Positions 1-64,000 of a stretch of DNA of 64,000 nucleotides are shown in pieces. The translations under genes and the position numbers were made by a program. The notes under the pieces are model-generated. The model saw only the letters and a program-made list of their open reading frames with translations, was not told where the DNA came from and did no database searches. Each line of letters begins with the position of its first letter. The first letter of the stretch is position 1. The stretch is taken from the IMG/VR virus record IMGVR_UViG_3300044972_002389, positions 1 to 64,000 of that record; one strand, given 5' to 3'.

Positions 1-1144
<1,144 letters not shown>

Positions 1145-1228
1145 TTATCTCTACAACCGTGCCAATAGTGGGATATTTAGGTGCAAGATGGTATTTTGAC
1201 TTTTGGTATCTAGTCCTGGAAAAATTCA

Positions 1229-1582
1229 TTATGTGTTGGCGCTTTCCACAATACTTAGGACTACATCTAAATTATTGGCCCCAGCAGCATCTGTGAAAAC
1301 TCTCACTCTGTGTCCTTCTTCAAGCACGAGGCGGCCAGTCAAAACACTCAAAGCGTCCTCAATGGGAATTTTGGCATTACGGACCAAGAAAGTAACTGTA
1401 ATATCTTTCACATGAGCAAAACTTACTTTTGCAGTAACATTACCCACATTGGAAATTTGGGCCAAAAGAACAATTGCTGTTACACCTACAGGACATGTAT
1501 AGATTTCCTCAAAAGAAGCAGGACCTACGGCTGTGATTCTTCTTGTAATAGTTCTAAAAGTATTCAGCGGCAAAACAGCCAT
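1229..1582 (-). CDS. Small virion structural protein (putative)
   Basis: ORF 1229..1594; likely start MAVLPLNTF at 1582 after GGAGG; TATAAATA at 1617-1624 (minus); beta-rich, similar in style to 28253..28612. Confidence 0.7.
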   Translation of the reverse strand: MAVLPLNTFRTITRRITAVGPASFEEIYTCPVGVTAIVLLAQISNVGNVTAKVSFAHVKDITVTFLVRNAKIPIEDALSVLTGRLVLEEGHRVRVFTDAAGANNLDVVLSIVESANT

Positions 1583-1616
1583 AGGAACCTCCACAAAATA
1601 ACGCTATACGACTGGG

Positions 1617-1624
1617 TATTTATA
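1617..1624 (-). promoter_or_regulatory. T4-like late promoter TATAAATA
   Basis: Exact TATAAATA on the minus strand in the intergenic gap upstream of 1582. Confidence 0.7.
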
Positions 1625-1644
1625 GGTATGTCAACTACCTTGTC

Positions 1645-4600
1645 TTAACCACTAGACTCAATACTCAAAATAAATGGTGTTACAAGGCCAAACAAGCTTT
1701 TGGCAAACACACGTCCACTAAGTGTGCCAGTATTCTGATTGATAACTAATCCTTCGCCAATACGGAAGTCACCTTTGTGATCGGTGCTAGTGTAGTAAAT
1801 TCTCCCACCGCGTCTCATTACAACTTCGTTTTCCTGTATAGGTACACCACCTAACTGAGGCAAGCAGGTGTTGATATCTGTTCCTGCGCCCACATATTCA
1901 AAAGTGTGACTGGATGCAGATGCAACACTTACTTGATAAAAGTTTACAGTTTCATCATCCAAAGGTGCATAGTCTGTAACTTCTTCAAGTGTGACAGTTG
2001 TTTCGTTTTCCACAGTATCGCTGAGCAGTGACCCACCGGCTCCTACTAAATCAGCTGCTACTGCATCCACAATAAATCCAGTGTCACGTGTACACAAGCT
2101 CAGTTGATCAGCTGTTAAGAACCCTGGACCAAAAGTATTCAACACATATTGCGTTACTTCTGCTTGAATAAATTGCTTGTTCAATCGTAACAATTGACTG
2201 GAATTATTCCAGCGTAGATTTTTGGGACCATAGAGGGGGTTTATTGTGCTGATCAATACATCAAAAGAGGCTTCCAAGTTTTGTGAGCTATAACTGCCAT
2301 AATTTAATGCTGGGTTGACTACTTGTGGCACAACCCCCTGGATAGGTATAATTGCACTATTGGTGATAACGTCCATAACCAACGTGCGTAGTTGGGTCAA
2401 AGCAGCGATGGTTTGACTTTCTTGCCCACCAATCAAGCTGGTTACACCGTTCCAGTAATTTCTACCACTACGCAAGGCCTCAATTACTCCACCTTTTGTT
2501 GCATCAAGTGTCATGCCATCTACAATCAATCCCACATCTCGTTCACACAGTGTCAGTTGTGCGGGTGATAAAAATCCAGGATAGGTAATACTTACCCATG
2601 CACCAATTTCAGCTTGGAGGAATGCTCTGTTGGCCTGTAGGAGCAGTCCTGCATGGGTATATCTTATATTGGCTACACTTAAGCCATCGTTAATAAATGT
2701 GGTTATATGGTCGAAAAATGCTGTTACGCCATTCAAAGTAGCTGCTCCACCACTCAAACTTCCATTTGTAACTTGTGCTACAGAAACTTGCAGCGGAACA
2801 ACAGCAGTGTTTTGAACTATGTTTTGACTTAGACTCTTGGCGAAATTTATGGCCTGAATAGTTTGTGTTGATTGACCAGGTATCAAACTGGTTACACCAT
2901 CCCAATAGCGTTGGCCACTTCTGAAACTAAGGCTTGCTGCCAATGGTGCTGGTATTACAGGGCCCCCATTTATTACCAACGGCGTGGCACTACTTATAGT
3001 GTAGTATTTTGGATACAATTTAGCCTCAGCAATAGCAGGAGTACCCCCAGCCCCAATGATATCACCACTGACGCTGTCAATAACTTGGCCAATGAGTTTG
3101 GCAAAATTAGCTTTCTCATCTGTAGTCATAGACACCAAAGTATTTGCATATGCTGTTACTTCAGCTTGTAAGAATGCATAATTGGCTTTCAAAAGAGCAC
3201 TTGCACTATTATATCCTGTAAATGGCAGGCCGTTGGAGATCAAGTTGGTGATAACATTCACTGCTGCTGTTAAGTTAGAGGCAGCATACACTCCATTTGT
3301 AAGCACTGGATTGACACTTGCGGTCACTGCTGTTTGGAAAGGTGCACCTGGGTACGCACCTGGTGGAGTTGATATATTGTTGATAAGATTCAACCCCCAT
3401 GCCAAGATATAATTGATCGCATCAATAGTTTCCGCAGCTTGTCCTGGAAGCTTACTGACTATCCCATTCCAGTAAGATTGTCCTGCTCGTATACTTCTTA
3501 CAAAGCCGCCAGTTGAACAGTCAATTGAGAGAGCATCAACAATGTATCCAACATCTCTGCTGCATAGTGCTTGTAGTCTAGCTGCCTCTGTGGGATTACC
3601 ACCAGCTAATGCGTTGAAGAATCCTGGATACTGCCAATTCACATAAGCCAATACCTCTGCTTGTAAGAAGGCTTTGTTCAGGAGCAGCAAGCTACTGGCA
3701 TTGTCGTAAGGACTCAGGCTTGTCCCGTAATTTATTATTTGACTTGTATTTGTAAAGAACGCAGTCACCCCAGTTGTGGCATCCAATCCGTTGGGCAAAG
3801 CTGGATCAACAACAGGCAGCTCAGTAGCTTGATAAGGACTGCCAACATATCCGGCAGGTGGGGTTGGGTTGTTATCAATCAGATTATATGCCCAGTCTCT
3901 AGCATATGTGATAGCTAGCAATGTATTTGCTGTGTCAATAGGACTGACTGCTGCCTTAGCAGTCAAAAAGCTGAAGCTTTCAGCATCACCACCTTGGAAT
4001 CTTACTCGAGGACCAGCACTGTAACTGTTACCGCCGCTTGCTAGATCAATAGCTGCAAGGCCCATACTGAGATCAAGTAAGCATCCTGTGCCACTTCCAC
4101 TGAGAACATACTGAGTTTCAACGCCATTTAGTGTAGGCATCTTTGAATATTTGCCAGCTGTGTCAATAACAACTCTTGTTACAATACCAGACGTAAATCC
4201 ATTTGATGCGACAGCAACTACTCGGACACGAGTTCTCGCCGTGCCTTCTCCTCCAACCACCTCGAGCAGGTCATTTATTTGATAGCCTTGCCCACCATTG
4301 AAATAGGTGTTGTTTGAGGTTGTAAAGACACTGTTTACGCTAGCACCAACAGCTTGATACCAAATTTGGCCAGCTTTGGCACCAGCGCCCCCGCCTCCTG
4401 AGAAGCGCACAGTGGGGTCAATTACAAAGTTTGATCCTGGATTTGTAATCCGTATATTTGTGACAACACCAGCTGTTACCTCAGTAATAGCTGTTGCACC
4501 AGTGTCGCCATTACCTGATCCTCCACCACCCTCAATAGTGACAATGGGTTGAGCTATATAACCACCGCCCTGACTTATGAGTGTGACTTCACGAATTGTG

Positions 4601-7600
4601 CCAGTTGTGTTGTCATACTCTGCACGACCTTTGGCTGTGATGCCACCGCCACCACTTATAGTAACAGTGGGGCTTGTGTAACCTGTGCCACTGCTGGCGA
4701 GATTTATACTGTTTACGCCAAAATTGATACTGCAACTGAATCCAGTTCCTATGCCGCTGCTAGTGGTAGCCGCACCAGAAACTATAGGGAGGTCTGTGTA
4801 TTCGCCTTCATCAATCACAAAAACTGATGTTACTGCACCTCCCAAACCTACAGCAGCTACTTGAAGCAACACTGGCGTATTCACTTGCAGATTTGGGAAA
4901 GTTCCTCCACTAATTGTTATGGTGTCGTTAAGTGCATAACCGCGACCACCATTCAAAATAGCCACTCCGCTAGCTATATCGCTTCTGCAACTGTAAATCA
5001 CCGCACCAATAATTGCTCCAGTACCACTGGGATCGTAAATTGTTGCGTATGCGCCGCCTGTATAACCAGATCCTTTTTCTATATTATTCAACGCGGTAAT
5101 AGCTCCACTTGTTACTACTGCTTGAAATTCAGCACGCTGTCTTGCGTAACCAATTGGTGGATCCAACAGCACTAGGGGTGTACTAGTATATCCCTGTCCT
5201 TGATCAATTACTTGTATTTCGCTCACATAGCTGAACTCAGGACCAACAGTAGCCACAAGGCCCACAAATGGACGTTGGATAATATTCTTGATGTCAATAG
5301 TATCAACACGGAATCGTCCCGTGCCAGCTTTGATTCTGCCGCCATAGAGATAGGGACTTATGCCATCAGCCAAAATACCAATATCTCCGAAGCTGGTATT
5401 GCTGTTGCTTATGCTGCATGTTGCACCATTTTCTACCCATGTGCCAATTGTAGTACAGATAGTGAAGATTGACACCAACTGTGCGTAACCTTGGTTTGTA
5501 ATGTAGATGCCAGGACCGCCTTGGTTATATTGAGTGAAGCCATCCAAAACCATACTCTTCAAACCTTTGGCAAGGTTTCCATCCACTTTCATCCCACCGC
5601 CAGTTTCGTTAAAACATGTGCAGTTTTGAACATAAGGACTTGTGCTGATTACTCCTGCTCCCCCAGGCACACCAGGAGGAAGATCGGGATCGCCTGCCAA
5701 AGGAGGATAGGTGATAGCAAATCCTGGCGCCTTACCACCTCTGAAACTCACGCCTGCAATGTAACAGGCATTGTTGACCCAAAAGAAGTCTTTTGTAGGA
5801 TTATTGTAAAAGAGATTTACTCTACGCAAGTTATCGCCAATAACTGACACTCGCTCAGGCAAATAGATGGGGTTGTTTTCGTAATAGTTGCCGCTTCGGA
5901 CAAAAATTGTTGTAAATGGTTTTGCGATTGCAGCAGCAGCTTTGACGGTTCTTTTTGCCCGGTCTTCAGCCAAACCATCATTGTTGTCATCACCATCTTT
6001 TGTTACCCAAATTACGTTAGTAACAGCAGGTGCAGTACCTTTGCTAACGCCAGTTACTACCAAATCACCAACACTTACTCTGGCGCCTGTCATTACAGGT
6101 GTTACACGAGCCGTATTACCAGACGGGCTTGGTTGCACAATTGCTTTGGGTGTATTTGTGTATCCACTACCACTGCTGTTGACTATGGCAGCAATCAGAC
6201 CGTAGCTGAGATTTACCCTAGCGCCAGTTCCTGTTCCACCAACTACAGGGTTGTTCAGCAATGTGGGTAGGAAACTATAGTATCCAGGATCAGTAATAAT
6301 AAGAGTGTTGATCTCACTCACCATATTGAATTGAACGCCGTAACCGCTGCCGCCAGTGGCTTTGTTATTGGTCAAAGGTGGCAGGGTGTAGTAAGGTCCT
6401 TGATTTTGGAGTTGGCAAGTGCTCTCAGTAACACTGTATTTGGCTGCTGTTTGATATTCAGTAAGTAGGCCACGGCCACTGCCACCAACAGCGGGGTTAG
6501 CCACAATATTGGGCAGTTCTCTATAAGACCCTGAGTTGTTGATTGTTATGTCTGTTACACGTCCGCCCAAAATAACAGAAATAACTGAGCCATTACTAGG
6601 AGGGTTCACAAAGGTAAGCCTGGTCACACTAGCGGGCTGACTTACTGTGTAGTTTGTACCCAGTGTTTGTTTCACGTTGTCAAGAGTCACATACAAATCA
6701 AAATAGTCAGCTGGTATAATTGCACGGCTGAGATCAAAGTTTGTTTCAACCCCGTCACCTGAGAAACTATTGTAAAATACACCAATTACATCGCCAGCTT
6801 GCAGAGAAAAGGCTGGCAAGAATGTGATATCTGTTTGCAGGCCGTTGGGCGCAAAGCTGTATACAGCCCCTAGGATAATCGTGCCATTTAACGTAACAGT
6901 AACGCCACTATAATCCAATGGATCAATAGTGAATGGAACTGTATAGGTTTTGATTGCTGGATTTGTAACAAAATTGTTTGTATCATATTTCCCCGATATT
7001 TGAATGGGGTCAGCTGAGATAATAGATGTGGCAGGTGTGCCTGAACCACCAAAAACAGTGATTTCCTCACCTGTGATGTATCCCACACCTTGTGCAATTA
7101 TTTGTGGTTCAATCAATTTGACTCTAGTGATAATAATAGTAGCTGATGCTGGTCCATCACCACCACTGACAGTGAGAATATCATTGGGCTTATACCCACG
7201 TCCTTCATTGTTGGCATCAACAAGTATGCTCTTGATTCTAGCTGTTTCCACTTGTAACAAAGTGGGTGCAGAGAATACTCCGCCTTGAACTGTCAAGGCG
7301 TCGCCTGGCGTATATCCAGCGCCACGATCCCAGGGCACAACGATAGGTACAGCGCCCATAACAGCTTCTGCAACAGCTTGCACGCCACCAGGTGGTGGTG
7401 GATCAATTGTAATAGCTGGAACAAGTGTGTATCCGCTTCCAGGATTGTTGATATTCAAGCTAGTAACTTGCCCTTTGGCATTCAAATTCAAAATACCTGT
7501 AGCCAAGCTGTTGGTGATTACATCATTATCAATTAAAACTTGGTCTACAGCCAGCTTACTGGCGTTGAGTTTAGATCCGTCCCATTTGAGATCTGCTGAT

Positions 7601-9138
7601 CCAGCAAATGTTCCCCCATTATTGAATTGAACAGCTTGTGTGGGTCCACCAGGTGTGCCCCCTGGTCCGGCTGGGCCGGTGGGACCTCCTAAGGGGCCGG
7701 TTGGGCCGGTTGCACCAACAGGACCAGCAGGGCCGCCTGACGGTGCAGGAATGGGTTGTGGACCTGTCTCCAAAATGTTGATGATAAGATCAATACGTGC
7801 AACAATGTCATTTGTCCAAAGTCCACCATCAGTGTAGGCGATGTCAAATACTTGGGGCACCAAACTGTAAACAGGTGCAACTGAGGTGTTTGTAACCACA
7901 TCGTTCATCAGGGTTTTTAGATGGTTCAAGGCCGCAACAGTAACCTCTACCTGTCCAGGTATTACTGTTTTCCCAGACTCATAATATTTGTTGCCAGCTA
8001 GGTAGCTATTGAGATTGATGCCACTCAAAACATCGCTCATAACACACGCGGCAATCAGTTGCACATCACGAGCACATTTGTTTTGATCGTAAAAGTAAGG
8101 GGCTGGAAATTGGTTGTTGATCCAGCCAACTACTTCTTGACTCAAGAATTCAAGGTTCAAATATACCAGTGTTTGTGCGCTGAAATTTCCCAACGAGGTG
8201 GGAACAAAGTTGGCATATTCAGTGCTGGGTCCAGTTAGGATAATATTATTGATAATCGCAATATTGCTGGCAATAGGAGCATAGGCTACTACGCCGCCAC
8301 TGAAGCTGGGTATAATTACTTGACTGGGTGGTACAACAGCTGGATAATCTGGTACAATAGCGATATTAGCAACGATTTTTTGAACCAAACTCAATGCATA
8401 AGTTAACGCATCAACAGTCAATTGTTTCTGCGCAGGTGTATTATAAATTAAAACACTTGTAACACCGTTCCAGTAAGCGTTGCCAGCTGCAACACTGTTA
8501 TAAGTAGAGCCCAGCAATGTGTCATTCATTACAGCAAACAGGATAGTAGTCAAGTCTCTGCTGCATTTTTCCAGTTGAGAGGGGGTTAAAGAATAACCCA
8601 GGGGATAATTGCCTTGTACCCAAGAATTAACTTGCGCCCGAATAAATGGCAAATTGTAGATAACCAAGGCAACTGCGTTCAATAAACCTTGATTTTGTGT
8701 AATTTGACCAGGGCTACCATCTGACAAGAGGTACCAAGCTGTGCCGTTGTAATATTCCAACTTGTTATAATCAGTATTGAATCTGATCATACCTGTAGAG
8801 GGAGCAAGTGGGTTACTTGCTGGCCGTTGCGCCGTCAAGCCCACTGGAACCCTGATAGCTCCAGTCCCAGGGAATTGGATGCTGTTTTCTAAATCGCTGT
8901 TTTGGAATCTTGTTACAACCAAGGTGCCGTTGGGATCGCTTGTTAAAACAACCTTGTTGCTTTGAACAGGTCCAGATAACCTCACTGTGGTATTTTGTAG
9001 GTTGGAGATTTCAGCAGCCGCAACAGCAAGTTGAACTCTCATTGCCTCAAAATTGTCTCTGAAACCCTGACTTTCATTGTCAGAACCGGCCACAGGATAG
9101 TTGGTGTTGATACTGTCTGGTCTAATGTTGCTGGTCAT
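1645..9138 (-). CDS. Giant virion structural/fibre protein (~2497 aa) with pectin-lyase-like beta-helix region, GxGYT repeats and CxRD helical repeats
   Basis: Long ORF; likely start MTSNIRPD at 9138; motif VTKDGDDNNDG..AKRTVKAA..IFVRSGNYYE..GDNLR typical of pectin-lyase-fold tail proteins; many (N/D)xGxGYTxxP repeats; short collagen stretch. Confidence 0.8.
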   Translation of the reverse strand: MTSNIRPDSINTNYPVAGSDNESQGFRDNFEAMRVQLAVAAAEISNLQNTTVRLSGPVQSNKVVLTSDPNGTLVVTRFQNSDLENSIQFPGTGAIRVPVGLTAQRPASNPLAPSTGMIRFNTDYNKLEYYNGTAWYLLSDGSPGQITQNQGLLNAVALVIYNLPFIRAQVNSWVQGNYPLGYSLTPSQLEKCSRDLTTILFAVMNDTLLGSTYNSVAAGNAYWNGVTSVLIYNTPAQKQLTVDALTYALSLVQKIVANIAIVPDYPAVVPPSQVIIPSFSGGVVAYAPIASNIAIINNIILTGPSTEYANFVPTSLGNFSAQTLVYLNLEFLSQEVVGWINNQFPAPYFYDQNKCARDVQLIAACVMSDVLSGINLNSYLAGNKYYESGKTVIPGQVEVTVAALNHLKTLMNDVVTNTSVAPVYSLVPQVFDIAYTDGGLWTNDIVARIDLIINILETGPQPIPAPSGGPAGPVGATGPTGPLGGPTGPAGPGGTPGGPTQAVQFNNGGTFAGSADLKWDGSKLNASKLAVDQVLIDNDVITNSLATGILNLNAKGQVTSLNINNPGSGYTLVPAITIDPPPPGGVQAVAEAVMGAVPIVVPWDRGAGYTPGDALTVQGGVFSAPTLLQVETARIKSILVDANNEGRGYKPNDILTVSGGDGPASATIIITRVKLIEPQIIAQGVGYITGEEITVFGGSGTPATSIISADPIQISGKYDTNNFVTNPAIKTYTVPFTIDPLDYSGVTVTLNGTIILGAVYSFAPNGLQTDITFLPAFSLQAGDVIGVFYNSFSGDGVETNFDLSRAIIPADYFDLYVTLDNVKQTLGTNYTVSQPASVTRLTFVNPPSNGSVISVILGGRVTDITINNSGSYRELPNIVANPAVGGSGRGLLTEYQTAAKYSVTESTCQLQNQGPYYTLPPLTNNKATGGSGYGVQFNMVSEINTLIITDPGYYSFLPTLLNNPVVGGTGTGARVNLSYGLIAAIVNSSGSGYTNTPKAIVQPSPSGNTARVTPVMTGARVSVGDLVVTGVSKGTAPAVTNVIWVTKDGDDNNDGLAEDRAKRTVKAAAAIAKPFTTIFVRSGNYYENNPIYLPERVSVIGDNLRRVNLFYNNPTKDFFWVNNACYIAGVSFRGGKAPGFAITYPPLAGDPDLPPGVPGGAGVISTSPYVQNCTCFNETGGGMKVDGNLAKGLKSMVLDGFTQYNQGGPGIYITNQGYAQLVSIFTICTTIGTWVENGATCSISNSNTSFGDIGILADGISPYLYGGRIKAGTGRFRVDTIDIKNIIQRPFVGLVATVGPEFSYVSEIQVIDQGQGYTSTPLVLLDPPIGYARQRAEFQAVVTSGAITALNNIEKGSGYTGGAYATIYDPSGTGAIIGAVIYSCRSDIASGVAILNGGRGYALNDTITISGGTFPNLQVNTPVLLQVAAVGLGGAVTSVFVIDEGEYTDLPIVSGAATTSSGIGTGFSCSINFGVNSINLASSGTGYTSPTVTISGGGGITAKGRAEYDNTTGTIREVTLISQGGGYIAQPIVTIEGGGGSGNGDTGATAITEVTAGVVTNIRITNPGSNFVIDPTVRFSGGGGAGAKAGQIWYQAVGASVNSVFTTSNNTYFNGGQGYQINDLLEVVGGEGTARTRVRVVAVASNGFTSGIVTRVVIDTAGKYSKMPTLNGVETQYVLSGSGTGCLLDLSMGLAAIDLASGGNSYSAGPRVRFQGGDAESFSFLTAKAAVSPIDTANTLLAITYARDWAYNLIDNNPTPPAGYVGSPYQATELPVVDPALPNGLDATTGVTAFFTNTSQIINYGTSLSPYDNASSLLLLNKAFLQAEVLAYVNWQYPGFFNALAGGNPTEAARLQALCSRDVGYIVDALSIDCSTGGFVRSIRAGQSYWNGIVSKLPGQAAETIDAINYILAWGLNLINNISTPPGAYPGAPFQTAVTASVNPVLTNGVYAASNLTAAVNVITNLISNGLPFTGYNSASALLKANYAFLQAEVTAYANTLVSMTTDEKANFAKLIGQVIDSVSGDIIGAGGTPAIAEAKLYPKYYTISSATPLVINGGPVIPAPLAASLSFRSGQRYWDGVTSLIPGQSTQTIQAINFAKSLSQNIVQNTAVVPLQVSVAQVTNGSLSGGAATLNGVTAFFDHITTFINDGLSVANIRYTHAGLLLQANRAFLQAEIGAWVSITYPGFLSPAQLTLCERDVGLIVDGMTLDATKGGVIEALRSGRNYWNGVTSLIGGQESQTIAALTQLRTLVMDVITNSAIIPIQGVVPQVVNPALNYGSYSSQNLEASFDVLISTINPLYGPKNLRWNNSSQLLRLNKQFIQAEVTQYVLNTFGPGFLTADQLSLCTRDTGFIVDAVAADLVGAGGSLLSDTVENETTVTLEEVTDYAPLDDETVNFYQVSVASASSHTFEYVGAGTDINTCLPQLGGVPIQENEVVMRRGGRIYYTSTDHKGDFRIGEGLVINQNTGTLSGRVFAKSLFGLVTPFILSIESSG

Positions 9139-9165
9139 GGATATCCACACTAATCGCGTTTTTTC

Positions 9166-9236
9166 ATATTTATGGGTTGGCACAATTTGTGTTTTTGATC
9201 CATGATTTAACAGTCATCAAGCGTCACGCTTAAATA
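9166..9236. promoter_or_regulatory. Divergent pair of late-type TAAATA motifs
   Basis: CATAAATA on minus (9166-9173) and TTAAATA on plus (9230-9236) between divergent genes. Confidence 0.55.
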
Positions 9237-9239
9237 CTC

Positions 9240-10028
9240 ATGGTGCCCAACTCTCTACTGGAGGAACGCCACTTGCAAAGAAGATTGAAACGCTCTAACA
9301 GAGCCAATCCTCGAGAAGATCGCAACATTTTTGACAACAAAAATGTTCGAAACAACATCATCGAACTTGAGCAATTTACTAAACATCTCAAACAAAAAGT
9401 TGAGTTGATTCCCAAAAACCTCAGTCAAGAAACTTATATTGAAAAGCTGGAAGACCCAAACATAAACATTGTGTTTGCCATTGGTCCAGCAGGTACTGGT
9501 AAATCATATCTTGGCACACTATATGCCATCCAATGCTTGAAAAATGGCAGTGTTAGCAAGATTGTGATTACCCGACCAAATATCAGTTTAGATGACAAAG
9601 ACATTGGCTTTTTGCCTGGTGACATTTTTGCCAAAATGGCTCCTTGGACTAGGCCAATCTTGGAGATTTTTGAAGAGTTTTATTCAACCAAACAAATTGC
9701 TACAATGCTGGAAAACAATGTGATAGAGCTGCTTCCTATGGCTTTCATAAGAGGCAGAACATTGAAAAACAGCATTATTCTCCTCGATGAGGCACAGAAC
9801 ACTACAAAACTCAGTATGGTTTCTGCGCTGACCCGAATTGGTGAGAACAGCAAGATGATTGTGACTGGAGATACGAAACAAAGTGATAGGGGAACATCAA
9901 ATGGTCTCACAGATTTCTTACAACGATACAAACCAAACAAACGAGTGGCTGTTGTTGAATTTCAACAACAAGATGTTGAACGCCACCCAGTAATCAATAC
10001 CATACTGGACTGGTACGGAGAAAACTAA
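9240..10028 (+). CDS. phoH: PhoH-family ATPase
   Basis: GPAGTGKS Walker A, ITRP, GFLPG, FIRGRTL, LDEAQN, GDTKQSD motifs; true start may be TTG 9273 after GGAGG. Confidence 0.95.
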   Translation: MVPNSLLEERHLQRRLKRSNRANPREDRNIFDNKNVRNNIIELEQFTKHLKQKVELIPKNLSQETYIEKLEDPNINIVFAIGPAGTGKSYLGTLYAIQCLKNGSVSKIVITRPNISLDDKDIGFLPGDIFAKMAPWTRPILEIFEEFYSTKQIATMLENNVIELLPMAFIRGRTLKNSIILLDEAQNTTKLSMVSALTRIGENSKMIVTGDTKQSDRGTSNGLTDFLQRYKPNKRVAVVEFQQQDVERHPVINTILDWYGEN

Positions 10029-10078
10029 ACAACCTTTTGTGAACCATAAATACTGGAAAATTGGGCACTTCTAGTATT

Positions 10079-10606
10079 ATGGTTCACAAAATTCTCGAAA
10101 ATTTTTCAGATCAAGCTGAAGAAGTAATCAAAAAGCTTACAGCCAAACAAGACTTATTGGATGTTATGCTGGATATTGAGGATTACTTTGATAACAACAA
10201 TCTCTATGTATTTGACAATTGGTTCAAAGGTGAGCTTGTAAATGGCCCATTGGTAAAAAAATACTGGATTGAAGTGACCTTCAAATACCCATACCATCAC
10301 ATGCCTGATCCTGAAGGTGGGTTGAGACTTACTCAACATGGCACCAAAATACAATATGAAAAAACTTTTCAAACGGTGCCTGTGCCTATCCATAGTCCTG
10401 ATGACTATGAACCTGGTACCAAGAAGCCGCGAATGAAAAAAGAAAAGGTTTGGCTTATTCACATGAAAATACCACGCCGCTTTGTTGAAACTCTTGATCC
10501 TGAAATGCTAGACATTTACGATGAAGAGGTAGAGGACACCGACATGGACAATGCTGAAGACCAGATGGCGCAAGGTCAGGCACCTGGGTTGGAGATGAAT
10601 ACATGA
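10079..10606 (+). CDS. Hypothetical phage protein
   Basis: ORF; ATG at 10079; CATAAATA at 10045-10052 upstream; acidic C-terminus. Confidence 0.7.
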   Translation: MVHKILENFSDQAEEVIKKLTAKQDLLDVMLDIEDYFDNNNLYVFDNWFKGELVNGPLVKKYWIEVTFKYPYHHMPDPEGGLRLTQHGTKIQYEKTFQTVPVPIHSPDDYEPGTKKPRMKKEKVWLIHMKIPRRFVETLDPEMLDIYDEEVEDTDMDNAEDQMAQGQAPGLEMNT

Positions 10607-11316
10607 ACCTGAAGGAAGGACTGCGCAAAGGTGACTTGGACGGGTTGATACTTCCGCTTGTTACTGTGGATGAATATGAGTCCAAAATTGGCGATGATGA
10701 AGCTGTTGTTGTGGGATTTTATGCATTGGAAGCGGATGCTGCGCACGATTTAAGTAATTTTATTGAGAGAGCGCCTTACATGGTGTTGGATACTGATGTA
10801 AGTCCAGCCCCAACAAAGGACGGTTACTACGTATGCTTTGCTGAACTCAATCGCACACTGGACTTTCCTAACGCTTTGATTTCCTTGTTAAATGATATAA
10901 CAAAACTATGTAATATTGATGATTGGCAATTTACTACTGTGAACTTACCCAAGGACAAAATTGTGCCCTTGACTGAGAAAAATTTGAAAAAAACTGTAAA
11001 CTGCAATGTACGTGAAACCAAAAACACTGACGAACAAAATGTCAAAAGGTTCTTCAAACATAGCAGCTTGAAAGAAGTATCGTGGGCAGATGGGCAACTA
11101 ACTCTCTCTGAACGTGCATACAGAAAAACGTTTCAGGTAGACACCTTGACAAATGTTGTGCCCCAAGGCCCGGTGGATTTGAGTGAATCAGGCAGTAGCG
11201 AATGCAGAGTTCTAGAAAAAGCATTAGCGGGGCCCTACAGCGTCCACAAGCTGGGAGAGCAGTTGGTTGTGGAAAATTGGAACCTCCAAAAATTTTTAGT
11301 GTTAACACCCCTCTAA
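10603..11316 (+). CDS. Hypothetical phage protein
   Basis: 237-aa ORF overlapping the previous stop (ATGA). Confidence 0.7.
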   Translation: MNLKEGLRKGDLDGLILPLVTVDEYESKIGDDEAVVVGFYALEADAAHDLSNFIERAPYMVLDTDVSPAPTKDGYYVCFAELNRTLDFPNALISLLNDITKLCNIDDWQFTTVNLPKDKIVPLTEKNLKKTVNCNVRETKNTDEQNVKRFFKHSSLKEVSWADGQLTLSERAYRKTFQVDTLTNVVPQGPVDLSESGSSECRVLEKALAGPYSVHKLGEQLVVENWNLQKFLVLTPL

Positions 11317-11339
11317 GTGTTGTTACTAGCGTCACCTCC

Positions 11340-11820
11340 CCTATAATCTACGAACTATTATAGGTTTTGATATCGTGGTAATGTGTCCACGGGCGGAAGG
11401 GATGGTGACCCATCAGGAACGCAAACAACTCGGCGCCCCTATACGCCGGACCGGGAAGCACCGCTGTTTGTCTTGACACATGCTCTCCAGTGCGAACCCG
11501 GAATACACAACCAAGTGACAAAGTAGGTTGAAAAATTATCTTTGCGATGTGATGCATCGCATAAAAAGGATCGCTCTGAGGTGGTCATTCTCATCGATCA
11601 GGACGCAATTCAAGGTAGCTGATGCCCTTGGTTGTGTTTGCCGCTGCTGAACCCTGTGTTCGAGGTAGTGAATGCATACTGGTACCGAGCAACCGCCAGT
11701 TTTTGGTTTTCCCAAACATTCATCCAAATCATGCTCTCTATACGGCGCCATACCAGGCACTTGAGACAATTTACCTCCCCAATTAGCCGTTGGGGAGAGT
11801 ATGATCTCTTCCAACACCAC
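11340..11820 (+). ncRNA. Candidate large structured non-coding RNA (unclassified)
   Basis: Long gap with no credible CDS and many nested stems (see findings); strand assumed from flanking genes. Confidence 0.55.
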
Positions 11821-11849
11821 CCAGAACATGAATATATGAAAATCTTCTA

Positions 11850-11878
11850 TTGCATCATAAAATATCAGATGCTATGTT
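11850..11878 (+). promoter_or_regulatory. Sigma70-like promoter TTGCAT-17-TATGTT
   Basis: Spacing and position upstream of 11907. Confidence 0.4.
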
Positions 11879-11906
11879 GATCTCAGATAAAAAGGATCGG
11901 CAAAAA

Positions 11907-12062
11907 ATGTGGTTTATTCTGCTTATGGCTGTGATAGCCGCAGTGTATGGCCTAGGAATGGTAGCTAATATCATAGGCTACTTTTTCCTATTCATTGGGC
12001 TTGGAATTGCCGCTCTAGTGGCACTGATCGTTATCGGTGCCGTTCTCGCAGATGGGAACTGA
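11907..12062 (+). CDS. Small membrane protein (2 TM)
   Basis: ATG 11907 after AAGGA; almost entirely hydrophobic. Confidence 0.6.
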   Translation: MWFILLMAVIAAVYGLGMVANIIGYFFLFIGLGIAALVALIVIGAVLADGN

Positions 12063-12064
12063 AG

Positions 12065-12424
12065 ATGACAGTGTGGGACAAAATTGCCGCTAGGGCTTAT
12101 GATAATCAGGACCCGTGTCCTGTTCACCCGCTACGCCCTACTCTGGGTCCCAATCCCAGTGCAGGAGAGGCTCAGGCATATGCTGATGCGCTCACGCATT
12201 ATGAGAAGGTAGCTCTACCCGAACACGAGGTGGCTTATAAGCTATACATAGCTCAATGTGCCGAGTTGGCTGCACCTTTCCAAGATGATCTCGAAGAGTA
12301 TTATGGCATGAAGGGTCATCCCAAAGCAGAGCTGCTCTACTGGAAGAGCTATGAGCGTGGTCACTACGCGGGCTTCAGTCAGATTGCCAGCGCCTACAGT
12401 GACCTTGTGGAACTTGTGAAGTGA
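12065..12424 (+). CDS. Hypothetical protein
   Basis: 119-aa ORF tightly packed with neighbours. Confidence 0.7.
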   Translation: MTVWDKIAARAYDNQDPCPVHPLRPTLGPNPSAGEAQAYADALTHYEKVALPEHEVAYKLYIAQCAELAAPFQDDLEEYYGMKGHPKAELLYWKSYERGHYAGFSQIASAYSDLVELVK

Positions 12425-12437
12425 GAGAAAGCTGCTG

Positions 12438-12611
12438 TTGCCCCAGCCTGTCACTGTGCAGAGTAACCGACAACAGTTGGATGCTCAAATAGAGTGGTGC
12501 CAGCAGAATCTGCCACGCTATACCTGGCGATGTTATGTCACTCATTTTTGGTTTGACAGTCAAGAAACTGCTACCCATTTTGCCTTGATATGGAGCACAA
12601 ACGATGGTTGA
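12438..12611 (+). CDS. Small Trp-rich protein (WC...FWF...F-x-L-x-W family), not in ORF track
   Basis: Manual translation ..LDAQIEWCQQNLPRYTWRCYVTHFWFDSQETATHFALIWSTNDG*; fills the gap and matches the pattern of genes at 61152-62371; TTG start uncertain. Confidence 0.65.
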   Translation: MPQPVTVQSNRQQLDAQIEWCQQNLPRYTWRCYVTHFWFDSQETATHFALIWSTNDG

Positions 12612-13233
12612 CGTTCGACTGCTGCGTGATGCTGCTATTGCAGAGAGCAACAACGGCTTCAACGTGCATGATGAGCTAAAAACTCTCACAGTTGAAGAGC
12701 TCAAGAATGTAACCCAAGCTAGCCTCAAAAATTTTGAAGTTCTGTGCCTCAACGTGCTGGGCGACTTGAACATTAGCACCATTATCAGAAGCAGTCACCT
12801 TTTTGGGGCTCGTAAGGTGCATGTGTTTGGTCGCCGACGCACTGACAACAGAGGCCTAGTGGGAGCTCAAAATTACACCCAAGTGGACCGGGTACAAGGA
12901 CTCCTAGAGGATGGGGTTACTATCGATCCTGATGCCTTTTGGCGTTATGTGGACCAGGAGAGGCTCTATCCTGTTTTTGTTGAGCAGGGAGGCACCAATG
13001 TTTATGAGTTTGATTGGAATGAGAGCCTACTAGATGCCAACAGCCTTGGTCGAACCATGTGCTTGATCATGGGCACTGAGAACAGCGGCATTCCACAAAG
13101 CATTCTCAAGGATGTTGACATGGTAGACCAAGCTGTGAGCATTCCTCAAACCGGCGTCATCCGAAGCCATAATGTAAGCATGGCTTTTGCTGTTGTGTGC
13201 GGTCAGATGGTTAGCGCACTTAAATGGTATTGA
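12604..13233 (+). CDS. SpoU/TrmH-family RNA 2'-O-methyltransferase
   Basis: N-I-S-T-I-I-R-S motif 1, LIMGTENSGI motif 2, VSIPQTGVIRSHNVSMA motif 3 (SPOUT). Confidence 0.88.
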   Translation: MVDVRLLRDAAIAESNNGFNVHDELKTLTVEELKNVTQASLKNFEVLCLNVLGDLNISTIIRSSHLFGARKVHVFGRRRTDNRGLVGAQNYTQVDRVQGLLEDGVTIDPDAFWRYVDQERLYPVFVEQGGTNVYEFDWNESLLDANSLGRTMCLIMGTENSGIPQSILKDVDMVDQAVSIPQTGVIRSHNVSMAFAVVCGQMVSALKWY

Positions 13234-13258
13234 CGTAGCGAAGATATTTCGCTATAAA
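13230..13258 (+). promoter_or_regulatory. Sigma70-like promoter TTGACG-17-TATAAA
   Basis: Near-consensus boxes; spacer is itself an inverted repeat TAGCGAA..TTCGCTA. Confidence 0.6.
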
Positions 13259-13342
13259 TGAATTGAGCGTTGTGCTCGATCTTGTGAAAGTGGTTTTCAC
13301 AAGTTAACTCCAAAAAATGCTGCGGCATAGGAGAAGACTAAA

Positions 13343-13537
13343 ATGGCTCGTAATTTTGATATCGCTCAGCGTGCTTTTGATAACCGTTTTGTTGTCTGGG
13401 CAGAAATTGATCACCCCGAAGCAGACCGTGATTGGTACCTGAAGAACGGACTTGCAGTACCCCAGCAGTGGGTGGCTGTAGCTGTTACTCATACCAAGGA
13501 GGCTGCTATCCGCGCCACCAAACAGGTTAAGATTTAA
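13343..13537 (+). CDS. Hypothetical protein
   Basis: 64-aa ORF with GGAG RBS downstream of a promoter. Confidence 0.65.
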   Translation: MARNFDIAQRAFDNRFVVWAEIDHPEADRDWYLKNGLAVPQQWVAVAVTHTKEAAIRATKQVKI

Positions 13538-13567
13538 CCTCAAAAACAAAAAACTTGGATACTACCT

Positions 13568-13599
13568 GAGCTGGGAATTATTTTCCCAGCTCTTTTTTT
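13568..13599 (+). terminator. Intrinsic terminator
   Basis: GAGCTGGGAA-ttatt-TTCCCAGCTC 10-bp stem followed by a T run, at a convergent gene junction. Confidence 0.75.
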
Positions 13600-13964
13600 C
13601 TGATGGCTTGATCAAACAGCTCTAGTATCTGTTGTTTTGTTTGAGGTTCAATTTGCTGGCAACGGGTGATTTCCGCATCAGGAAAATACTGCAAGATTTC
13701 AGTCACAGCTTGATTTTCTGACTCGGCAACAATAAACGAAGCCAACTCCACATCTTGAATATAATTTTGGTTGATTTCATCTAGCAGTGATTGGTTCTTG
13801 GTTTGAAACGCATCAGCTACCAATTCCTCAGTTACAGTCAATGAGCTCTTGCAGGATGTTCTTTTTTTATACATGTGGCCCTGTTGTAAGGGATACCAGA
13901 CCCAAGGAGTAGTAACTTCCTCTTCTTGCCATGTTCGCCAACTTATGTAGTGGATGCTGTTCAT
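13578..13964 (-). CDS. Hypothetical protein
   Basis: ORF 13578..14027; likely ATG at 13964. Confidence 0.6.
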   Translation of the reverse strand: MNSIHYISWRTWQEEEVTTPWVWYPLQQGHMYKKRTSCKSSLTVTEELVADAFQTKNQSLLDEINQNYIQDVELASFIVAESENQAVTEILQYFPDAEITRCQQIEPQTKQQILELFDQAIRKKELGK

Positions 13965-14118
13965 AATAGGTTGAAGCCTTAAATCATCTTCTGAGATGAG
14001 TCTACTGGACTCCCTGGAGCTATGCAAAAATAACTGTCAATGCTTTCATATTACACTTAATGGTGTTGAGGAAAAAGGCTATCAGGATGGTACATAACGA
14101 CTTGCCTAAATACCTTAT

Positions 14119-14367
14119 ATGAGCAAAGAAGATTACATCACAGTCAACGGCACAGTTATTGAAGTTTGTCCCAACAGTCTGTTCAGAGTACAATTGGAAA
14201 ACGGACTTACAATACTAGCTCACTTGGCTGGCAAATTGAGAATCAACAACATCAATGTCCATCATCTTGATCATGTGACCGTAGAGCTAAGCGCATATGA
14301 TTTGACGAAAGGACGCATTGTCTACCGACAAAAGCGCCCTCCTCGGAATTCCAACGCTACTCATTGA
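14119..14367 (+). CDS. infA: Translation initiation factor IF-1
   Basis: [41 protein letters not shown]...[20 protein letters not shown], the classic IF-1 pattern. Confidence 0.95.
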
Positions 14368-15535
14368 CCTCAGTTGAGTCCAGTGTAGCCTCATTATCGT
14401 TCAGGACTACTGCCACATCATTGTCTGTATTTTGAAGGTTGGGCACTAAGACAACAGTTTCTGTTGATTTTTCCACATTGCTGTCAAACCAATCTTGGAT
14501 AATCTTAAGGTTGTTTTTTAGTCTGCCATCATTTGAATTGTGTTCAACCGCCTTGGAAGCGTAATCTAAGCTTTCTGTTCTTAACCCCAAATTCCAAGCA
14601 CTTATGCTGGCAAGATCATGTGGTAACCAACTCCATGAGTCTTCGTTACAAGTGTAGTCCATTGGATGTTGAGTGATCTCTAGGGCTTTTACAGCATGTT
14701 TGTAGCATTCACCCCAATTGGCTTTTGTATAATAATATCGAGCTAGCTCAACCAATGGCTCTCTATGATTTGGAGTTTCCATAGTAGCCATCTTCAACCA
14801 GAACTCTTTGTTTTCATCATCCACTGATGCCAAGTTTTGCATTGCAAATCCTCGCTCTACATTCCAGCAAGGCATTGTCAAGAACTCTTTGTAAGTTTTG
14901 ATGCAATCTTCCTTCATACCTCGATACATATATTCTCTGCCCAGATAAGCTCGCATGCGTGCATCGTGAGGATATTCTCTCACTGCTTCCTGAAGCAATG
15001 GTAGATCGCCGTTTTTGTTTTTGAATTCAGGGTAGTGGAGGATACGCAGCTCGGGGCAACTGGTTTGAACTTCAGGCACACGGCTGCATAACCCTTCGTG
15101 AGTCGCACCTACCCATCGAAAACCTCGTCGCGCATGGATGCGATCTCCATTCCAGATGCGGCCAGGCACACCAGGTGACAACCAATTCCAAATATATGTA
15201 TATCTAAGTCTAGTGGTTTCTGGTGTCCATGACTTTTCCAACAGTTCTCGCCAGCCGTTATCAAGACGTTCATCCATATGAAGACAAATGCATACATCAC
15301 AATCAGCTGGTAACAAACTCATTGCGATATTATATGCATCATCAAAACGCCAAGGACTGATCAATGTATCATATACAGAAACTTTATTCTCTTGTAAAAT
15401 TTGTTTTGTATCATCTGTGCTGCCTGTATCTATTACTACTCGGTAATCAGCATCTGCACATGACAGGGCCCAAGCAGCAGCATTTTTGTTCTCGTTCAAT
15501 GCCGGAGCATAGACGCCTATTTTCAATTTTGTCAT
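14357..15535 (-). CDS. Glycosyltransferase family 2 with TPR repeats
   Basis: [26 protein letters not shown], then TPR-like helices. Confidence 0.85.
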
Positions 15536-16596
15536 CCTTTGTTCTCCAGGACAGATTTCACAAACTCATAATTGGATTTGATGCGGCCATCTTCTGGCTC
15601 AAGACGTGCAGCTTCTTCAAACATTCTGAGGCTTTCGTCCTTTAGGCCGAGGTTCCAAGCACCTAATCCGCATAGATCATACATTCTTCCTCCCCAAGCG
15701 TGCGAATAATCAAGATAGCTGTTGCTCTTGTGAGCACATTTCAAACCTTCTTTAGCAGCCGCATAGAGATTGGGCCAATCAGCATTGTTGTAGTAATATT
15801 CGGCTAGATTTAACCAAACTTCTCGTCGTGTGGGACTTTCAACAGAACTTAGTCTCAGCCACTTCAATTCTTCATGGGGTAGACATTTGGCTAACCACTT
15901 CATAGCCTCGCTCCGTTCATCAGCCCAACCACTTTCAGGCATGGCAAGATACTTTTGGAAATGTTCAGCAGCATTTTCAGGCTGATTATACCAAGCATAC
16001 TCTCTTGCCAACCAATAGCACAATTGACTGTCACGTGGCATCTCTTTGTAGCTTGTTTCCAGCAAGGGTAGATATTGGCCACGACTTTTGCTAGGATCTT
16101 GTTTGTGCCACATAACAACACTGGGGGCTACGACGGTTTTTTCATCACCAATGGGAAAAATAGTTTCATGCACTGCACGCTTCCATCGATAACCAAATCT
16201 ACTATGCAGCTTGTCTGCAAGGAATTGACTAAGTGGTTGGTCATTGGCATCAAAGTTGTGAACATAATGATAGCGCAGTCTTGTTGTGCCAGGTAACCAA
16301 TGTTTTTCCAGCTCTTCTCGCCAACCGGGGGCCATCATCTCATCCATGTCCATAGAGATACAGACATCAACATCTTCTGGAACCAATGCTAGTGCCATGT
16401 TGCGTGCATCATCAAACCTCCAAGGTTTGATTTTAATAACACTTACTTGTACACCACGTTCTCGCAATGCCTCCACAGTGCCATCTGTGCTGCCAGTGTC
16501 AGCTACGACTAGATAGTCAGCTTCTTTGACACTGTCACACCAACGCTCTACAAAATGTCTTTCGTTAAGGGAGATAGTATATACAGCTAGTTTCAT
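15532..16596 (-). CDS. Glycosyltransferase family 2 with TPR repeats (paralogue)
   Basis: YTISLNE, DTGSTDGT, PWRFDDARN, DMDE (DxD), VHE, then TPR-like helices. Confidence 0.88.
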   Translation of the reverse strand: MKLAVYTISLNERHFVERWCDSVKEADYLVVADTGSTDGTVEALRERGVQVSVIKIKPWRFDDARNMALALVPEDVDVCISMDMDEMMAPGWREELEKHWLPGTTRLRYHYVHNFDANDQPLSQFLADKLHSRFGYRWKRAVHETIFPIGDEKTVVAPSVVMWHKQDPSKSRGQYLPLLETSYKEMPRDSQLCYWLAREYAWYNQPENAAEHFQKYLAMPESGWADERSEAMKWLAKCLPHEELKWLRLSSVESPTRREVWLNLAEYYYNNADWPNLYAAAKEGLKCAHKSNSYLDYSHAWGGRMYDLCGLGAWNLGLKDESLRMFEEAARLEPEDGRIKSNYEFVKSVLENKG

Positions 16597-17336
16597 GTAA
16601 TCACCTTTGGCAAAGAATCAGGATCAGAAATATATGGAGTATACCACCATCCTGTATATCTACGTTGTACCACATTTAACGGCAAATCTGCAAAACAGAC
16701 TTCAATATTATGGTGTTTTAAATGGGTATCAAACGCTTTGTGAGGATGAAAGTCTTTGTCTGAGAAGCAGGAAAATCTTTTGCCTGCTTGATTTGCTGTG
16801 CTGCTGTTGCCTATAAACCAAAAATCGCAAGGACTGCCACACCCAAATTTACGTTGAACCAGAAGTTGGTTGTAATCAAAACACCACTGAGGCAAGGAGT
16901 TTTGATAGATGACATCAGCTCGGCTTACAATGACAAAATCGTATTTTTGAGAAAAACAGCTTGCCATCTCAACAACTCTTTCTTGTGCCCATAAATTGGC
17001 CCACATTGCTAGAGGATAATCTTCAACAGAGCCAATATTTGATTTCAACTGTGCAAGTGAGTTTGAAAAACACTGGGAATCCAAGCTAAATGTCTCAGAT
17101 TGTAAAGGACATAAGCTTGATAACATTGAAAAATCCTGGTGTGTTGGAAAACCACCAGGATTTTTATGTGTGTATCGTGGATGGTTTGAATCTGCAGGAT
17201 ACATTCCCAAGGACGATGCATCGTAAACACAGGCAAACAGGTCTATGTTCAAACAGCTAAACAAATGAGTTCGCAAGCTAGCTGCAACATTGTTGAAATG
17301 TCGATAAGGGCCATACAGGCACAGTGCTAGTTTCAT
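16593..17336 (-). CDS. Putative glycosyltransferase-like/glycan-modifying protein
   Basis: MKLALCLYGPYR..YDFVIVSRADV..DFWFIG pattern, shared with 18510..19178. Confidence 0.55.
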   Translation of the reverse strand: MKLALCLYGPYRHFNNVAASLRTHLFSCLNIDLFACVYDASSLGMYPADSNHPRYTHKNPGGFPTHQDFSMLSSLCPLQSETFSLDSQCFSNSLAQLKSNIGSVEDYPLAMWANLWAQERVVEMASCFSQKYDFVIVSRADVIYQNSLPQWCFDYNQLLVQRKFGCGSPCDFWFIGNSSTANQAGKRFSCFSDKDFHPHKAFDTHLKHHNIEVCFADLPLNVVQRRYTGWWYTPYISDPDSLPKVIT

Positions 17337-18043
17337 TATACTACCTTGATCCAAGGAGTGTATTTTTGAATATCATGTTGCTCATAAGTGAACTGACTGT
17401 TTCGAGTAGTGTGATAGTAGATTTTTTTATGAGTTAGCAGTTCGCCAACGCTGTGAATGAAGTTGAAAACACTGCTATCAATGAGGTGTATCTCTTGTGC
17501 ATTTTCAATTACACGTATCCAGGAAAGAAGATTTGATGTAACATTATGTGAGACTTTTACAATACGTACATCGTGAGCACTTTCATCTACCCATTTCAAA
17601 GGCACCCTTCCACCAATGCTGGGCTCGTCATGGACTAATCTATACGGGGTAGAGTCTCCCACAACCATATCATACACTGCGTCAACATCAGGAATACATT
17701 GTGGTAATTTGAATTGGGAGAATCGGTATTCATAAGGTAAGCCAAATTGCTCATAGTACCACCTGTACCACCGTGCACTTGTGGGTCGATGCATATACAC
17801 ATCAGCTTCGATTATAGGTATGCCAAAACAATCTAAGCTGTTTTCAACAGTCTCACTAATACCGTCTATTTTTAGTAGTTTTACTTTGGGATTGTCTTGA
17901 TATAAACAGGAAACTGTGGGCCAGTTGTGAGGTTTCACAGGCACAAATACCTGATCGTATATTTCTGAGAAATAGTTGACTAAGCCATTACAAATGAAAT
18001 AATCACCCAATCCCAGTTGGTGTGCTACTATTACTTCTTTCAT
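17336..18043 (-). CDS. Putative glycosyltransferase (GT-B-like)
   Basis: HQLGLGDYFICNGLV N-terminus, IENAQEIHLIDSS; glyco-cluster context. Confidence 0.55.
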   Translation of the reverse strand: MKEVIVAHQLGLGDYFICNGLVNYFSEIYDQVFVPVKPHNWPTVSCLYQDNPKVKLLKIDGISETVENSLDCFGIPIIEADVYMHRPTSARWYRWYYEQFGLPYEYRFSQFKLPQCIPDVDAVYDMVVGDSTPYRLVHDEPSIGGRVPLKWVDESAHDVRIVKVSHNVTSNLLSWIRVIENAQEIHLIDSSVFNFIHSVGELLTHKKIYYHTTRNSQFTYEQHDIQKYTPWIKVV

Positions 18044-18513
18044 TGTGCACCTACAGGATGCAACAGGCTTATCCAGTCAGAGCATATTCCAAACGCATCC
18101 CAGCTCAAGCATTCAGCTAATTTATCAAGTGGGGTGTGCCATTCAGGCATTACTGCTATACTATTTGAGAACAATGGTTTGTTTGGTGATGTCCACCAGT
18201 AATTTTGGCTTGTTAATACACGCTCATCATTTTCATGCCAAAAATAGTTCAACATTGGGTGCAAGTGGTGTAACTGGCTCAACTCTTGGCAAGCTTTTGC
18301 ATTCTTAGCGTGAATCCATAAGTTTTGCTGTGTTAGGAAATCAGTTGTTACTCTAATTGATGGAGCATCATGCCCCAACATCCAGCCGTCTGTGTACCAA
18401 ACATCAATTTCCACGTCAATTCCCAACTCCAAACAAGTGTGGATTGATTGGGGAGTGTTTTCAGCTTTGGGATCAGGACCATACAAAAGTCCTCGATGTG
18501 CAATCAATCTCAT
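18040..18513 (-). CDS. Glycerophosphodiester phosphodiesterase-like protein
   Basis: IAHRG, ENT, VEIDVW, LGHD, GICSD motifs. Confidence 0.8.
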   Translation of the reverse strand: MRLIAHRGLLYGPDPKAENTPQSIHTCLELGIDVEIDVWYTDGWMLGHDAPSIRVTTDFLTQQNLWIHAKNAKACQELSQLHHLHPMLNYFWHENDERVLTSQNYWWTSPNKPLFSNSIAVMPEWHTPLDKLAECLSWDAFGICSDWISLLHPVGAQ

Positions 18514-19178
18514 GGTATAATTCCTGTTGGTCTTACTATTCCGTTATGCCAGTTGTGTTCTTTGACTGGTATGTTGTGTAACAAAAGATGGCTTTTCAAA
18601 AACAACTCGCCACAAAAATCCACCTTGTAGTCTTGATAGAGTGTAGGAAGCCAATCCACTAGTTGTGCGTAAGTTTTCATAGTTGTACTGCTGCCATATG
18701 CAAATTGGTCACTTATGCCCAGATACTCTTGGTCCAAGAACTGGAATCGATGCCCAGATAATCCCGGTGTATGGGCTACATTTACTGCGTTGTTCAATTC
18801 CAGCTCCACAGTTTGAAGGAACCAATCAAATCTTGCACGGATAATCACGTCATACTCAAACCCAAAATTAGTTTGATAGTCAAGCGCCAAGCCAATGGCT
18901 TTTTGAATTCCAGTATATTGTGCAAGTTGATTTTGTGGTATAGTACGGTATGCCCAAATGCGGTCTGTGTACAGGCTTACATCATATTTTTTAGGTTGTT
19001 CCCAGGACAGGATTTTGGGTTGATATAAGCTCCAAAAATTATTGGGGTCAAAATCTAGATTTTGCCAAGTGTGAATGAATACGTCAGGTTGATATACGTC
19101 TAATAGACATCGTTTCCAGTAACGATGCGTTTCCCTTACAAATCTTGGTAAACCTGAAAAACAAAGTGCCACACGCAC
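18510..19178 (-). CDS. Putative glycosyltransferase-like protein
   Basis: RVALCFSGLPR..VFIHTW..YDVIIRARFD..SDQFAYG. Confidence 0.6.
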   Translation of the reverse strand: MRVALCFSGLPRFVRETHRYWKRCLLDVYQPDVFIHTWQNLDFDPNNFWSLYQPKILSWEQPKKYDVSLYTDRIWAYRTIPQNQLAQYTGIQKAIGLALDYQTNFGFEYDVIIRARFDWFLQTVELELNNAVNVAHTPGLSGHRFQFLDQEYLGISDQFAYGSSTTMKTYAQLVDWLPTLYQDYKVDFCGELFLKSHLLLHNIPVKEHNWHNGIVRPTGIIP

Positions 19179-19508
19179 CTAGTCACCCAAGGTCAAGAGT
19201 TGTTTGTCATTCATACTGGGAACCTTGACACAAATAATACTTGTGTCCTCAAGAAACTCAGGATTGGTGATTTCCCAAGGATACAGAATAAAAATATCTC
19301 CAGAGCTGAGCTCAGTGTCTTGAATTCTCATTCTCCCGCTGGTAATGAGATTGATCTCAGTAACTTTTGTGTGAAAGTGCGGATCAGGAGGATCACTGGA
19401 TTTGTGTGTGCGAAAACCAACTTCAAAGTCTTTTGTGGGCCAAGCAGTGGGCTCAAAATCGCCCACAAACCATCCTCGTAGCATATTGTTGTGTTTCAAC
19501 AACTTCAT
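19179..19508 (-). CDS. Cupin-fold protein
   Basis: GWFVGDFEP, HFHTKVTEIN, GDIFILYPWE. Confidence 0.75.
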   Translation of the reverse strand: MKLLKHNNMLRGWFVGDFEPTAWPTKDFEVGFRTHKSSDPPDPHFHTKVTEINLITSGRMRIQDTELSSGDIFILYPWEITNPEFLEDTSIICVKVPSMNDKQLLTLGD

Positions 19509-20605
19509 AGACCAAATGACTCCCAGTTCACAATTCCAAACCCTTGATCAGTTAATACATTTACAGCCAGTGCTCTATTACTGTCAGCTTCACTAAGCTT
19601 GTCATTTACAATTACTCTTGTACCACTTGTAACACCCATCAACAGTTGATCATACGCTATACCAATACTCTCAAGCTGTGCAACTGTGGCAGCTCTAGTA
19701 CTTTCTTTTCTGGCTGTAACAAGTATAATAGTGTGCCCTTGGCTATCCCATTGGTTGAACTTTTCTCGTACACCGTGTAGTATTTTTGGCTCAACTCGCA
19801 ATGCCTCACTTATGGAATGCTGATGTTGAATAAGGGTGCCGTCAATGTCGCAAAAAATTGTTTTGGGCTTGCTGCTGTAAAACTCCTTCACCTTACCCAA
19901 ATACCGTGCCACATCTTCTGGAGTGCCCAACGGAATATAAATGTTTGGAGCAACAAAATATGGGAAAATGCTTGAGCCTTGTTGAATGAGATAGTTGTAA
20001 GTTTCGCTTATGTAACACTCAGGCCGGCCGTGAAATGTAAATTCTGACAGGAGTTTTTCTGCACTTTCTACAAAATCACAGCCGCGTTTCCAATAGTGAA
20101 AACCAATTAGTGCATCATCTGAGATGGGATTTTTCTCCACAACCTGTACTACTCGACTGTTTTTGATCTCAGCAAAGCTGTTCTTGGGATCCCTTTCTTT
20201 GTGAAGCACAACTGCCCCATCAACTCCGGTATCGCTTGTAAATTTTAAAAACTCTCGAGGATCCCAATTGATGATTTGATCGCAATTATAAATCACTAGC
20301 GGCTCATTGTTGTTGATAAACTCTCGAGCACACAATGCTGTTTGGCTGGCACCATTTGTGACACGATCTATTTCAATTATCTCACATTCAGGGCGTAGTT
20401 GCTTCAATAGACTGTTCAGCTGGTGTGAATATGCTGGGTTCTCATATTTGCGTGTTACAAAAATAAATTTTCCATCAACATCAAAGCTTTTGATGCTATG
20501 CTCAATCAGTGTGCGAGAGTTAACCTCAATAAGCGGTTTAGGCTCTTGTATCCCAATGTTGGAAAATCTAGAGCCCAACCCTGCCATTGGTATGAGAATA
20601 TTCAT
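19505..20605 (-). CDS. Sugar nucleotidyltransferase fused to HAD-like phosphatase
   Basis: IPMAGLGSRF..PKPLI N-terminal domain; C-terminal FCDIDGTL, VTAR, VNDK. Confidence 0.85.
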   Translation of the reverse strand: MNILIPMAGLGSRFSNIGIQEPKPLIEVNSRTLIEHSIKSFDVDGKFIFVTRKYENPAYSHQLNSLLKQLRPECEIIEIDRVTNGASQTALCAREFINNNEPLVIYNCDQIINWDPREFLKFTSDTGVDGAVVLHKERDPKNSFAEIKNSRVVQVVEKNPISDDALIGFHYWKRGCDFVESAEKLLSEFTFHGRPECYISETYNYLIQQGSSIFPYFVAPNIYIPLGTPEDVARYLGKVKEFYSSKPKTIFCDIDGTLIQHQHSISEALRVEPKILHGVREKFNQWDSQGHTIILVTARKESTRAATVAQLESIGIAYDQLLMGVTSGTRVIVNDKLSEADSNRALAVNVLTDQGFGIVNWESFGL

Positions 20606-20646
20606 GACTGATCCTTATCTACAAAATAAATTGTAGTGGATGTCAG

Positions 20647-21318
20647 CTATCTATCAAATATTCGGCCCAGTTGATCTGCCGTTTGTTTCACAATGTCTTC
20701 GTTATTACGTACTTGAGCAGCAGGAGTGGGCTCTGTATAGTCAACACCAACAAAGCCCAAAAGGTCACCATTATTTGAGAAAAATGCACAACGGGTTATG
20801 TGCAATGCTGCTCTGGATTCATAATACCAATAGAGTGCACTATCTGGTCGAGCATTGATATTGGTCAAACTCACGCATTTTCTCTTGAGAAATTCAGTAC
20901 TCATGTTGGTGATCAAACTGCTGGGCAGCCTTTGCCCAAAGTTCATGATCCTATTGGTACCAGGTTTAATTACTTCGTGAGTATTTGTGTGGAAAATAAA
21001 TGGCACATTATTGGGGCTAGGAATACCATTGTGAAATCGGAAAATATATGCACGGTTGGAATTGGTAGTTGTAAGTATTTGATTTAGTGATTGATTGGCT
21101 GCTGTATCCACTGCAACGCTGACTTGTAATTCTCTTGCAAAGTTGTTCATGCTGTTACTGCGTTGCCAAAGATCAATCACAGGTTGAAAATGAAAAGCAA
21201 CAATGTAGCTGGTGCTTATCATGCACAGCAGGCAGAAAATCACAAACAAATGCCACAGCATCTTCAAGGGATGAACCGTTCGAAAATATGATATTAGGAC
21301 GCGAGCAATATCAGACAT
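20647..21318 (-). CDS. Single-TM protein with GAF-like C-terminal domain (possibly T4 gpt-like holin)
   Basis: N-terminal hydrophobic segment; RAYIFRFHNG..LLGFVGVDY GAF-like strands. Confidence 0.45.
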   Translation of the reverse strand: MSDIARVLISYFRTVHPLKMLWHLFVIFCLLCMISTSYIVAFHFQPVIDLWQRSNSMNNFARELQVSVAVDTAANQSLNQILTTTNSNRAYIFRFHNGIPSPNNVPFIFHTNTHEVIKPGTNRIMNFGQRLPSSLITNMSTEFLKRKCVSLTNINARPDSALYWYYESRAALHITRCAFFSNNGDLLGFVGVDYTEPTPAAQVRNNEDIVKQTADQLGRIFDR

Positions 21319-21383
21319 GTAATTTTCCCATCAACATATTTACAAAGTTTTGTGTGTTCAATAAGTTGCTAGTTTTTCCTGCA

Positions 21384-21412
21384 TTGACAAGGCAGCAATA
21401 TAAAAATATAAT
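21384..21412 (+). promoter_or_regulatory. Consensus sigma70 promoter TTGACA-17-TATAAT
   Basis: Perfect match; -10 ends 6 nt before the dnaJ ATG. Confidence 0.85.
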
Positions 21413-21418
21413 ATACAT

Positions 21419-22276
21419 ATGAAAGATTATTATAGTATCCTTGCCGTGCAAGAAAATGCAACTCAAGATGAGTTGAAAAAGGCTTATCGCACACTTGCAA
21501 TGCAGTATCATCCAGACCGTAACAAAAGCAGTGAATCTGAGAGTAAATTCAAAGAGATCAATGAGGCTTATGATACTCTAGGTAACGAAGACAAGCGTCA
21601 AGCTTACGATCAGCAACGCAAGTTTGGTGGAAGTCAGCCAGGTGGATTCCATTTTGAATTCCGTGGAGGAGGATCACCCTTTGGTGATATTTTTGAACAA
21701 ATCTTCCGAGGTCAAGGATTTGACCACTTTAGCCAACGACCAAGTCGTAATCCTGACACGCAAGTTCAGTTGAATATAACCTTGGAAGAAGCGTTCACAG
21801 GAAAAAGTGTACCAATTCAATTTACTGATAGTGCTGGCCAAAACATCAATTTAGTTGTGAACATACCTGCAGGTATTGATAGTGGGTATAGGTTACGATA
21901 TGCTGGCAACGGTAGCCGAACACATGCCAATTTAGCACCTGGAGATTTGTATATTACTGTGTTTGTTACGCCGCACTCTGTGTTCGAGAGGAGTGGGCCT
22001 CATTTGTTGACTACACTGAAGGCCAACATTTGGGAAACATTAGTGGGGGTTGACAAGCTTGTTAGTGTGATTGAAGGCGGTGCAGTTTCCATGAAAGTCC
22101 CGCCTTTGTCCAAAGATCAAACTCTACTTAACGTCAAAGGCAAGGGCATGCCGCTCAGTAGTAATAGTTCTTCACGTGGTGACCTCATGGTCAGACTCCA
22201 TGTAGAGCTGCCACAAAAGCTGGATCAAGATCAGCTTGATGCCATTTCAAAATGGGCACACCCCCAAACATCTTAA
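21419..22276 (+). CDS. dnaJ: DnaJ/CbpA-type co-chaperone (class B, no Zn finger)
   Basis: DYYSIL, YHPDRN (HPD), G/F-rich linker, C-terminal GDLYI/GDLMV. Confidence 0.92.
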   Translation: MKDYYSILAVQENATQDELKKAYRTLAMQYHPDRNKSSESESKFKEINEAYDTLGNEDKRQAYDQQRKFGGSQPGGFHFEFRGGGSPFGDIFEQIFRGQGFDHFSQRPSRNPDTQVQLNITLEEAFTGKSVPIQFTDSAGQNINLVVNIPAGIDSGYRLRYAGNGSRTHANLAPGDLYITVFVTPHSVFERSGPHLLTTLKANIWETLVGVDKLVSVIEGGAVSMKVPPLSKDQTLLNVKGKGMPLSSNSSSRGDLMVRLHVELPQKLDQDQLDAISKWAHPQTS

Positions 22277-22298
22277 ATCTTTCACCAGGACAGCACAT

Positions 22299-24605
22299 AT
22301 GAAAGAGCCCTTTAATTCAAAAAATGATTTTGAGCAAGTAATAAATCGAAGTTACTCTATTGCAATAAAACATCATCACGAATATGTGGTGGTAGAGCAT
22401 GTGCTGATAGCACTATTGGAATTTCAAGACATTGACACCATGTTAACAGCCTTGGGTTGTTCTCCAAAAAAGCTCAAAGCTGATGTAGTCAGTTATCTCA
22501 AAGATTCCAAATATCATAGTATTGTGCCTGACGGAGTGTATCAACCCAAATACACCTCCACACTGATGAGTGTAATCAAGCAAGCCAAAGCGCAAAGCTT
22601 GTTCATGGGCAAAACTGTTATGAACAGTGTGGACATGTTGCTGGCACTTTACAATGCAGAACAAAGTTGGGCTGTGTATTTTTTACAAAAACACAACATC
22701 AACAAAAGCAATATCACCTCGTATCTTACACAAAATAGTCAAGAAACGGATGAGATGGGCATGAGTGAAGACGATGCAAGAATGGTGTTGTTTCAATTTG
22801 CCACCAATTTAAATCAACGTGCCAAACAGGGCAAGATCACTGCACTTATTGGTAGAGACACTGATGTTGATCAACTAGTTGAAACGCTGGCCCGAAAACT
22901 CAAGAACAATGTTATACTTGTGGGCCATCCAGGGGTAGGCAAAACACAACTTGTGGAAGGACTTGCCAAGAGAATAGTGGAACAAACCGTGCCAAAAGTT
23001 CTTTTGAATCAAGAAATCTGGAGCTTGGATATCAATAGCATTGTTGCTGGGACCAAATATCGTGGCGACTTTGAAGACAGAATGAAAAACATTATTACGG
23101 CGTTAAAAAGTTTGCCCAATGTTATTATTTTCATTGATGAAATTCATATGATTATGGGTGCTGGCGGCAACAGCAGCAATGCAATGGATGCAGCCAATAT
23201 TCTCAAGCCAGCGTTGGGTCGGGGAGAAATTCGCACTATTGGTTCCACAACATATGACGAATATCGGAAGTATTTTGAAAAGGATCGAGCACTACTTCGG
23301 CGTTTTGAGAAACAAGATGTAGTTGAGCCCAGTGTAAGTGATGCTAAAAAAGTAATTCAAGGATTGATCAAAACTTTTGAAAAGTTTCACAATGTAACTT
23401 ATGCACCAGGATGTGCAGAGGCAGCAGTTGATCTCAGTGTAAAATATATTTTCAACAAGTATCTGCCAGATAAGGCAATTGATTTGATTGATGCAGCTGG
23501 TGCAACAGTGAAAATCAAAGGAAAAACCAAAAAGGTTGTTCAAGTAGAGAATATTGAACAACAAGTTTGTAGGATTGCCAAAGTCAGCCTTGAAAACTTG
23601 GAAACATCTGAGAGTAATAAATTATCTACTCTAGATAATGATCTCAAAAAAGTAATTTACGGCCAAGACACAGCAGTAGACACTCTTGTTGATGCAGTGT
23701 ATTTGGCTTATAGTGGACTACGAGAACAAAACAAAACACTGGGAAGCTTCTTGTTCACAGGGCCAAGTGGTGTGGGCAAGACTGAACTGGCCAAGATGTT
23801 AGCAGACAAACTGGGTTATAGTTTTGTTCGCTTTGACATGAGCGAGTTTCAAGAAAAACATTCTGTTGCTAGATTTATTGGCAGTCCCCCTGGATATGTG
23901 GGTTACAGCGACGGCAGTGCTGGCAGTGGTGCTCTTATCAACGCACTAGAGCAAACACCCAGTTGTGTGCTGCTGTGTGACGAAGTGGAAAAAGCTCATC
24001 CTGATGTATTGAATGTTTTTCTGCAAGCGATGGATCAAGGCAGCATCACAAGCCAAAATCAAAAAACAGTGAGTTTGAAAAATGCAATCTTGATTTTTAC
24101 CAGTAATCTTGGTGCTGTGGAAATGGAAAAGCATAGTATTGGCTTTGGTGCTACCAAAAACAGTGATGCAGACAAAGAAGCTGTAAAACAATTTTTCCGT
24201 CCAGAGTTCAGGAATCGATTGGATGCAGTAGTGCCATTTGGTGCGTTGAACAAAGAAACCATGCAGAAAGTTGTTATCAAATTCATTCAACAACTGAATC
24301 AAGCTTCACAAAGCAAAAATGTGTGTGTAGTAGTTGATCCTGATGCGCAAGAATGGTTGGTGAAGAATGGTTTTGACCCTTCGATGGGAGCTAGGCCTTT
24401 GAGTCGGGTAATTGACAACCATATCAAAAAGCCCATGAGCCGCCAGATGTTATTTGGAAAGTTGAAGTCAGGAGGAAGAGTGTTAGTTACACTTGATGCA
24501 GCAGCACATAAGCTGAAATTGGAATTTTTAGGCACAGTATGTAGTCTCCCCACAGGCCCAAATGAGGCCTTTAATGAAAACAACTCAGAGGTGTCTGCGC
24601 AATGA
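22299..24605 (+). CDS. clpA: ATP-dependent Clp protease ATP-binding subunit ClpA
   Basis: Clp N-domain, GHPGVGKT, IFIDEIH, GPSGVGKT, RFDMSEF, IGF loop, RPEFRNRLD; no ClpB middle domain. Confidence 0.92.
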   Translation: MKEPFNSKNDFEQVINRSYSIAIKHHHEYVVVEHVLIALLEFQDIDTMLTALGCSPKKLKADVVSYLKDSKYHSIVPDGVYQPKYTSTLMSVIKQAKAQSLFMGKTVMNSVDMLLALYNAEQSWAVYFLQKHNINKSNITSYLTQNSQETDEMGMSEDDARMVLFQFATNLNQRAKQGKITALIGRDTDVDQLVETLARKLKNNVILVGHPGVGKTQLVEGLAKRIVEQTVPKVLLNQEIWSLDINSIVAGTKYRGDFEDRMKNIITALKSLPNVIIFIDEIHMIMGAGGNSSNAMDAANILKPALGRGEIRTIGSTTYDEYRKYFEKDRALLRRFEKQDVVEPSVSDAKKVIQGLIKTFEKFHNVTYAPGCAEAAVDLSVKYIFNKYLPDKAIDLIDAAGATVKIKGKTKKVVQVENIEQQVCRIAKVSLENLETSESNKLSTLDNDLKKVIYGQDTAVDTLVDAVYLAYSGLREQNKTLGSFLFTGPSGVGKTELAKMLADKLGYSFVRFDMSEFQEKHSVARFIGSPPGYVGYSDGSAGSGALINALEQTPSCVLLCDEVEKAHPDVLNVFLQAMDQGSITSQNQKTVSLKNAILIFTSNLGAVEMEKHSIGFGATKNSDADKEAVKQFFRPEFRNRLDAVVPFGALNKETMQKVVIKFIQQLNQASQSKNVCVVVDPDAQEWLVKNGFDPSMGARPLSRVIDNHIKKPMSRQMLFGKLKSGGRVLVTLDAAAHKLKLEFLGTVCSLPTGPNEAFNENNSEVSAQ

Positions 24606-24919
24606 ACAAAACATCAGCTATTCAAAGCTTGTGCCAAAAAGGATTGATAAGCAAAGGCACAGTCATAGGGGTTGCTGAGTCAGCATCCTCTAGAGTCTAT
24701 CATAGATTTGTAGTTGCACATGCTATACTTGCGCCCTGTGTAAAAATTACAGGAGTGCATACACAAAACAACAGCAGTCTTGACTTGGATATCAACAAGA
24801 TTGTGGAAGTGGATGGCATGGGGCTAGATCGCTATCTGCAACATGCAGATCTTGACGCCAATGGCCTACAAATCAATCGTGGAAAAAAGCGTGGCAGAAG
24901 GCCAAAAAACAGAGGATAA
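24602..24919 (+). CDS. Hypothetical protein with basic C-terminus (GKKRGRRPK)
   Basis: 105-aa ORF overlapping the clpA stop. Confidence 0.65.
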   Translation: MNKTSAIQSLCQKGLISKGTVIGVAESASSRVYHRFVVAHAILAPCVKITGVHTQNNSSLDLDINKIVEVDGMGLDRYLQHADLDANGLQINRGKKRGRRPKNRG

Positions 24920-24943
24920 ATACTCTAATCAAGGACCTTATAA

Positions 24944-25120
24944 ATGGCACAAATAGCCTGTCAAACTATTTCAATTTCCATCAGCAAACTTATCAAGGAT
25001 GATGAACAACTGGCTAGTGTGCTCTCTTCTGAGCAGCTTTTGGCATTGTTTGAAAGCTTGCCCAGTGTTGTAGAGCAGCTACTTGAAGACAGTAAACTGG
25101 TTATTGAAGTCTCTATTTGA
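24944..25120 (+). CDS. Small hypothetical protein (58 aa), not in ORF track
   Basis: MAQIACQTISISISKLIKDD...KLVIEVSI*; AAGGA RBS; ATAAATA at 24916-24922. Confidence 0.7.
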   Translation: MAQIACQTISISISKLIKDDEQLASVLSSEQLLALFESLPSVVEQLLEDSKLVIEVSI

Positions 25121-25159
25121 CCTTTCCATAAATATCGACAAATCAATTGTTGAGAAATT

Positions 25160-25867
25160 ATGGAAAGTCTTGTCTTATTACCAACTACTAGCGGTAAGGT
25201 CAATGTAACTGGCGAAAAGCAAAAAGGCGCAGGCTACACCAATTTTCTTGGCGGTAGTCATACAGTAGCCCTAACGTTAACAAATTTTACAGGCCGGATT
25301 TTAATTCAAGCCTCGTTGGCAGATAATCCAGTTGAACAAGACTGGTTTCCTGTTTATCTACAGTCAGACCTGCCTTATGTACAATTCCCTAGAGATTTGT
25401 TCAATCCCAGTGGCCTATTTGGTGGGGACACCGGCAGCTTTGCATATACATTTGTAGGCAATTATGTTTGGGTAAGAGCTGTTGTAAGCAGAGATTATTT
25501 GACTCCAGCACCTATTGACGACAGCACGGTTGGCAGTGTTTCTGAAATACTTTTGAACTTTGGTGCCCTGAGTCCTGGATTTATCCCCAAAGGCCCCATA
25601 CAAGGTCCCACCGGTCCTGCTGGCCCTCCTGGGTCTGCCCCAGTCACCAGCTTCCAAATGCCGTTTTCATCTCAAAATATTGTGACCGATGTGTTGACCG
25701 TTGTTCATGGCCTTGCACAGAGACTTGTGTTTGTTCAAGTATATGACACCAACTACCAACTGGTAAATCCCACAACAATAACCTTAATTGATGAGATGAC
25801 TTGCCAATTGAATTTATCTGGGCAAGTGCCTATTTCTGGAGTTTGGTATGTTTTGGTGTCTAAATGA
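25160..25867 (+). CDS. Virion structural protein (putative) with short collagen linker
   Basis: CATAAATA at 25127-25134; two beta-rich domains joined by GPIQGPTGPAGPPG. Confidence 0.65.
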   Translation: MESLVLLPTTSGKVNVTGEKQKGAGYTNFLGGSHTVALTLTNFTGRILIQASLADNPVEQDWFPVYLQSDLPYVQFPRDLFNPSGLFGGDTGSFAYTFVGNYVWVRAVVSRDYLTPAPIDDSTVGSVSEILLNFGALSPGFIPKGPIQGPTGPAGPPGSAPVTSFQMPFSSQNIVTDVLTVVHGLAQRLVFVQVYDTNYQLVNPTTITLIDEMTCQLNLSGQVPISGVWYVLVSK

Positions 25868-25888
25868 CAAACATATGTGGTGTAAAAT

Positions 25889-26218
25889 ATGAGAGCTAAA
25901 GAATTTATTCGAGAATTTACTGTAAATGTGCCTGTTACAATCAACATCCCCTTGGGCGATGTGTTGAAAGCGCAAGCTGACAGTGATGTGATAAATCCTG
26001 GAGTGCGTTATGGTGAAGAGGGCGATGCCAAGTGGAGTCCACCACTCCAACAACACCTTGACACTGTAAAAGACAGCGTGGGGCCCACAACTGAAGATCC
26101 CACTGTGATAAACCCAGAGGATGATTTTCATACACCTCAACAGTCCAATATCTCAAAAATTACAGCAAAAAAAGATTTCATACCAACTGTAAGTATCAAA
26201 CCCTCTATTTTGGGTTGA
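25889..26218 (+). CDS. Hypothetical protein
   Basis: MRAKEFIRE N-terminus; 109-aa ORF. Confidence 0.65.
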   Translation: MRAKEFIREFTVNVPVTINIPLGDVLKAQADSDVINPGVRYGEEGDAKWSPPLQQHLDTVKDSVGPTTEDPTVINPEDDFHTPQQSNISKITAKKDFIPTVSIKPSILG

Positions 26219-26225
26219 AGCTCTT

Positions 26226-28238
26226 GTGACTCAAATTCGTAAAATTTGGACCAGCAAGTTCACAAATGATATAAATGAGTATGTTGGTCGCGATGGGGAG
26301 ATATTCTACGCAAGCGGGGAAGTTGAGTTACGTTTTTCTGACGGCGTAACTCCTGGTGGGTTACCATTTACCCCTGGCGGTGGAGGGGGTACTGGCACAA
26401 CTGGCGCACAAGGACCCACTGGGCCAACAGGGGCAAGAGGCATTAGTGGTTATTCTGGGGTAAGCACCCTTGGCTCAACTGGACCAACTGGGCCCAACAG
26501 TGCTAGTGGTTATTCTGGGATATCAGGTTACTCAGGCGAGTCTGGAACAAGCGGCTACTCTGGCAGCGGAGTATCAGGCTACTCTGGTCAAGGTGGTTAT
26601 TCAGGAACTTCAGGAAAATCTGGAGAATCTGGGTATTCTGGTGCCAGTGGGTATTCTGGTGCCAGTGGGTATTCTGGTGCCAGTGGGTATTCAAGTGAGT
26701 CTGGCCGGTCAGGTTACTCTGGTGAAAGTGGTTATTCTGGCAGTGGAGTATCAGGCTACTCTGGAGAGAGTGGGTACTCTGGAGAGAGTGGGTACTCTGG
26801 AGAGAGTGGGTACTCTGGAGAGAGTGGTTATTCAGGTTATTCAGGTTACTCTGGTTATTCAGGTTACTCTGGTTATTCAGGTTATTCTGGAGAGAGTGGT
26901 TATTCAGGTTATTCTGGAGAGAGTGGTTATTCTGGGATATCAGGTGAGTCAGGCTATTCTGGAGAGTCAGGTGTCTCTGGATATTCTGCCTATTCAGGAT
27001 ACTCTGGAGAGAGTGGTTATTCAGGGGCATCAGGTGAGTCTGGCTATTCAGGAGAGAGCGGATATTCTGGAGGCAGCGGAACTAGTGGAACTAGTGGTGT
27101 AAGTGGATGGAGCGGCACAAGTGGAACTAGTGGATGGAGCGGCACAAGTGGAACTAGTGGATGGAGCGGCACAAGTGGAACCAGTGGATGGAGCGGCACA
27201 AGTGGAACTAGTGGAACAAGTGGCACAAGCGGCTGGAGTGGCACAAGTGGAACTAGTGGATGGAGCGGAACAAGCGGCTTTAGTGGTGTCAGCGGAACTA
27301 GTGGGTTCAGCGGAACTAGCGGAGCAAGCGGCTTTAGTGGTGTCAGCGGAGCAAGCGGCTTTAGTGGTGTCAGCGGATTCAGTGGAGCAACTGGCTTAAT
27401 AGGACCTACTGGTAGTGGCGCAACTGGTGCAACTGGCACCCCAGGTGTAACAGGTGTAACAGGACCAACAGGTCCTGTTGGTCCTGCGTCTACATTAGCA
27501 GCTAGTTCTTACATTTTAACTGCTATCTTAACAAGTGATCAAACAGTTGCTAGCGCAAGTACGTTAGTTTTACCCTTAGCTGATTATTATGATCCACAAA
27601 ACTGGTGGAACGCCAGCACATATACATTCAAACCAACTGTTGCAGGTTATTATAATTTAAGTTTCGGTGTTTGGGTCAGTGCAGCGTCTGTGGCAACTAA
27701 TCAATATAACGGCCAGATACTTAAAAACTCTGGAACTATATTAATTGCCCAAGTTCAAACTGTAACGTCTACGGGAATTTCACTTGGTGGCAGCAAAGTT
27801 GTTTACTTCAATGGATCTACTGACTCTGCTCAAGTTACTGCCTTTAACGGTACCGGAAGTAATGTTACAGTGCAATATGGCACTGCTGACGGTCCAGGAA
27901 CTTGGCTTTCAGCACATTTAATTGCATATGGCGCTGATGGAGTAACAGGACCTACAGGCGCTAGCGGAACTAGTGGCGTAAGTGGATGGAGTGGCACAAG
28001 TGGCTGGAGTGGCACCTCTGGGTTCAGTGGATTCAGTGGCACAAGTGGATTCAGTGGCACAAGTGGATTCAGTGGAACAAGCGGCTTTAGTGGTGTCAGC
28101 GGAACTAGTGGCACAAGCGGCTTCAGCGGAGCAAGCGGCTGTAGTGGTGTCAGCGGCTTTAGCGGAACTAGTGGATTCAGTGGCGGAGCAGGTGTTACTA
28201 CAGGCAAAGCTATTGCGATGGCAATTGTTTTTGGATAA
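26226..28238 (+). CDS. Fibre protein with Gly-x-Ser triplet repeats and C1q/TNF-like beta domain
   Basis: Long SGY/SGE/SGT/SGW/SGF triplets; central ..TYTFKPTVAGYYNLSFGV..VVYFNGSTD.. domain; C-terminal TTGKAIAMAIVFG. Confidence 0.8.
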   Translation: MTQIRKIWTSKFTNDINEYVGRDGEIFYASGEVELRFSDGVTPGGLPFTPGGGGGTGTTGAQGPTGPTGARGISGYSGVSTLGSTGPTGPNSASGYSGISGYSGESGTSGYSGSGVSGYSGQGGYSGTSGKSGESGYSGASGYSGASGYSGASGYSSESGRSGYSGESGYSGSGVSGYSGESGYSGESGYSGESGYSGESGYSGYSGYSGYSGYSGYSGYSGESGYSGYSGESGYSGISGESGYSGESGVSGYSAYSGYSGESGYSGASGESGYSGESGYSGGSGTSGTSGVSGWSGTSGTSGWSGTSGTSGWSGTSGTSGWSGTSGTSGTSGTSGWSGTSGTSGWSGTSGFSGVSGTSGFSGTSGASGFSGVSGASGFSGVSGFSGATGLIGPTGSGATGATGTPGVTGVTGPTGPVGPASTLAASSYILTAILTSDQTVASASTLVLPLADYYDPQNWWNASTYTFKPTVAGYYNLSFGVWVSAASVATNQYNGQILKNSGTILIAQVQTVTSTGISLGGSKVVYFNGSTDSAQVTAFNGTGSNVTVQYGTADGPGTWLSAHLIAYGADGVTGPTGASGTSGVSGWSGTSGWSGTSGFSGFSGTSGFSGTSGFSGTSGFSGVSGTSGTSGFSGASGCSGVSGFSGTSGFSGGAGVTTGKAIAMAIVFG

Positions 28239-28252
28239 GGATTTAAAAAGTT

Positions 28253-28612
28253 ATGTCAGCCCCTAATATAGTAAATGTCACAACAATTATTGGTAAAACT
28301 GCGGTACAAGCAGTTGGTACAAGTGCTACAGCAATAGTTACCAATTCAGCAGCAAGTAACAAAGTCTTTAAAATCAACAGTCTAGTAATTTCAAATGTTG
28401 ACGGGACCAACAATGCAGACATTACTGTGGATTTGTTCAGAAGTTCTGTAGCGTATAGACTAGCGAATACCATTTCCGTACCAGCAGACGCATCGCTAGT
28501 TGTTATCAGCAAAGATACTTCAATTTATCTTGAAGAAGGCGACAGCATACGTTTGACTGCTAGTGCTGTAAGTGATCTGGAAGCTGTGTGTAGCTATGAG
28601 GAAATCAGTTAG
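28253..28612 (+). CDS. Small virion structural protein (putative)
   Basis: MSAPNIVNVTTI..IYLEEGDSIRLTAS..VCSYEEIS; AAGGA RBS. Confidence 0.75.
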   Translation: MSAPNIVNVTTIIGKTAVQAVGTSATAIVTNSAASNKVFKINSLVISNVDGTNNADITVDLFRSSVAYRLANTISVPADASLVVISKDTSIYLEEGDSIRLTASAVSDLEAVCSYEEIS

Positions 28613-29643
28613 TGAATACTAACTTTGATAACGGCGGTGTTATTGGGATTGAAAATAATCCTACATCAACTACGGCCAAAGGAGTCTGGAGCTCAGAAGC
28701 ACAAGCTGATGCAAAATACGGGAATACCTGGCCTGGGCAAGCACTCTACGGATTTACGTCAGCTACATTTACACCTGGCACTGCTAGCGGCAGTTCAGGA
28801 CCAACACTGGCACAGGCACAGGGTGGGATGACCGGCACGCCTACACCGTCAGGATGGAACACCAACACAGCATATTTCAGCGTAACATCCGGGATACAGC
28901 TATGGACGGTTCCTTTGACAGCGTCATACCGGATAACAGCAATAGGTGCTAGGGGAGGCAGCGGTGCTACCGGTGTTGGTGCCGGTGCACGCATGATAGG
29001 CACCTTCTCCCTTACCCAGGGCGAAAAACTCAAGATATTGGTAGGACAACAGGGTGTCACCGGTAATAATGCGTGCGGTGGTAGCAAGGGCGGCGGCGGC
29101 GGCAGCAGCTTCGTGACTAAACAGGACAACACCATACTGATCATAGCTGGCGGAGGCGGCGGAGGTTCGGCAGGCACATGGGCCAACAAGGATGCCAGCA
29201 TACTCACCTCTGGCAATGCCGGGGGAGATACCGGAGGAGGTGGAGGCACACTTGGTTCTGGCGGTGGTGCCACCAATGGATGTGTTTCAGTTGGTGGTGG
29301 CGGTGGTGGCTATAGCGGCAACGGCGCAGCTGGCGGCGGCGGTGAAGGCGCTTCAAGCGGCGGTAACAGTTTTCTCAATGGCGGCACGGGGGGGACCGGA
29401 GGTGTGCAATACGGTGGCACGGCGGCTAACGGCGGGTTTGGCGGTGGAGGCGGTGCCAGCAGCTACCTAGGTGGTGGTGGTGGTGGCTACAGTGGCGGCG
29501 GTGCTGGCGGTGTGGGGGCGTGTACCTGTCCTGCCTTGGGACCAGGAGGTGGCGGTGGCAGCATCAACAACGGCAGCAACCAATCCAACACAGCCGGGGT
29601 AAACACCACCGGAAATGGCAGCGTACTCATTGAAAAACTCTAG
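28612..29643 (+). CDS. Glycine-rich domain protein (tail/fibre associated)
   Basis: GIQLWTVP..YRITAIGARGG..LKILVGQQG..IIAGGGGG, poly-Gly tracts. Confidence 0.75.
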   Translation: MNTNFDNGGVIGIENNPTSTTAKGVWSSEAQADAKYGNTWPGQALYGFTSATFTPGTASGSSGPTLAQAQGGMTGTPTPSGWNTNTAYFSVTSGIQLWTVPLTASYRITAIGARGGSGATGVGAGARMIGTFSLTQGEKLKILVGQQGVTGNNACGGSKGGGGGSSFVTKQDNTILIIAGGGGGGSAGTWANKDASILTSGNAGGDTGGGGGTLGSGGGATNGCVSVGGGGGGYSGNGAAGGGGEGASSGGNSFLNGGTGGTGGVQYGGTAANGGFGGGGGASSYLGGGGGGYSGGGAGGVGACTCPALGPGGGGGSINNGSNQSNTAGVNTTGNGSVLIEKL

Positions 29644-29662
29644 CAGATAAAAGACCGTATAA

Positions 29663-30538
29663 ATGGGCAAAGGCAATATCATAGGCAAACCAAATGATCC
29701 AACTACTTCAGTAGCTTCAGGAGTATGGTCTTTGAGAGAAAATTTTTTGGCAGTAAAGCATAATCGTTGGCCACCCGTAATTCTTTCCCTTGGACAACAG
29801 GCATATACCACTCCCGGTACATACACATGGACATGCCCTGCGGGAGTAAATAGCGTGAGTGTAGTATGCGTTGGGGGAGGGGGCGGAAAAGGTGCCACAG
29901 CGACCACATATCTAGGTGGCGGTGGCGGTGGTTTGGGTTATAAAAATAACATCAGTGTTACGCCAGGCACATTATATACTGTGGTTGTTGGTGCAGGTGG
30001 CGGTGCTGGTGCAAATGGTGCTGCTAGCTATTTCATATCCGCTTTAACCGTACAAGGTGGAGGTGGAACTTATGCAGGTGCAGGTGGAACTTATGTTGGA
30101 GACGGCGGAGGTAATGGTGGTGCTTCAAATACTGGCGCGTATTCTGGTGGTGGTGGCGCAGGTGGCTACACAGGTAATGGTGGTGCTGCGGGCGTTACAA
30201 GTGGCGCATCAGGACCTGGCAACGCTGGTTCCGGCGGTGGCGGCGGTGGAGGTAGCTCTTATTATGCAACAGCTGGGGGCGGCGTAGGAATACTGGGACA
30301 AGGAGCAAATGGAACAGCAGGGGGTAATGGGGGAGCGAGTAGCAGTGCAGGCGGCGGCGGCGGCAGTGGTGGCGAAAATGGCAAGGGTTACACAGGTACA
30401 GGTGTGGGTGCATTGTATGGCGGCGGTGGGCTTCAGAGTGACGGCGGCGGTAGCGTTAGTGGCGGGAATGGGGCCGTTCGCATAATATGGCCAGGAACCA
30501 CTAGACTGTTCCCGACAACCCAGACTGGGAATCTATAA
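29663..30538 (+). CDS. Glycine-rich domain protein (tail/fibre associated)
   Basis: TPGTYTWTCPAGVNSVSVVCVGGGG..GNGAVRIIW; N-terminus similar to the previous gene (ASGVWS/AKGVWS). Confidence 0.75.
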   Translation: MGKGNIIGKPNDPTTSVASGVWSLRENFLAVKHNRWPPVILSLGQQAYTTPGTYTWTCPAGVNSVSVVCVGGGGGKGATATTYLGGGGGGLGYKNNISVTPGTLYTVVVGAGGGAGANGAASYFISALTVQGGGGTYAGAGGTYVGDGGGNGGASNTGAYSGGGGAGGYTGNGGAAGVTSGASGPGNAGSGGGGGGGSSYYATAGGGVGILGQGANGTAGGNGGASSSAGGGGGSGGENGKGYTGTGVGALYGGGGLQSDGGGSVSGGNGAVRIIWPGTTRLFPTTQTGNL

Positions 30539-30539
30539 G

Positions 30540-30713
30540 ATGTTGTTGACAAACCTCAAGCTGCTGGATGACCCTTCAAAATACCATGAACGGAAGGATT
30601 CATGCCAATCATGTTCGAGATTTACTATAATGAAGACTTGCCAGGAATGCGGATGCATCATGCTAGCGAAATGGAAGTTCCATTTCGCCAAATGCCCATT
30701 GGGCAAGTGGTAG
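30540..30713 (+). CDS. Small Cys-rich protein (57 aa; CxxC..CxxCGC..CPLGKW), not in ORF track
   Basis: Manual translation MLLTNLKLLDDPSKYHERKDSCQSCSRFTIMKTCQECGCIMLAKWKFHFAKCPLGKW*. Confidence 0.75.
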   Translation: MLLTNLKLLDDPSKYHERKDSCQSCSRFTIMKTCQECGCIMLAKWKFHFAKCPLGKW

Positions 30714-30893
30714 ATTACAAGATGATATTTGTCAAGACAATCACTACTGTCGCAGTCAATTACTATTGCAATCATTCACTATTGCAAAATAGTGCTTATA
30801 GTATCTCACTTGATAACAACAACAAAAACTCTATCTCGGAGGTCTCATCAATACTACTATGCCAAGATTCTCAGGAACTTAAGGAGACATAAT

Positions 30894-31397
30894 ATGCTGT
30901 ATTCCTATAAAAACCAATGGCCTCAGTCGTTGCCATTCAGGATAAGACTATTAGATGGTAGAACACGAACTGATCCTAGCACTTTCACTCCAGAAGAAAT
31001 TGATGATGCTGGATATGTGCCTGTAAGTGATCCTCCTCAACTACAGGACAATGAGAAATTGTTGTGGAATGATATCACAGGTGCGTGGATAGTGACCGAA
31101 TATACCCTGGAAGAACTTGAAATGCTGAAGCAGACAAAATGGAAAGATGTGCGACAACAGAGAGATATACTTATTCAGTCGGTTGCATGGAGAGTTGAAC
31201 GCTGTAATCGATACTTAAGATTGGGTCTCACTCCAATTGATGATATCCTCACTCTCGAACGCTATATTCAAGAACTAGCTGATATACCTCAAACACAACA
31301 AGATCCTTTCAATATTATTTGGCCTAGTTTACACATTGTTCCTGTGGAATCAGTGAATCCTTATCCTCCGGGATTCCTTCCGGAGATGAACGTGTAG
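30894..31397 (+). CDS. Tail fibre assembly chaperone-like protein
   Basis: ATG after AAGGAG; C-terminal WKDVRQQRDILI..YIQELADIPQTQQDPFNIIWP. Confidence 0.75.
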   Translation: MLYSYKNQWPQSLPFRIRLLDGRTRTDPSTFTPEEIDDAGYVPVSDPPQLQDNEKLLWNDITGAWIVTEYTLEELEMLKQTKWKDVRQQRDILIQSVAWRVERCNRYLRLGLTPIDDILTLERYIQELADIPQTQQDPFNIIWPSLHIVPVESVNPYPPGFLPEMNV

Positions 31398-31416
31398 TTT
31401 CAATCTCTAAATTGTA

Positions 31417-31860
31417 GTGCTATCAAAAAGTTTGTATAATTTTGTTGTGACTCTACAATTCAAATACTCTATTATCATACCAACCTACAACCACTGCAAT
31501 GACTTGTTAGAACCTTGCACTACAAGCCTTTGCTCTCATAACAAAATGACTGACGTTGAATTGATAGTCAGCGCCAATGGTTGCACAGACAACAAATGTG
31601 ACTATCTACAAGATCTACAACAGCAATTTGTCAGTGTTGGCATGGCTGATCACTGTCAAATTGTATGGAGTGATCAACCCTTGGGATAAAGTGGTGCCAA
31701 CAATCTAGCTATCAAGCTAGCCAAAGGTCAACGCATAATTTTGCTCAACAATGATGTTGTGTTTCTGCCTCAAGAGAGAAATTTTTGAATTTGAGCTCTC
31801 AATCAACCATTTGAAATCAACCCCCGAGCAGGAATAAGCTGTGTATTCAAAAGCTGGAGC
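31417..31860 (+). pseudogene. Degraded GT2 glycosyltransferase 5' fragment
   Basis: YSIIIPTYNH..VSANGCTD..LG*SGANNLAIKLAKGQRIILLNNDVV; in-frame stops at 31687, 31786 and 31792. Confidence 0.8.
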
Positions 31861-32391
31861 GGAACAAGTGGATGGAGCGGATTTAGCGGTGCGGGCACAA
31901 GTGGATTTTCTGGCACTAGTGGATGGAGCGGAACAGCCGGCAGCTCAACCTCAATTACTGCTACAAATACCACAACAAATTCAACATTTTATCCGGTTTT
32001 TGTGGACACTGCTGGCTCTAGCACTACTCCTAGGATACGCAGCACTGCAACAGCATTCACCTATAATCCTGGCACTGGTGAAGTGGCTGCTGTTGACTTC
32101 AACAGCATCAGTGATGCTGCGTTCAAAACAAACATCTCAACAATTACCGACAGTTGGGCTATTCTCAAGGAACTCAATCCCGTTAGTTTTGACTGGAAGC
32201 ATGCCAGCAAACACAGTTTTGGTTTATTGGCTCAAGAAGTAGAGCAAGTTATACCATCTCTTGTGAGTACAACCGCGTCAGGGAAAACTGTGGCATATAT
32301 TCAGTTGATACCGCTGTTGTTGAAGGCATTGCAAGAGCAGGCCGAAAGTATTGAAGTATTGAAAAAACACTTGGGACTAAATCAAAGTTAA
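31852..32391 (+). pseudogene. 3' remnant of a Gly-x-Ser tail fibre gene with peptidase S74-like chaperone domain
   Basis: SWSGTSGWSGFSG..NSTFYPVFV..FNSISDAAFKTNI..LNPVSFDWK..GLLAQEVE..; same frame as the GT2 fragment; could still be read from GTG 32002. Confidence 0.7.
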
Positions 32392-32409
32392 GTAATGTTC
32401 TCACGTCTC

Positions 32410-32417
32410 TATAAATA
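32410..32417 (+). promoter_or_regulatory. T4-like late promoter TATAAATA heading the RCC1 block
   Basis: Exact motif, intergenic, followed by AAGGAG and an ATG. Confidence 0.75.
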
Positions 32418-32450
32418 AGTGCAACCGAGTACTCTAAAAGGAGCGCGAAG

Positions 32451-32708
32451 ATGGCCATAAAAATATCAGGCGTTACAGTCATCGCCGATAACCAAAATTT
32501 GACTATTACTGGGTATGCCAATTTCAGCGGCACATCTGCACTAAAATTGCCTGTGGGCACAGATGGTGAAAGACCAACAGCAGCAACAGGACAAATCCGT
32601 TACAATACTACGCAAGCCAGTTTTGAAGGCTACGACGGCACAGTTTGGGGCAGTTTTGGTGGCCAAGACAACACTGCTCGAACACTAGCTTTGTTGGCAC
32701 TGACTTAA
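32451..32708 (+). CDS. Small virion/fibre adaptor protein
   Basis: LKLPVGTDGERP..GQIRYNT..FEGYDGTVW module, also present near the N-terminus of the 1645..9138 protein. Confidence 0.75.
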   Translation: MAIKISGVTVIADNQNLTITGYANFSGTSALKLPVGTDGERPTAATGQIRYNTTQASFEGYDGTVWGSFGGQDNTARTLALLALT

Positions 32709-32712
32709 TCAC

Positions 32713-34062
32713 ATGTCTGTGGCTGCTGGCAAACTCATCACACAAGCCAACGCATGCATTGTCTTGGCCAATCAAGATGTTCTGCAAACTGCTCAGTTGG
32801 CAGGTATTCAAGCGGCTTTGAATGGGATCTATTGTGTAGCAAATTGTGCAGCATTGCCAACAGCATGTGACAATACAGGCAGGTTTATTTGGATAACGGA
32901 CATTGGCGACTATCGCTACAGTGATGGCACCCAATGGACCAATGACTTCAATACAAATTGGACAGGCGCATGTGTGTTTGGGTGGGGTTGGAACCTCTGT
33001 GGAGGTTTGGGCAATAATACAACAACTTCCCAGAGTTCACCTGTTCGAGAAATAAGCTCAAGCTGCAATTGGGTTACTGTCACTAGCAATACAACATCAG
33101 CAGGAATAAAATCAGACCTTTCACTATGGACTTGGGGTTACAACAATTGTGGTGCACTGGGCAATAATGCAACAGCTAACCAAAGTAGTCCAGTTCGTGA
33201 AATAAGTAGTTCTTCAACCTGGACAAGTGTAGGGTCATTTGCGTTCCATCTTTTGGCTTTAAAATGTGATAGCACACTGTGGGCATGGGGCGACAACTTT
33301 TGCGGTAATTTGGGCGATGGCACCAAAACAACCCGCAGTTCTCCAATCCGCGAGGTATCATCAAGTACAAATTGGTGTTCAATCAGCAGTGGAGGGCTGC
33401 GACACTCTGCTGCTGTCAAGTCTGATGGCAGTCTGTGGACCTGGGGAGTCAACACATGTGGAGTACTGGGAACCAACAACACAACTAACTTCAGTTCACC
33501 AGTGCGAGAAATAACAAGCGGAACCTCCTGGTGCAGAATACAAAACGGTTACAACCTAGCAGTTGCGTTGAAAAAAGACAATACACTTTGGAGCTGGGGC
33601 TCAGGTGGATATGGCGTTCTCGGTAACAACTCTACCTCAAATGCCAGCAGCCCAGTTCGAGAAGTTTCCAGCTCTACAAATTGGTGCACATTTGGGCCTG
33701 GCAAGTATCATTCAAATGCTATAAAAACCGATGGCACTCTGTGGGCATGGGGTTTAAATACATGTGGAGAGCTGGGAAATAATACTGCAACCAGCCGGAG
33801 CAGTCCTATACAAGAAATTTCATCATCAACAACTTGGTGTCAAGTATCTGGTGGATGCGCGCATACCGCGGCGTTAAAAACAGATGGCACATTGTGGACC
33901 TGGGGAAATGCATCATGTGGCGCGTTGGGGAACAACACAGTTACATCAGTTTCCAGTCCTGTGAGAGAGATAACATCAGCCACGTCGTGGAGTTGTGTAA
34001 CTAGCAGTACAAGGCAAACAATGGCCATTCAAGGTAAAATTTCAGGATTTGTAGCACTATGA
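32713..34062 (+). CDS. RCC1/BLIP-II repeat beta-propeller protein 1
   Basis: 7 repeats LWxWGxNxCGxLGxN..SSPVREI..W. Confidence 0.9.
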   Translation: MSVAAGKLITQANACIVLANQDVLQTAQLAGIQAALNGIYCVANCAALPTACDNTGRFIWITDIGDYRYSDGTQWTNDFNTNWTGACVFGWGWNLCGGLGNNTTTSQSSPVREISSSCNWVTVTSNTTSAGIKSDLSLWTWGYNNCGALGNNATANQSSPVREISSSSTWTSVGSFAFHLLALKCDSTLWAWGDNFCGNLGDGTKTTRSSPIREVSSSTNWCSISSGGLRHSAAVKSDGSLWTWGVNTCGVLGTNNTTNFSSPVREITSGTSWCRIQNGYNLAVALKKDNTLWSWGSGGYGVLGNNSTSNASSPVREVSSSTNWCTFGPGKYHSNAIKTDGTLWAWGLNTCGELGNNTATSRSSPIQEISSSTTWCQVSGGCAHTAALKTDGTLWTWGNASCGALGNNTVTSVSSPVREITSATSWSCVTSSTRQTMAIQGKISGFVAL

Positions 34063-35378
34063 ACTTAAATCAAATTGAATTTGCCCTTAGCCAAAAAATC
34101 GCAGCAGGCAACGACAATCTAGATTTGCTCACATATACACGGGCTATTCAACAACTGAGAACAGGCGCTATGTTTGTTGTAGCCTGTTCTCAATTATTAC
34201 CTACTGCATCAGCCAGCAATGGTAAATTGTATTTGGTTGAAGACGCTCAAAGAGTAGTTTTCAGTAATTCTGTATTTTGGATTCCTATTGTATCACAGTC
34301 TAACACAGGTTGGGCGTGGGGGTCAAACAGTTGTGGACAATTGGGCACAAGTAATACAACCAATCAATCAAGTCCTGTCAGAGAGATTACAAGCTCCTGC
34401 AACTGGCTGCAACTCAGAGCTGGTTCGGTAAATTCAATGGGGTTAAAACAGGATAGTTCCTTATGGCTTTGGGGCAATAACGTATGTGGTCAGTTGGGAG
34501 ACAACACTGTTACCAGTAAGTCAAGTCCTGTAAGAGAAATCACCAGCAGCACAACTTGGTGTCAAATAGGTACGTCTTTTTACACAATGTCTGGTGTTAA
34601 AAGTGATGGCAGTTTGTGGGCATGGGGAAAGAACACATATGGCCAAGTGGGTGATAACACTATAGTTAACAAATCTAGCCCAGTGCGTGAAATCAGCAGC
34701 AGTGCCACTTGGTGCCAAACCTCACCTGGATATTCGCATACTGCTGCACTAAAAACAGATGGAACCCTTTGGGGTTGGGGAAATAATGGGACTGGGCAAC
34801 TGGGCACATGCAATCTGTCTAATAGGTCTAGTCCTGTGCGAGAAATTTCCAGTTCAACCAATTGGTGTCAAGTTTCTGCCGGCCTCTACGGTACCCTAGC
34901 ACTCAAAACAAGTGGTACTTTATGGGGATGGGGGTCAAACGAGTGTGGCAAATTTGGCAATAATAGCACTAGCAATGTATCAAGTCCCGTTCAAGAGATA
35001 AGTAGCTCCACCACTTGGTGTCAAACTTCCGCTGGGTTTGCTCACTCTATTGCCTTAAAAACAACTAACACACTATGGGCATGGGGTTGCAACGCTTGTG
35101 GTGCTTTAGGAGACAACTCTACTGTATCCAGGAGCTCACCAATTCAGGAAGCAACAAGTGCAACCAATTGGTGCCAAGTCACTGCCGGCTTTGGCAGAAG
35201 TGGCGCTTTAACAACCGCAAGCACTTTATGGATGTGGGGTAATAACAATTGTGGCCAACTTGGTAACAACTCTACAATCAGAAGTTTATTGCCTATACGT
35301 GAAATATCCAGTTCAAGCTCCTGGAGTGAAGTTAGCATAGGACAGGGCCTGTTTACTGTAGCCCGGCAAACAATTTAA
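34059..35378 (+). CDS. RCC1 repeat protein 2
   Basis: 7 RCC1-like repeats. Confidence 0.9.
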   Translation: MNLNQIEFALSQKIAAGNDNLDLLTYTRAIQQLRTGAMFVVACSQLLPTASASNGKLYLVEDAQRVVFSNSVFWIPIVSQSNTGWAWGSNSCGQLGTSNTTNQSSPVREITSSCNWLQLRAGSVNSMGLKQDSSLWLWGNNVCGQLGDNTVTSKSSPVREITSSTTWCQIGTSFYTMSGVKSDGSLWAWGKNTYGQVGDNTIVNKSSPVREISSSATWCQTSPGYSHTAALKTDGTLWGWGNNGTGQLGTCNLSNRSSPVREISSSTNWCQVSAGLYGTLALKTSGTLWGWGSNECGKFGNNSTSNVSSPVQEISSSTTWCQTSAGFAHSIALKTTNTLWAWGCNACGALGDNSTVSRSSPIQEATSATNWCQVTAGFGRSGALTTASTLWMWGNNNCGQLGNNSTIRSLLPIREISSSSSWSEVSIGQGLFTVARQTI

Positions 35379-35395
35379 GATAAAAGGAATAAAAT

Positions 35396-36046
35396 ATGTA
35401 TGTGTTAGTACATAACGAAAGAGTGTTGGTAGGTCCAATGAGTTGGAATAGGCCAATGTTTGAAGGCGGTCTGGACCGCCTTAAGATTTCAGCATTGCTG
35501 CCGCGCAATGACCCTGAAACCGTTCCTATTGTGATAGACGATGCCACCTATTTGACCACAGCACAGCTGGTGATACCCGATCATAACTCTCGAACACAAA
35601 CCTATTATGGTCCGTTCTGGGATTTCACTAATCCTGCAATTGCCGTTGGTACATTTGAGATCAAATACAAGCAAATTTGGGAGATACAAGCTCAGTTGCG
35701 AGACGAGGCACAAGCCAATCGCTACACTGCTGAAGTGGGTGGCACACACACTGTGATACAAGGTAAAAAAGTTACTATTGACACTAGCAGAGAAGGTAGG
35801 AACATTTTTGTGCAAAAATACTCTCTTATGGCAACTGATGAAACAGTGAATTGGAAGTTTCCGGAAACTTGGCTCACTCTCACAAAAGATGAATTAGGCC
35901 AATGCGTCGCTGCTGGTGCAGCGCATATTCAAGCCACATTTGACTGGGAAAAACTCAAAGATGATGAAATCACTGCCTCAACCACTATAGAGGAGTTGGA
36001 AGTGTTAGTGGTAGGCAACGTGCCCAATCTAGTGAGTGGTGGTTAA
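35396..36046 (+). CDS. DUF4376-like tail-associated protein
   Basis: RYTAEVGG..IDTSREGR..VNWKF..HIQATFDWE pattern; AAGGA RBS. Confidence 0.6.
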   Translation: MYVLVHNERVLVGPMSWNRPMFEGGLDRLKISALLPRNDPETVPIVIDDATYLTTAQLVIPDHNSRTQTYYGPFWDFTNPAIAVGTFEIKYKQIWEIQAQLRDEAQANRYTAEVGGTHTVIQGKKVTIDTSREGRNIFVQKYSLMATDETVNWKFPETWLTLTKDELGQCVAAGAAHIQATFDWEKLKDDEITASTTIEELEVLVVGNVPNLVSGG

Positions 36047-36057
36047 GGAAGCGCAAG

Positions 36058-37431
36058 ATGGCCAATAACCTCTGCTGTGCAACACTTCTCAACTCTGTGG
36101 TGAGCGAAATATGCTCAAGTGGCACACTCACATGCAGTATGGATGTGGTGTTAGCAGCAGCATCACAAGACGCTGTTGACAGTAATCGGAGTAGTTTCAT
36201 CAGCATAGATACCTTATTTGGTTGCAGTTGTTCAACTGGGTTACCAAATGGGCATGTTGTTTTTTTGTGCGATGCACTTGTGCCCGTAGTGAGCCTCAAT
36301 GGCTGTTGGATTGGTTTTGATGGCAGGAATTTCACTCCTACAGTGGGAGGAGCTCTTTGGAGTTGGGGCGGCAACAACAACGGTCGATTGGGAGACAACA
36401 CTATTACCAATCGCTCAAGCCCAGTAAGAGAAATCACCAGCAGCACCACTTGGTGTCAAACTTCAGCTGGCTTTTATCATACCAGTGCATTAAAAACAGA
36501 TGGCACACTTTGGAGTTGGGGCAGAGGCAACTACGGTCGATTGGGAGACAACACTGCTACAAGTAAGTCAAGTCCTGTAAGAGAAATCACCAGCAGCACC
36601 ACTTGGTGTCAAACTACGTCTGATAACAGAAGTACACATGCAATAAAAACAGATGGTTCACTTTGGAGTTGGGGCAGCAATGCCTCTGGTCAGTTGGGAG
36701 ACAACACTATTACCAATCGCTCAAGCCCAGTAAGAGAAATCACCAGCAGCACCACTTGGTGTCAAACAGCATCCAGTAATTATACTGCCAGTGCAGTAAA
36801 AACAGATGGCACACTTTGGAGTTGGGGCTCCGGCGGCTATGGTCGATTGGGAGACAACACTGCTACAAGTAAGTCAAGTCCTGTAAGAGAAATCACCAGC
36901 AGCACCACTTGGTGTCAAACTTCAGCTGGTGGTATAAGCACTAGTGCTATAAAAAAAGACGGCACACTTTGGAGTTGGGGAGGAGGTTTGCAGTTGGGAG
37001 ACAACACAACAACAAACCGGTCAAGTCCAGTGAGAGAAGCCAGCAGCAGCACTACTTGGTGTCAAACATCAGTTGGATATCGGCACGCGTCTGCAATAAA
37101 AACAGATGGCGCTCTTTGGAGTTGGGGCTCTAACGGGTGTGGTCAGTTGGGAGACAACACAACAACTGGTCGCTCAAGTCCAGTGAGAGAAATCACCAGC
37201 AGCACCACTTGGTGTCAAACTTCGGCTGGTTGTGTCAATAACAGTGCATTAAAAACAGATGGTACACTTTGGACTTGGGGAGGCAATTTGTGTGGTCAGT
37301 TGGGAGACAACACTATTACCAATCGATCAAGTCCAGTGAGAGAAATCACCAGCAGCACCACTTGGTGTCAAACTTCGGCTGGTAAAGTGGATACTAGTGC
37401 TATTAAAACTATATTAGTTGTTCCGCAATAA
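36058..37431 (+). CDS. RCC1 repeat protein 3
   Basis: 7 near-identical repeats. Confidence 0.9.
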   Translation: MANNLCCATLLNSVVSEICSSGTLTCSMDVVLAAASQDAVDSNRSSFISIDTLFGCSCSTGLPNGHVVFLCDALVPVVSLNGCWIGFDGRNFTPTVGGALWSWGGNNNGRLGDNTITNRSSPVREITSSTTWCQTSAGFYHTSALKTDGTLWSWGRGNYGRLGDNTATSKSSPVREITSSTTWCQTTSDNRSTHAIKTDGSLWSWGSNASGQLGDNTITNRSSPVREITSSTTWCQTASSNYTASAVKTDGTLWSWGSGGYGRLGDNTATSKSSPVREITSSTTWCQTSAGGISTSAIKKDGTLWSWGGGLQLGDNTTTNRSSPVREASSSTTWCQTSVGYRHASAIKTDGALWSWGSNGCGQLGDNTTTGRSSPVREITSSTTWCQTSAGCVNNSALKTDGTLWTWGGNLCGQLGDNTITNRSSPVREITSSTTWCQTSAGKVDTSAIKTILVVPQ

Positions 37432-37432
37432 C

Positions 37433-38794
37433 ATGACCACATCAGCAAAAACACTACAAACACAAATTACTTCACGTTTGGCAGCAGGTGGGCTTACTCC
37501 ATTAAGCTGTTGTCAGTTGCAGGGTGCACAATGTATTCTCGACACTCAAGCAGTGGTTTCTTTTTCCAATCTCGCTGCTTTGCCCACTGCGACCTTGAAT
37601 CAAGGAAGGATGGTGTATCTACAAGACACTTGCCAGTATCGCGTCAGTGATGGCATTTGTTGGACAACAGACTTTCGAAGCATCGTGCAGCGTGTTGAAC
37701 CCAGCGTTTTTTCTTGGGGAGCCAATGGGTTTGGTCAGTTGGGAGACAACACTGTTACTTGTCGGTCAAGTCCGGTGAGAGAAATCAGCAACAGCGGCAA
37801 TTGGTGTCAAACTTCGGCTGGTGGTGGTCACACCAGTGCAATAAAAACAGATGGCTCGCTTTGGAGTTGGGGCTATAACACGGGTGGTTCGTTAGGAGAC
37901 AACACAACAACAAGTCGCTCAAGTCCCGTAAGAGAAATCAGCAGCAGCAGTAATTGGTGCCAAACTGCGGCTGGTAGTAATAGTCCCACTAGTGCAATAA
38001 AAACTGATGGCACACTTTGGGTGTGGGGACTCAATCTCTGTGGGCAGTTGGGCGATAACACAACAACAAGTCGCTCAAGTCCGGTAAGAGAAATCAGCAG
38101 CAGCAGCAATTGGTGCCAAATTGCCTTTGGTGCGAGCATAGCTAGTGCAGTTAAAACAGATGGTTCACTATGGACTTGGGGATGTGGTATTTGGGGTCAG
38201 TTAGGAGACAACTCCACCAATACGCGGTCAAGTCCAGTGAGAGAAATCACCAGTTCCACCAATTGGTGCCAAACTTCCCCTGGAAGTCAAGTATCCAGTG
38301 CAGTGAAAACAGACTCCACATTGTGGGTTTGGGGACGCAATTTCTGCGGTACATTGGGAGACGGAACCTCAACCAATAGATCAAGTCCAGTGAGAGAAGC
38401 CCTCTCTAGTACTTCTTGGTGTCAAACTGCCTCAGGTTCCAATGCCGGCACCGCAGTAAAAACAGATGGCACACTTTGGACCTGGGGGTACGGCAGTTGT
38501 GGTGTGTTGGGAAACAACACCACCGCATGTACTGGAGTACCAGGGCGAGAAATCACCAGCAGCAATAATTGGTGTCGAACCTCAACTTCCAGAAATCAGA
38601 CAGTCAGTGCATTGAAAACCGATGGTTCACTTTGGAATTGGGGCCGGAACCAGTATGGTCAGTTGGGAGACAACACAACAACTGGTCGCTCAAGTCCAGT
38701 AAGAGAAATCAGCAGTTTTACTACTTGGTTTCAAACTTCGGCATCTGCCCATATTAGTGCCTTAAAAATCCTAACCTGCAAAGGATTCCTTTGA
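37433..38794 (+). CDS. RCC1 repeat protein 4
   Basis: 7 repeats; ATG at 37433. Confidence 0.9.
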   Translation: MTTSAKTLQTQITSRLAAGGLTPLSCCQLQGAQCILDTQAVVSFSNLAALPTATLNQGRMVYLQDTCQYRVSDGICWTTDFRSIVQRVEPSVFSWGANGFGQLGDNTVTCRSSPVREISNSGNWCQTSAGGGHTSAIKTDGSLWSWGYNTGGSLGDNTTTSRSSPVREISSSSNWCQTAAGSNSPTSAIKTDGTLWVWGLNLCGQLGDNTTTSRSSPVREISSSSNWCQIAFGASIASAVKTDGSLWTWGCGIWGQLGDNSTNTRSSPVREITSSTNWCQTSPGSQVSSAVKTDSTLWVWGRNFCGTLGDGTSTNRSSPVREALSSTSWCQTASGSNAGTAVKTDGTLWTWGYGSCGVLGNNTTACTGVPGREITSSNNWCRTSTSRNQTVSALKTDGSLWNWGRNQYGQLGDNTTTGRSSPVREISSFTTWFQTSASAHISALKILTCKGFL

Positions 38795-40134
38795 TGTCTA
38801 CCATCAATGTAGCTAATCTAGTGTTCACAATGCAGCAAAAAATATCCAGCACTACTAATGAGCAGGATTTGTTTTACTACAGCAAGGTATTGCAGCAGTT
38901 GAGAAGCGGCAAGGTGTATGTGGTGAACGCAGTGACTGATTTACCAACAGCCGCCGCAAATGTGGGTGAATTGTATTATGTTGTGTTGAATACCTCACTG
39001 TATGTGGCCACAGTTACGGGATGGGGTGTTATAGGTACTACTCCCCTAAACCAAATTTGGAGTTGGGGCTTTAACGGGTGTGGTCGGTTAGGAGACAACA
39101 CTGTCACTAGTCGCTCAAGTCCAGTGAGAGAAATCACCAGTTCCACCACTTGGTGTCAAACTTCAGCCGCCGCTGCCAACGGTGGTAGGACTAGTGCAAT
39201 AAAAACAGATAGCACACTGTGGACTTGGGGCTACAATGTCTCTGGTCAGTTGGGAGATAACACTGTTACAAGTCGCTCAAGTCCTGTAAGGGAAATCACA
39301 AGCTCAACCACTTGGTGTCAAACTTCAGCTGGTAATGCCCACACAAGCGCATTGAAAACAGATAGCACACTTTGGAGTTGGGGAAATGCATCCTGTGGTA
39401 CGCTGGGAAACAACACTGTCACTAGTCGCTCAAGCCCAGTGAGAGAAATCACCAGCTCAACTACTTGGTGTCAAACTTCGTCAGGCGGGTTTAACAGCGG
39501 CAGCCATACCAGTGCATTAAAAACAGATGGCACACTTTGGACTTGGGGCTGGAACGGTTGGGGTCAGTTGGGAGACAACACTGTTACGGCTAAGTCAAGT
39601 CCAGTGAGAGAAAGTAGCAGTTCAACCACTTGGTGTCAAACTTCAGCAGGCCCTACGAATACTGCTGCAATAAAAACAAATGGCACACTTTGGACTTGGG
39701 GAGAAAACGGGTCGGGCCAGCTGGGAAACAACACCATCACTAATAGTTCAAATCCAAACATAGAAATTACCAACAGCACCAATTGGTGTCGAACTTCAGC
39801 TGGTATCCATACCGCTGCAATAAAAACAGATGGCTCCCTGTGGACTTGGGGATACAATGGCTCTGGTCAGTTGGGAGACACCACTGTTACCAATCGCTCA
39901 AGTCCTGTAAGGGAAATCACCAGTTCCACCACTTGGTGTCAAACTTCTGTCGGGTGGATACATACCAGTGCATTAAAAATATATGGCACACTTTGGACTT
40001 GGGGCGGCAATGGCTCTGGTCAGTTGGGAGACACCACTGTTACCAATCGCTCAAGTCCTGTAAGGGAAATCACCAGTTCCACCACTTGGCGTCAAACATC
40101 AGCTGGTGGTTTTCACACCAGTGCCTTGAAGTAA
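38794..40134 (+). CDS. RCC1 repeat protein 5
   Basis: 7 repeats; TGATG coupling with the previous gene. Confidence 0.9.
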   Translation: MSTINVANLVFTMQQKISSTTNEQDLFYYSKVLQQLRSGKVYVVNAVTDLPTAAANVGELYYVVLNTSLYVATVTGWGVIGTTPLNQIWSWGFNGCGRLGDNTVTSRSSPVREITSSTTWCQTSAAAANGGRTSAIKTDSTLWTWGYNVSGQLGDNTVTSRSSPVREITSSTTWCQTSAGNAHTSALKTDSTLWSWGNASCGTLGNNTVTSRSSPVREITSSTTWCQTSSGGFNSGSHTSALKTDGTLWTWGWNGWGQLGDNTVTAKSSPVRESSSSTTWCQTSAGPTNTAAIKTNGTLWTWGENGSGQLGNNTITNSSNPNIEITNSTNWCRTSAGIHTAAIKTDGSLWTWGYNGSGQLGDTTVTNRSSPVREITSSTTWCQTSVGWIHTSALKIYGTLWTWGGNGSGQLGDTTVTNRSSPVREITSSTTWRQTSAGGFHTSALK

Positions 40135-40147
40135 ATGGAGACAGAAC

Positions 40148-41497
40148 ATGCCAACACCCTCTGAAATCCAAACTAGTATTGACTCATTAATAACTGCTTG
40201 CGACAGTGTTTGTTTTCCTTTGTTAGCAGCCCAAACCAGTGCTGCTGGAGTTGGCATTAGTTTTGTTGTTAACACAGTATCAGACTTACCTGACCTAGCT
40301 ACAAAGTGCATAGGTTTTGGTCAAACAGTTTTTGTCAAAAGTATTTGTGTACCTGTAATATCCACTTGTACTTCATGGGTGGGATTGGATGGTAGGGTTT
40401 TACGTCGAGATTGGCCTCTTAGACAGATGTGGACTTGGGGTCGTAATATATGCGGTCCGTTAGGAGACAACACTGTTACAAGTCGCTCAAGTCCAGTGAG
40501 AGAAATCACCAGTTCTGTCACTTGGTGTCAAACTTCGGCAGGCAGCGCCTTCACTAGTGCAATAAAAACAGATAGCACACTGTGGACTTGGGGATACAAT
40601 GTCCAGGGTCAGTTGGGAGTCAACACTGTTACAAGTCGCTCAAGTCCTGTAAGGGAAATCACCAGTTCAACTACTTGGTGTCAAACTTCAGCTGGTAATT
40701 CTCACAACAGTGCATTAAAAACAGATGGTACACTTTGGACTTGGGGATATAACGGGTGTGGCAGATTGGGAGATAACACTGTTACAAGTCGCTCAAGTCC
40801 AGTGAGAGAAATCACCAGTTCAACCACTTGGTGTCAAACATCAAGTGGTAGTTTTCACACCAGTGCATTAAAAACAGATGGTACACTTTGGAGTTGGGGA
40901 AATAACTATTGCGGTATGTTAGGAGACACCACTGTTACCAATCGCTCAAGTCCTGTAAGGGAAATCACCAGTTCCACCACTTGGCGTCAAACATCAGCTG
41001 GTAAAGGTATTACCATCAGTGCAGTAAAGACAGATGGCACACTTTGGAGTTGGGGGTGTAATAGGTGTGGGCAGTTGGGAGATAACACTGTTACCAATCG
41101 CTCAAGTCCGGTGAGAGAAATAAGCAGCAGCACCACTTGGTGTCAAACTTCGGCAAGCGCCTGGACTAGTGCAATAAAAACAGATGGCACACTTTGGAGT
41201 TGGGGATTTAACCAGTGTGGGCAGTTAGGAATCAACAACACAGGTCTACTATCAAGTCCAGGGAGAGAAATCACCAATTCCACCACTTGGTGTCAAACTT
41301 CAGCTGGTAGTAATCACAACACTGCAATAAAGACAGATGGCACACTTTGGACTTGGGGATTTAACGATTGCGGTGTGTTAGGAGATAACACTGTTACCAA
41401 TCGCTCAAGTCCGGTGAGAGAAATAAGCAGCAGCACCGCGTGGTGTCAAACTTCGGCCGGTTCCATGACGGCTGCAATTCTCCAGTGCTATAACTAG
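40148..41497 (+). CDS. RCC1 repeat protein 6
   Basis: 7 repeats; GGAG RBS. Confidence 0.9.
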   Translation: MPTPSEIQTSIDSLITACDSVCFPLLAAQTSAAGVGISFVVNTVSDLPDLATKCIGFGQTVFVKSICVPVISTCTSWVGLDGRVLRRDWPLRQMWTWGRNICGPLGDNTVTSRSSPVREITSSVTWCQTSAGSAFTSAIKTDSTLWTWGYNVQGQLGVNTVTSRSSPVREITSSTTWCQTSAGNSHNSALKTDGTLWTWGYNGCGRLGDNTVTSRSSPVREITSSTTWCQTSSGSFHTSALKTDGTLWSWGNNYCGMLGDTTVTNRSSPVREITSSTTWRQTSAGKGITISAVKTDGTLWSWGCNRCGQLGDNTVTNRSSPVREISSSTTWCQTSASAWTSAIKTDGTLWSWGFNQCGQLGINNTGLLSSPGREITNSTTWCQTSAGSNHNTAIKTDGTLWTWGFNDCGVLGDNTVTNRSSPVREISSSTAWCQTSAGSMTAAILQCYN

Positions 41498-41529
41498 CAC
41501 ACAGTCAAATCGCCAACTAAGCTTACTGG

Positions 41530-42360
41530 ATGACCCTTACTCTATTCACCATCACAAACATCCAGCACGAACTCACTAGTTTCTCACTTCAAAAAACCCT
41601 TGCCTCTACACCGATCACCACCACAATTGTGGTGTCAGATCAACCATTAACTCTTGCACAACCCCATACACAATATCCAATTCCAGAAAACTTTGGCATG
41701 CTGGAATACTGTGATTTCTGCCTCAAGAGCATGCACAGCTACATCAACACTGATTTTGTGTTGATAGCACACTATGATGGCATAGCCACAAACCCCAAAG
41801 CCTGGACTGATGAATATTTTGAATATGATTACGTGGGCAGCCTCTCGCATCCTGAATTTCCGCCAATGAAAGGCAGCCTGCAAGCCAGTGGCCACTACCA
41901 AGAATTTAAAAACGCAGATTGGTTCACCTGTGGCGGAGGATTAAGCTTGCGAAGCCGTCGCCTCCTCAAAATCCTAGCTGAAGATCCCCAGATCAAAACC
42001 CGGAACTACACCCCCAATCACAACACGCCCTTCATCAGTGAGGATGCTGTGATTACACTGCTCAACCAGAATTACCTTGAAACTGCCTACAACATTCGAT
42101 TCGCTCCAGCACATATCAGCTTAAAATTCTGTGCAGAAGTGCTCACTGGTTACACCTCAGCATTGGGATTTCATGGTTGGTACAACGCACCTTTGTATCT
42201 CAGCGAACAAGAATGCCTCTTCTACTTTGAACATTTGGAAAAAATTGACTACAACAAAAACACCATGCAAGGGCAATTATTGAAATTTCACACCATGATG
42301 AAGGGATATTTACATTTACGTGATTATTTGATTTCTCAGGACAAATGGCTATTATACTAA
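41530..42360 (+). CDS. DUF5672-like (GT-A-like) protein
   Basis: INTDFVLIAHYDG..WTDEYFEYDYVG..GGGLSLRSRRLL..SED..GFHG. Confidence 0.7.
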   Translation: MTLTLFTITNIQHELTSFSLQKTLASTPITTTIVVSDQPLTLAQPHTQYPIPENFGMLEYCDFCLKSMHSYINTDFVLIAHYDGIATNPKAWTDEYFEYDYVGSLSHPEFPPMKGSLQASGHYQEFKNADWFTCGGGLSLRSRRLLKILAEDPQIKTRNYTPNHNTPFISEDAVITLLNQNYLETAYNIRFAPAHISLKFCAEVLTGYTSALGFHGWYNAPLYLSEQECLFYFEHLEKIDYNKNTMQGQLLKFHTMMKGYLHLRDYLISQDKWLLY

Positions 42361-42363
42361 GTT

Positions 42364-43968
42364 ATGAACATATTGGGAATGAATTTTTCTCACGACGGTG
42401 CTGTGGCAGTTGTGAAAAATGGCAGATTAACAGCAGCTTTGGGAACAGAACGTGTTACTAGAGAAAAAAAGGCTTTTGGTGTAACCAACAAAACAATTGA
42501 GGCTATACTTCAGGAAGCTTCACTTAAACCTGAGGACATCAGTTGCATAGCATTGGCTGACTACAAGGCCAACCACAGCAACGGTGTCTTGGCACTATAT
42601 GACAGTGATGGCAACACTGTGGAGAGAACTGCCTACTCACTCTACAACAACGACGTGCGAACGCTTACAGGTGTTTTCCTCGGCAGCCACAAAATACCAG
42701 TGTATGTGCTGCCACATCATTTGGCGCATGCCAGCAGTGCCTACTACACTAGCAATTTTGATAAGGCCATTTGTTTCAGCTTAGACAGCAGTTTTGGCGA
42801 ACTTGGCGACAACAACATGGTGTTTTTTGGTGAAGGCACTAAGCTTCAAGCTCAAATGTGCCCAACACTCATCTCAGGTATTGGGTATGCCATCTTCACC
42901 GAGCTGTTGGGTTTCTCCCCAGCCTACAGCAAGGCAGGCACCACCATGGGACTCAGCAGTTATGGTAAATCACTCACTGGCCCTATTTTTGATGAGATTT
43001 TGAAAAAACAATGGTTCAGTGTTCAAGAACACGCTGAGTTGGAATACAGGAAGTTCTGGAGCAATGTGTGGGAAAAACTCATTGCCAAGCACCCACATGA
43101 GCTCACACACAAGGAAAGCAGTGATTTGGCTGCTACTATTCAAGAGCTACTGGAGAAGAGTGTTCTGGAAACACTAGCTACACTGCACCAAATTTATCCG
43201 CAACGACAGTTATGCCTCAGTGGTGGCAGCATGCTGAACTGCATCTTGAACAGCCGGATAGCTGAAAGCAAGCTTTGGGAGGGCATTCATCACTTTCCTG
43301 CATGTGGCGATGACGGCAATGCGGTGGGCGCCGCTCTTTGGGTAGCGCACCATTTGTTTGACTTACCAAGGCAAAATTATCAACCGCAGAATTTATGTTA
43401 TTTGGGACCTTCTCAAAACACTACCTCCATTGTGGACTACACTAGAGTTTGTGAGCTACTGGCTCAAGGAGCTATAGTGGCCTGGCACTGGGGCAGAAGC
43501 GAATATGGGCCTCGAGCACTGGGCCACAGAAGTCTTTTGGCTGATGCACAAAGCTATCACATGCGTGAGAAAATAAATTTCGCAGTGAAAAACAGAGAAT
43601 GGTTTCGACCTATTGCGCCTGTGGTGTTGCAGGAACACGCCCACGATTGGTTCTCCTTGCCAATACCCTCGAGCCCCTACATGCTTTACACTGCACAAGT
43701 GCTGAAGCCGCAACTGATTCCAGCAGTGTGTCATGTGGACAACAGTGCACGCCCGCAAACTGTTACAGCTGAACAAAATCCCCAGTTGCACCAACTGCTC
43801 ACTTGTTACCATCAATTGACAGGCGTTCCTGTGCTGTGCAACACCAGCTTGAATGGCGCTGGAGAGCCCATTATGGAAACTCCTGAACAGAGTTTGAGAT
43901 TTTTTGAAACCAATGACAGCGTTGCCGCACTGATGTTGAATGGACAGCTTTTGGAGAAATCACAATGA
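42364..43968 (+). CDS. Carbamoyltransferase (NodU/CmcH family)
   Basis: SHDGAVA, ERVTREK, HHLAHA, MGLSSYG, LSGGSMLN, EYGPRALGHRS, KNREWFRPIAP, HVDNSARPQTV, NTSLN. Confidence 0.93.
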   Translation: MNILGMNFSHDGAVAVVKNGRLTAALGTERVTREKKAFGVTNKTIEAILQEASLKPEDISCIALADYKANHSNGVLALYDSDGNTVERTAYSLYNNDVRTLTGVFLGSHKIPVYVLPHHLAHASSAYYTSNFDKAICFSLDSSFGELGDNNMVFFGEGTKLQAQMCPTLISGIGYAIFTELLGFSPAYSKAGTTMGLSSYGKSLTGPIFDEILKKQWFSVQEHAELEYRKFWSNVWEKLIAKHPHELTHKESSDLAATIQELLEKSVLETLATLHQIYPQRQLCLSGGSMLNCILNSRIAESKLWEGIHHFPACGDDGNAVGAALWVAHHLFDLPRQNYQPQNLCYLGPSQNTTSIVDYTRVCELLAQGAIVAWHWGRSEYGPRALGHRSLLADAQSYHMREKINFAVKNREWFRPIAPVVLQEHAHDWFSLPIPSSPYMLYTAQVLKPQLIPAVCHVDNSARPQTVTAEQNPQLHQLLTCYHQLTGVPVLCNTSLNGAGEPIMETPEQSLRFFETNDSVAALMLNGQLLEKSQ

Positions 43969-44507
43969 AAATCTATATTGGCGCAGGTGAAGACAGGATT
44001 GATGGATATGTGCACTGTGACTACGATCCCAACTGCAATCCTGATTTTTGTTTTGACCTTGAAAAAGACATTTTCCCATTTCCCACCAACAGTGTAGATG
44101 TGTTGAGAGCCACTCATGTGTTAGAGCACTTGGGCGAGGGGTATTTTCACTGTCTGCAGGAAATTTATCGAGTGTGCAAACCTGGGGCAAGAGTACATAT
44201 TCATGTACCTCATCACCGCAGTGATGACTTCTTCAGCGACCCCACGCACAAACGCCCAGTCACTGTAGATGGCTTGCGCTTGTTTGGCTGCAAATACAAC
44301 CAATTGGCACGCAAGCAAGGTGCACATGCCAGTAGGCTTGCCGAACGCTACAATGTGGATTTTGAGGTGGTGGACTACAGCTTGCGACCCATGGAAAAAT
44401 ACAAAGATCAATTTGTGGGGCAACCTAAAGAACAGGTAGAGCAGTATCTTGAACAGCACTGTAACATAATCGACGAAGTCTACATTCAGTTAGTGGTAGT
44501 AAAGTAA
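43965..44507 (+). CDS. Class I SAM-dependent methyltransferase
   Basis: IYIGAG, HVLEHL, EIYRVCKPGA, DPTH. Confidence 0.82.
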   Translation: MKIYIGAGEDRIDGYVHCDYDPNCNPDFCFDLEKDIFPFPTNSVDVLRATHVLEHLGEGYFHCLQEIYRVCKPGARVHIHVPHHRSDDFFSDPTHKRPVTVDGLRLFGCKYNQLARKQGAHASRLAERYNVDFEVVDYSLRPMEKYKDQFVGQPKEQVEQYLEQHCNIIDEVYIQLVVVK

Positions 44508-44510
44508 CCC

Positions 44511-45866
44511 ATGAGCTCAACATTTGAGCATGTGAAAACCACAGCACTGGAGTTGGCCAAACAGGAAAATCATCCACTGGCATTTCAACTCTTGGACCAT
44601 TATTGGCCCAGAGCGCAAACACTGCTAGAGCTGGAAACTTTGGGCACAGTGAGCCTAAAGATTGGTCATACAGACTTGGCTGTCAAGTGTGCTGAAACTG
44701 TTGCAGGTATGTGCACTACACCTGAAGAATCTTATGTAGCAAGAGTGAACTTAGGCAAAGCCTATTATCGTGCAAATCAGCCAGAAAAAGCATTATTTTA
44801 CAATAAGATAAATTTGGAAATGCGCCCAAATGACTTTGACGCTATAGTGAGTTATGCTGCCAGTTTGAAGTTAAATGGTGAGCGTGGCGAGAGCGAAAGA
44901 GTAATAAATGATTTGAAGTGTCAGCCTTGGGTCACAGCTGACCAGTGCGAGAATCTGCGCATAACTGACACTCATCCACTGCTCCGAGCTGGACAAACTG
45001 CTGAAGGAATTCGGTGGTTCCTACACACGGACAGAGATCGCACAACTGTTTTTGACATCAAAGGAATGAGAATTTGGAATGGAGTGAAGGTGCCAGGCCA
45101 AACTCTCTATGTGAATGCCTGCGGAGGAGCTGGTGACGAGCTCATCAACATCAGGTTCTTCAACCATCTCAAAAACTTGGGTATGCAACCAAAACTTTTC
45201 AGCATATTAGACCGCCCTGGATTAGCCCAAGTGTTCCGCCGACATGGATTTGAAGTGTTGGTGAATGAGGAGGAGATTGATGTTCATCAGCCCTGGACTT
45301 ATCTCATGAACTTGCCTATTGATTTGGGTGTTGGCGAACAAGACCTTTGGAAAGGGCCTTATCTCACAGCGTCTGGCCAACCTCATACCAAACTGCCTGC
45401 GTCAAAAAAACTACGTGTTGGGGTAAAATGTCAAGGCAACCCTTATTTTGAGCAGGACATTTATCGCTGTATTCCTTTGGAGCAGATGCTGAGTGTGATA
45501 CCCTCGGATGTTGAAATCTACAATTTTGATCTACAGCACACGCACGAGAGATGCCATAATCTTCGAGCCAGGATCAACTCCTGGGACGACACACTGGACT
45601 ATCTCAGTCAAATGGATATTGTGCTCAGCAGTTGTACTAGTATAATACATGCAGCCGCCAGTATGGGAGTGCCTGGGATTGTGTGTGTGCCTATTTTGGA
45701 ATATTATGTTTGGACCAGCACACATACTGACGAGAGCACGCCATGGTATTCAAAAAGCTTACGTGTACTGAAGCAACAGACTCCAGGGTGTTGGTCTACA
45801 CCATTGCAGAGAGCAGGTGAAATTATTAAAACAACTCTACGAGAAAAACAACAAAATGACAACTGA
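44511..45866 (+). CDS. TPR protein with C-terminal GT9-like glycosyltransferase domain
   Basis: TPR helices, then GAGDELINIRF, SWDDTLDYLSQMDIVLSSCTSIIHAAASMG, PWY. Confidence 0.8.
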   Translation: MSSTFEHVKTTALELAKQENHPLAFQLLDHYWPRAQTLLELETLGTVSLKIGHTDLAVKCAETVAGMCTTPEESYVARVNLGKAYYRANQPEKALFYNKINLEMRPNDFDAIVSYAASLKLNGERGESERVINDLKCQPWVTADQCENLRITDTHPLLRAGQTAEGIRWFLHTDRDRTTVFDIKGMRIWNGVKVPGQTLYVNACGGAGDELINIRFFNHLKNLGMQPKLFSILDRPGLAQVFRRHGFEVLVNEEEIDVHQPWTYLMNLPIDLGVGEQDLWKGPYLTASGQPHTKLPASKKLRVGVKCQGNPYFEQDIYRCIPLEQMLSVIPSDVEIYNFDLQHTHERCHNLRARINSWDDTLDYLSQMDIVLSSCTSIIHAAASMGVPGIVCVPILEYYVWTSTHTDESTPWYSKSLRVLKQQTPGCWSTPLQRAGEIIKTTLREKQQNDN

Positions 45867-46635
45867 AAAACACTATCACATGATAAGCGGGCTACCACGG
45901 AGCGGAAGCACCTTGCTAAGCAGCATTTTGCGGCAGAATCCAGTGATGCATGCCAGCATTACTGATCCACTGGCCACTATGGTTCGAGGAGTGATTGAAA
46001 CTAGTGTAGACAGTCCTGGTATGCGAACAGAAGTACCAGTGAGTCGCAGAAAAAATCTTGTGCGAGCATTGTTTGACGGCTACTACCAAGATGTAGACAA
46101 AAGTATTTGTTGGAACACCAACCGAGCCTGGACCCGACTCTTGCCACAAATCCAGGAGGTTTATCCCAGCTCACGAGTGTTGGTTTGTGTGCGTGACCTC
46201 AAATGGGTTTTGGACAGTTTTGAAACTGCACATCGACGACACCCTTTTGACAAAAACACCATTTTTGGTGGGATTGGCGACAGTGTGTATGATCGGATGA
46301 ACTTGTTGATGGAGAAGAATGGCATAGTGGAATTTGCCTATACTGGAGTGAAACAAGCTATTACTAGTGCAGAAAAACATATGTTGATGTTGATCGAATA
46401 CGAACAGTTGTGTCGAAATCCCCAAGGCGTGCTCCAGGCAGTGTATAATTTCATCGGAGAACCCTACTACCCTCATGATTTTGACGCGGTAGAGGCCAGT
46501 TGGGACGAGTATGATGCAGAGATTGGTATGCAATTACATAAAATACACAGCAGAGTAGAATGGCGGCCTAGAGAAACTATTTTGCCTCCAGATATCTTAA
46601 GCCAATACTCCAATATGGAAGTTTGGAGATATTGA
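45856..46635 (+). CDS. Sulfotransferase
   Basis: GLPRSGSTLL PAPS-binding loop, VRD..VLDS, IEYEQLCRNP. Confidence 0.88.
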   Translation: MTTEKHYHMISGLPRSGSTLLSSILRQNPVMHASITDPLATMVRGVIETSVDSPGMRTEVPVSRRKNLVRALFDGYYQDVDKSICWNTNRAWTRLLPQIQEVYPSSRVLVCVRDLKWVLDSFETAHRRHPFDKNTIFGGIGDSVYDRMNLLMEKNGIVEFAYTGVKQAITSAEKHMLMLIEYEQLCRNPQGVLQAVYNFIGEPYYPHDFDAVEASWDEYDAEIGMQLHKIHSRVEWRPRETILPPDILSQYSNMEVWRY

Positions 46636-46637
46636 GC

Positions 46638-47453
46638 ATGAGTATTCAAAATACCAATCCTCTTGAGTTGCATGTGATTTTGCGCACTTGTGATCGAGCC
46701 AATGTACACAATGATTGGCGGGTGCGCTATTGTGACATGGAAAAAATTGACTTGGTAAAGGGCTGTTTCAACAGCCTTGTGGCTGCCATCCTACACTGCA
46801 CTTGGTTTCACGTAAAACTCACTGTGTTGGACGACAGCAGCAGCCCGGCGTTAGTGGAATTTCTTAAGGAAAAGGGATCTCTCTTACCAAATTTTGAACT
46901 GGTTCAATTGGAAACGCAAGGCTATCAAAACTCAGGACATGAGGTGTTTTTGCGTGCCAAAAACAGCAGTAGTGACTTAGTGTATTGTGTGGAAGATGAC
47001 TACTTACATGCGCCATCCTCTCTACAAGAGATGGTGGACAGCTATTTCCTCTTCAAACAAAAATTGAACAATGATCAGATAGTATTATATCCATTCGACG
47101 CGCCTGAATGCTATGATCCACCTACCCCACCCTGTTGGCTAGTGCATGGCACAGCTCGCCACTGGAGAAGCGGCATCTACACAACTTTTGTGATGTTGAC
47201 TGTGCCAAGCTTGATAGAACAAAATTGGGGTTTGTTTGAGGCCTTGAGTTTGAACTACAGCGGCATGTATTTGCGCAAGGGCAAGGAAAATGAGTTTCGC
47301 TACACAGAAGACAACACTATCTGGAATATTTGGCGGAACGGACCAGCCATTAGATTCAATCCTATTCCCAGCTTGGCTCTGCACATGCAATTTGATGCGC
47401 AAATGGATCCATTCTTAGACTGGAAACAGTGGTGGCAAAATTATGCCCAATAG
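46638..47453 (+). CDS. GT-A-fold glycosyltransferase
   Basis: VLDDSSS, VYCVEDDYLH, PIPSLALH. Confidence 0.72.
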   Translation: MSIQNTNPLELHVILRTCDRANVHNDWRVRYCDMEKIDLVKGCFNSLVAAILHCTWFHVKLTVLDDSSSPALVEFLKEKGSLLPNFELVQLETQGYQNSGHEVFLRAKNSSSDLVYCVEDDYLHAPSSLQEMVDSYFLFKQKLNNDQIVLYPFDAPECYDPPTPPCWLVHGTARHWRSGIYTTFVMLTVPSLIEQNWGLFEALSLNYSGMYLRKGKENEFRYTEDNTIWNIWRNGPAIRFNPIPSLALHMQFDAQMDPFLDWKQWWQNYAQ

Positions 47454-47820
47454 AAGTTGCGGGAGTTGCACTGCCTGTTGTGAAGGCCATCTCTATGGCA
47501 ATGCCTATGGAAACATTCAAACTCGCGGCACCCCCTGCAGATTTTTGCACACCACAGGTTGCACCATTTACATCACTAAACCTGAATTCTGCACTCGGTT
47601 TCAATGCCTTTGGCTACAAGGGCTGTTGGACGACAGCATGCGTCCCAGTGAGTGCGGGCTCTTGGTCACTGTTGAAAGAATGGCAGACAAAACACAAAGG
47701 TTGCATGCGACAGAAGTTTGGCCGCAAGTGCCTCTCAGCAGCTATCAAAACTTGGCAAAATGGGCCAAAGACTTAGACACCACCTGGGAATTGCGAAAGT
47801 ACCATGAGCTACAATCCTGA
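47443..47820 (+). CDS. YkgJ-like Cys-cluster (putative Fe-S/Zn) protein
   Basis: CGSCTACC..PCRFL..GCTIY..PEFCTRFQCLWL. Confidence 0.78.
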   Translation: MPNRSCGSCTACCEGHLYGNAYGNIQTRGTPCRFLHTTGCTIYITKPEFCTRFQCLWLQGLLDDSMRPSECGLLVTVERMADKTQRLHATEVWPQVPLSSYQNLAKWAKDLDTTWELRKYHELQS

Positions 47821-48469
47821 TTTTTTCAAACCCGAAAGTTTTGAACATGCACAAAGCTTGATCTTAACTCCTGAAGGTGGCACCACTGCTGGCAGATGGG
47901 AAAAAGAAACCCAATGGGCACTCAATATGTTGACCACATTCTCCCCTGTTGATGAAAACAGTAGAGTGCTGGATTGGGGGTGTGGTGTGGGTCGATTAAG
48001 CCAGGCATTGATTCAAGCGCATAGCTGTAGTGTAGTGGGTGTGGATCTGCAACCAGAGATGCTGGAATTGGCAAATGATTATGTGAATCACAAAAACTTC
48101 TCTTCTGTGGCATTGAGTGATGCGCCTGGCTTGTTGAAATCAGGAACTTTCACTCATGTGATGTGTGTTTGGGTTTTGCAACATAGTCCTTATATAGAGC
48201 AGGAAATTCCCCTTCTGTGGCACCTTTTGCAGCCAGGGGGAACAATTTTTGTGGTGGAAAACATCACTAAAGCCATTCCCAATCAAACAAGTTTTTATGA
48301 TGATGGGGTTCCCACCACTACAGTTTTGGAGAAAACAGGATTTGAAACACAAGCACAAGGGCTCATCCCTTCCCACGTTACCACACCAAGAGTTCACAAA
48401 AACAGCTGGTGGCGATTGCTCACCAAACCCAACAAAAGGATCCTCAATGAACACGACATTCATCATTAA
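47804..48469 (+). CDS. Class I SAM-dependent methyltransferase
   Basis: VLDWGCGVGRL, GVDL, WVLQH, LLQPGG. Confidence 0.87.
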   Translation: MSYNPDFFKPESFEHAQSLILTPEGGTTAGRWEKETQWALNMLTTFSPVDENSRVLDWGCGVGRLSQALIQAHSCSVVGVDLQPEMLELANDYVNHKNFSSVALSDAPGLLKSGTFTHVMCVWVLQHSPYIEQEIPLLWHLLQPGGTIFVVENITKAIPNQTSFYDDGVPTTTVLEKTGFETQAQGLIPSHVTTPRVHKNSWWRLLTKPNKRILNEHDIHH

Positions 48470-49376
48470 CGGTGGCGCCGGCCGTGTGATTGCAGCCATA
48501 CCAGCACTGGAGAAATATGCACGATTGAACCCAACAGACGACTTCAAGGTGCTGATACATGGCTGGGAGTTGCTGTTCTGGAGCCACCCATTACTGCAAA
48601 ATCGCAGTTTTAGTATTAGCCAAAAAGGTGCGTTTGACTTGTTCATCCGAAACAATCGTGTGGTGTGTCCAGAGCCTTATTATATTCACGGCTACTACAA
48701 TCAGCGTTTGAGCTTAGCTGAGGCCTTTGATGAGGAAATCAACAAAACTGATGATCACTGTGATTTGGAACATCCACATCTCTACATCAGCAATCTGGAA
48801 AGAGACACTGTGAGACGACTTATCAAGGAAAAGCTAGCCGAAACCAACAAACGTCGACTTGTTGTAATCCAACCCTACGGCAGCGGCATTGGCATGATGA
48901 ATGGAAAACCCTATGACAGCAGCCATCGCAGCATGGATCCTGATGACTATCTCAGCCTGGTTCAAAAATTCAACAAAGACATTTTGGTAGTGTATTTTGG
49001 CTTGCGTGAGCTTAAGCACCCTGGAGACAAAACCAGTATTGATCTTGACACCATGAATCCAGATCTCAGAATGTATTTGAGTTTTATAGCAGAGTGTGAC
49101 TATTTTGTTGGGTGCGACAGCGTAGGGCAACACATGGCGCGCTCTATGGCGAAGCCTGGTTTGGTGATGATGGGCAGTACAGATGAAATCAATGTCAGCT
49201 ATCCCAACCATTTCAAAATCTACCGTAATGGGCAAAAGCCAGTATATAGCCCTATCAGACTTACTGGCACAGATTGTGAATTTGCGGACCGGATGAATGA
49301 TGGCATAATGCGGTTCAGCAACAAACAAATTGACGAAATCGCACAAATTGTAAATTTTGAAGTGTTTAAAAACTGA
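48447..49376 (+). CDS. GT9-like (heptosyltransferase-like) glycosyltransferase
   Basis: INGGAGRVIAA..VIQPYG..CDYFVGCDSVGQHMARS; ATG after AAGGA. Confidence 0.72.
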   Translation: MNTTFIINGGAGRVIAAIPALEKYARLNPTDDFKVLIHGWELLFWSHPLLQNRSFSISQKGAFDLFIRNNRVVCPEPYYIHGYYNQRLSLAEAFDEEINKTDDHCDLEHPHLYISNLERDTVRRLIKEKLAETNKRRLVVIQPYGSGIGMMNGKPYDSSHRSMDPDDYLSLVQKFNKDILVVYFGLRELKHPGDKTSIDLDTMNPDLRMYLSFIAECDYFVGCDSVGQHMARSMAKPGLVMMGSTDEINVSYPNHFKIYRNGQKPVYSPIRLTGTDCEFADRMNDGIMRFSNKQIDEIAQIVNFEVFKN

Positions 49377-50161
49377 TGACAGGGTCAAGTGGATTGACAG
49401 GTGTGAAGCACCATTTGCTGGTCAGCAGTGGCAAAGGCGGTGTAGGCAAAAGCACTGTAGCTGCAAACTTGGCAGCCAGCTTAGCTCATCAAGGCTTGCG
49501 TATAGGACTATTGGATGCTGATATTTCTGGTCCCAGTCAAGCAGTGATGTGGGCATTACCAGAAAACACCAGTGTAAAAGTCAGCACTGACCCCCAGCTG
49601 AGCTTGCCTTTTGTTCAATATGGTGTAAAAATAACCACGTTGGCCACGAGAATAAGTGAAAGTCAAGCTGTTAGTTGGCGAGGTCCAATGATGAGTATGG
49701 GTGTAATCAATTTGTTGTGCCACACTGATTGGGGAGAACTAGACTGTTTAGTAGTGGACATGCCTCCAGGCACTGGAGATGTTCACACCAGCATTTGTGA
49801 CAAATTACCCTCTGCAGGAGTAGTGACTGTGACAACCCCGCAACGGGTGGCTGTTGCTGATACAAGACGAGGCATGCAAATGTATCAAAACAGAGGATTA
49901 CGGTTGTTGGGCGTCGTGGAAAACATGAGCACACATGTTTGTGAGAATTGCGGACATACTAATCATGTTTTTGGTCACTCTGGTGCAGCCACGTTGTGCC
50001 AAGAATTTGATACCAAAATTTTGTGCAGTTTGCCCTTGAATGCTGAGTTGCGATGGCAAGGAGATGAAGGCGCTCCACTGGTGGTAGCTGACCCCTCACA
50101 TATTTTGAGTGCCTTGTTCCTAGATACAGCCAGTGAGATTTGGAGACTTTTGAATGACTAG
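49376..50161 (+). CDS. apbC: Mrp/ApbC/NBP35-family Fe-S cluster carrier ATPase
   Basis: SGKGGVGKST, DADISGPS, WRGPM, DMPPGTGD, VTTPQ, VENMS..CENC. Confidence 0.9.
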   Translation: MTGSSGLTGVKHHLLVSSGKGGVGKSTVAANLAASLAHQGLRIGLLDADISGPSQAVMWALPENTSVKVSTDPQLSLPFVQYGVKITTLATRISESQAVSWRGPMMSMGVINLLCHTDWGELDCLVVDMPPGTGDVHTSICDKLPSAGVVTVTTPQRVAVADTRRGMQMYQNRGLRLLGVVENMSTHVCENCGHTNHVFGHSGAATLCQEFDTKILCSLPLNAELRWQGDEGAPLVVADPSHILSALFLDTASEIWRLLND

Positions 50162-51083
50162 CACACCAATGGTGAGAGGCATGGTGAAATTGATCCATGC
50201 TGACAATTTTTTAAATCCACAGGATGCACAACGAGCCGCACAAGTGGTGCAGGGGCTGAGATTCACGCCCAACAGTTATGGAATGGAGTTGGAAAACTTC
50301 AACATGGTGCTGGATCGACTTGAGCCGGTAATGAGCAAGGTATTGGGCGAGCGTGTGGTTATTGATCACAAGCGCAGCGGAGTGTTTCGCCGTCCCTTGA
50401 ACAACGTGATTCATTTTGAAGAGTTTGACTCACCCAATGAGTGGGCCTTTGTCTGTGCACTGGAGAGAACAACTCTCAACCTCTATCATCATATTAACTC
50501 CTCTGGCGAAGTTGATGCAGAAACAGCACTTGACGGCTACAACTTCAACTACATGAATTTGTTTGAGTGGAATTTGCACACCAACATTTTGTTGGAACCC
50601 AGCCAAGGTGTGTTTTTCAGGCCGTGGGTATTTCACAGCCTTGATCAGGGTATGGTGCAGTATTATCGTCTGTGTACTGATCGCAAGTTTAGAGTGTTGG
50701 TGATGGGTGCACCTGGCAGCAATCGTGCAGAGATGTCTCGAAAGCTGCATGAGAAATTGCCAAGCAGTGCTTTGATGCGCAGTTGGGACGTGAGAGTGCG
50801 TGACAAAGACATTGATTTTAGCATTGATGGCAGAATGAGACAAAGCTATCGCATGCTAACTATGGCACGTAACGATCGAAGCAGTTGTGTGATTTTAGAT
50901 CATGCATGTCCTCTTGACGATCAACGGCAAGTCATCAATCCTGATGTGTTGGTGTGGATGCGCAGCGGTGATGAAGCTGAGCTTGAGCCACCACAATATT
51001 ATGATTTTGAGCTGCTCACAGCGGATGACGAGTCTGTGGACAAAATAATCAAAAAGATTGAAACCAAAAAAATCACACTCTAA
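50154..51083 (+). CDS. Fusion: 2OG-Fe(II) oxygenase-like N-domain plus adenylylsulfate-kinase-like C-domain
   Basis: IHFE..VFFRPWVFHS (DSBH-like); VLVMGAPGSNR (degenerate P-loop), DVR..DIDFSIDGRMRQ, CP..QR. Confidence 0.6.
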   Translation: MTSTPMVRGMVKLIHADNFLNPQDAQRAAQVVQGLRFTPNSYGMELENFNMVLDRLEPVMSKVLGERVVIDHKRSGVFRRPLNNVIHFEEFDSPNEWAFVCALERTTLNLYHHINSSGEVDAETALDGYNFNYMNLFEWNLHTNILLEPSQGVFFRPWVFHSLDQGMVQYYRLCTDRKFRVLVMGAPGSNRAEMSRKLHEKLPSSALMRSWDVRVRDKDIDFSIDGRMRQSYRMLTMARNDRSSCVILDHACPLDDQRQVINPDVLVWMRSGDEAELEPPQYYDFELLTADDESVDKIIKKIETKKITL

Positions 51084-51112
51084 ATAACCAAAAACCTCAA
51101 GGAGTAAATTAT

Positions 51113-51436
51113 ATGGATACAACCGTCGCTCTGGAAGAAGCTCTTGAAGAACCAGTAGTGGAGCCTGTTATTTGTTGGTGCCTGCATCTTATTGATGCCA
51201 CAGGTAGGCATTATGTGTTCAATATTGACCAGGAACCTATCACAATGTTGGTGAATCAAGACCAGTTTGTATGGAATGGGGGTGACAACAATTTGCACGG
51301 TAAATTTGTAGATCTCTATAACCGACTTATGGTTGAAAAACAAAGCATATGCGTGATGACTCTACGCAACAGTTTGATGTTGGGTAGTGACAAAATTGCA
51401 GGAGTTCAGTTGTGTATGGATGCATGCTATTTGTGA
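51113..51436 (+). CDS. Hypothetical protein
   Basis: CTAAATA at 51080-51086; AAGGAG RBS. Confidence 0.65.
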   Translation: MDTTVALEEALEEPVVEPVICWCLHLIDATGRHYVFNIDQEPITMLVNQDQFVWNGGDNNLHGKFVDLYNRLMVEKQSICVMTLRNSLMLGSDKIAGVQLCMDACYL

Positions 51437-51464
51437 CCTCAAACCAATTTGAATAAATAGCTGC

Positions 51465-52043
51465 ATGAGTAATTATATATCGTTGATTGTGCCACAAAAA
51501 CTGTCTAAATCTGTTGTATTGCAGTGGTTTACCTGTGTTGAAACACAACTACCTAGTGGTCTTATTGGAAAGACCACTTTATACAGTCACGATATCACAC
51601 GAGAAAGTAATTTTTATGCCAAAAAAACCCGTTCAGGCAAATTTTGTTATACAATTCCTTTGGTTCGCGACATAACTGATAGTGAATTGTACTTCCTGGT
51701 TCAAGAATGGAACAAAACTTTCCCCAAAGGCGACTTCCTCATTGACAGTAGCCAAAATACTGTTACAGCCTCTCCTGGAGCTACACGCATACAAGACACT
51801 GCTATTGACGAAATCTTAAATCTTTGGGCAAAACACCAGCACACTCGCTGGATGAAAGAAGCAGTTGACAAGGGATGGAAATTTGGTATCAAAATGAGCA
51901 CAGCCCAGAAAACACACCCACTTATACAACCTTGGGAACAATTGCCCTCTACAGCTAGAGAACAAAACATAGAGGCTGTAAAAGACTTATTGAGTATCCT
52001 AGACAATTTTGGTTACCAGATCAGTCAAAAAACTACCGCCTAA
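51465..52043 (+). CDS. RyR-domain protein
   Basis: AKHQHTRWMKEAVDKGWKFG..KTHPLIQPWEQLP..REQN. Confidence 0.8.
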   Translation: MSNYISLIVPQKLSKSVVLQWFTCVETQLPSGLIGKTTLYSHDITRESNFYAKKTRSGKFCYTIPLVRDITDSELYFLVQEWNKTFPKGDFLIDSSQNTVTASPGATRIQDTAIDEILNLWAKHQHTRWMKEAVDKGWKFGIKMSTAQKTHPLIQPWEQLPSTAREQNIEAVKDLLSILDNFGYQISQKTTA

Positions 52044-52151
52044 AAACTTGCACCCTTAAAATTATCACCGTTAAATAAACATGCTGGATACAGTGTTCAG
52101 CATGTTTGTATCTCCAGGCAGTTTAGACCTGGACGTGAAAGAAGGCAAGTA

Positions 52152-52904
52152 ATGCAACAAAATAATAACCCAGTCTGGGCAAATCCTTTTCCTGCACAAT
52201 CACTAGTGAATTGGACACCAGCCGCAGCTGGTCGCAATGGAACTCTTATTGCAGTGGTTCTTGATGAAAGTGGAAGCATGGGCCGTGTGCGCGATGCTAC
52301 AATTTCTGGATTGAATGAGTTTGTTGAAGGACAAAAGACTGCCGAAGGCGCTGGTGATGCCTATCTCACTATTGTTAAATTTGACGCCCCACAAATCACT
52401 ACATTGTTTGAAAATCAACATGTGAAGTCTGTTAAGGCACTTACATCAGCTGACTATCAGCCTGGTGGTGGCACCAACCTAATGGATGCTATTGGGCACA
52501 CTTTGGAAAAGATCAACAAGGTTCTTAACTCAGTGCCTCAGGCCGAACGGCCAGGTGTGCTGGTTGTGATTGTAACTGACGGCGAGGAAAACTCAAGCCG
52601 CAGCTACAACACAGCTCAAATCAAGGAAATGGTCAAGCTGAGTGAAGCCTCTGACTGGACTTTCACCTTCCTTGGTGCCAATGTAGATGCATTTGCAATG
52701 GGTCACACATTTGGTATGCAACAAAGTAACACAGTAACCTACTCAACCAACAGCATGGCAGACACCATGGATGTGCTAAGCAAGACCACTACTCGTGTTC
52801 GCATGGCCAAAAGTGCTGGAGTATCTACCGCTGATCTCTATGCAAGCGAGACTATGTATAGCGCAGTTGATCGCAACACGGTAATGGGCAACAAAAATGC
52901 GTAA
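52152..52904 (+). CDS. von Willebrand factor A domain protein
   Basis: LDESGSM MIDAS, GGTNLMDAIG, IVTDGEENSS, FLGAN. Confidence 0.9.
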   Translation: MQQNNNPVWANPFPAQSLVNWTPAAAGRNGTLIAVVLDESGSMGRVRDATISGLNEFVEGQKTAEGAGDAYLTIVKFDAPQITTLFENQHVKSVKALTSADYQPGGGTNLMDAIGHTLEKINKVLNSVPQAERPGVLVVIVTDGEENSSRSYNTAQIKEMVKLSEASDWTFTFLGANVDAFAMGHTFGMQQSNTVTYSTNSMADTMDVLSKTTTRVRMAKSAGVSTADLYASETMYSAVDRNTVMGNKNA

Positions 52905-53634
52905 CGGCTATGGGTTGGATTTTATTATTCGGCCCAAAGGTCGCTCTCCAGCTGATGAATACCCTCATCGTGGCCAAACCTGGATTGAGGGTCGAGCGGG
53001 CAGTAACTATGTTATTGAACTTCAAAACCACACCTTAAGCCCAGTGATGGCTGTAGTGTCTGTTGACGGCATCTGCGTAATTGATGGCAAGCCCGCCAGT
53101 TATGAAAGCAATGGGTTTTTGATTCCAGCACAGGGAACCACAAGCGTTCCTGGCTGGATGTTGAATAGGGAACAGGCAGCTGAGTTTGTATTTGGCAGCA
53201 AGAAGCATAGTTATGCAGCAGAATCTGGTTCAGACACCAGCAATGTTGGGGTGATTGGTGTAGCTTGGTTTCTCCAAAAAGAGCCCAGCTACACTGGGCA
53301 ACCCTTTCCATTTTATGGAGCCGTTGACATTCATCAACTTGGCAAGAGTGTGCTGCGAGCCTCTGGGTCAATAGCTGCTAGTTCAATGAGTATAGGCAGT
53401 GTTGGTACTGGATTTGGTCAAGAAACGTCCTTCAATACCACTCATGTGAGATTTGAACGAAACAGCAATCAACCGCAGGTTGTTCAAACCATCTTTTATG
53501 ACAGTGCTGACAACCTTCAAAAAATGGGTATCCGTCTCAAGGAAAGAAACAGTTATCAGACTCGAGTCGCCTTCCCAGGTAGCGAGCCTGGCTTCTGCAA
53601 GCCTCCACCCAGTTGGGTACGAAAAACTCAATGA
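52897..53634 (+). CDS. Hypothetical protein coupled to the vWA gene
   Basis: 245-aa ORF; VVSVDG..IDGK..VPGW..NVGVIGVA..GTGFG. Confidence 0.7.
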   Translation: MRNGYGLDFIIRPKGRSPADEYPHRGQTWIEGRAGSNYVIELQNHTLSPVMAVVSVDGICVIDGKPASYESNGFLIPAQGTTSVPGWMLNREQAAEFVFGSKKHSYAAESGSDTSNVGVIGVAWFLQKEPSYTGQPFPFYGAVDIHQLGKSVLRASGSIAASSMSIGSVGTGFGQETSFNTTHVRFERNSNQPQVVQTIFYDSADNLQKMGIRLKERNSYQTRVAFPGSEPGFCKPPPSWVRKTQ

Positions 53635-53672
53635 CAAATTGACATTGCTGTTTCTGTGCACAAATATAATGC

Positions 53673-54518
53673 ATGGAAACAGCAATTTCAGTTTTTGGGG
53701 CCACAGGATTTGTGGGCAGTGCATTTGTTCAAAAAACCCAACACAAATGCATAGGTGTTCCTCGAAATTCCCGAACTCCTCCCACAAACAACATACTGTA
53801 TCTCATCTCTACAACTGACAATTATAATGTATTCAGTGACCTGCACAAGGACATCAATACAAATTTAAATGTATTGATGGAGACCCTACAACACTGCAAT
53901 CAACCAGATGTTGTTTTCAATTTTGTGTCATCTTGGTTTGTGTATGGAAGTCATACACAATTACCTGTTCCTGAAACTGCGCATTGTGATCCTCGGGGAT
54001 TTTACAGCATTACCAAGAGAACAGCAGAGCAGCTCTTGATGAGCTGGTGCAACACCTTTGGCGTCAAGTATCGTATCCTGCGTTTGTCTAACATTTATGG
54101 GCCAGGAGACGCTGGAGCAAGCACAAAGAAAAACGCTATCCAACACATGGTCTCACAATTGTATCATAACAAACCCATTGACTTGTATGAGAATGGTATG
54201 GTTTACAGAGACTTACTCTATATTGACGACGCAGTAAGAGCCATCAGCTTGGTGCTTGAAAAAGGTGAGCTCAACACTATCTACAACATTGGCTCAGGGC
54301 ATGCCACGCTATTGCGTGATGTGATTGACATATCTGCCCATCTAACAAATAGTAGATCTCAGATCAATGGCATACCAACACCTGAATTTCATCAAAAAAT
54401 ACAAAGTCGAGATTTTTGGCTTGATACGACCCTGCTTCAAAGTTTGGGGTTTGCGCCTCAAGTGTGTTTGACACAAGGCTTAACTGATCTTATCCGCAGC
54501 ATTTCCACACACTCTTAA
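53673..54518 (+). CDS. NAD-dependent epimerase/dehydratase
   Basis: GATGFVG, SSWFVYG, YSITK (YxxxK), RLSNIYGPG. Confidence 0.9.
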   Translation: METAISVFGATGFVGSAFVQKTQHKCIGVPRNSRTPPTNNILYLISTTDNYNVFSDLHKDINTNLNVLMETLQHCNQPDVVFNFVSSWFVYGSHTQLPVPETAHCDPRGFYSITKRTAEQLLMSWCNTFGVKYRILRLSNIYGPGDAGASTKKNAIQHMVSQLYHNKPIDLYENGMVYRDLLYIDDAVRAISLVLEKGELNTIYNIGSGHATLLRDVIDISAHLTNSRSQINGIPTPEFHQKIQSRDFWLDTTLLQSLGFAPQVCLTQGLTDLIRSISTHS

Positions 54519-54539
54519 CAAAAAGGCCTTGAGTTTTTC

Positions 54540-55844
54540 ATGAGCATTCGCGCCCACATACAAGATTTTCTTAACCAAGTTGGTAATGAAGAACCCAATT
54601 TGTTTCCTTACATGGCCAACTCAGGTGATTTTGAACCTGGTAAATCCACTGTTTATTATTCTGGTCCCTACTGGGATCAAGATGAAATTGCCGAAATGAT
54701 GCACAGCATATTGAAGGGCAAATGGTTGAGCAGTGGTGAAAAGGTTGCTCGCTTTGAAAAGGGTTTTGGCGAAAAGTTCAATCTACCCCATAATGTGATG
54801 GTAAACAGCGGGAGCTCGGCCAATCTCGCAATGATTGCAGCACTGAAAAAGAGTTTTGGGTGGAGTGACGACAGCGAGATTTTGGTTTGTGTGTGTGGCT
54901 TCCCCACTACTATTGCTCCCATTGTACAAAACAATCTCAAGCCAGTTTTTGTGGACATTGACTTCTCTGATCTCAACTGGGATTTGACACAACTGGAGTC
55001 AAAAATCACATCAAAAACGGTTGCGGTGTTCAGCAGTCCCGTGTTGGGCAATCCCTATGACTTTGATAGGATTCAAGAGATTGCAGCCCGGCACAAGCTC
55101 CAGCTCATCTCAGACAACTGTGACAGCCTAGGCAGCAAGTGGCGAGGACAGTATCTCACCGACTTCAGTGTGGCAGCATCTTGTAGCTTTTATCCAGCAC
55201 ACCATCTCTGCACCATGGAAGGCGGTATGGTGAGCAGCAAGAGTAAAGAGATCGTCACCCTGGCACGGAGCATCAGCTGGTGGGGTCGCGACTGCCATTG
55301 TGTGGGGGCACAAAATCTCATTCAGTGTGGCATGTGTGGCGAGAGGTTCAAAAAGTGGATCCAAGAGTATGACACGGTCATGGACCACAAATATTTGTTC
55401 AGCAACATGGGCTATAATCTCAAGCCACTAGACATGCAAGGTGGAGTTGGCTTAGTTCAGCTGAAAAAATGGGAAAAGATACACGCTCTTCGCCGTATCA
55501 ACAAAACTCGCATCCAAGATATTTTAGAAACTGTGCCGGGGGTGCGTGTGGTGAATGAGCGAAGAGAAGCCGAGACCAGTTGGTTCGGTGTGCCTGTGAT
55601 TTGTGAAAGCAAAGAACAGAAAGAGCACCTTGTGAGCTTCCTAGAGGGAAATAGGATTCAAACCAGAAATTATTTTGCTGGCAATATCCTAGTGCATCCT
55701 GGGTATCGCCATCTCGGTGACTATCGAGATTATTCCAATGCCAACTTGGTGCTCGACCGCGTGTTTTTCCTGGGTTGCAGTCCCACAATCACAGAGGGTA
55801 TGTGCGACTACATCGCTTCAGTGGTGCAGCGAGCCACAAGCTAA
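54540..55844 (+). CDS. DegT/DnrJ-family enzyme, RfbH/DdhC-like NDP-4-keto-6-deoxyglucose 3-dehydratase
   Basis: VNSGSSANL, DNCDSLGS, SFYPAHHLCTMEGG (His at the Schiff-base position), WGRDCHC..C cluster, GYNLKPLD. Confidence 0.85.
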   Translation: MSIRAHIQDFLNQVGNEEPNLFPYMANSGDFEPGKSTVYYSGPYWDQDEIAEMMHSILKGKWLSSGEKVARFEKGFGEKFNLPHNVMVNSGSSANLAMIAALKKSFGWSDDSEILVCVCGFPTTIAPIVQNNLKPVFVDIDFSDLNWDLTQLESKITSKTVAVFSSPVLGNPYDFDRIQEIAARHKLQLISDNCDSLGSKWRGQYLTDFSVAASCSFYPAHHLCTMEGGMVSSKSKEIVTLARSISWWGRDCHCVGAQNLIQCGMCGERFKKWIQEYDTVMDHKYLFSNMGYNLKPLDMQGGVGLVQLKKWEKIHALRRINKTRIQDILETVPGVRVVNERREAETSWFGVPVICESKEQKEHLVSFLEGNRIQTRNYFAGNILVHPGYRHLGDYRDYSNANLVLDRVFFLGCSPTITEGMCDYIASVVQRATS

Positions 55845-55852
55845 ATCTCCTG

Positions 55853-55880
55853 TTGACATTTTTCCTGAGTCAGCTATTAT
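55853..55880 (+). promoter_or_regulatory. Sigma70-like promoter TTGACA-16-TATTAT
   Basis: Intergenic; followed by AGGAGG RBS. Confidence 0.65.
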
Positions 55881-55903
55881 GAGCTCCATAACAGGAGGCA
55901 CAT

Positions 55904-56263
55904 ATGCTGACTCAGGAAGCTTTGGTTGAGAGTGGCTACAAGAGGTTTCCTAATCCTCTTCCTTCCCGACTTGATCCAGAGTTCAACCAATACGGGTATC
56001 AAAAGCGTGTGTCAGATGAAAAGGGCATTCGTTATTTCATCGATGTGATCCAGTACAACTGGAAGAATGTGCCTGGCTATCCGGGTGCGCAACTCACTTA
56101 TGAGCCGGAAGTGCATCTATACACCAGCGATTGTGCAGCGTTGATTCGGGTCATTGTGCTCAATGACGCGCATTGCGCTAGTGTTGAAGCCCTTGAAGCA
56201 TATGTGGATCAACTTTGGCGTCAAACAGGCGCCGGATATTACGAAAGGTTTGGCTATGAGTGA
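55904..56263 (+). CDS. Hypothetical protein
   Basis: Strong RBS; 119 aa. Confidence 0.72.
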   Translation: MLTQEALVESGYKRFPNPLPSRLDPEFNQYGYQKRVSDEKGIRYFIDVIQYNWKNVPGYPGAQLTYEPEVHLYTSDCAALIRVIVLNDAHCASVEALEAYVDQLWRQTGAGYYERFGYE

Positions 56264-56795
56264 TCTAGTTCACAGTGCAAAGATCTTCTCAATTGCTGCT
56301 CACTCTGCTGTGGGACAGCGACGCAAGTATTCAGATGCACCTTACTGGACACACTGCGAGCGTGTGGTGGCTACCTTGGACAAGTTCAGCCAGGCCCCTG
56401 TCTCGGATGAGATGCGTGCTGCCGCCTGGCTTCACGACGCAGTTGAGGACACCAATGTGGACCTTGAACTGATTCGTGACCTGTTTGGTAACAATGTGTA
56501 TCACCTCGTGGAGATGCTAACTGATGTTAGTCGGCCTGAAGATGGGAACCGGCGAGCACGCAAAGCTCTAGACCTGGAGCACACCAAGCTAGCTAGCACA
56601 GAGGCTCGGAACATCAAGCTTGCAGATCTTATTGATAATGCTGAGAGTATTGTTGACAATGACCCAGGTTTCGCTGTAGTATGGCTTCGAGAGAAGCGTG
56701 CTCTCCTAGAGGTGCTGGCGGATGCTGATCCAGGTCTATATGCTGAGGCACTTCGTGTATATAAGGAGTGTGATCGGAAACTGAACAAAAATTGA
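56256..56795 (+). CDS. Stand-alone HD hydrolase of the RelA/SpoT hydrolase (Mesh1/SAH-like) type
   Basis: AHSAVGQRRKY..PYWTH..AAWLHDAVEDT..LTD..IKLADLIDN. Confidence 0.85.
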   Translation: MSDLVHSAKIFSIAAHSAVGQRRKYSDAPYWTHCERVVATLDKFSQAPVSDEMRAAAWLHDAVEDTNVDLELIRDLFGNNVYHLVEMLTDVSRPEDGNRRARKALDLEHTKLASTEARNIKLADLIDNAESIVDNDPGFAVVWLREKRALLEVLADADPGLYAEALRVYKECDRKLNKN

Positions 56796-56828
56796 TAACT
56801 CTTTGAAACGTTTTTGACTGGCAGGGTG

Positions 56829-56857
56829 TTGACAGCACAAAAACTACGCGCTATATA
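56829..56857 (+). promoter_or_regulatory. Sigma70-like promoter TTGACA-17-TATATA
   Basis: Intergenic, upstream of AAGGAG and ATG 56893. Confidence 0.65.
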
Positions 56858-56892
56858 CAGATACACTACAAACACACAAAGGAGAGACTCAA

Positions 56893-57087
56893 ATGGTAAT
56901 TTATTCTGCTGAACCTCGTCGGGGCTTTGTGGCCAACATTGGTGATCGAGTTGTGTATGGCGAAGATGAAAACAACCTCCGCGGTGTGGGCTCAGTGACA
57001 GTGAACGAAAAGGGTCGACTGGTGGTAAATGAGCAGCCGCTGGAAACACTGCTTCGCAAATATGGCTACCTGCGCCTAGCAGCCTAA
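56893..57087 (+). CDS. Hypothetical protein
   Basis: 64 aa with its own promoter and RBS. Confidence 0.68.
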   Translation: MVIYSAEPRRGFVANIGDRVVYGEDENNLRGVGSVTVNEKGRLVVNEQPLETLLRKYGYLRLAA

Positions 57088-57114
57088 ATTTTGTGCGGGA
57101 GTCACAATTTGGTG

Positions 57115-57142
57115 TTGACTCCCGCACACACTGCTGTATAGT
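57115..57142 (+). promoter_or_regulatory. Sigma70-like promoter TTGACT-16-TATAGT overlapped by a 13-bp inverted repeat
   Basis: Upstream of the ligase gene. Confidence 0.6.
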
Positions 57143-57168
57143 GTGCTGACAAAGAGGGAAGAGAGCGT

Positions 57169-58518
57169 ATGCAAACCGCAGCTGACGTAATTGTTGCACT
57201 AGAAGCCACCAACAGTCGGCTGGACAAGGAAGCGATTGTTGAGCAGGCTTGGAAGCTGGGCATCACAGACTTTTTTAAAGGTGCAATGCTGGCGTTTGAT
57301 GCGCTCGTGACCTTTGGCATCAAGAAGGTTCCGCTTATTGATGATACTGAGCAGGGACCAGCTGCGGGCAGCTACACGTTTGCACACTTCAAAACTCTCG
57401 CAGATGCACTGAAGAATCGCAAGCTTACCGGGCATGATGCTCGTGACGCTGTGTTGGAAGCTGCTGAAAGCTGCAACACGCACGAGTGGAACAATTGGTA
57501 TAGGCGCGTGCTACTCAAGGACTTCAAGTGCGGCCTGAGTGAGACCACCATCAACAAGGTGCTAGGCAAGCTCGGCAAAGACGCCAAAGCTTACACTGTG
57601 CCAGTGTTCACTTGCCAGCTGGCCAAGGACAGTGACGATCACCCCAATGACATGCGGGGCAAGAAGCTGTGCGACTTCAAGCTGGATGGAGCAAGGTTGC
57701 TCACTGTGTTGAACAAGGCTACTGGCGAAGTAATCCAATACAGCCGGAATGGCCACATCAACAATAACTTCCCTCAACTAACTGAGGCGCTGGCTACACT
57801 CTTGCCCCAACTAACTGAAAGCGTTGTGCTGGATGGGGAGGTTGTGTCTGCCAGCTTTCAGGCTATGATGAAGCAGTTCAAGCGCAAGAAGAACGTTGAC
57901 ACTTCTGATGCACATCTTGCACTGTTTGACATTGTGCCCTTGAGTGCATTTCTCAAGGGCGAATACAAGGTCTCGCAGCGTGATCGTCACCTCGCACTGT
58001 GTGAGCTGGAACCGCTCCTGAAGTCTGCTACCAAGGACCAGGTCAGTGTTGTGCCCAAGGTGGAAATTGACCTAGACACAGAGGAGGGGCAGGCTCGCCT
58101 CAGCGAGTTCAACCGCGAGGCACTTGACAGTGGCGTAGAAGGAATCATGGTGAAGGATCCCGGGGCTCCTTACAAGTGCAAGCGAAGCTCAAATTGGTTG
58201 AAGACAAAACCATTTATTTTTGTAGACCTTGAGGTAACTGCTGTTGTTCCAGGTAAACCTGGCACCAAGTATGAACACACCATGGGTGCTGTGGAGTTTG
58301 GTGGCGAGGATCAAGGACGAGTGATCTCGGTTAGTGTAGGCAGCGGCTGGAGCGACGAGGATCGTGATGTGATCTGGAAGCACCGGAAAAAGGCAGTTGG
58401 GCGTATTGGTGAGATACGAGCAGATCTCATCTCCAAGAGTGAGAACGGTGACACGTATAGCCTGCGCTTTCCTCGCTTTGAGCGTTGGCGTGGCTGGGCC
58501 CCAGGCGAGAAGATCTAA
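57169..58518 (+). CDS. lig: ATP-dependent DNA ligase
   Basis: KLDGAR (motif I), VLDGEV, LFDIV, EGIMVK, WLKTK, SLRFPRF. Confidence 0.95.
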   Translation: MQTAADVIVALEATNSRLDKEAIVEQAWKLGITDFFKGAMLAFDALVTFGIKKVPLIDDTEQGPAAGSYTFAHFKTLADALKNRKLTGHDARDAVLEAAESCNTHEWNNWYRRVLLKDFKCGLSETTINKVLGKLGKDAKAYTVPVFTCQLAKDSDDHPNDMRGKKLCDFKLDGARLLTVLNKATGEVIQYSRNGHINNNFPQLTEALATLLPQLTESVVLDGEVVSASFQAMMKQFKRKKNVDTSDAHLALFDIVPLSAFLKGEYKVSQRDRHLALCELEPLLKSATKDQVSVVPKVEIDLDTEEGQARLSEFNREALDSGVEGIMVKDPGAPYKCKRSSNWLKTKPFIFVDLEVTAVVPGKPGTKYEHTMGAVEFGGEDQGRVISVSVGSGWSDEDRDVIWKHRKKAVGRIGEIRADLISKSENGDTYSLRFPRFERWRGWAPGEKI

Positions 58519-58778
58519 TGAAGTATGAGAAACTGCCCAAGAGCCCAGGCTGGATATTTTTCAGCACTGCAACAAATGCCAAGGAAAGGCGTGCTGAGCT
58601 CAAGCCCATTATGGTGCTATGCAAGAGTACCCTGGGACGCAGCCATGGACCCCACAATCAAGGCAGTCGGTGGTATTACTGCCATGCTCGCAGTCCCAAC
58701 GGCTGGCTCAACAATAGAGACAGTGTGGTGATCGTGGACCCTGGCGTGGCTGCCCAGGTTATTTTGACATTTTTCTGA
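58518..58778 (+). CDS. Small hypothetical protein (divergent member of the Trp-rich family?)
   Basis: TAATG coupling; LCKSTLG..RWYY..AAQVILTFF. Confidence 0.55.
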   Translation: MKYEKLPKSPGWIFFSTATNAKERRAELKPIMVLCKSTLGRSHGPHNQGSRWYYCHARSPNGWLNNRDSVVIVDPGVAAQVILTFF

Positions 58779-58794
58779 AAAAGGAAACCCAGAG

Positions 58795-59193
58795 ATGCTA
58801 CTAGCTACCCTGCCCAACTTCCTGCTGTATTTTGGCAGCAGCCTTGTGATGATTGTCATCAGCCTCTACATCTACATCCGGATCACGCCCTATGATGAGA
58901 TCCAACTCATCCGAGAAGGGAACACAGCCGCAGCACTGAGTTTTGCTGGCACCCTGCTGGGCATGACAGTAGCTATGGCCTCTGTGATCATCTACAGCAC
59001 TGGTTGGCTTGACAAGGTCATTTGGTGTGCTGTGGCACTGGCTATGCAACTCCTAATGTGGGAGATCATGAACTGGGTGTTTGGCAACCTACAGCGCAGT
59101 ATTGCAGTTGACCGCTGCATGGCTGATGCAATCATGTTGGGTACCAGCAGCCTGGCTGTTGGTATCCTACAGGCAGCCTGCTTCACCTACTAA
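58795..59193 (+). CDS. DUF350 (YjfL-like) membrane protein
   Basis: YIRITPYDEIQLIREGNTAAALSFAG..SLAVGILQAAC; 4 TM segments. Confidence 0.88.
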   Translation: MLLATLPNFLLYFGSSLVMIVISLYIYIRITPYDEIQLIREGNTAAALSFAGTLLGMTVAMASVIIYSTGWLDKVIWCAVALAMQLLMWEIMNWVFGNLQRSIAVDRCMADAIMLGTSSLAVGILQAACFTY

Positions 59194-59195
59194 GC

Positions 59196-59223
59196 TTGAC
59201 ACTTTCCTTAAACCTGCTATAGT
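59196..59223 (+). promoter_or_regulatory. Sigma70-like promoter TTGACA-16-TATAGT
   Basis: Intergenic; GGAG RBS follows. Confidence 0.65.
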
Positions 59224-59240
59224 CCTCGCAGGAGACACAC

Positions 59241-59957
59241 ATGCGACACAGTCAAAAAATTGCTCTAGTGCTGTTGGGCTCAGTAAGCGCCATCAGCCTC
59301 ACAGCTTGTGATGACAAGCCCAAGGATGGTGATCCCATCTACGAGAGTGCTGACCAATGCAAGAGCATGGGAGGCACAAATTGTGATGATCGCTGGTACA
59401 AGGCCATGAGCGATCATGTGTCTACAGCGCCGAAATACAATGACGAGCAAAGCTGTATTGCTCGTGGACACGAGCGTTGCACGTCGGTAACTGGACCGGG
59501 AAATTCGGGCAACATTTGGCTACCAGCCATGGTTGGCTTCATGGCAGGACGCATGACAGCAGATACTCGGCCGGTTTACTTTCAAGGCTACAACAGCCCT
59601 ACAAATGCCCGAGAGCGCGAAGATCGTCGAGTGATGGCTGGTGGTTACCACGGCGGCGGTGGGGCCACTACACCAGTTATGGTAGGAAACTACTACGGAG
59701 GCGGCTCGAGTTATGACAGCGGGCGCTTGGGCAGTGGCATGAACCAGGGCGCAGCCCGCGCTGGATGGAATGTAAAGCCCGCCTCTCCAGGTGCTCCGGC
59801 TGCAAGCAGTGCAGGCACAGTGGCCCGGACTATGCCCACCTCTGTAAGCCGCGCGAGTGTCCCCTCTAGTGGCTCAAGTGCTGTGAGCACCAGCAGTGCT
59901 AGCCGCGGTGGATTTGGTGGTAGTGGTGCTGGTATGGGCAGCTCGGGCGGCGGTTGA
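59241..59957 (+). CDS. DUF1190 (YgiB/YjfM-like) lipoprotein
   Basis: Lipobox LTAC; YESADQC..C..APKY..C..C..WLPAMVGFMAG; C-terminal SRGGFGG. Confidence 0.85.
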   Translation: MRHSQKIALVLLGSVSAISLTACDDKPKDGDPIYESADQCKSMGGTNCDDRWYKAMSDHVSTAPKYNDEQSCIARGHERCTSVTGPGNSGNIWLPAMVGFMAGRMTADTRPVYFQGYNSPTNAREREDRRVMAGGYHGGGGATTPVMVGNYYGGGSSYDSGRLGSGMNQGAARAGWNVKPASPGAPAASSAGTVARTMPTSVSRASVPSSGSSAVSTSSASRGGFGGSGAGMGSSGGG

Positions 59958-59981
59958 CAAACCCAAAAATTCTGCTACAGT
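59954..59981 (+). promoter_or_regulatory. Sigma70-like promoter TTGACA-16-TACAGT
   Basis: Upstream of AAGGAG and ATG 60004. Confidence 0.6.
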
Positions 59982-60003
59982 AAGGCTCAGAAGGAGACAT
60001 CAT

Positions 60004-61155
60004 ATGCGACGTCACACAATGCAGGCCCGTCCCAACTGGCGCGAGCGTGCCGAGGAAGTGGGCTTCACGTTTCACACAAGTGGCAACCCCAGCACTGGTG
60101 GAGATGGCACCTACTGGGACGAGACTGTGGCCTACGAGTTCACCAGTGCCGAGATTGATGAGCTGGAAGCTGCTACCGAAGAGGTGCATGCTCGCTGCCT
60201 CGATGCTGTGGACCGAGTGTTCAATGACCGTGAGCTGATGACGCGCATGGGCATCCCAGCTGACTATCACGACTACATCCAGTGGAGTTGGGCACGGAAC
60301 GACCCATCACTCTATGGGCGATTTGACTTCGCCTATGACGGCAAGGGTCCGCCCAAGATGCTGGAATACAACGCTGACACGCCCACTATGGTGATTGAGT
60401 CGGCTATGATGCAGTGGTTTTGGCTACAGGACGAGCGCCGTGGCGCAGATCAGTTCAACAGCCTACATGAGCGCCTCGTGGAGCGATTTACTGAGATTCG
60501 CGTGCTCATGCCACCGGGTGAGCCCTTTTACTTTGCTGGCTTTGGGGACAATGAGGAAGAGCGGCAGACTTGTGTGTATCTTCAGGACCTGGCCACACAG
60601 GCTGGCCTTGATGCACGCTTCATCAACCTAGGCGACATTGGCTGGCTCAACAATCAGTTTGTGGACCTGGAAGATCGCCCCATCAAGTATTGGTTCAAGC
60701 TGTATCCGTGGGAGTGGATGTTCTCGGATGAGTTTGGCCAGCACACAAGGAATGATGTCAGCGGCATCATTGAACCCATCTGGAAGTGCATACTGAGCAA
60801 CAAAGGCATTCTGCCTGTGCTCCACGAGATGTTCCCGGATCACCCCAACATTCTGCCTGCCTACTGGACCTCAACAGAAGCTGGTGGCAGCGACTACGTG
60901 GCTAAGCCCATGCTCAGCCGTGAGGGTGCCAACATCAGTATTGTGAGCAATGGACGCGAGGTAGCGAGCACTGCGGGCAAGTATCACGGGCACCGGATCT
61001 ACCAACAGCGGGCGCGACTGTTCCAGCAAGATGGCCATCATGCTGTGATTGGCAGTTGGGTGGTGGGAGACAAGCCAGCTGGGCTCATCATTCGAGACAG
61101 TGCCCGAGAGATTGTGCAGGACACCAGCCGCGTGGTGCCACATTGGTTTCTGTGA
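60004..61155 (+). CDS. Glutathionylspermidine synthase-family ATP-grasp ligase (YgiC/YjfC-like)
   Basis: YWDE, LYGRFDF, LEYNADTPT, QFNSLHE, FKLYPWEW, LSNKGIL, KPMLSREGAN, IGSW. Confidence 0.93.
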   Translation: MRRHTMQARPNWRERAEEVGFTFHTSGNPSTGGDGTYWDETVAYEFTSAEIDELEAATEEVHARCLDAVDRVFNDRELMTRMGIPADYHDYIQWSWARNDPSLYGRFDFAYDGKGPPKMLEYNADTPTMVIESAMMQWFWLQDERRGADQFNSLHERLVERFTEIRVLMPPGEPFYFAGFGDNEEERQTCVYLQDLATQAGLDARFINLGDIGWLNNQFVDLEDRPIKYWFKLYPWEWMFSDEFGQHTRNDVSGIIEPIWKCILSNKGILPVLHEMFPDHPNILPAYWTSTEAGGSDYVAKPMLSREGANISIVSNGREVASTAGKYHGHRIYQQRARLFQQDGHHAVIGSWVVGDKPAGLIIRDSAREIVQDTSRVVPHWFL

Positions 61156-61412
61156 GGGACTGGTTTGCACCAATTGGGACAGACATCAGCAAGTGGCGGA
61201 AACTGCCTCCGAACCAAAGAGTCTCTAGCAATAATCTATTGGCTGCTGGTTATCCGTATGTTCTGGTTCAAAATTCACAGAGTAATAAATGGAGTGAGAT
61301 TCACGCATGGTGCCAAAATGTTTTGGGACAAGACAACTACACCTGGACTGGTGATGTGTTTTGGTTCCTCACAGAAGATGATGCAGTAAAATTCTCACTT
61401 GTGTGGGGCTAA
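61152..61412 (+). CDS. Small Trp-rich protein, paralogue A
   Basis: GTG overlapping the previous stop; WSEIHAWCQNVLG..YTWTGDVFWFLTEDDAVKFSLVWG. Confidence 0.75.
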   Translation: MRDWFAPIGTDISKWRKLPPNQRVSSNNLLAAGYPYVLVQNSQSNKWSEIHAWCQNVLGQDNYTWTGDVFWFLTEDDAVKFSLVWG

Positions 61413-61492
61413 CATGGAAAAAAACATTGGTTTTCCTAGTTGACATTGATATTCGAGTTACCATATGGCCCTATCTTTCAGCAGAGACGCCC

Positions 61493-61729
61493 ATGTTTGA
61501 TATAACAAAATGGACTCGGCTTCCTAAAGACAGAATTGTGTACGGCAAAGATCTTCAGGACGCCGAGTATCCTTTTGTCTACACGTCAAAAGAACATTTT
61601 GGCAAGTGGCAGGAGATACATCAATGGTGCAACACTGTGATTGGCGCTGACAGATACACTTGGACCGGTGATGTGTTTTGGTTTCTCACGGAAGATGATG
61701 CTGTGAAATTCTCATTGGTATGGGGGTAG
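61493..61729 (+). CDS. Small Trp-rich protein, paralogue B
   Basis: WQEIHQWCNTVIG..YTWTGDVFWFLTEDDAVKFSLVWG. Confidence 0.78.
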   Translation: MFDITKWTRLPKDRIVYGKDLQDAEYPFVYTSKEHFGKWQEIHQWCNTVIGADRYTWTGDVFWFLTEDDAVKFSLVWG

Positions 61730-61730
61730 C

Positions 61731-62039
61731 ATGAAAATCCAAAGAAGTATTGATGGCTACGAGCGCAAAGACCTCTTGCAATATGTGTTTGCTTACTGTG
61801 TGAGTATTGAACAGGATATCCTCAACAGCGCCAAATTGCAAGAAATGCAGGCCTGGTGTGAAAAAGAGCTCTGTGAAGAAAGAGCAGGCAACATCATCCA
61901 GGAGGCAATGTGGGGCTGGTTGGACTACTTTGAAGGAGATTGGTGTTTCATTTACGATGATCTCCACGACAATGGCGACTGGGTGTTTTGGTTCGCCAAC
62001 AAAAGCGACATGACTAGGTTTCAACTCACATGGCTATAA
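61731..62039 (+). CDS. Small Trp-rich protein, paralogue C
   Basis: EMQAWCEKEL..W..FWFANKSDMTRFQLTWL. Confidence 0.72.
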   Translation: MKIQRSIDGYERKDLLQYVFAYCVSIEQDILNSAKLQEMQAWCEKELCEERAGNIIQEAMWGWLDYFEGDWCFIYDDLHDNGDWVFWFANKSDMTRFQLTWL

Positions 62040-62371
62040 ACGAGATTCGCTGGCAAGACATCTTTGTGGAGAAGGTGCATGAGTTTGAAAAAGTGCTGCC
62101 CATCTACAGGTGGTGCCTAGAAAGCTGGGGCAAAGAAGTGCCCGCCAATGCCTACACGTGGTTCAGGGTAGTGTTCTCAGCTGGTGAGCCCGGTGGTTGG
62201 ACCAACAGTTGGCGAGACAGTGGCTTCAGCTTGATACACATGAACAGCAAGGTAATTGAAGACATCAAAGAGGACGCGGGAAGCTATCCGGACCTACTGA
62301 AACGCTTCCCACTCTATGTTCTATTTTATAGCCAAGAGGCAGTAACTGAGTTTCGGTTGACCTGGCAATAA
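62030..62371 (+). CDS. Small Trp-rich protein, paralogue D
   Basis: IYRWCLESWG..TWF..LFYSQEAVTEFRLTWQ. Confidence 0.72.
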   Translation: MAINEIRWQDIFVEKVHEFEKVLPIYRWCLESWGKEVPANAYTWFRVVFSAGEPGGWTNSWRDSGFSLIHMNSKVIEDIKEDAGSYPDLLKRFPLYVLFYSQEAVTEFRLTWQ

Positions 62372-62425
62372 GTTTTGACGCAACAGCAAACTATGTTAAA
62401 AAAGTGTGTAACACAGGAGACTCTG

Positions 62426-63451
62426 GTGACTGACAAGCGAATTGGTTTTTGCTGTAAATTTGTATCTGAAACAGAGTTCAAAGACAAGAAGAGCGCAGCA
62501 GAGTGGCACAGCCTCTACAACACAAAAGGCACAACTGTAACCTCACTGGAAAAGCTCACACGTACACAAGCCATTGACAAGCTGTGTGGCATTGTGCGCT
62601 ACAACACTGAGGTACTTATGAGGCAGTTTCAGCTTGTAGGCAGTTGGCCACAAGAACTCCGAATGATGCGAATTGGCAGTGAGATTCTCCCTGCTCGCAC
62701 ACACGCCAATTGGAGCTCTGCCTATCAAGAATCTGTGATGATTGAAGCACTGCGCGGATTTGGGGAGGTAGGCAAACTAGCACGTGACTTCGACATTCGA
62801 CTCAGCACGCATCCTGGACAGTTCACTATGCTTGTGAGTCATGAGCCCGAGGTGGTGGAGCGTGCTATTGAAGACCTCGAGTACCACTCGGAGATTTTCC
62901 GGCTCATGGGCTTTGATGGAAGTGATCAGCGACAGGAGATCAACATCCATGGTGGTGCCCGTCGAGACGATTTCCTTGATTACTTTCAACACAGCTTTGC
63001 TCGGCTGAGCAGTGACACAAAGCAATGGCTGAGTGTGGAGAATGATGAGTACAGTTACGGTCTCGATCATCTCTTGCCCTTGAAAGACAAGGTGAAGATC
63101 TGTCTCGACATCAACCACTACTGGATTCATCAAGGAACGTATCTCAGTCCAGATGACCCAAGGCTGACCCAGGTGATTGAAAGTTGGCGTGGTGCACGTC
63201 CAGAAATTCATGTGGCTTGGCCGCACGAAGATGTACTTCCCTCCCACAGCAACACAACCAGGCCAGACATTGCGTTGCTCGAGTCAAGTGGTATCAAACG
63301 AAGCAAGCTGCGTGCCCACAGCAAGCGACCTTGGAACAAGGCGTTGAACAGCTACTGTCTTGAGTTTTGGGATAGGATGGATCTCATGTGCGAAGCCAAG
63401 GAAAAGAATTTAGCTGCTAGAGAATTATATGACTATTCTCAAACACTATAA
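62426..63451 (+). CDS. uvsE: UV DNA damage endonuclease
   Basis: RIGFCCK, MRIGSEILP, RLSTHPGQF, INIHGG, VENDE, LDINHYW, EAKEKN; GTG start after AGGAG. Confidence 0.9.
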   Translation: MTDKRIGFCCKFVSETEFKDKKSAAEWHSLYNTKGTTVTSLEKLTRTQAIDKLCGIVRYNTEVLMRQFQLVGSWPQELRMMRIGSEILPARTHANWSSAYQESVMIEALRGFGEVGKLARDFDIRLSTHPGQFTMLVSHEPEVVERAIEDLEYHSEIFRLMGFDGSDQRQEINIHGGARRDDFLDYFQHSFARLSSDTKQWLSVENDEYSYGLDHLLPLKDKVKICLDINHYWIHQGTYLSPDDPRLTQVIESWRGARPEIHVAWPHEDVLPSHSNTTRPDIALLESSGIKRSKLRAHSKRPWNKALNSYCLEFWDRMDLMCEAKEKNLAARELYDYSQTL

Positions 63452-63494
63452 ATAACCACTTAAACCATCTTTTATACCAAGGAGCACATATGAG

Positions 63495-63875
63495 ATGAAA
63501 AACCTACCAAGCTGGGGCAAACATTTGGTCGTCGATGCAGCAGGGTGCAATGAAGCCATCAACGACAAAGAGACTGTAACCAAATGGGTTGACCAACTGG
63601 TTAACGATATTGATATGATTGCATTTGGTCGACCAGAGATTCATTGGTTCGCAGACCACGATGTTACTAAAGCTGGTATCAGTGCTGTGCAACTTATTAC
63701 TACATCGGCTATTGTATGTCATTTTGTACCTCACACTTGGACACTTCACCTAGACGTGTTTTCTTGTAAGGACTTTGATTCCAATATTGTGCTCAAGCTG
63801 TTGCAGGAATATTTTGGGGTGAAAGCTTGGAATATCAAGGAGTTTGAACGCGAAGCTCCTGACCTCAATAGCTGA
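63495..63875 (+). CDS. speD: S-adenosylmethionine decarboxylase proenzyme-like protein
   Basis: WGKHLVVDAAGC, GISAVQLITTSAIVCHF, HLDVFSCKDF; TATAAATA at 63447-63454. Confidence 0.82.
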   Translation: MKNLPSWGKHLVVDAAGCNEAINDKETVTKWVDQLVNDIDMIAFGRPEIHWFADHDVTKAGISAVQLITTSAIVCHFVPHTWTLHLDVFSCKDFDSNIVLKLLQEYFGVKAWNIKEFEREAPDLNS

Positions 63876-63897
63876 ATTATATTATAAGGAAAAAGTA

Positions 63898-64000
63898 ATG
63901 CTTATAGGTTATGCAAGGACTAGCACACATGAACAATCCGCAAGTCTAGAATCTCAAATTGCAGCATTGCAACAGGCTGGGTGTGAAAAAATCTTCGCAG
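63898..64000 (+). CDS. Serine recombinase (resolvase/invertase type), 5' part
   Basis: Manual translation MLIGYARTSTHEQSASLESQIAALQQAGCEKIFA; GYARxS catalytic motif; AAGGA RBS; truncated by the window edge. Confidence 0.85.
   Translation, partial: MLIGYARTSTHEQSASLESQIAALQQAGCEKIFA

Follow-up and report, generated by a model that had tools for sequence, protein, structure and literature searches.

Does a giant putative fibre protein of a cyanophage contain domains derived from the light-harvesting pigment proteins of cyanobacteria, and could such domains still hold a pigment? The question arose from an inspection of 64,000 nucleotides of the IMG/VR virus record IMGVR_UViG_3300044972_002389 (the whole stretch analysed, hereafter the window), in which a sequence-only reading noticed phycobiliprotein-like C-x-R-D motifs repeated in one very large open reading frame (ORF). 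We first verified the repeats, then traced the family to which they belong and its relationship to phycobiliproteins (PBPs), and finally evaluated whether the conserved motif may represent a ligand site.

A repeated C-x-R-D domain in a giant putative fibre protein

The observation made from the sequence alone proved correct. Five C-x-R-D motifs occur in the ORF, with the Cys codons at exactly the positions given in that reading and with the peptides it listed, and the sixth copy, described as lacking the Cys, is also real, its motif position reading N-F-A-K-L (aa 2026-2030, window 3088-3108). The motifs sit inside six helical repeats of ~155 aa that are far beyond chance: self-BLAST gave E-values of 1e-12 to 1e-33, and pairwise BLASTP between copies gave 26-43% identity over about 50-230 aligned positions with E-values of 1e-9 to 1e-33. 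Placement of the copies with an HMM additionally revealed a half copy that had been missed (Table 1). Two copies follow the N-terminal domain and four and a half precede the conserved C-terminal domain, and together they make up about 40% of the protein. An identical gene is found on a 241-kb metagenome contig, whereas a 99%-identical strain lacks both r1 and r2. Megablast of the gene, and of a related locus, against phage genomes gave no match.

Table 1. Features of the giant ORF, with positions in the window (all on the minus strand).
Position (strand)	Residues (aa)	Feature	Cys or equivalent codon	Basis
1645..9183 (-)	1-2512	Giant ORF with GTG start; 2497 aa from Met16 (9136-9138), the start chosen by gene callers; putative virion fibre or structural protein		PHROG tail-fibre and virion-structural families, E down to 2e-102
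8701..9183 (-)	1-161	N-terminal domain, beta-rich in the model; matches N-terminal parts of phage structural proteins		PHROG hits at aa 73-170; strands at the start of the r1+r2 model
8206..8700 (-)	162-326	PBP-like module r1, Cys207 in CSRD	8563-8565	Motif, BLASTP, HMM, structure model
7750..8214 (-)	324-478	PBP-like module r2, Cys370 in CARD	8074-8076	Motif, BLASTP, HMM, structure model
7681..7734 (-)	484-501	Short collagen-like Gly-X-Y run		Sequence pattern
6094..7596 (-)	~530-1030	Region of ~40-aa G-x-G-Y repeats		Motif spacing of 38-40 aa; PHROG virion-structural families
5284..6093 (-)	~1031-1300	Segment shared with cyanomyovirus tail-fibre-like proteins such as P-SSM2 PSSM2_293; probably, by inference only, a beta-helix		tblastn; PHROG 5342 and 9851
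3949..5286 (-)	~1300-1745	Second region of G-x-G-Y repeats		Motif spacing; PHROG
3760..3948 (-)	1746-1808	Half copy of the module, C-terminal half only (profile positions 89-144)		HMM, E 1e-4; E 3e-7 with the larger profile
3214..3744 (-)	1814-1990	PBP-like module r3, Cys1874 in CSRD; long B-E loop containing AGGN	3562-3564	Motif, BLASTP, HMM, loop lengths
2680..3240 (-)	1982-2168	PBP-like module r4, no Cys; Phe2027 in its place, Arg and Asp also lost; 36-aa insert after GAGG	3103-3105	HMM, residue counts
2242..2703 (-)	2161-2314	PBP-like module r5, Cys2213 in CERD; modelled with AlphaFold	2545-2547	Family alignment, structure model
2032..2253 (-)	2311-2384	Truncated module r6, N-terminal half only, running straight into the C-terminal domain; Cys2364 in CTRD	2092-2094	HMM
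1648..2031 (-)	2385-2512	C-terminal domain conserved in cyanophage tail-fibre-like proteins		PHROG 17885, 3442 and 529 at aa 2393-2510; tblastn up to aa 2508/2509 in 222 cyanophage records

The repeat belongs to a large unnamed family of 1246 protein clusters with up to 36 copies per protein, and the consensus proposed in the sequence-only reading matches the family consensus derived from about 1600 copies. Among 50,697 phage genomes, the family occurs only in cyanophages, in fibre, baseplate gp7 (including gp7 of P-HM2) and "virion structural" proteins, the last annotation following virion proteomics of the related phages S-SM1, Syn9 and S-PM2. One relative lies next to the portal, prohead protease and gp23 genes. 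For the protein in the window, homology to fibre and structural families (PHROG 17885, 5342, 4527 and 701, E 2e-102 to 3e-46), the segments shared with cyanophage tail-fibre-like proteins and the collagen-like run likewise indicate a fibre-like architecture. A look-alike search in the ESM Atlas returned only unnamed viral clusters with scores at or below 0.76. To look for a cellular source other than PBPs, the pattern KCxRDVGYI was searched in 185,579 species genomes, which gave only four loci, all in metagenome bins; the one examined carries a 3186-aa phage-fibre-like ORF and is probably a mis-binned phage contig.

Remote homology to phycobiliproteins

Individually, the copies in the window are too diverged to reveal a relationship to PBPs. 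None of the six hits the Pfam family PF00502 even at E <= 10, a profile of the six copies found nothing in the PDB sequences, and against a profile of real PBPs the best window copy has an E-value of 0.14. The link appears only at the family level, where five independent lines of evidence agree in the same register. A profile of 129 copies searched against PDB sequences gave 37 hits, 36 of which are PBPs, the best being phycocyanin alpha (E 1.4e-4) with the module Cys aligned to Cys84. A profile-profile comparison (hhalign) with 26 real PBPs gave a probability of 93.9% and an E-value of 1.6e-7 over 89 columns, again with the Cys on Cys84. Of the 129 copies, 35 hit PF00502 at E <= 1 (best 2.9e-5, below the Pfam threshold), while no other family is hit by more than two copies, and a relative carries a precomputed faint PF00502 hit. 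Reciprocally, a PBP profile hits 470 of 1614 copies at E <= 0.01 and none of the shuffled or reversed controls. By family profile score, the modules are closest to the alpha-type rod subunits (CpcA 23.3 bits, CpeA 16.5, Apc 13.2, CpeB 11.9, CpcB 8.8).

Structure prediction gave the fifth line of evidence. A template-free AlphaFold2 model of r5 (pLDDT 90.4, pTM 0.84) retrieved exclusively PBPs among the top 50 Foldseek hits in the PDB, with target-normalised TM values of 0.48-0.69 and modest E-values (3e-3 at best). For a second model, covering r1 and r2 (pLDDT 85.1, pTM 0.62), 48 of the top 50 hits are PBPs or smURFP (6fzn and 7uqa), and the other two are ApcE (9v7j_A) and a tandem haemoglobin; over both models TM values reach 0.72. 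The predicted fold is thus globin-like, all-helical and of the PBP type, although in both models the helix F region is a short beta hairpin.

The modules also deviate from PBPs in several respects. The loop between helices B and E, which in PBPs covers the bilin and spans about 20 residues from Phe63-Pro64 to Cys84, is about 10 residues shorter in most copies: the modal distance between the aromatic residue just before the conserved Pro (Y/F-P) and the Cys is 10 residues (723 of 1391 copies), and HMMER alignments require an insertion of 8-10 residues in the PBPs. The AGGN-containing long loop of r3, which had been likened to the PGGN loop of beta subunits, is an idiosyncratic insert rather than a relic, as long loops are rare, heterogeneous and share no motif. 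The position equivalent to Arg93, which in PBPs contributes with Asp13 to the alpha-beta interface, is Asp in 78% of copies. An alternation of alpha-like and beta-like copies along the arrays, as might be expected from alpha-beta discs, is rejected, because identity between copies is 0.373 at lag 1 and 0.374 at lag 2.

A putative bilin site and its alternatives

The C-x-R-D motif is present in five of the six full or N-terminal copies in the window and in 93-98% of about 1550 family copies. Across about 1565 copies that share only about 37% identity, Cys is conserved in 95%, Arg in 96% and Asp in 98%, and the three residues decay together. Asp is never lost while Cys is present (0 of 1482) but is lost in 38% of Cys-less copies, Arg is lost in 2% against 51%, and the structural Asp66 in 0.4% against 6%. 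In Cys-less copies, the Cys position is Phe, Trp or Tyr in 35 of 68 cases, against a background of 9.8% (p 4e-18), and it is Phe in 22 of 39 copies in which Arg or Asp is also lost, as in r4. The replacement of Cys by Phe is what a collapsed, filled-in pocket would look like and points to a ligand pocket. As copies are not phylogenetically independent, p-values for the co-loss are inflated.

The interpretation offered with the original observation, that the protein may carry globin/PBP-fold modules able to bind a tetrapyrrole, is partly supported. What the analysis shows, with high confidence, is that the repeats are diverged tandem copies of a ~155-aa domain that is a remote homologue of PBPs and was recruited into proteins of cyanomyoviruses identified as tail-fibre-like, baseplate gp7 or virion structural, where it was multiplied into arrays of 1 to 36 copies. 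Everything beyond this is inferred from sequence and models alone, including the structural role of the modules, the ligand site and bilin binding itself. The modules may form rigid helical beads of the shaft that can be gained or lost as cassettes, given the strain without r1 and r2. In our preferred reading, the Cys-x-Arg-Asp site is a working ligand site inherited from the bilin-binding ancestor. During assembly in the host cytoplasm, a free bilin (phycocyanobilin or phycoerythrobilin) would dock in the site, with the Asp holding the pyrrole N-H groups and the Arg a propionate. The Cys would form the thioether, either spontaneously, as in BBAGs, ApcE and smURFP, or with a host or phage lyase, and the pigment would then simply stabilise the module or make the fibre or baseplate light-responsive. 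A precedent exists in that the CXRD motif marks bilin attachment in PBPs and in the lyase-independent BBAG-1 and BBAG-3 (PMC10151467). We estimate the probability of covalent or tight bilin binding in native virions at about 0.45, whereas some ligand at this site appears somewhat more likely than not. Besides the shortened loop, the altered F region, the Asp at the Arg93 position and the lack of significance of the individual window copies against PBP profiles, several observations caution against this reading. Consistent with the sequence-only reading, no heme oxygenase, bilin reductase or lyase was found in the 64-kb window, either among 51 ORFs scanned with Pfam, which did not include all small ORFs, or by tblastn with the P-SSM2 heme oxygenase and PebS. 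P-SSM2 itself carries ho1 and pebS but shows no module at E <= 10 in six-frame ORFs covering 246 of its 252 kb, which weakens the idea that phage bilin genes exist simply to serve these modules. Furthermore, no coloured or fluorescent cyanophage particles are known to have been reported.

The strongest alternative, which remains possible, is that the fold was captured from a host gene and is now a pigment-free building block of fibres and baseplates, with Cys, Arg, Asp and Tyr82 retained because they form an internal polar or packing network, or an inter-module or inter-chain contact, needed for a stable extracellular rod. The modified loop and F region, the behaviour of the arrays as length modules, the dispensability of r1 and r2 in the sister strain, the persistence of Cys-less copies such as r4 inside arrays, the absence of bilin genes among the window sequences searched and the presence of such genes in P-SSM2 without detected modules would all fit this view. 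In contrast, the fold tolerates loss of all three residues (r4 and 35 other copies), so they are not needed for folding, yet they are kept in 93% of copies. When Arg or Asp is lost, Cys is replaced by bulky Phe rather than by small residues, which implies free space beside it. In addition, a single conserved free Cys per module is unusual for an extracellular protein, and every characterised CXRD globin binds a bilin (PMC10151467).

It is less likely that the site binds something other than a bilin, such as a metal ion shared between chains on the fibre axis or a different small molecule, or that the Cys forms another covalent link, such as an inter-chain disulfide or thioester. The conserved set Cys52, Asp55, Asp66, Asn72 and Tyr82 is polar and fibre proteins often bind ions on their axis, but Arg is not a metal ligand, one Cys per module cannot pair among three chains, Gln93 is Glu in 34% of copies, which argues against a Cys-Gln thioester, and homology places the Cys exactly on the bilin attachment site. 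Very unlikely is a convergent or artefactual likeness of helical, Ala/Leu-rich repeats with a chance motif match, because, despite the insignificant single-copy searches, the modest Foldseek E-values and a sequence identity of only 12-25%, the five lines of evidence agree, the controls gave no hits, matching columns extend well beyond the motif (A40/L44/N47, F63-P64, K83-C84-x-R86-D87-I/V88-G89-Y90, Y97, L99 and G102-G103), and the family occurs only in phages of PBP-containing hosts. Equally unlikely is a non-virion protein acting inside the infected cell as a PBP mimic, for example by titrating host lyases, linkers or NblA, since, although the domain resembles a host protein and phages interfere with phycobilisomes through NblA (PMC12695635), the architecture is that of a fibre and relatives are gp7, annotated structural proteins and a gene in the head-tail block.

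PBPs and their relatives are known as antenna or small bilin-binding proteins of cells, and these findings appear to represent an unrecognised case of a phage turning a host photosynthesis protein into a structural part, with the attachment triad retained. They also make two questions directly testable, namely why adsorption of some cyanomyoviruses needs light independently of host photosynthesis, for which "light-sensitive tail fibres" have been named as one possibility (PMC6628666), and why cyanophages, including those of Prochlorococcus hosts that lack phycobilisomes, carry cpeT and bilin synthesis genes, the role of which has been called "a mystery" and "unresolved" (PMC3037559). A far-reaching but unlikely possibility is that cyanomyovirus particles carry covalently bound bilins on the modules of their fibres and baseplate as the virion's own light sensor. 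This would explain the light-dependent adsorption of S-PM2, P-HM1 and P-HM2, all of which have the modules, while none was detected in P-SSM2, which adsorbs in the dark, and it would give a purpose to at least part of the phage-encoded bilin genes (cpeT, ho1, pebS, pcyA). If pigmented, these would be the first chromophore-bearing virions and a viral photoreceptor. If unpigmented, this large domain family still deserves a Pfam entry and would be an example of a cofactor-binding fold reused as scaffold.

Comparison with known systems

As in the modular repeat shafts of phage fibres and the giant gp7 of cyanomyoviruses, the repeats appear to be used as length modules, vary in copy number between relatives and are located in gp7 and fibre genes. 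However, as far as is known, described shaft repeats are beta-structured or coiled coils, and a globin-like, cofactor-type domain used as a shaft unit has, to our knowledge, not been described; the literature searched likewise contained no account of PBP-like virion modules.

With the PBP alpha subunits (CpcA, CpeA; PF00502), the modules share the predicted globin-like helical fold of about 155-165 aa, conserved columns on helices A/B, the Y/F-P turn, K-C-x-R-D-[IV]-G-Y on helix E, Tyr97, Leu99 and Gly102-Gly103, and the alignment of the Cys with the Cys84 attachment site. They differ in being embedded as tandem domains in giant phage structural proteins instead of being made as free subunits, in the shorter B-E loop, in the Asp at the Arg93 position, in the lack of alpha/beta alternation and in scoring below the Pfam threshold.

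The bilin biosynthesis-associated globins BBAG-1 and BBAG-3 of heterotrophic bacteria and some cyanobacteria (Rockwell et al. 2023, PMC10151467) are non-antenna relatives of PBPs that keep the CXRD motif and attach bilins without a lyase, which is the behaviour proposed here. BBAGs are small stand-alone proteins encoded next to heme oxygenase and pre-PcyA genes, and no heme oxygenase or FDBR gene was found in the 64-kb window. The core-membrane linker ApcE provides an example of a PBP domain built into a large multidomain polypeptide, and smURFP, an engineered allophycocyanin alpha, binds biliverdin covalently without a lyase. ApcE has a single PBP domain and sits in the phycobilisome core, smURFP is man-made, and neither is a virion component or a tandem array.

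The repeat-bearing protein and its surroundings

All of the repeats lie within a single giant ORF, whose start is ambiguous: the longest frame begins at a GTG, whereas gene callers on an identical 241,173-bp metagenome contig start the protein at Met16. Its five C-x-R-D motifs match to the codon the positions given by the sequence-only reading, and the peptides quoted there are present in the translation. BLASTP between segments of the protein showed that the surrounding ~155-aa stretches are true repeats, with 26-43% identity and E-values of 1e-9 to 1e-33, and a profile search resolved six copies (r1 to r6) plus a half copy that the sequence-only reading had missed. The observation of repeated C-x-R-D-bearing domains within a giant protein is therefore confirmed. 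In a strain whose giant protein is 99% identical over the shared aa 486-2512, exactly the modules r1 and r2 (aa ~158-485) are lacking, and the modules therefore appear to come and go as a cassette between close relatives.

Pfam detected nothing in the whole protein, but PHROGs gave strong hits to tail-fibre and virion-structural families (E 2e-102 to 3e-46). A tblastn search against 50,697 phage genomes found relatives almost only in T4-like cyanophages, which match mainly through a segment at aa ~1031-1300 and the C-terminal domain. Between the modules lie a short collagen-like run and two regions of ~40-aa G-x-G-Y repeats.

The window as a whole looks like part of a large phage genome, for which a cyanobacterial host is inferred from the relatives only. 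In addition to phage-typical genes (PhoH, a tail-assembly chaperone, DNA ligase, and UvdE), it encodes putative fibre-related proteins, namely collagen-like proteins and six RCC1-like paralogues, as well as chaperones and many sugar-modification genes. The run of RCC1-like paralogues looks like a cassette of alternative fibre tips or receptor binders.

Positions of the repeat modules in the giant protein and of other features in the window and in related loci
Feature	Position	Strand	Details
Giant ORF	window 1645..9183	-	2512 aa from GTG 9183; 2497 aa from ATG 9138 (Met16) as called on identical contigs
Ambiguous start of the giant gene	window 9136-9183	-	
C-x-R-D motifs	aa 207, 370, 1874, 2213, and 2364		
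r1	aa 162-326		
r2	aa 324-478		
Half copy	aa 1746-1808		
r3	aa 1814-1990		contains an AGGN loop
r4	aa 1982-2168		Cys-less, N-F-A-K-L at window 3088-3108; 36-aa insert
r5	aa 2161-2314		
r6	aa 2311-2384		truncated, followed directly by the C-terminal domain
Strain lacking r1 and r2 (locus L005)	L005:3384-9899, compared with window 7750-8700	-	
Collagen-triple-helix-repeat proteins	window 18-980 and 26226-28238	+ and +	E 4e-23 and 6e-54; the second lies in a GC-rich stretch (0.48-0.52) with strong GC skew at 26-30 kb
Chaperone pair	window 21419-24605	+	DnaJ followed by a ClpB-like double AAA+ protein of 789 aa
RCC1-like paralogues	window 32713-41497, with 30729-31397 and 35396-36046	+ (32713-41497)	six consecutive ~450-aa paralogues with RCC1-like beta-propeller domains, preceded by a tail-assembly-chaperone-like ORF and interrupted by a DUF4376 ORF
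Sugar or surface-modification genes	window 42364-47453, 53673-55844, and 15532-20605		carbamoyltransferase, methyltransferases, sulfotransferase, family-2 glycosyltransferases, epimerase, DegT aminotransferase, and an NTP-transferase/HAD fusion
Unusual cargo	window 49376-52904 and 56154-63451		Mrp/NUBPL-type P-loop NTPase, RyR-domain protein, VWA protein, HD-domain protein, ATP-dependent DNA ligase, DUF1190 protein plus a glutathionylspermidine-synthase-like protein, and the UV endonuclease UvdE
Heme oxygenase and tail-fibre gene PSSM2_293 of P-SSM2 (locus L013)	L013:17709-20727 (P-SSM2 213709-216727)		heme oxygenase two genes upstream of PSSM2_293

A cyanophage-specific domain family remotely homologous to phycobiliproteins

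The repeat belongs to a large family that has no name. A profile of the six copies, run against 1.84 billion representative proteins, found 1246 proteins at E<=1e-3 and 506 at E<=1e-30, with individual proteins having up to 36 matched stretches and reaching 6382 aa. From the best 150 proteins we extracted 1608 copies with a median unit of 154 aa, in which neighbouring copies share about 37% identity and show no two-type alternation. Among cultured phages, a module from P-HM2 found 353 records and 1171 places, and apart from one 'Marine' record, every one is a Synechococcus, Prochlorococcus, or other cyanophage record. These hits fall in genes annotated as tail fibre, short tail fibre, gp7 baseplate wedge, or virion structural protein, and P-HM2 gp7 (4454 aa) holds two modules, with CARD and CIRD motifs. 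One metagenomic relative lies directly after the portal, prohead-protease, and gp23 genes, and structure hits in BFVD are cyanophage structural proteins plus a few uncultured-phage proteins. In contrast, a scan of 185,579 species genomes for the pattern KCxRDVGYI found only four loci (L016-L019), all in metagenome bins, labelled Gammaproteobacteria and Rhodobacteraceae Water_Bin34. The three Rhodobacteraceae contigs have 5.7x to 88x coverage, and the one locus examined (L017) carries a giant ORF of 3186 aa that hits phage fibre families. These are thus probably mis-binned phage contigs, although a non-cyanobacterial host is not excluded.

Single copies from the window gave no hit to phycobiliproteins (PBPs), but the family did. 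A profile of 129 copies against all PDB sequences returned 37 hits at E<=10, of which 36 are PBPs; the best is phycocyanin alpha (E 1.4e-4), with an alignment that runs from helix A/B to the start of helix F and puts the module Cys on Cys84. Using real CpcA, CpcB, allophycocyanin, CpeA, and CpeB genes from cyanobacterial plasmids, plus 21 CpcA homologues, hhalign of the two alignments gave a probability of 93.9% and E 1.6e-7 over 89 columns. When each of the 129 copies was scanned against Pfam, 35 touched PF00502 at E<=1 (best 2.9e-5), and no other family was touched by more than two copies. In the reciprocal direction, the PBP profile hit 470 of 1614 copies at E<=0.01 and 59 at E<=1e-4, but no shuffled or reversed control at E<=0.01. 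AlphaFold2 without templates, fed only phage copies, gave a confident seven-helix model of r5 (pLDDT 90.4, pTM 0.84), whose 50 best Foldseek matches in PDB are all PBPs. An independent model of r1+r2 (pLDDT 85.1, pTM 0.62) again hit PBPs and smURFP, the two remaining hits being ApcE and a tandem haemoglobin. Alpha-type subunits scored highest against the family profile (CpcA 23.3 bits, CpeA 16.5, Apc 13.2, CpeB 11.9, and CpcB 8.8). We regard the homology as established with high confidence.

Conservation of the putative attachment site

Across about 1550 copies, the Cys, Arg, and Asp of the motif are kept in 95%, 96%, and 98%, respectively, and 1443 copies keep all of Cys52, Arg54, Asp55, Asp66, and Tyr82. 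The losses are coupled: Asp55 is lost in 0 of 1482 copies when Cys is present but in 38% of those without it, Arg54 in 2% vs. 51%, Tyr82 in 0.4% vs. 31%, and Asp66 in 0.4% vs. 6%. So the fold survives without the triad, as r4 shows, yet the triad is almost always kept, and it is kept as a unit. In Cys-less copies, the Cys position is aromatic in 35 of 68, against a background of 9.8% (p 4e-18), and it is Phe in 22 of the 39 that also lost Arg or Asp, whereas it is mostly Ser when Arg and Asp are kept. As the copies are related to one another, these p-values overstate independence, although the direction of the effect is clear. Replacing a Cys with Phe requires free space next to it, which is what a ligand pocket that has been filled in would look like.

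A link to cyanophage biology can be inferred only. Adsorption of S-PM2, P-HM1, and P-HM2 requires light and, as shown for S-PM2, does not depend on host photosynthesis, whereas P-SSM2 adsorbs in the dark (PMC6628666). S-PM2, P-HM1, and P-HM2 carry the modules, while P-SSM2 shows none at E<=10 over 246 of its 252 kb; this is a match in four phages only and is not evidence by itself. The role of phage pebS and pcyA has been called 'a mystery' and that of cpeT (in 12 of 16 genomes) 'unresolved', and in Table 3 of that study all six Prochlorococcus myoviruses carry pebS or pcyA, against one of ten Synechococcus myoviruses (PMC3037559). The modules offer a possible phage-encoded substrate. However, P-SSM2 has ho1 and pebS without modules, so this cannot be the whole explanation. 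In P-SSM2, heme oxygenase lies two genes upstream of tail-fibre gene PSSM2_293, the homologue of the aa 1031-1300 segment and the C-terminal domain of the giant protein, and P-SSM2 nevertheless shows no module. No bilin genes were found in the present window, which leaves out the other 177 kb of the genome.

Interpretation and comparison with known bilin-binding proteins

We consider it demonstrated by the present analysis that the repeats and motifs are real, that they form a large cyanophage-specific domain family, that this family is remotely homologous to PBPs and retains the attachment triad, and that the proteins carrying it are, by sequence and annotation, of fibre or baseplate type. 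That the modules act as shaft units gained and lost as cassettes, that the triad is a functional ligand site, and that a bilin is bound there are inferences. The proposal of the sequence-only reading, namely PBP-fold modules able to bind a tetrapyrrole, is thus partly supported, in its homology but only by inference in its ligand. Bilin binding in native virions remains a tentative reading, with a probability of about 0.45. A pigment-free scaffold is somewhat less likely but remains a serious possibility, and another ligand or link at this site appears unlikely. A chance or convergent likeness to PBPs, or a protein that is not a virion part, is very unlikely.

Literature searches found no description of such modules in virions. 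PBPs themselves are known, as is their attachment signature: the CXRD motif marks bilin attachment in PBPs and also in BBAG-1 and BBAG-3, which attach bilins without lyases (PMC10151467), and smURFP and ApcE are further lyase-free precedents among the structural hits. What is new is a PBP-related domain with this motif in phage fibre- or baseplate-type proteins, and it would be categorically new if the virions turn out to be pigmented. Compared to PBPs, the loop between helices B and E is about 10 residues shorter, as the modal distance from the aromatic residue before the conserved Pro to the Cys is 10 residues, against about 21 in PBPs. The AGGN loop of r3, which the sequence-only reading had singled out, is not a family trait. 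The position of Arg93 is Asp in 78% of copies, position 98 is an almost invariant Asp, and the helix F region is modelled as a short hairpin. Moreover, the domains are fused head to tail in giant proteins rather than made as alpha and beta subunits. The modules therefore fail several defining features of the antenna family and are best called a new PBP-related domain family.

What the first reader, a model, noticed from the sequence alone, without database searches (positions are those of the whole stretch)
11340..11820. Candidate novel ~480-nt multi-domain structured RNA
Seen: the largest non-coding gap in an otherwise gene-dense window, with only spurious-looking ORFs and many nested helices. 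Domain 1: ATGTGTC(11381-87)/GACACAT(11475-81) encloses GATGG/CCATC(11401-14), GCAAACA(11421-27)/TGTTTGT(11465-71) and CGGCG/CGCCG(11431-48). Other stems: CCTATAAT/ATTATAGG(11340-64), CAACC/GGTTG(11508-30), TGCGATG/CATCGCA(11543-61) and CAAGG/CCTTG(11611-30). Domain 2: CTGGTA(11679-84)/TACCAG(11751-56) encloses CCG/CGG and AGCA(11688-91)/TGCT(11732-35). A final stem is CTCCCCAA/TTGGGGAG(11775-97). I see no tRNA, tmRNA, RNase P (GAGGAAAGUCC) or intron hallmarks. Known: phages encode large ornate RNAs such as GOLLD and ROOL. Inference: this may be an undescribed class; a SpoU RNA methyltransferase and IF-1 lie within 3 kb.
Basis: partly seen in the sequence, partly recalled or inferred. Interest (0 to 1): 0.8.

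Follow-up and report, generated by a model that had tools for sequence, protein, structure and literature searches.

The report
New large structured phage RNA gene
The gap holds a roughly 470-base non-coding RNA gene with its own promoter and an elaborate, evolutionarily conserved fold; it occurs in many uncultured freshwater phages, matches no catalogued RNA family, and so looks like a new class of large phage RNA whose function is unknown.

Summary
The finding holds up. Window 11354-11830 (+) is a stand-alone non-coding RNA gene.

- **Family:** a motif search in viral and metagenome contigs, followed by nhmmer, recovered about 73 full-length copies (40 distinct, 412-474 nt, median 56% identity). 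They come from phage contigs of 19-330 kb. None was found in 185,579 bacterial or archaeal species genomes.
- **Structure:** about 14 helices are supported by compensatory changes. RNAalifold gave 48 of 67 pairs with double changes. In the 5' domain 99.7% of cells are paired, against about 30% when the partners are slid.
- **Strand:** G-U pairs outnumber A-C pairs 402 to 60, and a sigma-70-like promoter sits at the same place in most members. Both point to the + strand.
- **Independence:** flanking genes differ between phages and are often on the opposite strand, so this is not a leader or an intron.
- **Coding:** no reading frame is conserved.
- **Known families:** Rfam 15 gives no match for 10 members, no tRNA genes lie nearby, and no cultured phage carries it.
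- **Copy number:** the same jumbo phage carries a second, divergent copy outside the window.
six of the twelve are correct. The stem CCTATAAT/ATTATAGG is really the -10 promoter box.

Function is unknown. The most likely role is a compactly folded, trans-acting RNA comparable to GOLLD or ROOL.

The parts
11320..11347 (+). Sigma-70-like promoter: -35 TTGTTA (11320-25), 16-nt spacer, -10 TATAAT (11342-47). The predicted start is near 11354.
   Evidence: Scan (10 of 12 matches). A comparable -35/-10 pair sits at the same distance upstream of the conserved block in most of 33 members. In L036 and L056 it directly follows a terminator-like hairpin with a T run.
11354..11830 (+). The RNA gene, about 475 nt. 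The ends are predicted, not mapped.
   Evidence: The nhmmer profile matches 11365-11836 (E 6e-107). The model of the 5' domain matches 11367-11505 at 138.8 bits, and this is the only copy in the window. No reading frame is conserved.
11369..11805 (+). Tentative closing helix GATAT (11369-73) / ATGAT (11801-05), which would bring the 5' and 3' ends together.
   Evidence: RNAalifold with RIBOSUM scoring. The pairs are mostly conserved with some one-sided changes and a few mismatches. Inferred.
11374..11391 (+). Hairpin A: CGTGG / CCACG.
   Evidence: 4 of 5 pairs have compensatory changes and 100% of cells are paired (helix 1).
11392..11645 (+). Long-range helix GGCGG (11392-96) / CCGCT (11641-45), enclosing the central multi-helix domain.
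   Evidence: Predicted by RNAalifold. All ten columns are invariant, so covariation cannot test it. A local alternative, GCG/CGC, exists.
11401..11414 (+). Hairpin B: GATGG / CCATC.
   Evidence: 3 of 5 pairs are compensatory (UA/CG, GC/AU, GC/CG) (helix 3).
11413..11425 (+). Invariant block TCAGGAACGCAAA; apart from its first two bases, which close hairpin B, it is left unpaired by the consensus fold.
   Evidence: Invariant in 36 of 36 sequences, though CAGGAACGCAAA was part of the search pattern. No complementary site in the window.
11430..11449 (+). Hairpin C: TCGGCG / CGCCGG.
   Evidence: 5 of 6 pairs are compensatory, with up to five pair types per position (helix 4).
11451..11501 (+). Helix D: CCGGG (11451-55) / CCCGG (11497-11501), with inner helix CGCTG (11462-66) / CAGTG (11488-92) and a conserved internal loop (AAGCAC / CGAA).
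   Evidence: helices 5 and 6: 7 of 8 pairs are compensatory. Coordinates.
11508..11530 (+). Hairpin E: CAACC / GGTTG. Variable and optional.
   Evidence: The alignment shows different complementary arms in other members (for example GATTCT/AGAATC and GTGCCC/GGGCAC). It is absent in 6 members.
11538..11666 (+). Candidate pseudoknot: ATCT (11538-41) with AGGT (11663-66).
   Evidence: 89% of cells are paired in register against 36-66% out of register. There is one compensatory event, in the L036/L068 lineage. Inferred.
11543..11561 (+). Hairpin F: TGCGATGT / GCATCGCA, with a conserved G-U-NNN-G-C top.
   Evidence: 6 of 8 pairs are compensatory (columns 204-222).
11569..11599 (+). Helix G: GATCG / CGATC, with a short inner stem (11577-81 / 11590-93).
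   Evidence: Compensatory changes at 3 of 5 outer pairs (columns 233-263).
11601..11639 (+).
   Evidence: All 9 pairs listed are compensatory (columns 267-303). Extent.
11648..11662 (+). Hairpin I: TGAACC / TGTTCG.
   Evidence: 5 pairs, all with compensatory changes (columns 314-331).
11678..11700 (+). Hairpin K: ACTGGT / GCCAGT, closing a highly conserved loop (GTACCGAGCAACC, 11682-94). The loop holds the palindrome GTAC in 33 of 36 members.
   Evidence: 4 of 6 stem pairs are compensatory (columns 364-386). Loop conservation is seen. The first hint came from the L022 comparison.
11701..11773 (+). Variable region with lineage-specific small hairpins and short conserved blocks (CAAAAYC, YCUAUAC).
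   Evidence: Poorly alignable; read by eye only.
11774..11798 (+). Hairpin M: CCTCCCCA / TGGGGAGA.
   Evidence: columns 469-492. The inner pairs are compensatory (UA/CG/AU, GC/AU).
11806..11830 (+). C/A-rich, G-poor 3' tail (CTCTTCCAACACCACCCAGAAC). No intrinsic terminator follows.
   Evidence: Semi-conserved across members. No terminator-like site on the + strand.

Best explanation
Window about 11354-11830 (+) is a stand-alone gene for a non-coding RNA of about 470 nt. It belongs to a previously uncatalogued family carried by uncultured freshwater phages.

**Shown.** The family exists: about 73 full-length copies, of which 40 are distinct. It keeps about 14 helices through compensatory mutations. 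The + strand is the folded strand. No reading frame is conserved. It matches no Rfam 15 family. Its neighbours and their orientation vary.

**Inferred.** Host RNA polymerase transcribes it from its own sigma-70-type promoter. The transcript folds into a compact core: a long-range helix (GGCGG/CCGCU) closes a multi-helix junction, and invariant unpaired blocks and the K-loop form tertiary contacts or a binding surface. It then acts in trans during infection.

**Most likely mode of action (a guess).** It works as a folded RNA particle that binds host or phage machinery, or assembles with itself, as the phage-encoded ornate RNAs ROOL and GOLLD do. It does not appear to act by antisense pairing or by regulating a gene in cis.
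For: - **Homologues:**
- **Covariation:** 48 of 67 pairs have double changes. Over 86 pairs, 92.3% of cells are paired, against 74% in shuffles and about 41% with slid partners. In the 5' domain 99.7% are paired, 19 of 27 pairs are compensatory, and 0 of 500 shuffles reach the observed score.
- **Strand:** 402 G-U cells against 60 A-C cells, and a positionally conserved promoter.
- **Independence:** both flanking genes are on the opposite strand in 15 loci, on the same strand in 13, and mixed in 10. No protein neighbour is universal.
- **Insertion:** cultured relatives (121Q, Phosso) have the same two virion structural genes with no gap after them.
- **Non-coding:**
- **No known family:**
- **Phage-only:** the six genome-contig hits score 19 bits or less with the model.
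- **No antisense targets** in the window.
- **RNA libraries:** pieces are present in four aquatic metatranscriptomes.
Against: - Transcription, RNA ends and abundance are not shown. The metatranscriptome contigs are at low depth, the runs were chosen for holding this sequence, and DNA carry-over cannot be excluded.
- One contig runs through the predicted -10 box of a relative.
- No terminator follows the conserved block.
- The single-sequence folding z-score is unremarkable on the + strand.
- The long-range helix and the pseudoknot rest on invariant or nearly invariant columns.
- All homologues were collected with one exact 22-base motif, so the invariance of that motif is partly circular.
- Nothing bears directly on what the RNA binds or does.
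Confidence: 0.82

Rival explanations
1. It is an RNA-only self-assembling particle (homo-oligomer or cage) like ROOL or GOLLD. This is a specific version of the best explanation.
For: It is phage-encoded, large, ornate and has no constant protein partner. A 4-base palindrome, GUAC, is conserved in the K-loop in 33 of 36 members, and this could make a symmetric kissing contact. ROOL and GOLLD set the precedent (PMC12286853).
Against: The palindrome does not switch to other palindromes; the three exceptions (GCAC twice, GUAA once) simply break it. There is no sequence or model similarity to ROOL or GOLLD. There is no tRNA neighbourhood.
Confidence: 0.15
2. It is a ribozyme of a new class, for example for RNA processing, ligation or self-cleavage.
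For: Its size, its many helices around invariant unpaired nucleotides, and a candidate pseudoknot are typical of large ribozymes.
Against: No substrate, no conserved cleavage or splice site, and no resemblance to RNase P or to group I or II cores. This is speculation from its form alone.
Confidence: 0.1
3. It is a cis-acting leader or riboswitch that controls the downstream gene.
For: In the window lineage the next genes are on the same strand.
Against: In 20 of the loci with a called downstream ORF, that ORF is on the opposite strand. The downstream genes are unrelated between lineages. In the window and in L081 the downstream gene has its own promoter-like site. At about 470 nt it is far larger than known riboswitches.
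Confidence: 0.04
4. It is a self-splicing intron (group I-like) or another mobile ribozyme.
For: It is mobile between unrelated phage backbones and is absent from cultured relatives at the same site. It also has a candidate pseudoknot.
Against: It lies between genes, not within one. The upstream ORF ends with a stop before the promoter. The flanks share no exon-like continuity. There is no hit to the intron models in Rfam. The order of helices does not fit P3-P9.
Confidence: 0.03
5. It is a sponge or decoy for a host RNA-binding protein, for example a CsrA-type regulator that binds GGA motifs.
For: Several conserved GGA motifs lie in segments left unpaired. A host-type promoter suggests early expression (inference).
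Against: GGA is not clearly enriched (mean z 1.6 over 36 members). The hairpin loops do not carry GGA. The architecture is far more constrained than that of CsrB- or RsmZ-type sponges.
Confidence: 0.05
6. It is a DNA-level element (replication origin, packaging site or protein-binding array), or a protein-coding region that was missed.
For: It is a large gene-free stretch with many inverted repeats. A 97-aa ORF lies on the minus strand.
Against: Pairing is kept by compensatory changes with a strong G-U over A-C asymmetry that fits only one RNA strand. The ORF is not conserved: it has frame shifts and stops in the homologues and no Pfam hit.
Confidence: 0.02

Closest known systems
ROOL and GOLLD RNAs (large ornate RNAs of phages and prophages)
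   Same: They are encoded by phages, run to several hundred nucleotides, and have many covarying helices around conserved junctions. They have no known protein partner and no known function, and each is a stand-alone gene (PMC12286853).
   Different: The Rfam 15 scans found no match to any family for 10 members. It is shorter (412-474 nt, against more than 800 nt for many GOLLD members). No tRNA genes are nearby. It was found only in uncultured aquatic phage contigs and not in bacterial genomes or prophages. Oligomerisation is untested.
OLE, raiA and HEARO (other large bacterial structured RNAs)
   Same: They share the general look: a large RNA with many conserved helices and conserved unpaired blocks.
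   Different: Those are chromosomal or transposon RNAs with characteristic partner genes (OapA-C; IscB for HEARO). None of these was seen among the Pfam and PHROG hits to the neighbouring proteins that were scanned, and the Rfam scans found no match. The partner names are from my own knowledge of the literature.
Bacterial RNase P RNA
   Same: A short local resemblance to E. coli M1 RNA: GGGCGGA(A/G)GGGA followed by AGGAA. This is recalled from memory and is a lead only.
   Different: There is no GAGGAAAGUCC block and no P4 long-range pairing, the helix order differs, and the Rfam scans found nothing. The resemblance falls partly in E. coli's non-conserved P3, so it is best read as chance.
Group I introns of phages
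   Same: A structured RNA of a few hundred nucleotides that is mobile between phages and has a possible pseudoknot.
   Different: It is not inside a gene, it has its own promoter, it shows no splice-site features, and the Rfam scans found no match.

Membership tests
GOLLD / ROOL (Rfam families) | Scores above threshold, or at least weakly, against the family covariance model. | tested here: not met
   cmscan of the whole window at gathering score gave 0 hits. The window 11100-12100 at E up to 10 gave only four chance hits to eukaryotic families. Nine other members at E up to 5 gave nothing in the element.
GOLLD / ROOL (Rfam families) | Often located next to tRNA genes or islands in phages and prophages. 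| tested here: not met
   ARAGORN found 0 tRNA genes in the 64-kb window and 0 in 38 loci that carry the RNA.
GOLLD / ROOL (Rfam families) | Forms RNA-only homo-oligomeric cages. | not testable with these tools
   This needs in vitro transcription with native gel or cryo-EM. The only lead is the conserved GUAC palindrome in the K-loop.
Group I intron | Interrupts a host gene whose exons join into one reading frame. | tested here: not met
   The upstream ORF stops at 11316, before the promoter. The flanking genes differ between loci and are often on the other strand.
Group I intron | Conserved P3-P9 core recognised by the Rfam group I intron model. | tested here: not met
   No hit at permissive thresholds. 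Seven helices lie between the two strands of the long-range helix, unlike P3/P3'.
RNase P RNA | Universal conserved regions (GAGGAAAGUCC and others), the P4 pseudoknot, and a match to the Rfam models. | tested here: not met
   No Rfam hit, and the GAGGAAAGUCC block is absent from the sequence.
tmRNA / tRNA-like | A tRNA-like domain and a tag reading frame detectable by ARAGORN. | tested here: not met
   ARAGORN found none.
CsrB/RsmZ-type protein sponge | Many GGA motifs, enriched and presented in hairpin loops. | tested here: not met
   There are 7-15 GGA motifs per member, with a mean z of 1.6 against dinucleotide shuffles. The conserved GGA motifs lie in junctions, not in loops.
Riboswitch / cis leader | Lies in the 5' untranslated region of the gene it regulates, on the same strand, with a conserved class of downstream gene. 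| tested here: not met
   The downstream ORF is on the opposite strand in 20 loci, and the downstream genes are unrelated across lineages.
Guide or template RNAs of mobile elements (TnpB/IscB omega RNA, retron or DRT ncRNA) | Adjacent gene for the partner nuclease or reverse transcriptase. | tested here: not met
   The neighbours scanned are virion structural proteins, PhoH, SpoU, IF-1, an exonuclease, Hsp70, a phosphatase and small unknown proteins. No Pfam or PHROG hit to a nuclease of that kind or to a reverse transcriptase was found among them.

The most novel reading that the evidence does not exclude
This is a new class of catalytic or self-assembling RNA that lytic freshwater phages, including a roughly 330-kb jumbo phage with two diverged copies, express early from a host-type promoter to act on host machinery. 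In other words, it would be a third phage 'ornate RNA' architecture beside ROOL and GOLLD, or a new natural ribozyme.
Probability: 0.2. Interest if true: 0.92.

Novelty: categorically new. Interest (0 to 1): 0.82.

Why it matters
Large RNAs with intricate conserved folds are rare. Nearly every class whose function is understood turned out to be a ribozyme, a ribonucleoprotein core or, recently, an RNA-only cage.

This family is large and well supported by covariation. It is confined to phages, moves between unrelated phage genomes, and has no partner protein. It therefore gives a new, directly testable case for the open question of what phages use ornate RNAs for.

It is short enough (about 450 nt) for in vitro transcription, chemical probing and cryo-EM. 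The alignment already gives a usable secondary-structure model.

As an RNA family it has no detectable relative, which is why I rate it categorically new. The broad category of phage-encoded ornate RNAs of unknown function does have precedents.

Tried and rejected
- **Rfam.** The whole window at gathering score, the region at E up to 10, and nine other members at E up to 5 gave nothing relevant.
- **ARAGORN.** No tRNA or tmRNA.
- **Cultured phages.** blastn of four family members against 50,697 phage records gave no match.
In viral contigs it mostly hit an unrelated coding family by chance, but it did reveal the divergent homologue L022.
- **Bacterial genomes.** The motif hit six genome contigs; all are false by nhmmer and by the covariance model.
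- **Constant protein partner.** None was found. The 237-aa virion structural gene lies upstream only in the window lineage (9 loci). Its distant homologues in megaphage contigs and in 121Q and Phosso have no RNA next to them.
- **Minus-strand 97-aa ORF.** Not conserved.
- **GCAAA/UUUGC pairing next to the long-range helix.** Rejected, because one side is invariant while the other varies without compensation (read).
- **P7-like pairing and pairing of the 3' tail with internal loops.** No consistent covariation (inspection).
- **CsrA-sponge idea.** GGA is not enriched.
- **Antisense targets of the conserved single-stranded blocks in the window.** None beyond chance.
- **Resemblance of the K-loop to the sarcin-ricin loop, and of CCGCUGCUG to the antisense of the 16S 530 loop.** Considered from memory and dropped. 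The closing pair cannot form in the first case, and the bases are not conserved in the second.
- **Literature.** Six full-text searches and three papers gave no description of this RNA. The 2023 catalogue of 8,495 short candidate RNAs from IMG/VR could not be checked because its tables are not held.

Full report
**What is at the coordinates.**
The stretch 11317-11907 lies between ORF 10603-11316 (+) and a small membrane-protein ORF (ATG 11908-12062). The upstream ORF is 237 aa and matches PHROG 13138, 'virion structural protein'. The stretch holds only short unconserved ORFs. Its G+C content (0.50-0.52) is a little above the flanks. Single-sequence folding is unremarkable, with a z-score of -1.22 on the + strand and -2.10 on the - strand.

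**Origin of the window.**
The window is the first 64 kb of a 328.6-kb viral contig. The same phage was assembled with 100% identity over this region in eight samples. Its two virion structural genes upstream of the gap have homologues (30-35% identity) in cultured jumbo phages such as Escherichia phage 121Q (gp62-63) and Sinorhizobium phage Phosso. In those phages the next gene follows within about 10-40 nt. The element is therefore an insertion relative to them.

**Finding relatives.**
It also hit L022, a 7.4-kb contig with different flanking genes.
- L022 is colinear with the window over islands of identity. Three hairpins there keep their pairing with different sequences.
- I then used a gapped pattern built from two blocks identical in both sequences (GGCGGAAGGG, 8-30 nt, CAGGAACGCAAA). 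It is expected less than once by chance in the viral collection.
- The pattern found 30 viral and 46 metagenome loci.
- An nhmmer profile confirmed about 73 full-length copies of 412-474 nt. Forty are distinct, with a median pairwise identity of 56% and a minimum of 46%.
- They sit on contigs of 19 kb to 330 kb.
- The six hits in 185,579 bacterial and archaeal species genomes are all false: no nhmmer hit, and 19 bits or less with the covariance model against 105-150 bits for true members.
- blastn of four members against 50,697 cultured-phage records found nothing.
- The RNA-library runs that hold the sequence are labelled lake water, aquaculture, aquatic and freshwater.

**Structure.**
On a 36-sequence alignment, RNAalifold predicts 67 pairs, of which 48 show compensatory double changes.

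| Test | Observed | Shuffled 3' partners | Partners slid 1-3 columns |
|---|---|---|---|
| 86-pair RIBOSUM structure, cells paired | 92.3% | 74% | about 41% |
| 86-pair structure, covariation score | 0.545 | 0.196 | 0.09-0.14 |
| 5' domain model alignment, cells paired | 99.7% | 79.6% | 26-36% |

For the 5' domain, 19 of 27 pairs have double changes, and 0 of 500 shuffles reach the observed score.

The supported helices, in window coordinates, are:
- A: 11374-78 / 11387-91
- B: 11401-05 / 11410-14
- C: 11430-35 / 11444-49
- D: 11451-55 / 11497-11501, with an inner stem 11462-66 / 11488-92
- E: 11508-12 / 11526-30 (optional)
- F: 11543-50 / 11554-61
- G: 11569-73 / 11595-99
- H: 11601-14 / 11627-39
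- I: 11648-53 / 11657-62
- K: 11678-83 / 11695-11700
- M: 11774-81 / 11791-98

Three further pairings are plausible but rest on invariant or nearly invariant columns:
- A long-range helix GGCGG / CCGCU (11392-96 / 11641-45) that would close the central domain.
- A pseudoknot AUCU / AGGU (11538-41 / 11663-66).
- A closing helix at 11369-73 / 11801-05.

Between the helices lie invariant blocks left unpaired, and a 13-nt conserved loop on helix K.

**Strand, promoter and independence.**
- In the paired columns G-U cells outnumber A-C cells 402 to 60, which fits only the + strand as RNA.
- A sigma-70-like promoter (TTGTTA, 16 nt, TATAAT, at 11320-47) precedes the conserved block. A comparable -35/-10 pair sits at the same place in most members, in two cases directly after a terminator-like hairpin with a T run.
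- The flanking genes are both on the opposite strand in 15 loci, both on the same strand in 13, and mixed in 10. No protein family accompanies the RNA throughout.
- No tRNA gene lies in the window or in 38 loci.
- The homologous region of the 97-aa minus-strand ORF has frame shifts and stops in most members.

Together these exclude a coding region, a DNA element, a cis leader and an intron as far as sequence analysis can.

**Transcription.**
Four aquatic metatranscriptomes contain assembled pieces of the RNA or of close relatives (171-206 nt laid on the RNA, 90-98% identical). This is weak evidence. The runs were selected for holding this sequence, depth is low, and neighbouring genes also appear. 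One contig extends through the predicted -10 box of a relative. No intrinsic terminator follows the conserved C/A-rich tail.

**Comparison with known families.**
- The Rfam 15 scans found no match to any family for ten members.
- The closest analogues by kind are ROOL and GOLLD: phage-encoded, ornate and of unknown function, and now known to form RNA-only cages (PMC12286853).
- This RNA shares none of their sequence or helix order. It is smaller and lacks their tRNA neighbourhood.
- A short resemblance to E. coli RNase P RNA, recalled from memory, does not extend to any defining feature.
- GGA motifs are not enriched.
- The conserved single-stranded blocks have no complementary sites in the window.
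- Six full-text searches found no description of it. A 2023 catalogue of short candidate RNAs from the same viral database could not be checked.

**Further points.**
The same jumbo phage carries a second copy, 65% identical to the window copy and closer to copies in other phages. The gene therefore moves between phages, and two versions are kept in one genome. Absence from bacterial genomes suggests carriage by lytic phages (inference).

**Verdict.**
That it is a folded, trans-acting RNA gene is well supported. How it acts is not known. My preferred guess is a compact RNA particle that binds host or phage machinery or self-assembles, and this is marked as inference.

Noticed in passing
L028:8854-9334 (- strand), same 328.6-kb contig as the window but outside it; also L034, L040, L046, L047: A second copy of the RNA, 65% identical, in the same jumbo phage. 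It is alone on its strand among tandem arrays of paralogous ORFs of about 100-120 aa and near an Rv2179c-like 3'-5' exonuclease gene. That exonuclease family lies about 0.8-2.3 kb downstream in 9 loci from several sub-lineages.
   Followed up: partly
window 13232-13600: A compact expression unit: promoter-like TTGACG...TATAAA, a Shine-Dalgarno site, a 64-aa ORF (13343-13537, no Pfam hit) and a strong terminator (13568-13600). Metatranscriptome contigs also cover it.
   Followed up: partly
window 12604-13233 and 14119-14367: The phage encodes a SpoU-family RNA methyltransferase and a translation initiation factor IF-1 homologue within 3 kb of the RNA. No link to the RNA is seen in other loci.
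   Followed up: partly
window 1645-9183 (-): A 2512-aa ORF without any Pfam match.
   Followed up: no
L102 (Sinorhizobium phage Phosso) and L103 (Escherichia phage 121Q): Cultured jumbo relatives keep the pair of virion structural genes (121Q gp62-63) but have no gap or RNA after them. Distant homologues of the 237-aa protein in 265-608 kb viral contigs (L009-L013) also lack the RNA.
   Followed up: yes
L022:6742-7225 (+); also L039, L088: A divergent subfamily that keeps all the helices and the K-loop but has an almost unalignable 3' half. It is flanked by two paralogous ORFs of 182-183 aa, whose relatives recur as tandem arrays near the RNA in the 71-kb phage (L033, L038).
   Followed up: partly
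L038:5933-7765 (-): A 71-kb phage that carries the RNA also encodes a full-length Hsp70/DnaK (611 aa, E 3e-256) 2-4 kb away.
   Followed up: no
window 11364 (run X3 contig): One metatranscriptome contig of a close relative continues 54 nt upstream of the conserved block, through the predicted -10 box. This is either read-through from the upstream structural genes or DNA carry-over in the library.
   Followed up: no

What the first reader, a model, noticed from the sequence alone, without database searches (positions are those of the whole stretch)
32713..41497. Six-gene RCC1 propeller array with constant frameworks and hypervariable loops
Seen: 42 blades in six paralogues downstream of one late promoter. 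In genes 3-6 the framework (GxLGDNT..RSSPVREITSSTTWCQTS; SAxKTDGTLWxWG) is nearly invariant even at synonymous sites. Variation and indels concentrate in two short loops: after WG (GNNN, RGNY, SNAS, YNTG, CGIW, WNGW) and after QTS (AGFYH, AGGIS, AAAANGGR, SGGFNSGSH, AGKGIT). N-terminal domains differ and pair up roughly (1 with 4, 2 with 5, 3 with 6). Known: RCC1/BLIP-II propellers bind partners through loops on one face. Inference: an antibody-like repertoire of virion adhesins, possibly assembled as heteromers and diversified by blade shuffling rather than by a DGR.
Basis: partly seen in the sequence, partly recalled or inferred. Interest (0 to 1): 0.7.

Follow-up and report, generated by a model that had tools for sequence, protein, structure and literature searches.

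The report
Six-gene phage RCC1 propeller array
A lake-water jumbo phage carries six tandem genes for seven-bladed RCC1 propellers whose scaffolds are kept alike by recombination while the loops on one face differ freely, which fits a set of virion host-binding proteins; similar arrays are already known in other large phages.

Summary
Six tightly packed genes (32713-41497) each encode an 85-100 aa N-terminal domain plus seven RCC1 blades, 42 in all and the only RCC1 repeats in the record. They follow a TATAAATA motif and a conserved 85-aa ORF, and a DUF4376 ORF sits between genes 2 and 3.

Variation is concentrated after WG and after QTS. These loops lie on one propeller face, by strand topology and by alignment to UVR8.

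"Invariant at synonymous sites" is overstated: framework pS is 0.43.

N-terminal domains are orthologous across five related lake phages, all with six intact genes. Propellers instead cluster by genome, which is concerted evolution. Exact tracts of up to 82 nt are bounded by the loops.

Between close strains, loop pN/pS is about 1.1 against 0.2 for the framework.

No reverse transcriptase and no A-biased changes were found, so this is not a DGR. Five assemblies of this phage are identical, so there is no ongoing diversification.

The array lies in an ~18 kb island, with glycan-modifying genes, that is 64-69% identical between phages whose flanks are ~98% identical.

Best reading: fibre-associated virion adhesins. 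This is inferred from context and from published virion proteomes of other phages. It is a new member of a known kind.

The parts
32410..32417 (+). TATAAATA, a T4-type late-promoter-like motif, 33 nt upstream of the 85-aa ORF
   Evidence: In the 148-kb record 10 of 11 copies are intergenic and 8-9 lie 5-40 nt before an ORF. The phage has a T4-type gp23 capsid protein.
32451..32708 (+). 85-aa ORF (orf85) with a phage fibre/virion-protein motif and a C-terminal ARTLALLALT tail; first gene of the operon
   Evidence: It hits PHROG families of virion structural and baseplate proteins. It is 100% identical in relative L013. Its C-terminal motif matches the C-terminus of a >=1007-aa collagen-like fibre that directly precedes gene 1 in relative L003.
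32713..34062 (+). RCC1 gene 1 (449 aa): type-A N-terminal domain plus 7 blades; diverged scaffold
34059..35378 (+). RCC1 gene 2 (439 aa): type-B N-terminal domain plus 7 blades; diverged scaffold
35396..36046 (+). 216-aa DUF4376 protein (a domain of tail-fibre and fibre-assembly proteins), kept at this position in all relatives
   Evidence: Pfam PF14301 at E 1.3e-11. phrog_10508 'tail fiber protein'. Same position in L003, L012, L013 and L010.
36058..37431 (+). RCC1 gene 3 (457 aa): type-C N-terminal domain plus 7 blades; internal two-blade duplication (b1~b3, b2~b4)
   Evidence: Matches phrog_4219 at E 2e-37.
37418..38794 (+). RCC1 gene 4 (458 aa): type-A N-terminal domain plus 7 blades
38791..40134 (+). 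RCC1 gene 5 (447 aa): type-B N-terminal domain plus 7 blades; this is the protein that was modelled
   Evidence: AF2 pTM 0.72. Foldseek TM 0.8-0.86 to UVR8, HERC2 RLD and RCC1.
40148..41497 (+). RCC1 gene 6 (449 aa): type-C N-terminal domain plus 7 blades
   Evidence: Shares an 81-nt exact tract (blade 4) with gene 5 blade 7.
41530..51083 (+). Downstream genes of the same divergent island: DUF5672, carbamoyltransferase, two methyltransferases, a TPR protein, a sulfotransferase, a GT2 glycosyltransferase, a ParA/NUBPL-like ATPase and unknowns
   Evidence: Gene gaps are -4 to 32 nt. This stretch is 69% identical to L013/L010, while the flanks are 97.5-98.6% identical.
33052..51100 (.). ~18-kb divergent island. 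The left edge lies inside gene 1. The right edge lies between 50953 and 51454.
   Evidence: blastn of L013, L014 and L010 against the window

Best explanation
This is a late-transcribed operon in the tail-fibre region of a T4-related jumbo phage from lake water. It encodes six paralogous proteins.

Each protein has:
- a short N-terminal anchor, made of a helical hairpin plus a small beta module of a kind found in phage fibre proteins;
- a seven-bladed RCC1 propeller.

Evolution (shown):
- The array arose as a duplicated triplet, with N-terminal types A-B-C-A-B-C. It predates the split of at least five related phages, all of which keep six intact genes.
- The propellers evolve in concert. Recombination or gene conversion between the near-identical blade scaffolds homogenises them within a genome.
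- The short loops after WG and after QTS interrupt the homology and stay different in every blade. Both loops project from the same face.
- Between close strains these loops change at about the neutral rate, while the scaffold and anchor are under strong purifying selection.
- The whole array, together with a neighbouring set of glycan-modifying enzymes, is exchanged between otherwise ~98% identical phages as a deeply divergent ~18-kb allele.

Function (inferred):
- The six proteins are virion-borne. They are attached through their N-terminal domains to fibre or baseplate structures.
- They use the variable face to bind host-surface ligands.
- This gives the phage a fixed panel of six different binding surfaces that is replaced by recombination. 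It is not generated anew in each generation.
For: Fold and repeat count.

One-face variability:
- The four strands per blade and the alternating loops come from the AF2 secondary structure.
- Loop A aligns to UVR8 W94/D96 and loop B to the UVR8 GWRHT motif. Both are on the UVR8 dimer face (my own knowledge of the UVR8 structures).

Concerted evolution:
- The N-terminal tree groups by gene position with the minimum of 5 label changes. The propeller tree groups by genome (L012 100/100, window g3-6 89/99).
- Orthologous blades are no more alike than random blades (0.21 against 0.20).
- Exact tracts of 74-82 nt span codons ~9-35 between the two loops, including the non-equivalent pair g5b7 and g6b4.

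Selection:
- L014 against L010 gives pN/pS of 0.16 for the N-terminal domain, 0.22 for the framework, 1.18 for loop A and 1.05 for loop B.
- Lake strain variants split as 13N:3S in loops and 8N:10S in the framework. 13 of 25 nonsynonymous changes fall in the 22% of codons that form the loops (p=0.0009).

Conservation: six intact genes in all five lineages.

Island.

Fibre context:
- Collagen-like fibre, Gly-rich protein, tail-fibre chaperones and DUF4376.
- In L003 a collagen-like fibre of at least 1007 aa ends at the start of gene 1 and shares its C-terminal motif with orf85.
- The N-terminal beta module matches tail-fibre, minor-tail and collagen-fibre proteins in BFVD, weakly (best E 4e-4), and T4 gp9/10_N at TM 0.44.

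RCC1 propellers elsewhere in phages:
- One is fused to a T7-type tail-fibre N-terminal domain in Pseudomonas phage PollyC, and one sits in a 'tail fiber protein' of phage Littlefix.
- The same PHROG family (4219) as three tandem RCC1 proteins found by MS in E. coli phage W70 virions (PMC11370258).
- RCC1-like proteins are in the virion proteome of GAP32, and ~40-kDa 'DNA condensation proteins' that are presumably the RCC1-like ones are in that of phAPEC6 (PMC5259590, PMC7247149).

Late promoter motif.
Against: - There is no direct evidence that these six proteins are in the virion or bind anything.
- Loop pN/pS is about 1, which is equally what unconstrained loops would give. Positive selection is not demonstrated.
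- Between the deeper lineages synonymous sites are saturated, so no rate test is possible there.
- The array is no more divergent than the neighbouring enzyme genes of the same island (64-67% against 69%). The divergence between lineages is therefore an island property, not array-specific hypermutation.
- The structural matches of the N-terminal domain are weak.
- The AF2 model is of moderate confidence (pLDDT 69), and I could not measure coordinates. The face assignment rests on topology and homology.
- Five assemblies of this phage are identical.
Confidence: 0.55

Rival explanations
1. The six proteins are structural or decorative virion components, or simply tolerated paralogues. Their loops vary only because they are unconstrained. 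There is no binding repertoire, and the concerted evolution is a by-product of tandem repeats.
For: Loop pN/pS is about 1 in two independent comparisons. Hypervariable positions are at background identity between lineages. There is no variation among five assemblies.
Against: - All six genes are kept intact in five lineages whose synonymous sites are saturated.
- The variable positions are confined to one face, while the opposite-face loops (EITSSTT, KTDGT) are nearly invariant.
- The island is exchanged as a deeply divergent allele between ~98% identical phages. This pattern is typical of host-interaction loci.
Confidence: 0.2
2. The proteins are late but not part of the virion. They bind host or phage proteins inside the cell (for example as inhibitors, in the way BLIP-II inhibits beta-lactamase, or as anti-defence decoys), or they serve as substrates or scaffolds for the neighbouring glycan-modifying enzymes.
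For: RCC1 propellers are generic protein-binding platforms (Foldseek matches to RCC1, HERC2 and RPGR). RCC1 genes and a homologous TPR protein plus sugar-modifying genes occur together both here and in Synechococcus phage S-SRM01.
Against: - The operon is embedded in fibre genes and follows a late-type motif.
- RCC1 homologues in other phages were found in purified virions or fused to tail-fibre anchors (PMC11370258, PMC7247149).
- The N-terminal module resembles fibre modules.
Confidence: 0.13
3. The proteins are internal head ('inner body') proteins that organise packaged DNA, as was suggested for the eleven RCC1-like proteins of jumbo coliphage phAPEC6.
For: The suggestion appears in PMC7247149. 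The phage is a jumbo phage with a T4-type capsid.
Against: - That suggestion rested only on the name RCC1.
- The proteins here are not basic: K+R is about equal to D+E.
- They are encoded among fibre and fibre-chaperone genes.
- One-face hypervariability and allele-like island exchange have no rationale for a DNA scaffold.
Confidence: 0.05
4. The loops are diversified by a programmed mechanism: a DGR or another targeted mutator.
For: Variation is focused on a few codons in a conserved scaffold.
Against: - No reverse transcriptase in the 148-kb record or in the 223-, 310- and 329-kb records of the same phage.
- The strain variants show all twelve substitution types with no adenine bias.
- Five assemblies are identical.
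- No template-like extra blade exists outside the genes.
Confidence: 0.02

Closest known systems
Tandem RCC1-like paralogues of large myoviruses: E. coli phage W70 gp237-239; Rak2-like jumbo phages 121Q (13 copies), phAPEC6 (11), PBECO4 (6) and GAP32 gp1
   Same: Tandem arrays of ~40-50 kDa RCC1-repeat proteins in large, many-fibred myoviruses. Window gene 3 matches phrog_4219, the same family as the W70 proteins. The GAP32 protein is a structural match. In those phages the proteins were detected in purified virions (PMC11370258, PMC5259590, PMC7247149).
   Different: - Sequence similarity is too low for tblastn.
- The phage lineage differs: the capsid protein is 83% identical to Sinorhizobium phage Phosso.
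- The N-terminal domains here come in three types, arranged as a duplicated triplet.
- The function of the published proteins is unknown. One paper proposed DNA condensation.
- Concerted evolution, one-face variability and island exchange have not been described for them, as far as I found.
RCC1 genes in the tail-fibre region of freshwater cyanophages (Synechococcus phages S-SRM01 and BUCT-ZZ01)
   Same: These are the nearest isolates by sequence (45-48% identity over the propeller, several copies per genome). In S-SRM01 the genes follow the baseplate wedge and distal long-tail-fibre genes. They are interleaved with a homologous TPR protein, a sulfotransferase, a glycosyltransferase and a sugar epimerase.
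   Different: Those phages belong to Kyanoviridae. They have fewer copies, the copies are scattered, the N-termini differ, and in BUCT-ZZ01 the propeller is part of a 700-aa protein.
Tail fibres with a distal RCC1 propeller (Pseudomonas phages PollyC and Littlefix)
   Same: An RCC1 propeller sits at the distal end of a protein that carries a T7-type tail-fibre N-terminal domain or is annotated as a tail fibre (tblastn hits).
   Different: Those are single fused genes in small podoviruses, known at annotation level only. Here the propeller is a separate small protein with its own anchor, present in six copies.
UVR8, RCC1, HERC2 RLD and BLIP-II propellers
   Same: UVR8, RCC1 and HERC2 RLD share the seven-bladed RCC1 fold (TM 0.8-0.86). 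The variable loops here correspond to the UVR8 interface motifs WG-W94-G-D96 and GWRHT.
   Different: There is no evidence of GEF, photoreceptor or inhibitor activity. The blade scaffolds here are far more uniform. BLIP-II was not among the top matches and was not tested.
gp38 adhesins of T-even phages, where conserved glycine-rich motifs frame hypervariable segments (from my own knowledge, not tested here)
   Same: Works alike: conserved DNA and protein motifs serve as recombination sites and scaffold, while short hypervariable segments between them carry the specificity of a fibre-tip adhesin.
   Different: The fold is unrelated and gp38 is a single gene. This is an analogy only.

Membership tests
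RCC1-like repeat propeller (Pfam PF00415 / PF25390) | Seven tandem ~50-aa RCC1 repeats scoring above the Pfam thresholds | tested here: met
   All six proteins score RCC1 at E 1e-41 to 1e-50 and WD40_RLD at 197-295 bits against a cutoff of 150. There are 42 repeat matches.
RCC1-like repeat propeller (Pfam PF00415 / PF25390) | Seven-bladed beta-propeller fold | tested here: met
   AF2 model with pTM 0.72 and four strands per repeat. Foldseek E 1e-23 and TM 0.82-0.86 to UVR8 and HERC RLDs.
RCC1-like repeat propeller (Pfam PF00415 / PF25390) | Guanine-nucleotide exchange or chromatin binding, as in eukaryotic RCC1 | not testable with these tools
   This is a biochemical property. It is not expected in a phage of bacteria.
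Virion-associated RCC1-like paralogue arrays of large phages (PHROG 4219 and relatives) | Profile match to the phage RCC1 families | tested here: met
   phrog_4219 at E 2e-37, phrog_16766 at 4e-31, phrog_7220 at 3e-26.
Virion-associated RCC1-like paralogue arrays of large phages (PHROG 4219 and relatives) | Several tandem paralogues in a large myovirus genome | tested here: met
   Six tandem genes. T4-type capsid protein. Records of the same phage reach 329 kb and are still incomplete.
Virion-associated RCC1-like paralogue arrays of large phages (PHROG 4219 and relatives) | Protein present in purified virions | not testable with these tools
   This needs proteomics. It is known only for W70, GAP32 and phAPEC6 (PMC11370258, PMC5259590, PMC7247149).
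Diversity-generating retroelement target protein | Reverse transcriptase encoded nearby | tested here: not met
   No RVT_1 match in G000 or in three longer records of the same phage. The genome is incomplete, so absence is not absolute.
Diversity-generating retroelement target protein | Template/variable repeat pair differing at adenines | tested here: not met
   No RCC1 repeat lies outside the genes. The variant spectrum has no adenine bias.
Phage tail-fibre / receptor-binding protein | Recognisable fibre-attachment or fibre-type domain | tested here: inconclusive
   The N-terminal model (pLDDT 76) gives weak BFVD matches. The best is E 4e-4 to an unnamed phage protein. The named tail-fibre, minor-tail and collagen-fibre proteins follow at E 0.01-0.2. 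T4_gp9_10_N matches at TM 0.44. There is no Pfam match.
Phage tail-fibre / receptor-binding protein | Binding to a host receptor | not testable with these tools
   The host is unknown, and this needs an experiment.

The most novel reading that the evidence does not exclude
The uniform blade scaffolds are not just a by-product. They would be the working part of an RT-independent diversification system. Homologous recombination between the 42 near-identical scaffolds, and with divergent island alleles in co-infecting relatives, would swap loop-bearing cassettes. Lake populations would then continually produce new propeller faces and so new host specificities. The six proteins might assemble as two A-B-C heterotrimers on fibre tips, and might be glycosylated on their Ser/Thr-rich constant face by the island's own enzymes.
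Probability: 0.12. Interest if true: 0.8.

Novelty: new member of a known kind. Interest (0 to 1): 0.45.

Why it matters
RCC1-like paralogue arrays recur in large phages: coliphages of the Rak2 group, W70, freshwater cyanophages and now a Phosso/Atu_ph07-like lake phage. They are still annotated as 'chromosome condensation' or 'DNA condensation' proteins, and their function has not been tested.

This array, with its five related versions, gives a clear and testable picture:
- an orthologous anchor domain;
- a propeller scaffold homogenised by recombination;
- variation restricted to one face;
- exchange of the whole locus as an allele between near-identical phages.

That pattern points to host recognition rather than DNA handling. 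If confirmed, the annotation of a widespread phage protein family would be corrected. It would also add a natural 'consensus-scaffold, variable-loop' propeller to the known kinds of phage receptor-binding modules.

Tried and rejected
- **Heterotrimer test.** Complex prediction on the N-terminal domains of genes 4, 5 and 6 returned no verdict (score 0.01). It is no evidence either way.
- **Apparent gene loss.** The source gene tables suggested that gene 1 is missing in L014 and L010 and that gene 3 is degenerate in L010. Direct translation showed all of them intact, so this was a gene-calling artefact.
- **Donor blades.** I looked for donors of the clustered strain differences (L010 against L014, and the run X17 variants). 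No exact donor tract of 16-36 nt was found in the arrays. Paralogous conversion is therefore not proven for those events, and they may come from divergent alleles.
- **Joints in the metagenome runs.** The runs are kept as short Logan contigs that break at the repeats. The many 'skips' and 'goes back' are uninterpretable, and I did not use them as evidence of blade swaps.
- **dN/dS between the deeper lineages.** This is impossible because synonymous sites are saturated (pS 0.6-0.9).
- **N-terminal domain by sequence.** Pfam found nothing, and ESM Atlas features scored 0.80 or less, which is uninformative. The PDB-wide structural search returned only generic helical hairpins.
- **N-terminal HMM against orf85.** It scored 2.6 bits, which is a hint only.
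- **Near-identical isolates.** Megablast of the region against isolated phages found no match.
- **GT9 idea.** The TPR protein gave no Pfam support for a GT9-type glycosyltransferase domain. A faint GT9 hit (E 0.084) on the neighbouring 375-aa protein is not significant.
- **Literature.** 'RCC1' plus 'cyanophage' mostly returned Roscoff culture-collection strain numbers.

Full report
**What is there**

The region 32713-41497 holds six plus-strand ORFs of 439-458 aa.
- All six score far above threshold for Pfam RCC1 and the RCC1-like domain WD40_RLD.
- Each consists of an 84-100 aa N-terminal part followed by seven ~51-aa repeats, 42 blades in all.
- A genome-wide search found exactly 42 RCC1 repeat matches in the 148-kb record, all inside the array.
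  - An 85-aa ORF (32451-32708) ends 4 nt before gene 1.
  - A 216-aa DUF4376 protein (35396-36046) lies between genes 2 and 3.
- Gaps between successive genes run from -14 to +32 nt, and this continues into the downstream genes.
- No plus-strand terminator-like site was found in the region.

**The promoter**

- A TATAAATA motif lies at 32410-32417, 33 nt before the 85-aa ORF.
- Three copies in 64 kb is not above chance on its own.
- In the whole record, however, 10 of 11 copies are outside long ORFs and 8-9 lie 5-40 nt upstream of an ORF start.
- The phage has a T4-type gp23 capsid protein.
- 'Downstream of one late promoter' is therefore a reasonable reading.

**The phage**

- The window is part of an IMG/VR viral record estimated at 62% complete.
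- Records of the same phage reach 329 kb.
- Its capsid protein is 83% identical to that of Sinorhizobium jumbo phage Phosso and 73% to Pseudomonas phage PA5oct.
- It occurs in many lake-water metagenomes. The host is unknown.
- The genome carries at least four collagen-like fibre genes.
- The array is preceded by a collagen-like fibre, a glycine-rich protein and a tail-fibre assembly chaperone.

**Where the variation is**

- Among the 42 blades, and among 167 blades from four related genomes, Shannon entropy peaks at two positions after WG (3.64 and 3.46 bits) and two in the hairpin after QTS-AG (3.72 and 3.82 bits).
- Intermediate values (2.6-2.7 bits) occur at the fourth residue after WG, at the x of GxLG and at one residue before RSSP.
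- Most scaffold columns are below 1.5 bits and many are invariant.
- Indels are almost confined to the second loop.

**Synonymous sites**

The claim of near-invariance at synonymous sites is overstated.
- Pooled over all blade pairs of genes 3-6, the scaffold has pS 0.43 and pN 0.12.
- In genes 1-2 everything is saturated (pS about 0.79).
- The scaffold nevertheless shares DNA-level ancestry or homogenisation.
  - Codon choice is position-specific. For example, Gln is always CAG at column 10 and always CAA at column 34, and Ser is TCA at column 20 but AGT at columns 21 and 48.
  - Exact shared tracts reach 74-82 nt.
- These tracts run from about codon 9-12 to codon 32-38 of a blade. That is exactly the stretch between the two variable loops.
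- They link blades within a gene (g3 b1~b3 and b2~b4, a two-blade duplication; g5 b6~b7). They also link non-equivalent blades of different genes (g5 b7 with g6 b4).

**One face**

- An AlphaFold2 model of gene 5 (pLDDT 69, pTM 0.72) gives four strands per repeat: LWxWG, SSPVRE, WCQTS and TSAIK.
- Foldseek matches it to UVR8, HERC1/2 RCC1-like domains and RCC1 at TM 0.8-0.86.
- In such a beta-meander, successive loops alternate between the two faces.
  - The loop after WG and the loop after QTS are first and third, so they share a face.
  - EITSSTT and KTDGT are second and fourth. They lie on the other face and are nearly invariant.
- Independently, the sequence alignment to UVR8 puts the WG loop on UVR8 W94/D96 and the QTS loop on the GWRHT motif. 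Both are on the UVR8 dimer-interface face (my knowledge of the published UVR8 structures).
- I had no access to model coordinates. The face assignment therefore rests on topology and homology, not on measured geometry.

**History of the array**

- Five related versions of the locus were recovered from metagenomes: L003, L012, L013 (identical to L014) and L010/L011.
- Each has six RCC1 genes in the same order, with DUF4376 between genes 2 and 3.
- The source gene tables seemed to show missing or broken copies. Direct translation shows all of them intact.
- A maximum-likelihood tree of the N-terminal domains groups them by gene position with the minimum possible number of label changes. In it, g1+g4 and g3+g6 are supported sister groups.
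- The tree of the propeller domains groups them by genome. L012's six form a 100/100 clade and window g3-g6 form a clade at 89/99.
- Lineage-specific scaffold states, such as TTWCQTS and GTLW here against TNWCQVS and GSLW in L003, are shared by paralogues within a genome.
- At both hypervariable and moderately variable positions, orthologous blades of different genomes are no more alike than random blades (0.21 against 0.20; 0.48 against 0.47).
- This is concerted evolution of the propellers on a stable, orthologous set of anchors.
- Genes 1 and 2 of the window have largely escaped the latest homogenisation.

**Selection**

Between the deeper lineages synonymous sites are saturated. Two closer comparisons are informative.
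- Strains L014 and L010, over all six genes, give these pN/pS values:

| Region | pN/pS |
|---|---|
| N-terminal domains | 0.16 |
| Scaffold | 0.22 |
| Minor variable positions | 0.48 |
| Loop A | 1.18 |
| Loop B | 1.05 |

- Differences between these two strains are patchy, with a ~650-nt stretch of gene 5 about 20% diverged.
- Lake runs X17 and X14 hold a variant strain of the window phage. Among the changed blade codons that the tool listed:
  - loops have 13 nonsynonymous and 3 synonymous changes;
  - the minor positions have 4 and 0;
  - the scaffold has 8 and 10;
  - Fisher's test for loops plus minor positions against the scaffold gives p=0.016;
  - nonsynonymous changes are enriched in loops (13 of 25 in 22% of codons, p=0.0009), while synonymous changes are not.
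- Several changes come as multi-nucleotide clusters (7 of 10 nt in the g2 blade 1 loop B; 8 of 18 nt in g5 blade 3). This looks like tract replacement rather than point mutation.
- No exact donor for these clusters was found in the array.
- The loops therefore evolve at about the neutral rate. That fits either relaxed constraint or a mix of purifying and diversifying selection. Positive selection is not demonstrated.

**No programmed diversification**

- No reverse transcriptase was found in this record or in three longer records of the same phage.
- The variant spectrum has no adenine bias.
- Five IMG/VR assemblies from different samples are 100% identical to the window over 21 kb. A sixth differs at four sites outside the array.
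- A 99% variant of gene 6 differs at five residues, none in the loops.

**The island**

- Against L013/L014 and L010, the window is 98-99% identical upstream (23845-26616) and 97.5% identical downstream (51454-51812).
- From inside gene 1 (about 33052) to about 51000 it is only 64-69% identical.
- That stretch includes the array and the downstream DUF5672, carbamoyltransferase, methyltransferases, TPR protein, sulfotransferase, GT2 and ParA-like genes.
- The divergence between lineages is therefore a property of an ~18-kb allele-like island, not of the array alone.
- The 85-aa ORF just upstream is 100% identical between the window and L013.
- In Synechococcus phage S-SRM01, the nearest isolate by RCC1 sequence (48%), RCC1 genes follow baseplate and long-tail-fibre genes. 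They are interleaved with a homologue of the same TPR protein (E 3e-50), a sulfotransferase, a glycosyltransferase and a sugar epimerase.

**Function**

Direct evidence is lacking. The following pieces favour a virion-surface, fibre-associated role.
- **Fibre context.**
  - Fibre and fibre-chaperone genes surround the array, and DUF4376 lies inside it.
  - In L003 a collagen-like fibre of at least 1007 aa ends exactly at the start of gene 1. Its C-terminal motif (ARTLALLGLE) matches the C-terminus of the window's 85-aa ORF.
- **The N-terminal domain.**
  - Its model is a helical hairpin plus a small beta module (pLDDT 76).
  - Its BFVD matches are weak, but the named ones are almost all tail-fibre, minor-tail, collagen-fibre or tail-collar proteins.
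  - T4 gp9/10_N and collagen-associated domains appear in the ESM Atlas search.
- **RCC1 propellers in other phage proteins.** They occur in proteins with a T7-type tail-fibre N-terminal domain (PollyC) or annotated as tail fibres (Littlefix).
- **Published virion proteomes.**
  - Three tandem RCC1 proteins of the same PHROG family are found in E. coli phage W70 virions by mass spectrometry (PMC11370258).
  - An RCC1-like protein is found in GAP32 virions, with 6-13 copies encoded in related 'hairy' jumbo phages (PMC5259590).
  - Several ~40-kDa 'DNA condensation proteins' are in the phAPEC6 virion proteome, presumably its RCC1-like proteins; that phage encodes eleven RCC1-like proteins (PMC7247149).
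  - The phAPEC6 authors suggested a DNA-organising inner-body role. That idea rested on the family name, and nothing here supports it.

**Verdict**

The feature is real and well defined.
- It is best described as a conserved six-gene panel of fibre-associated RCC1 propeller proteins. The scaffolds evolve in concert and one face is free to vary. The panel is carried in a recombining host-interaction island.
- It belongs to an already reported, but functionally uncharacterised, class of tandem RCC1-like virion proteins of large phages.
- 'Antibody-like repertoire' and 'heteromers' remain unsupported. The single complex prediction gave no verdict.

Noticed in passing
window 32451-32708 (orf85); L013 3673-3930; L003 2-2563: The 85-aa ORF before gene 1 is 100% identical in protein between the window and L013, although the adjacent RCC1 genes are only ~65% identical in DNA. 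Its C-terminal ARTLALLALT motif is also the C-terminus of a collagen-like fibre of at least 1007 aa that occupies the same position in L003. It could be the docking partner of the RCC1 N-terminal domains.
   Followed up: partly
window 26616-31861: Relative to L013/L014, the window has an extra ~5.2 kb. It holds most of a collagen-like fibre gene (26226-28238), a 343-aa protein, a Gly_rich_2 protein (29663-30538) and a Phage_tail_APC chaperone (30729-31397). In the relatives the 5' end of the fibre gene appears to join almost directly to the S74-chaperone end at 31861.
   Followed up: partly
window 31841-32391: Two overlapping ORFs in different frames. The first has a Gly/Ser-rich repeat. The second has a Peptidase_S74-type intramolecular chaperone end, called Peptidase_S74 in L010 and L014. 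It looks like the 3' remnant of a fibre gene. A single-frame translation has 6 stops.
   Followed up: partly
window 41530-51083; L001 (S-SRM01) 7725-17603: A set of sugar/glycan-modifying genes co-varies with the RCC1 array in the island and recurs next to RCC1 genes in an unrelated cyanophage. The set comprises DUF5672, a NodU/CmcH-type carbamoyltransferase, two methyltransferases, a sulfotransferase, GT2 and a TPR protein. The RCC1 proteins are 26-31% Ser+Thr with an invariant S/T-rich face, so glycosylation of the propellers is worth testing.
   Followed up: partly
G000 whole record (148 kb); window 1617-1624(-), 32410-32417(+), 63447-63454(+): TATAAATA occurs 11 times. 10 copies are intergenic and most lie 5-40 nt before an ORF start. 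This is consistent with T4-type late promoters in this Phosso/PA5oct-like phage.
   Followed up: partly
window 1645-9183 (-): A 2512-aa ORF with no Pfam match at E<=0.001.
   Followed up: no
window 21419-24605: The phage encodes a DnaJ (285 aa) and a ClpA/ClpB-type double-AAA ATPase (789 aa) just upstream of the fibre region. The Clp protein is 44-47% identical to those of jumbo phages Phosso and Atu_ph07.
   Followed up: no
window 45933, 45957, 45972, 46086: The only four differences between the window and IMG/VR contig L008 over 16 kb are four transitions within 154 nt of the sulfotransferase gene.
   Followed up: no
window 32713-41497: The proteins are Cys-rich (8-19 Cys each). One Cys is nearly invariant in the WCQTS strand, and a frequent second Cys is the last residue of the WG loop (xNxC). 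Possible disulfides were not assessed, because no coordinates were available.
   Followed up: no
L014 vs L010, array coordinates ~5261-5900 (gene 5): A ~650-nt patch of ~20% divergence sits in a background of 1-3% between two otherwise close strains, with no donor elsewhere in either array. This suggests import from a third, more divergent allele.
   Followed up: partly
L012 20168-21281; window 19505-20605 (-): Nucleotide-sugar genes lie near the island: CTP_transf_like plus PfkB in L012, and an NTP_transferase-HAD phosphatase fusion in the window. This hints at phage-encoded activated-sugar synthesis.
   Followed up: no
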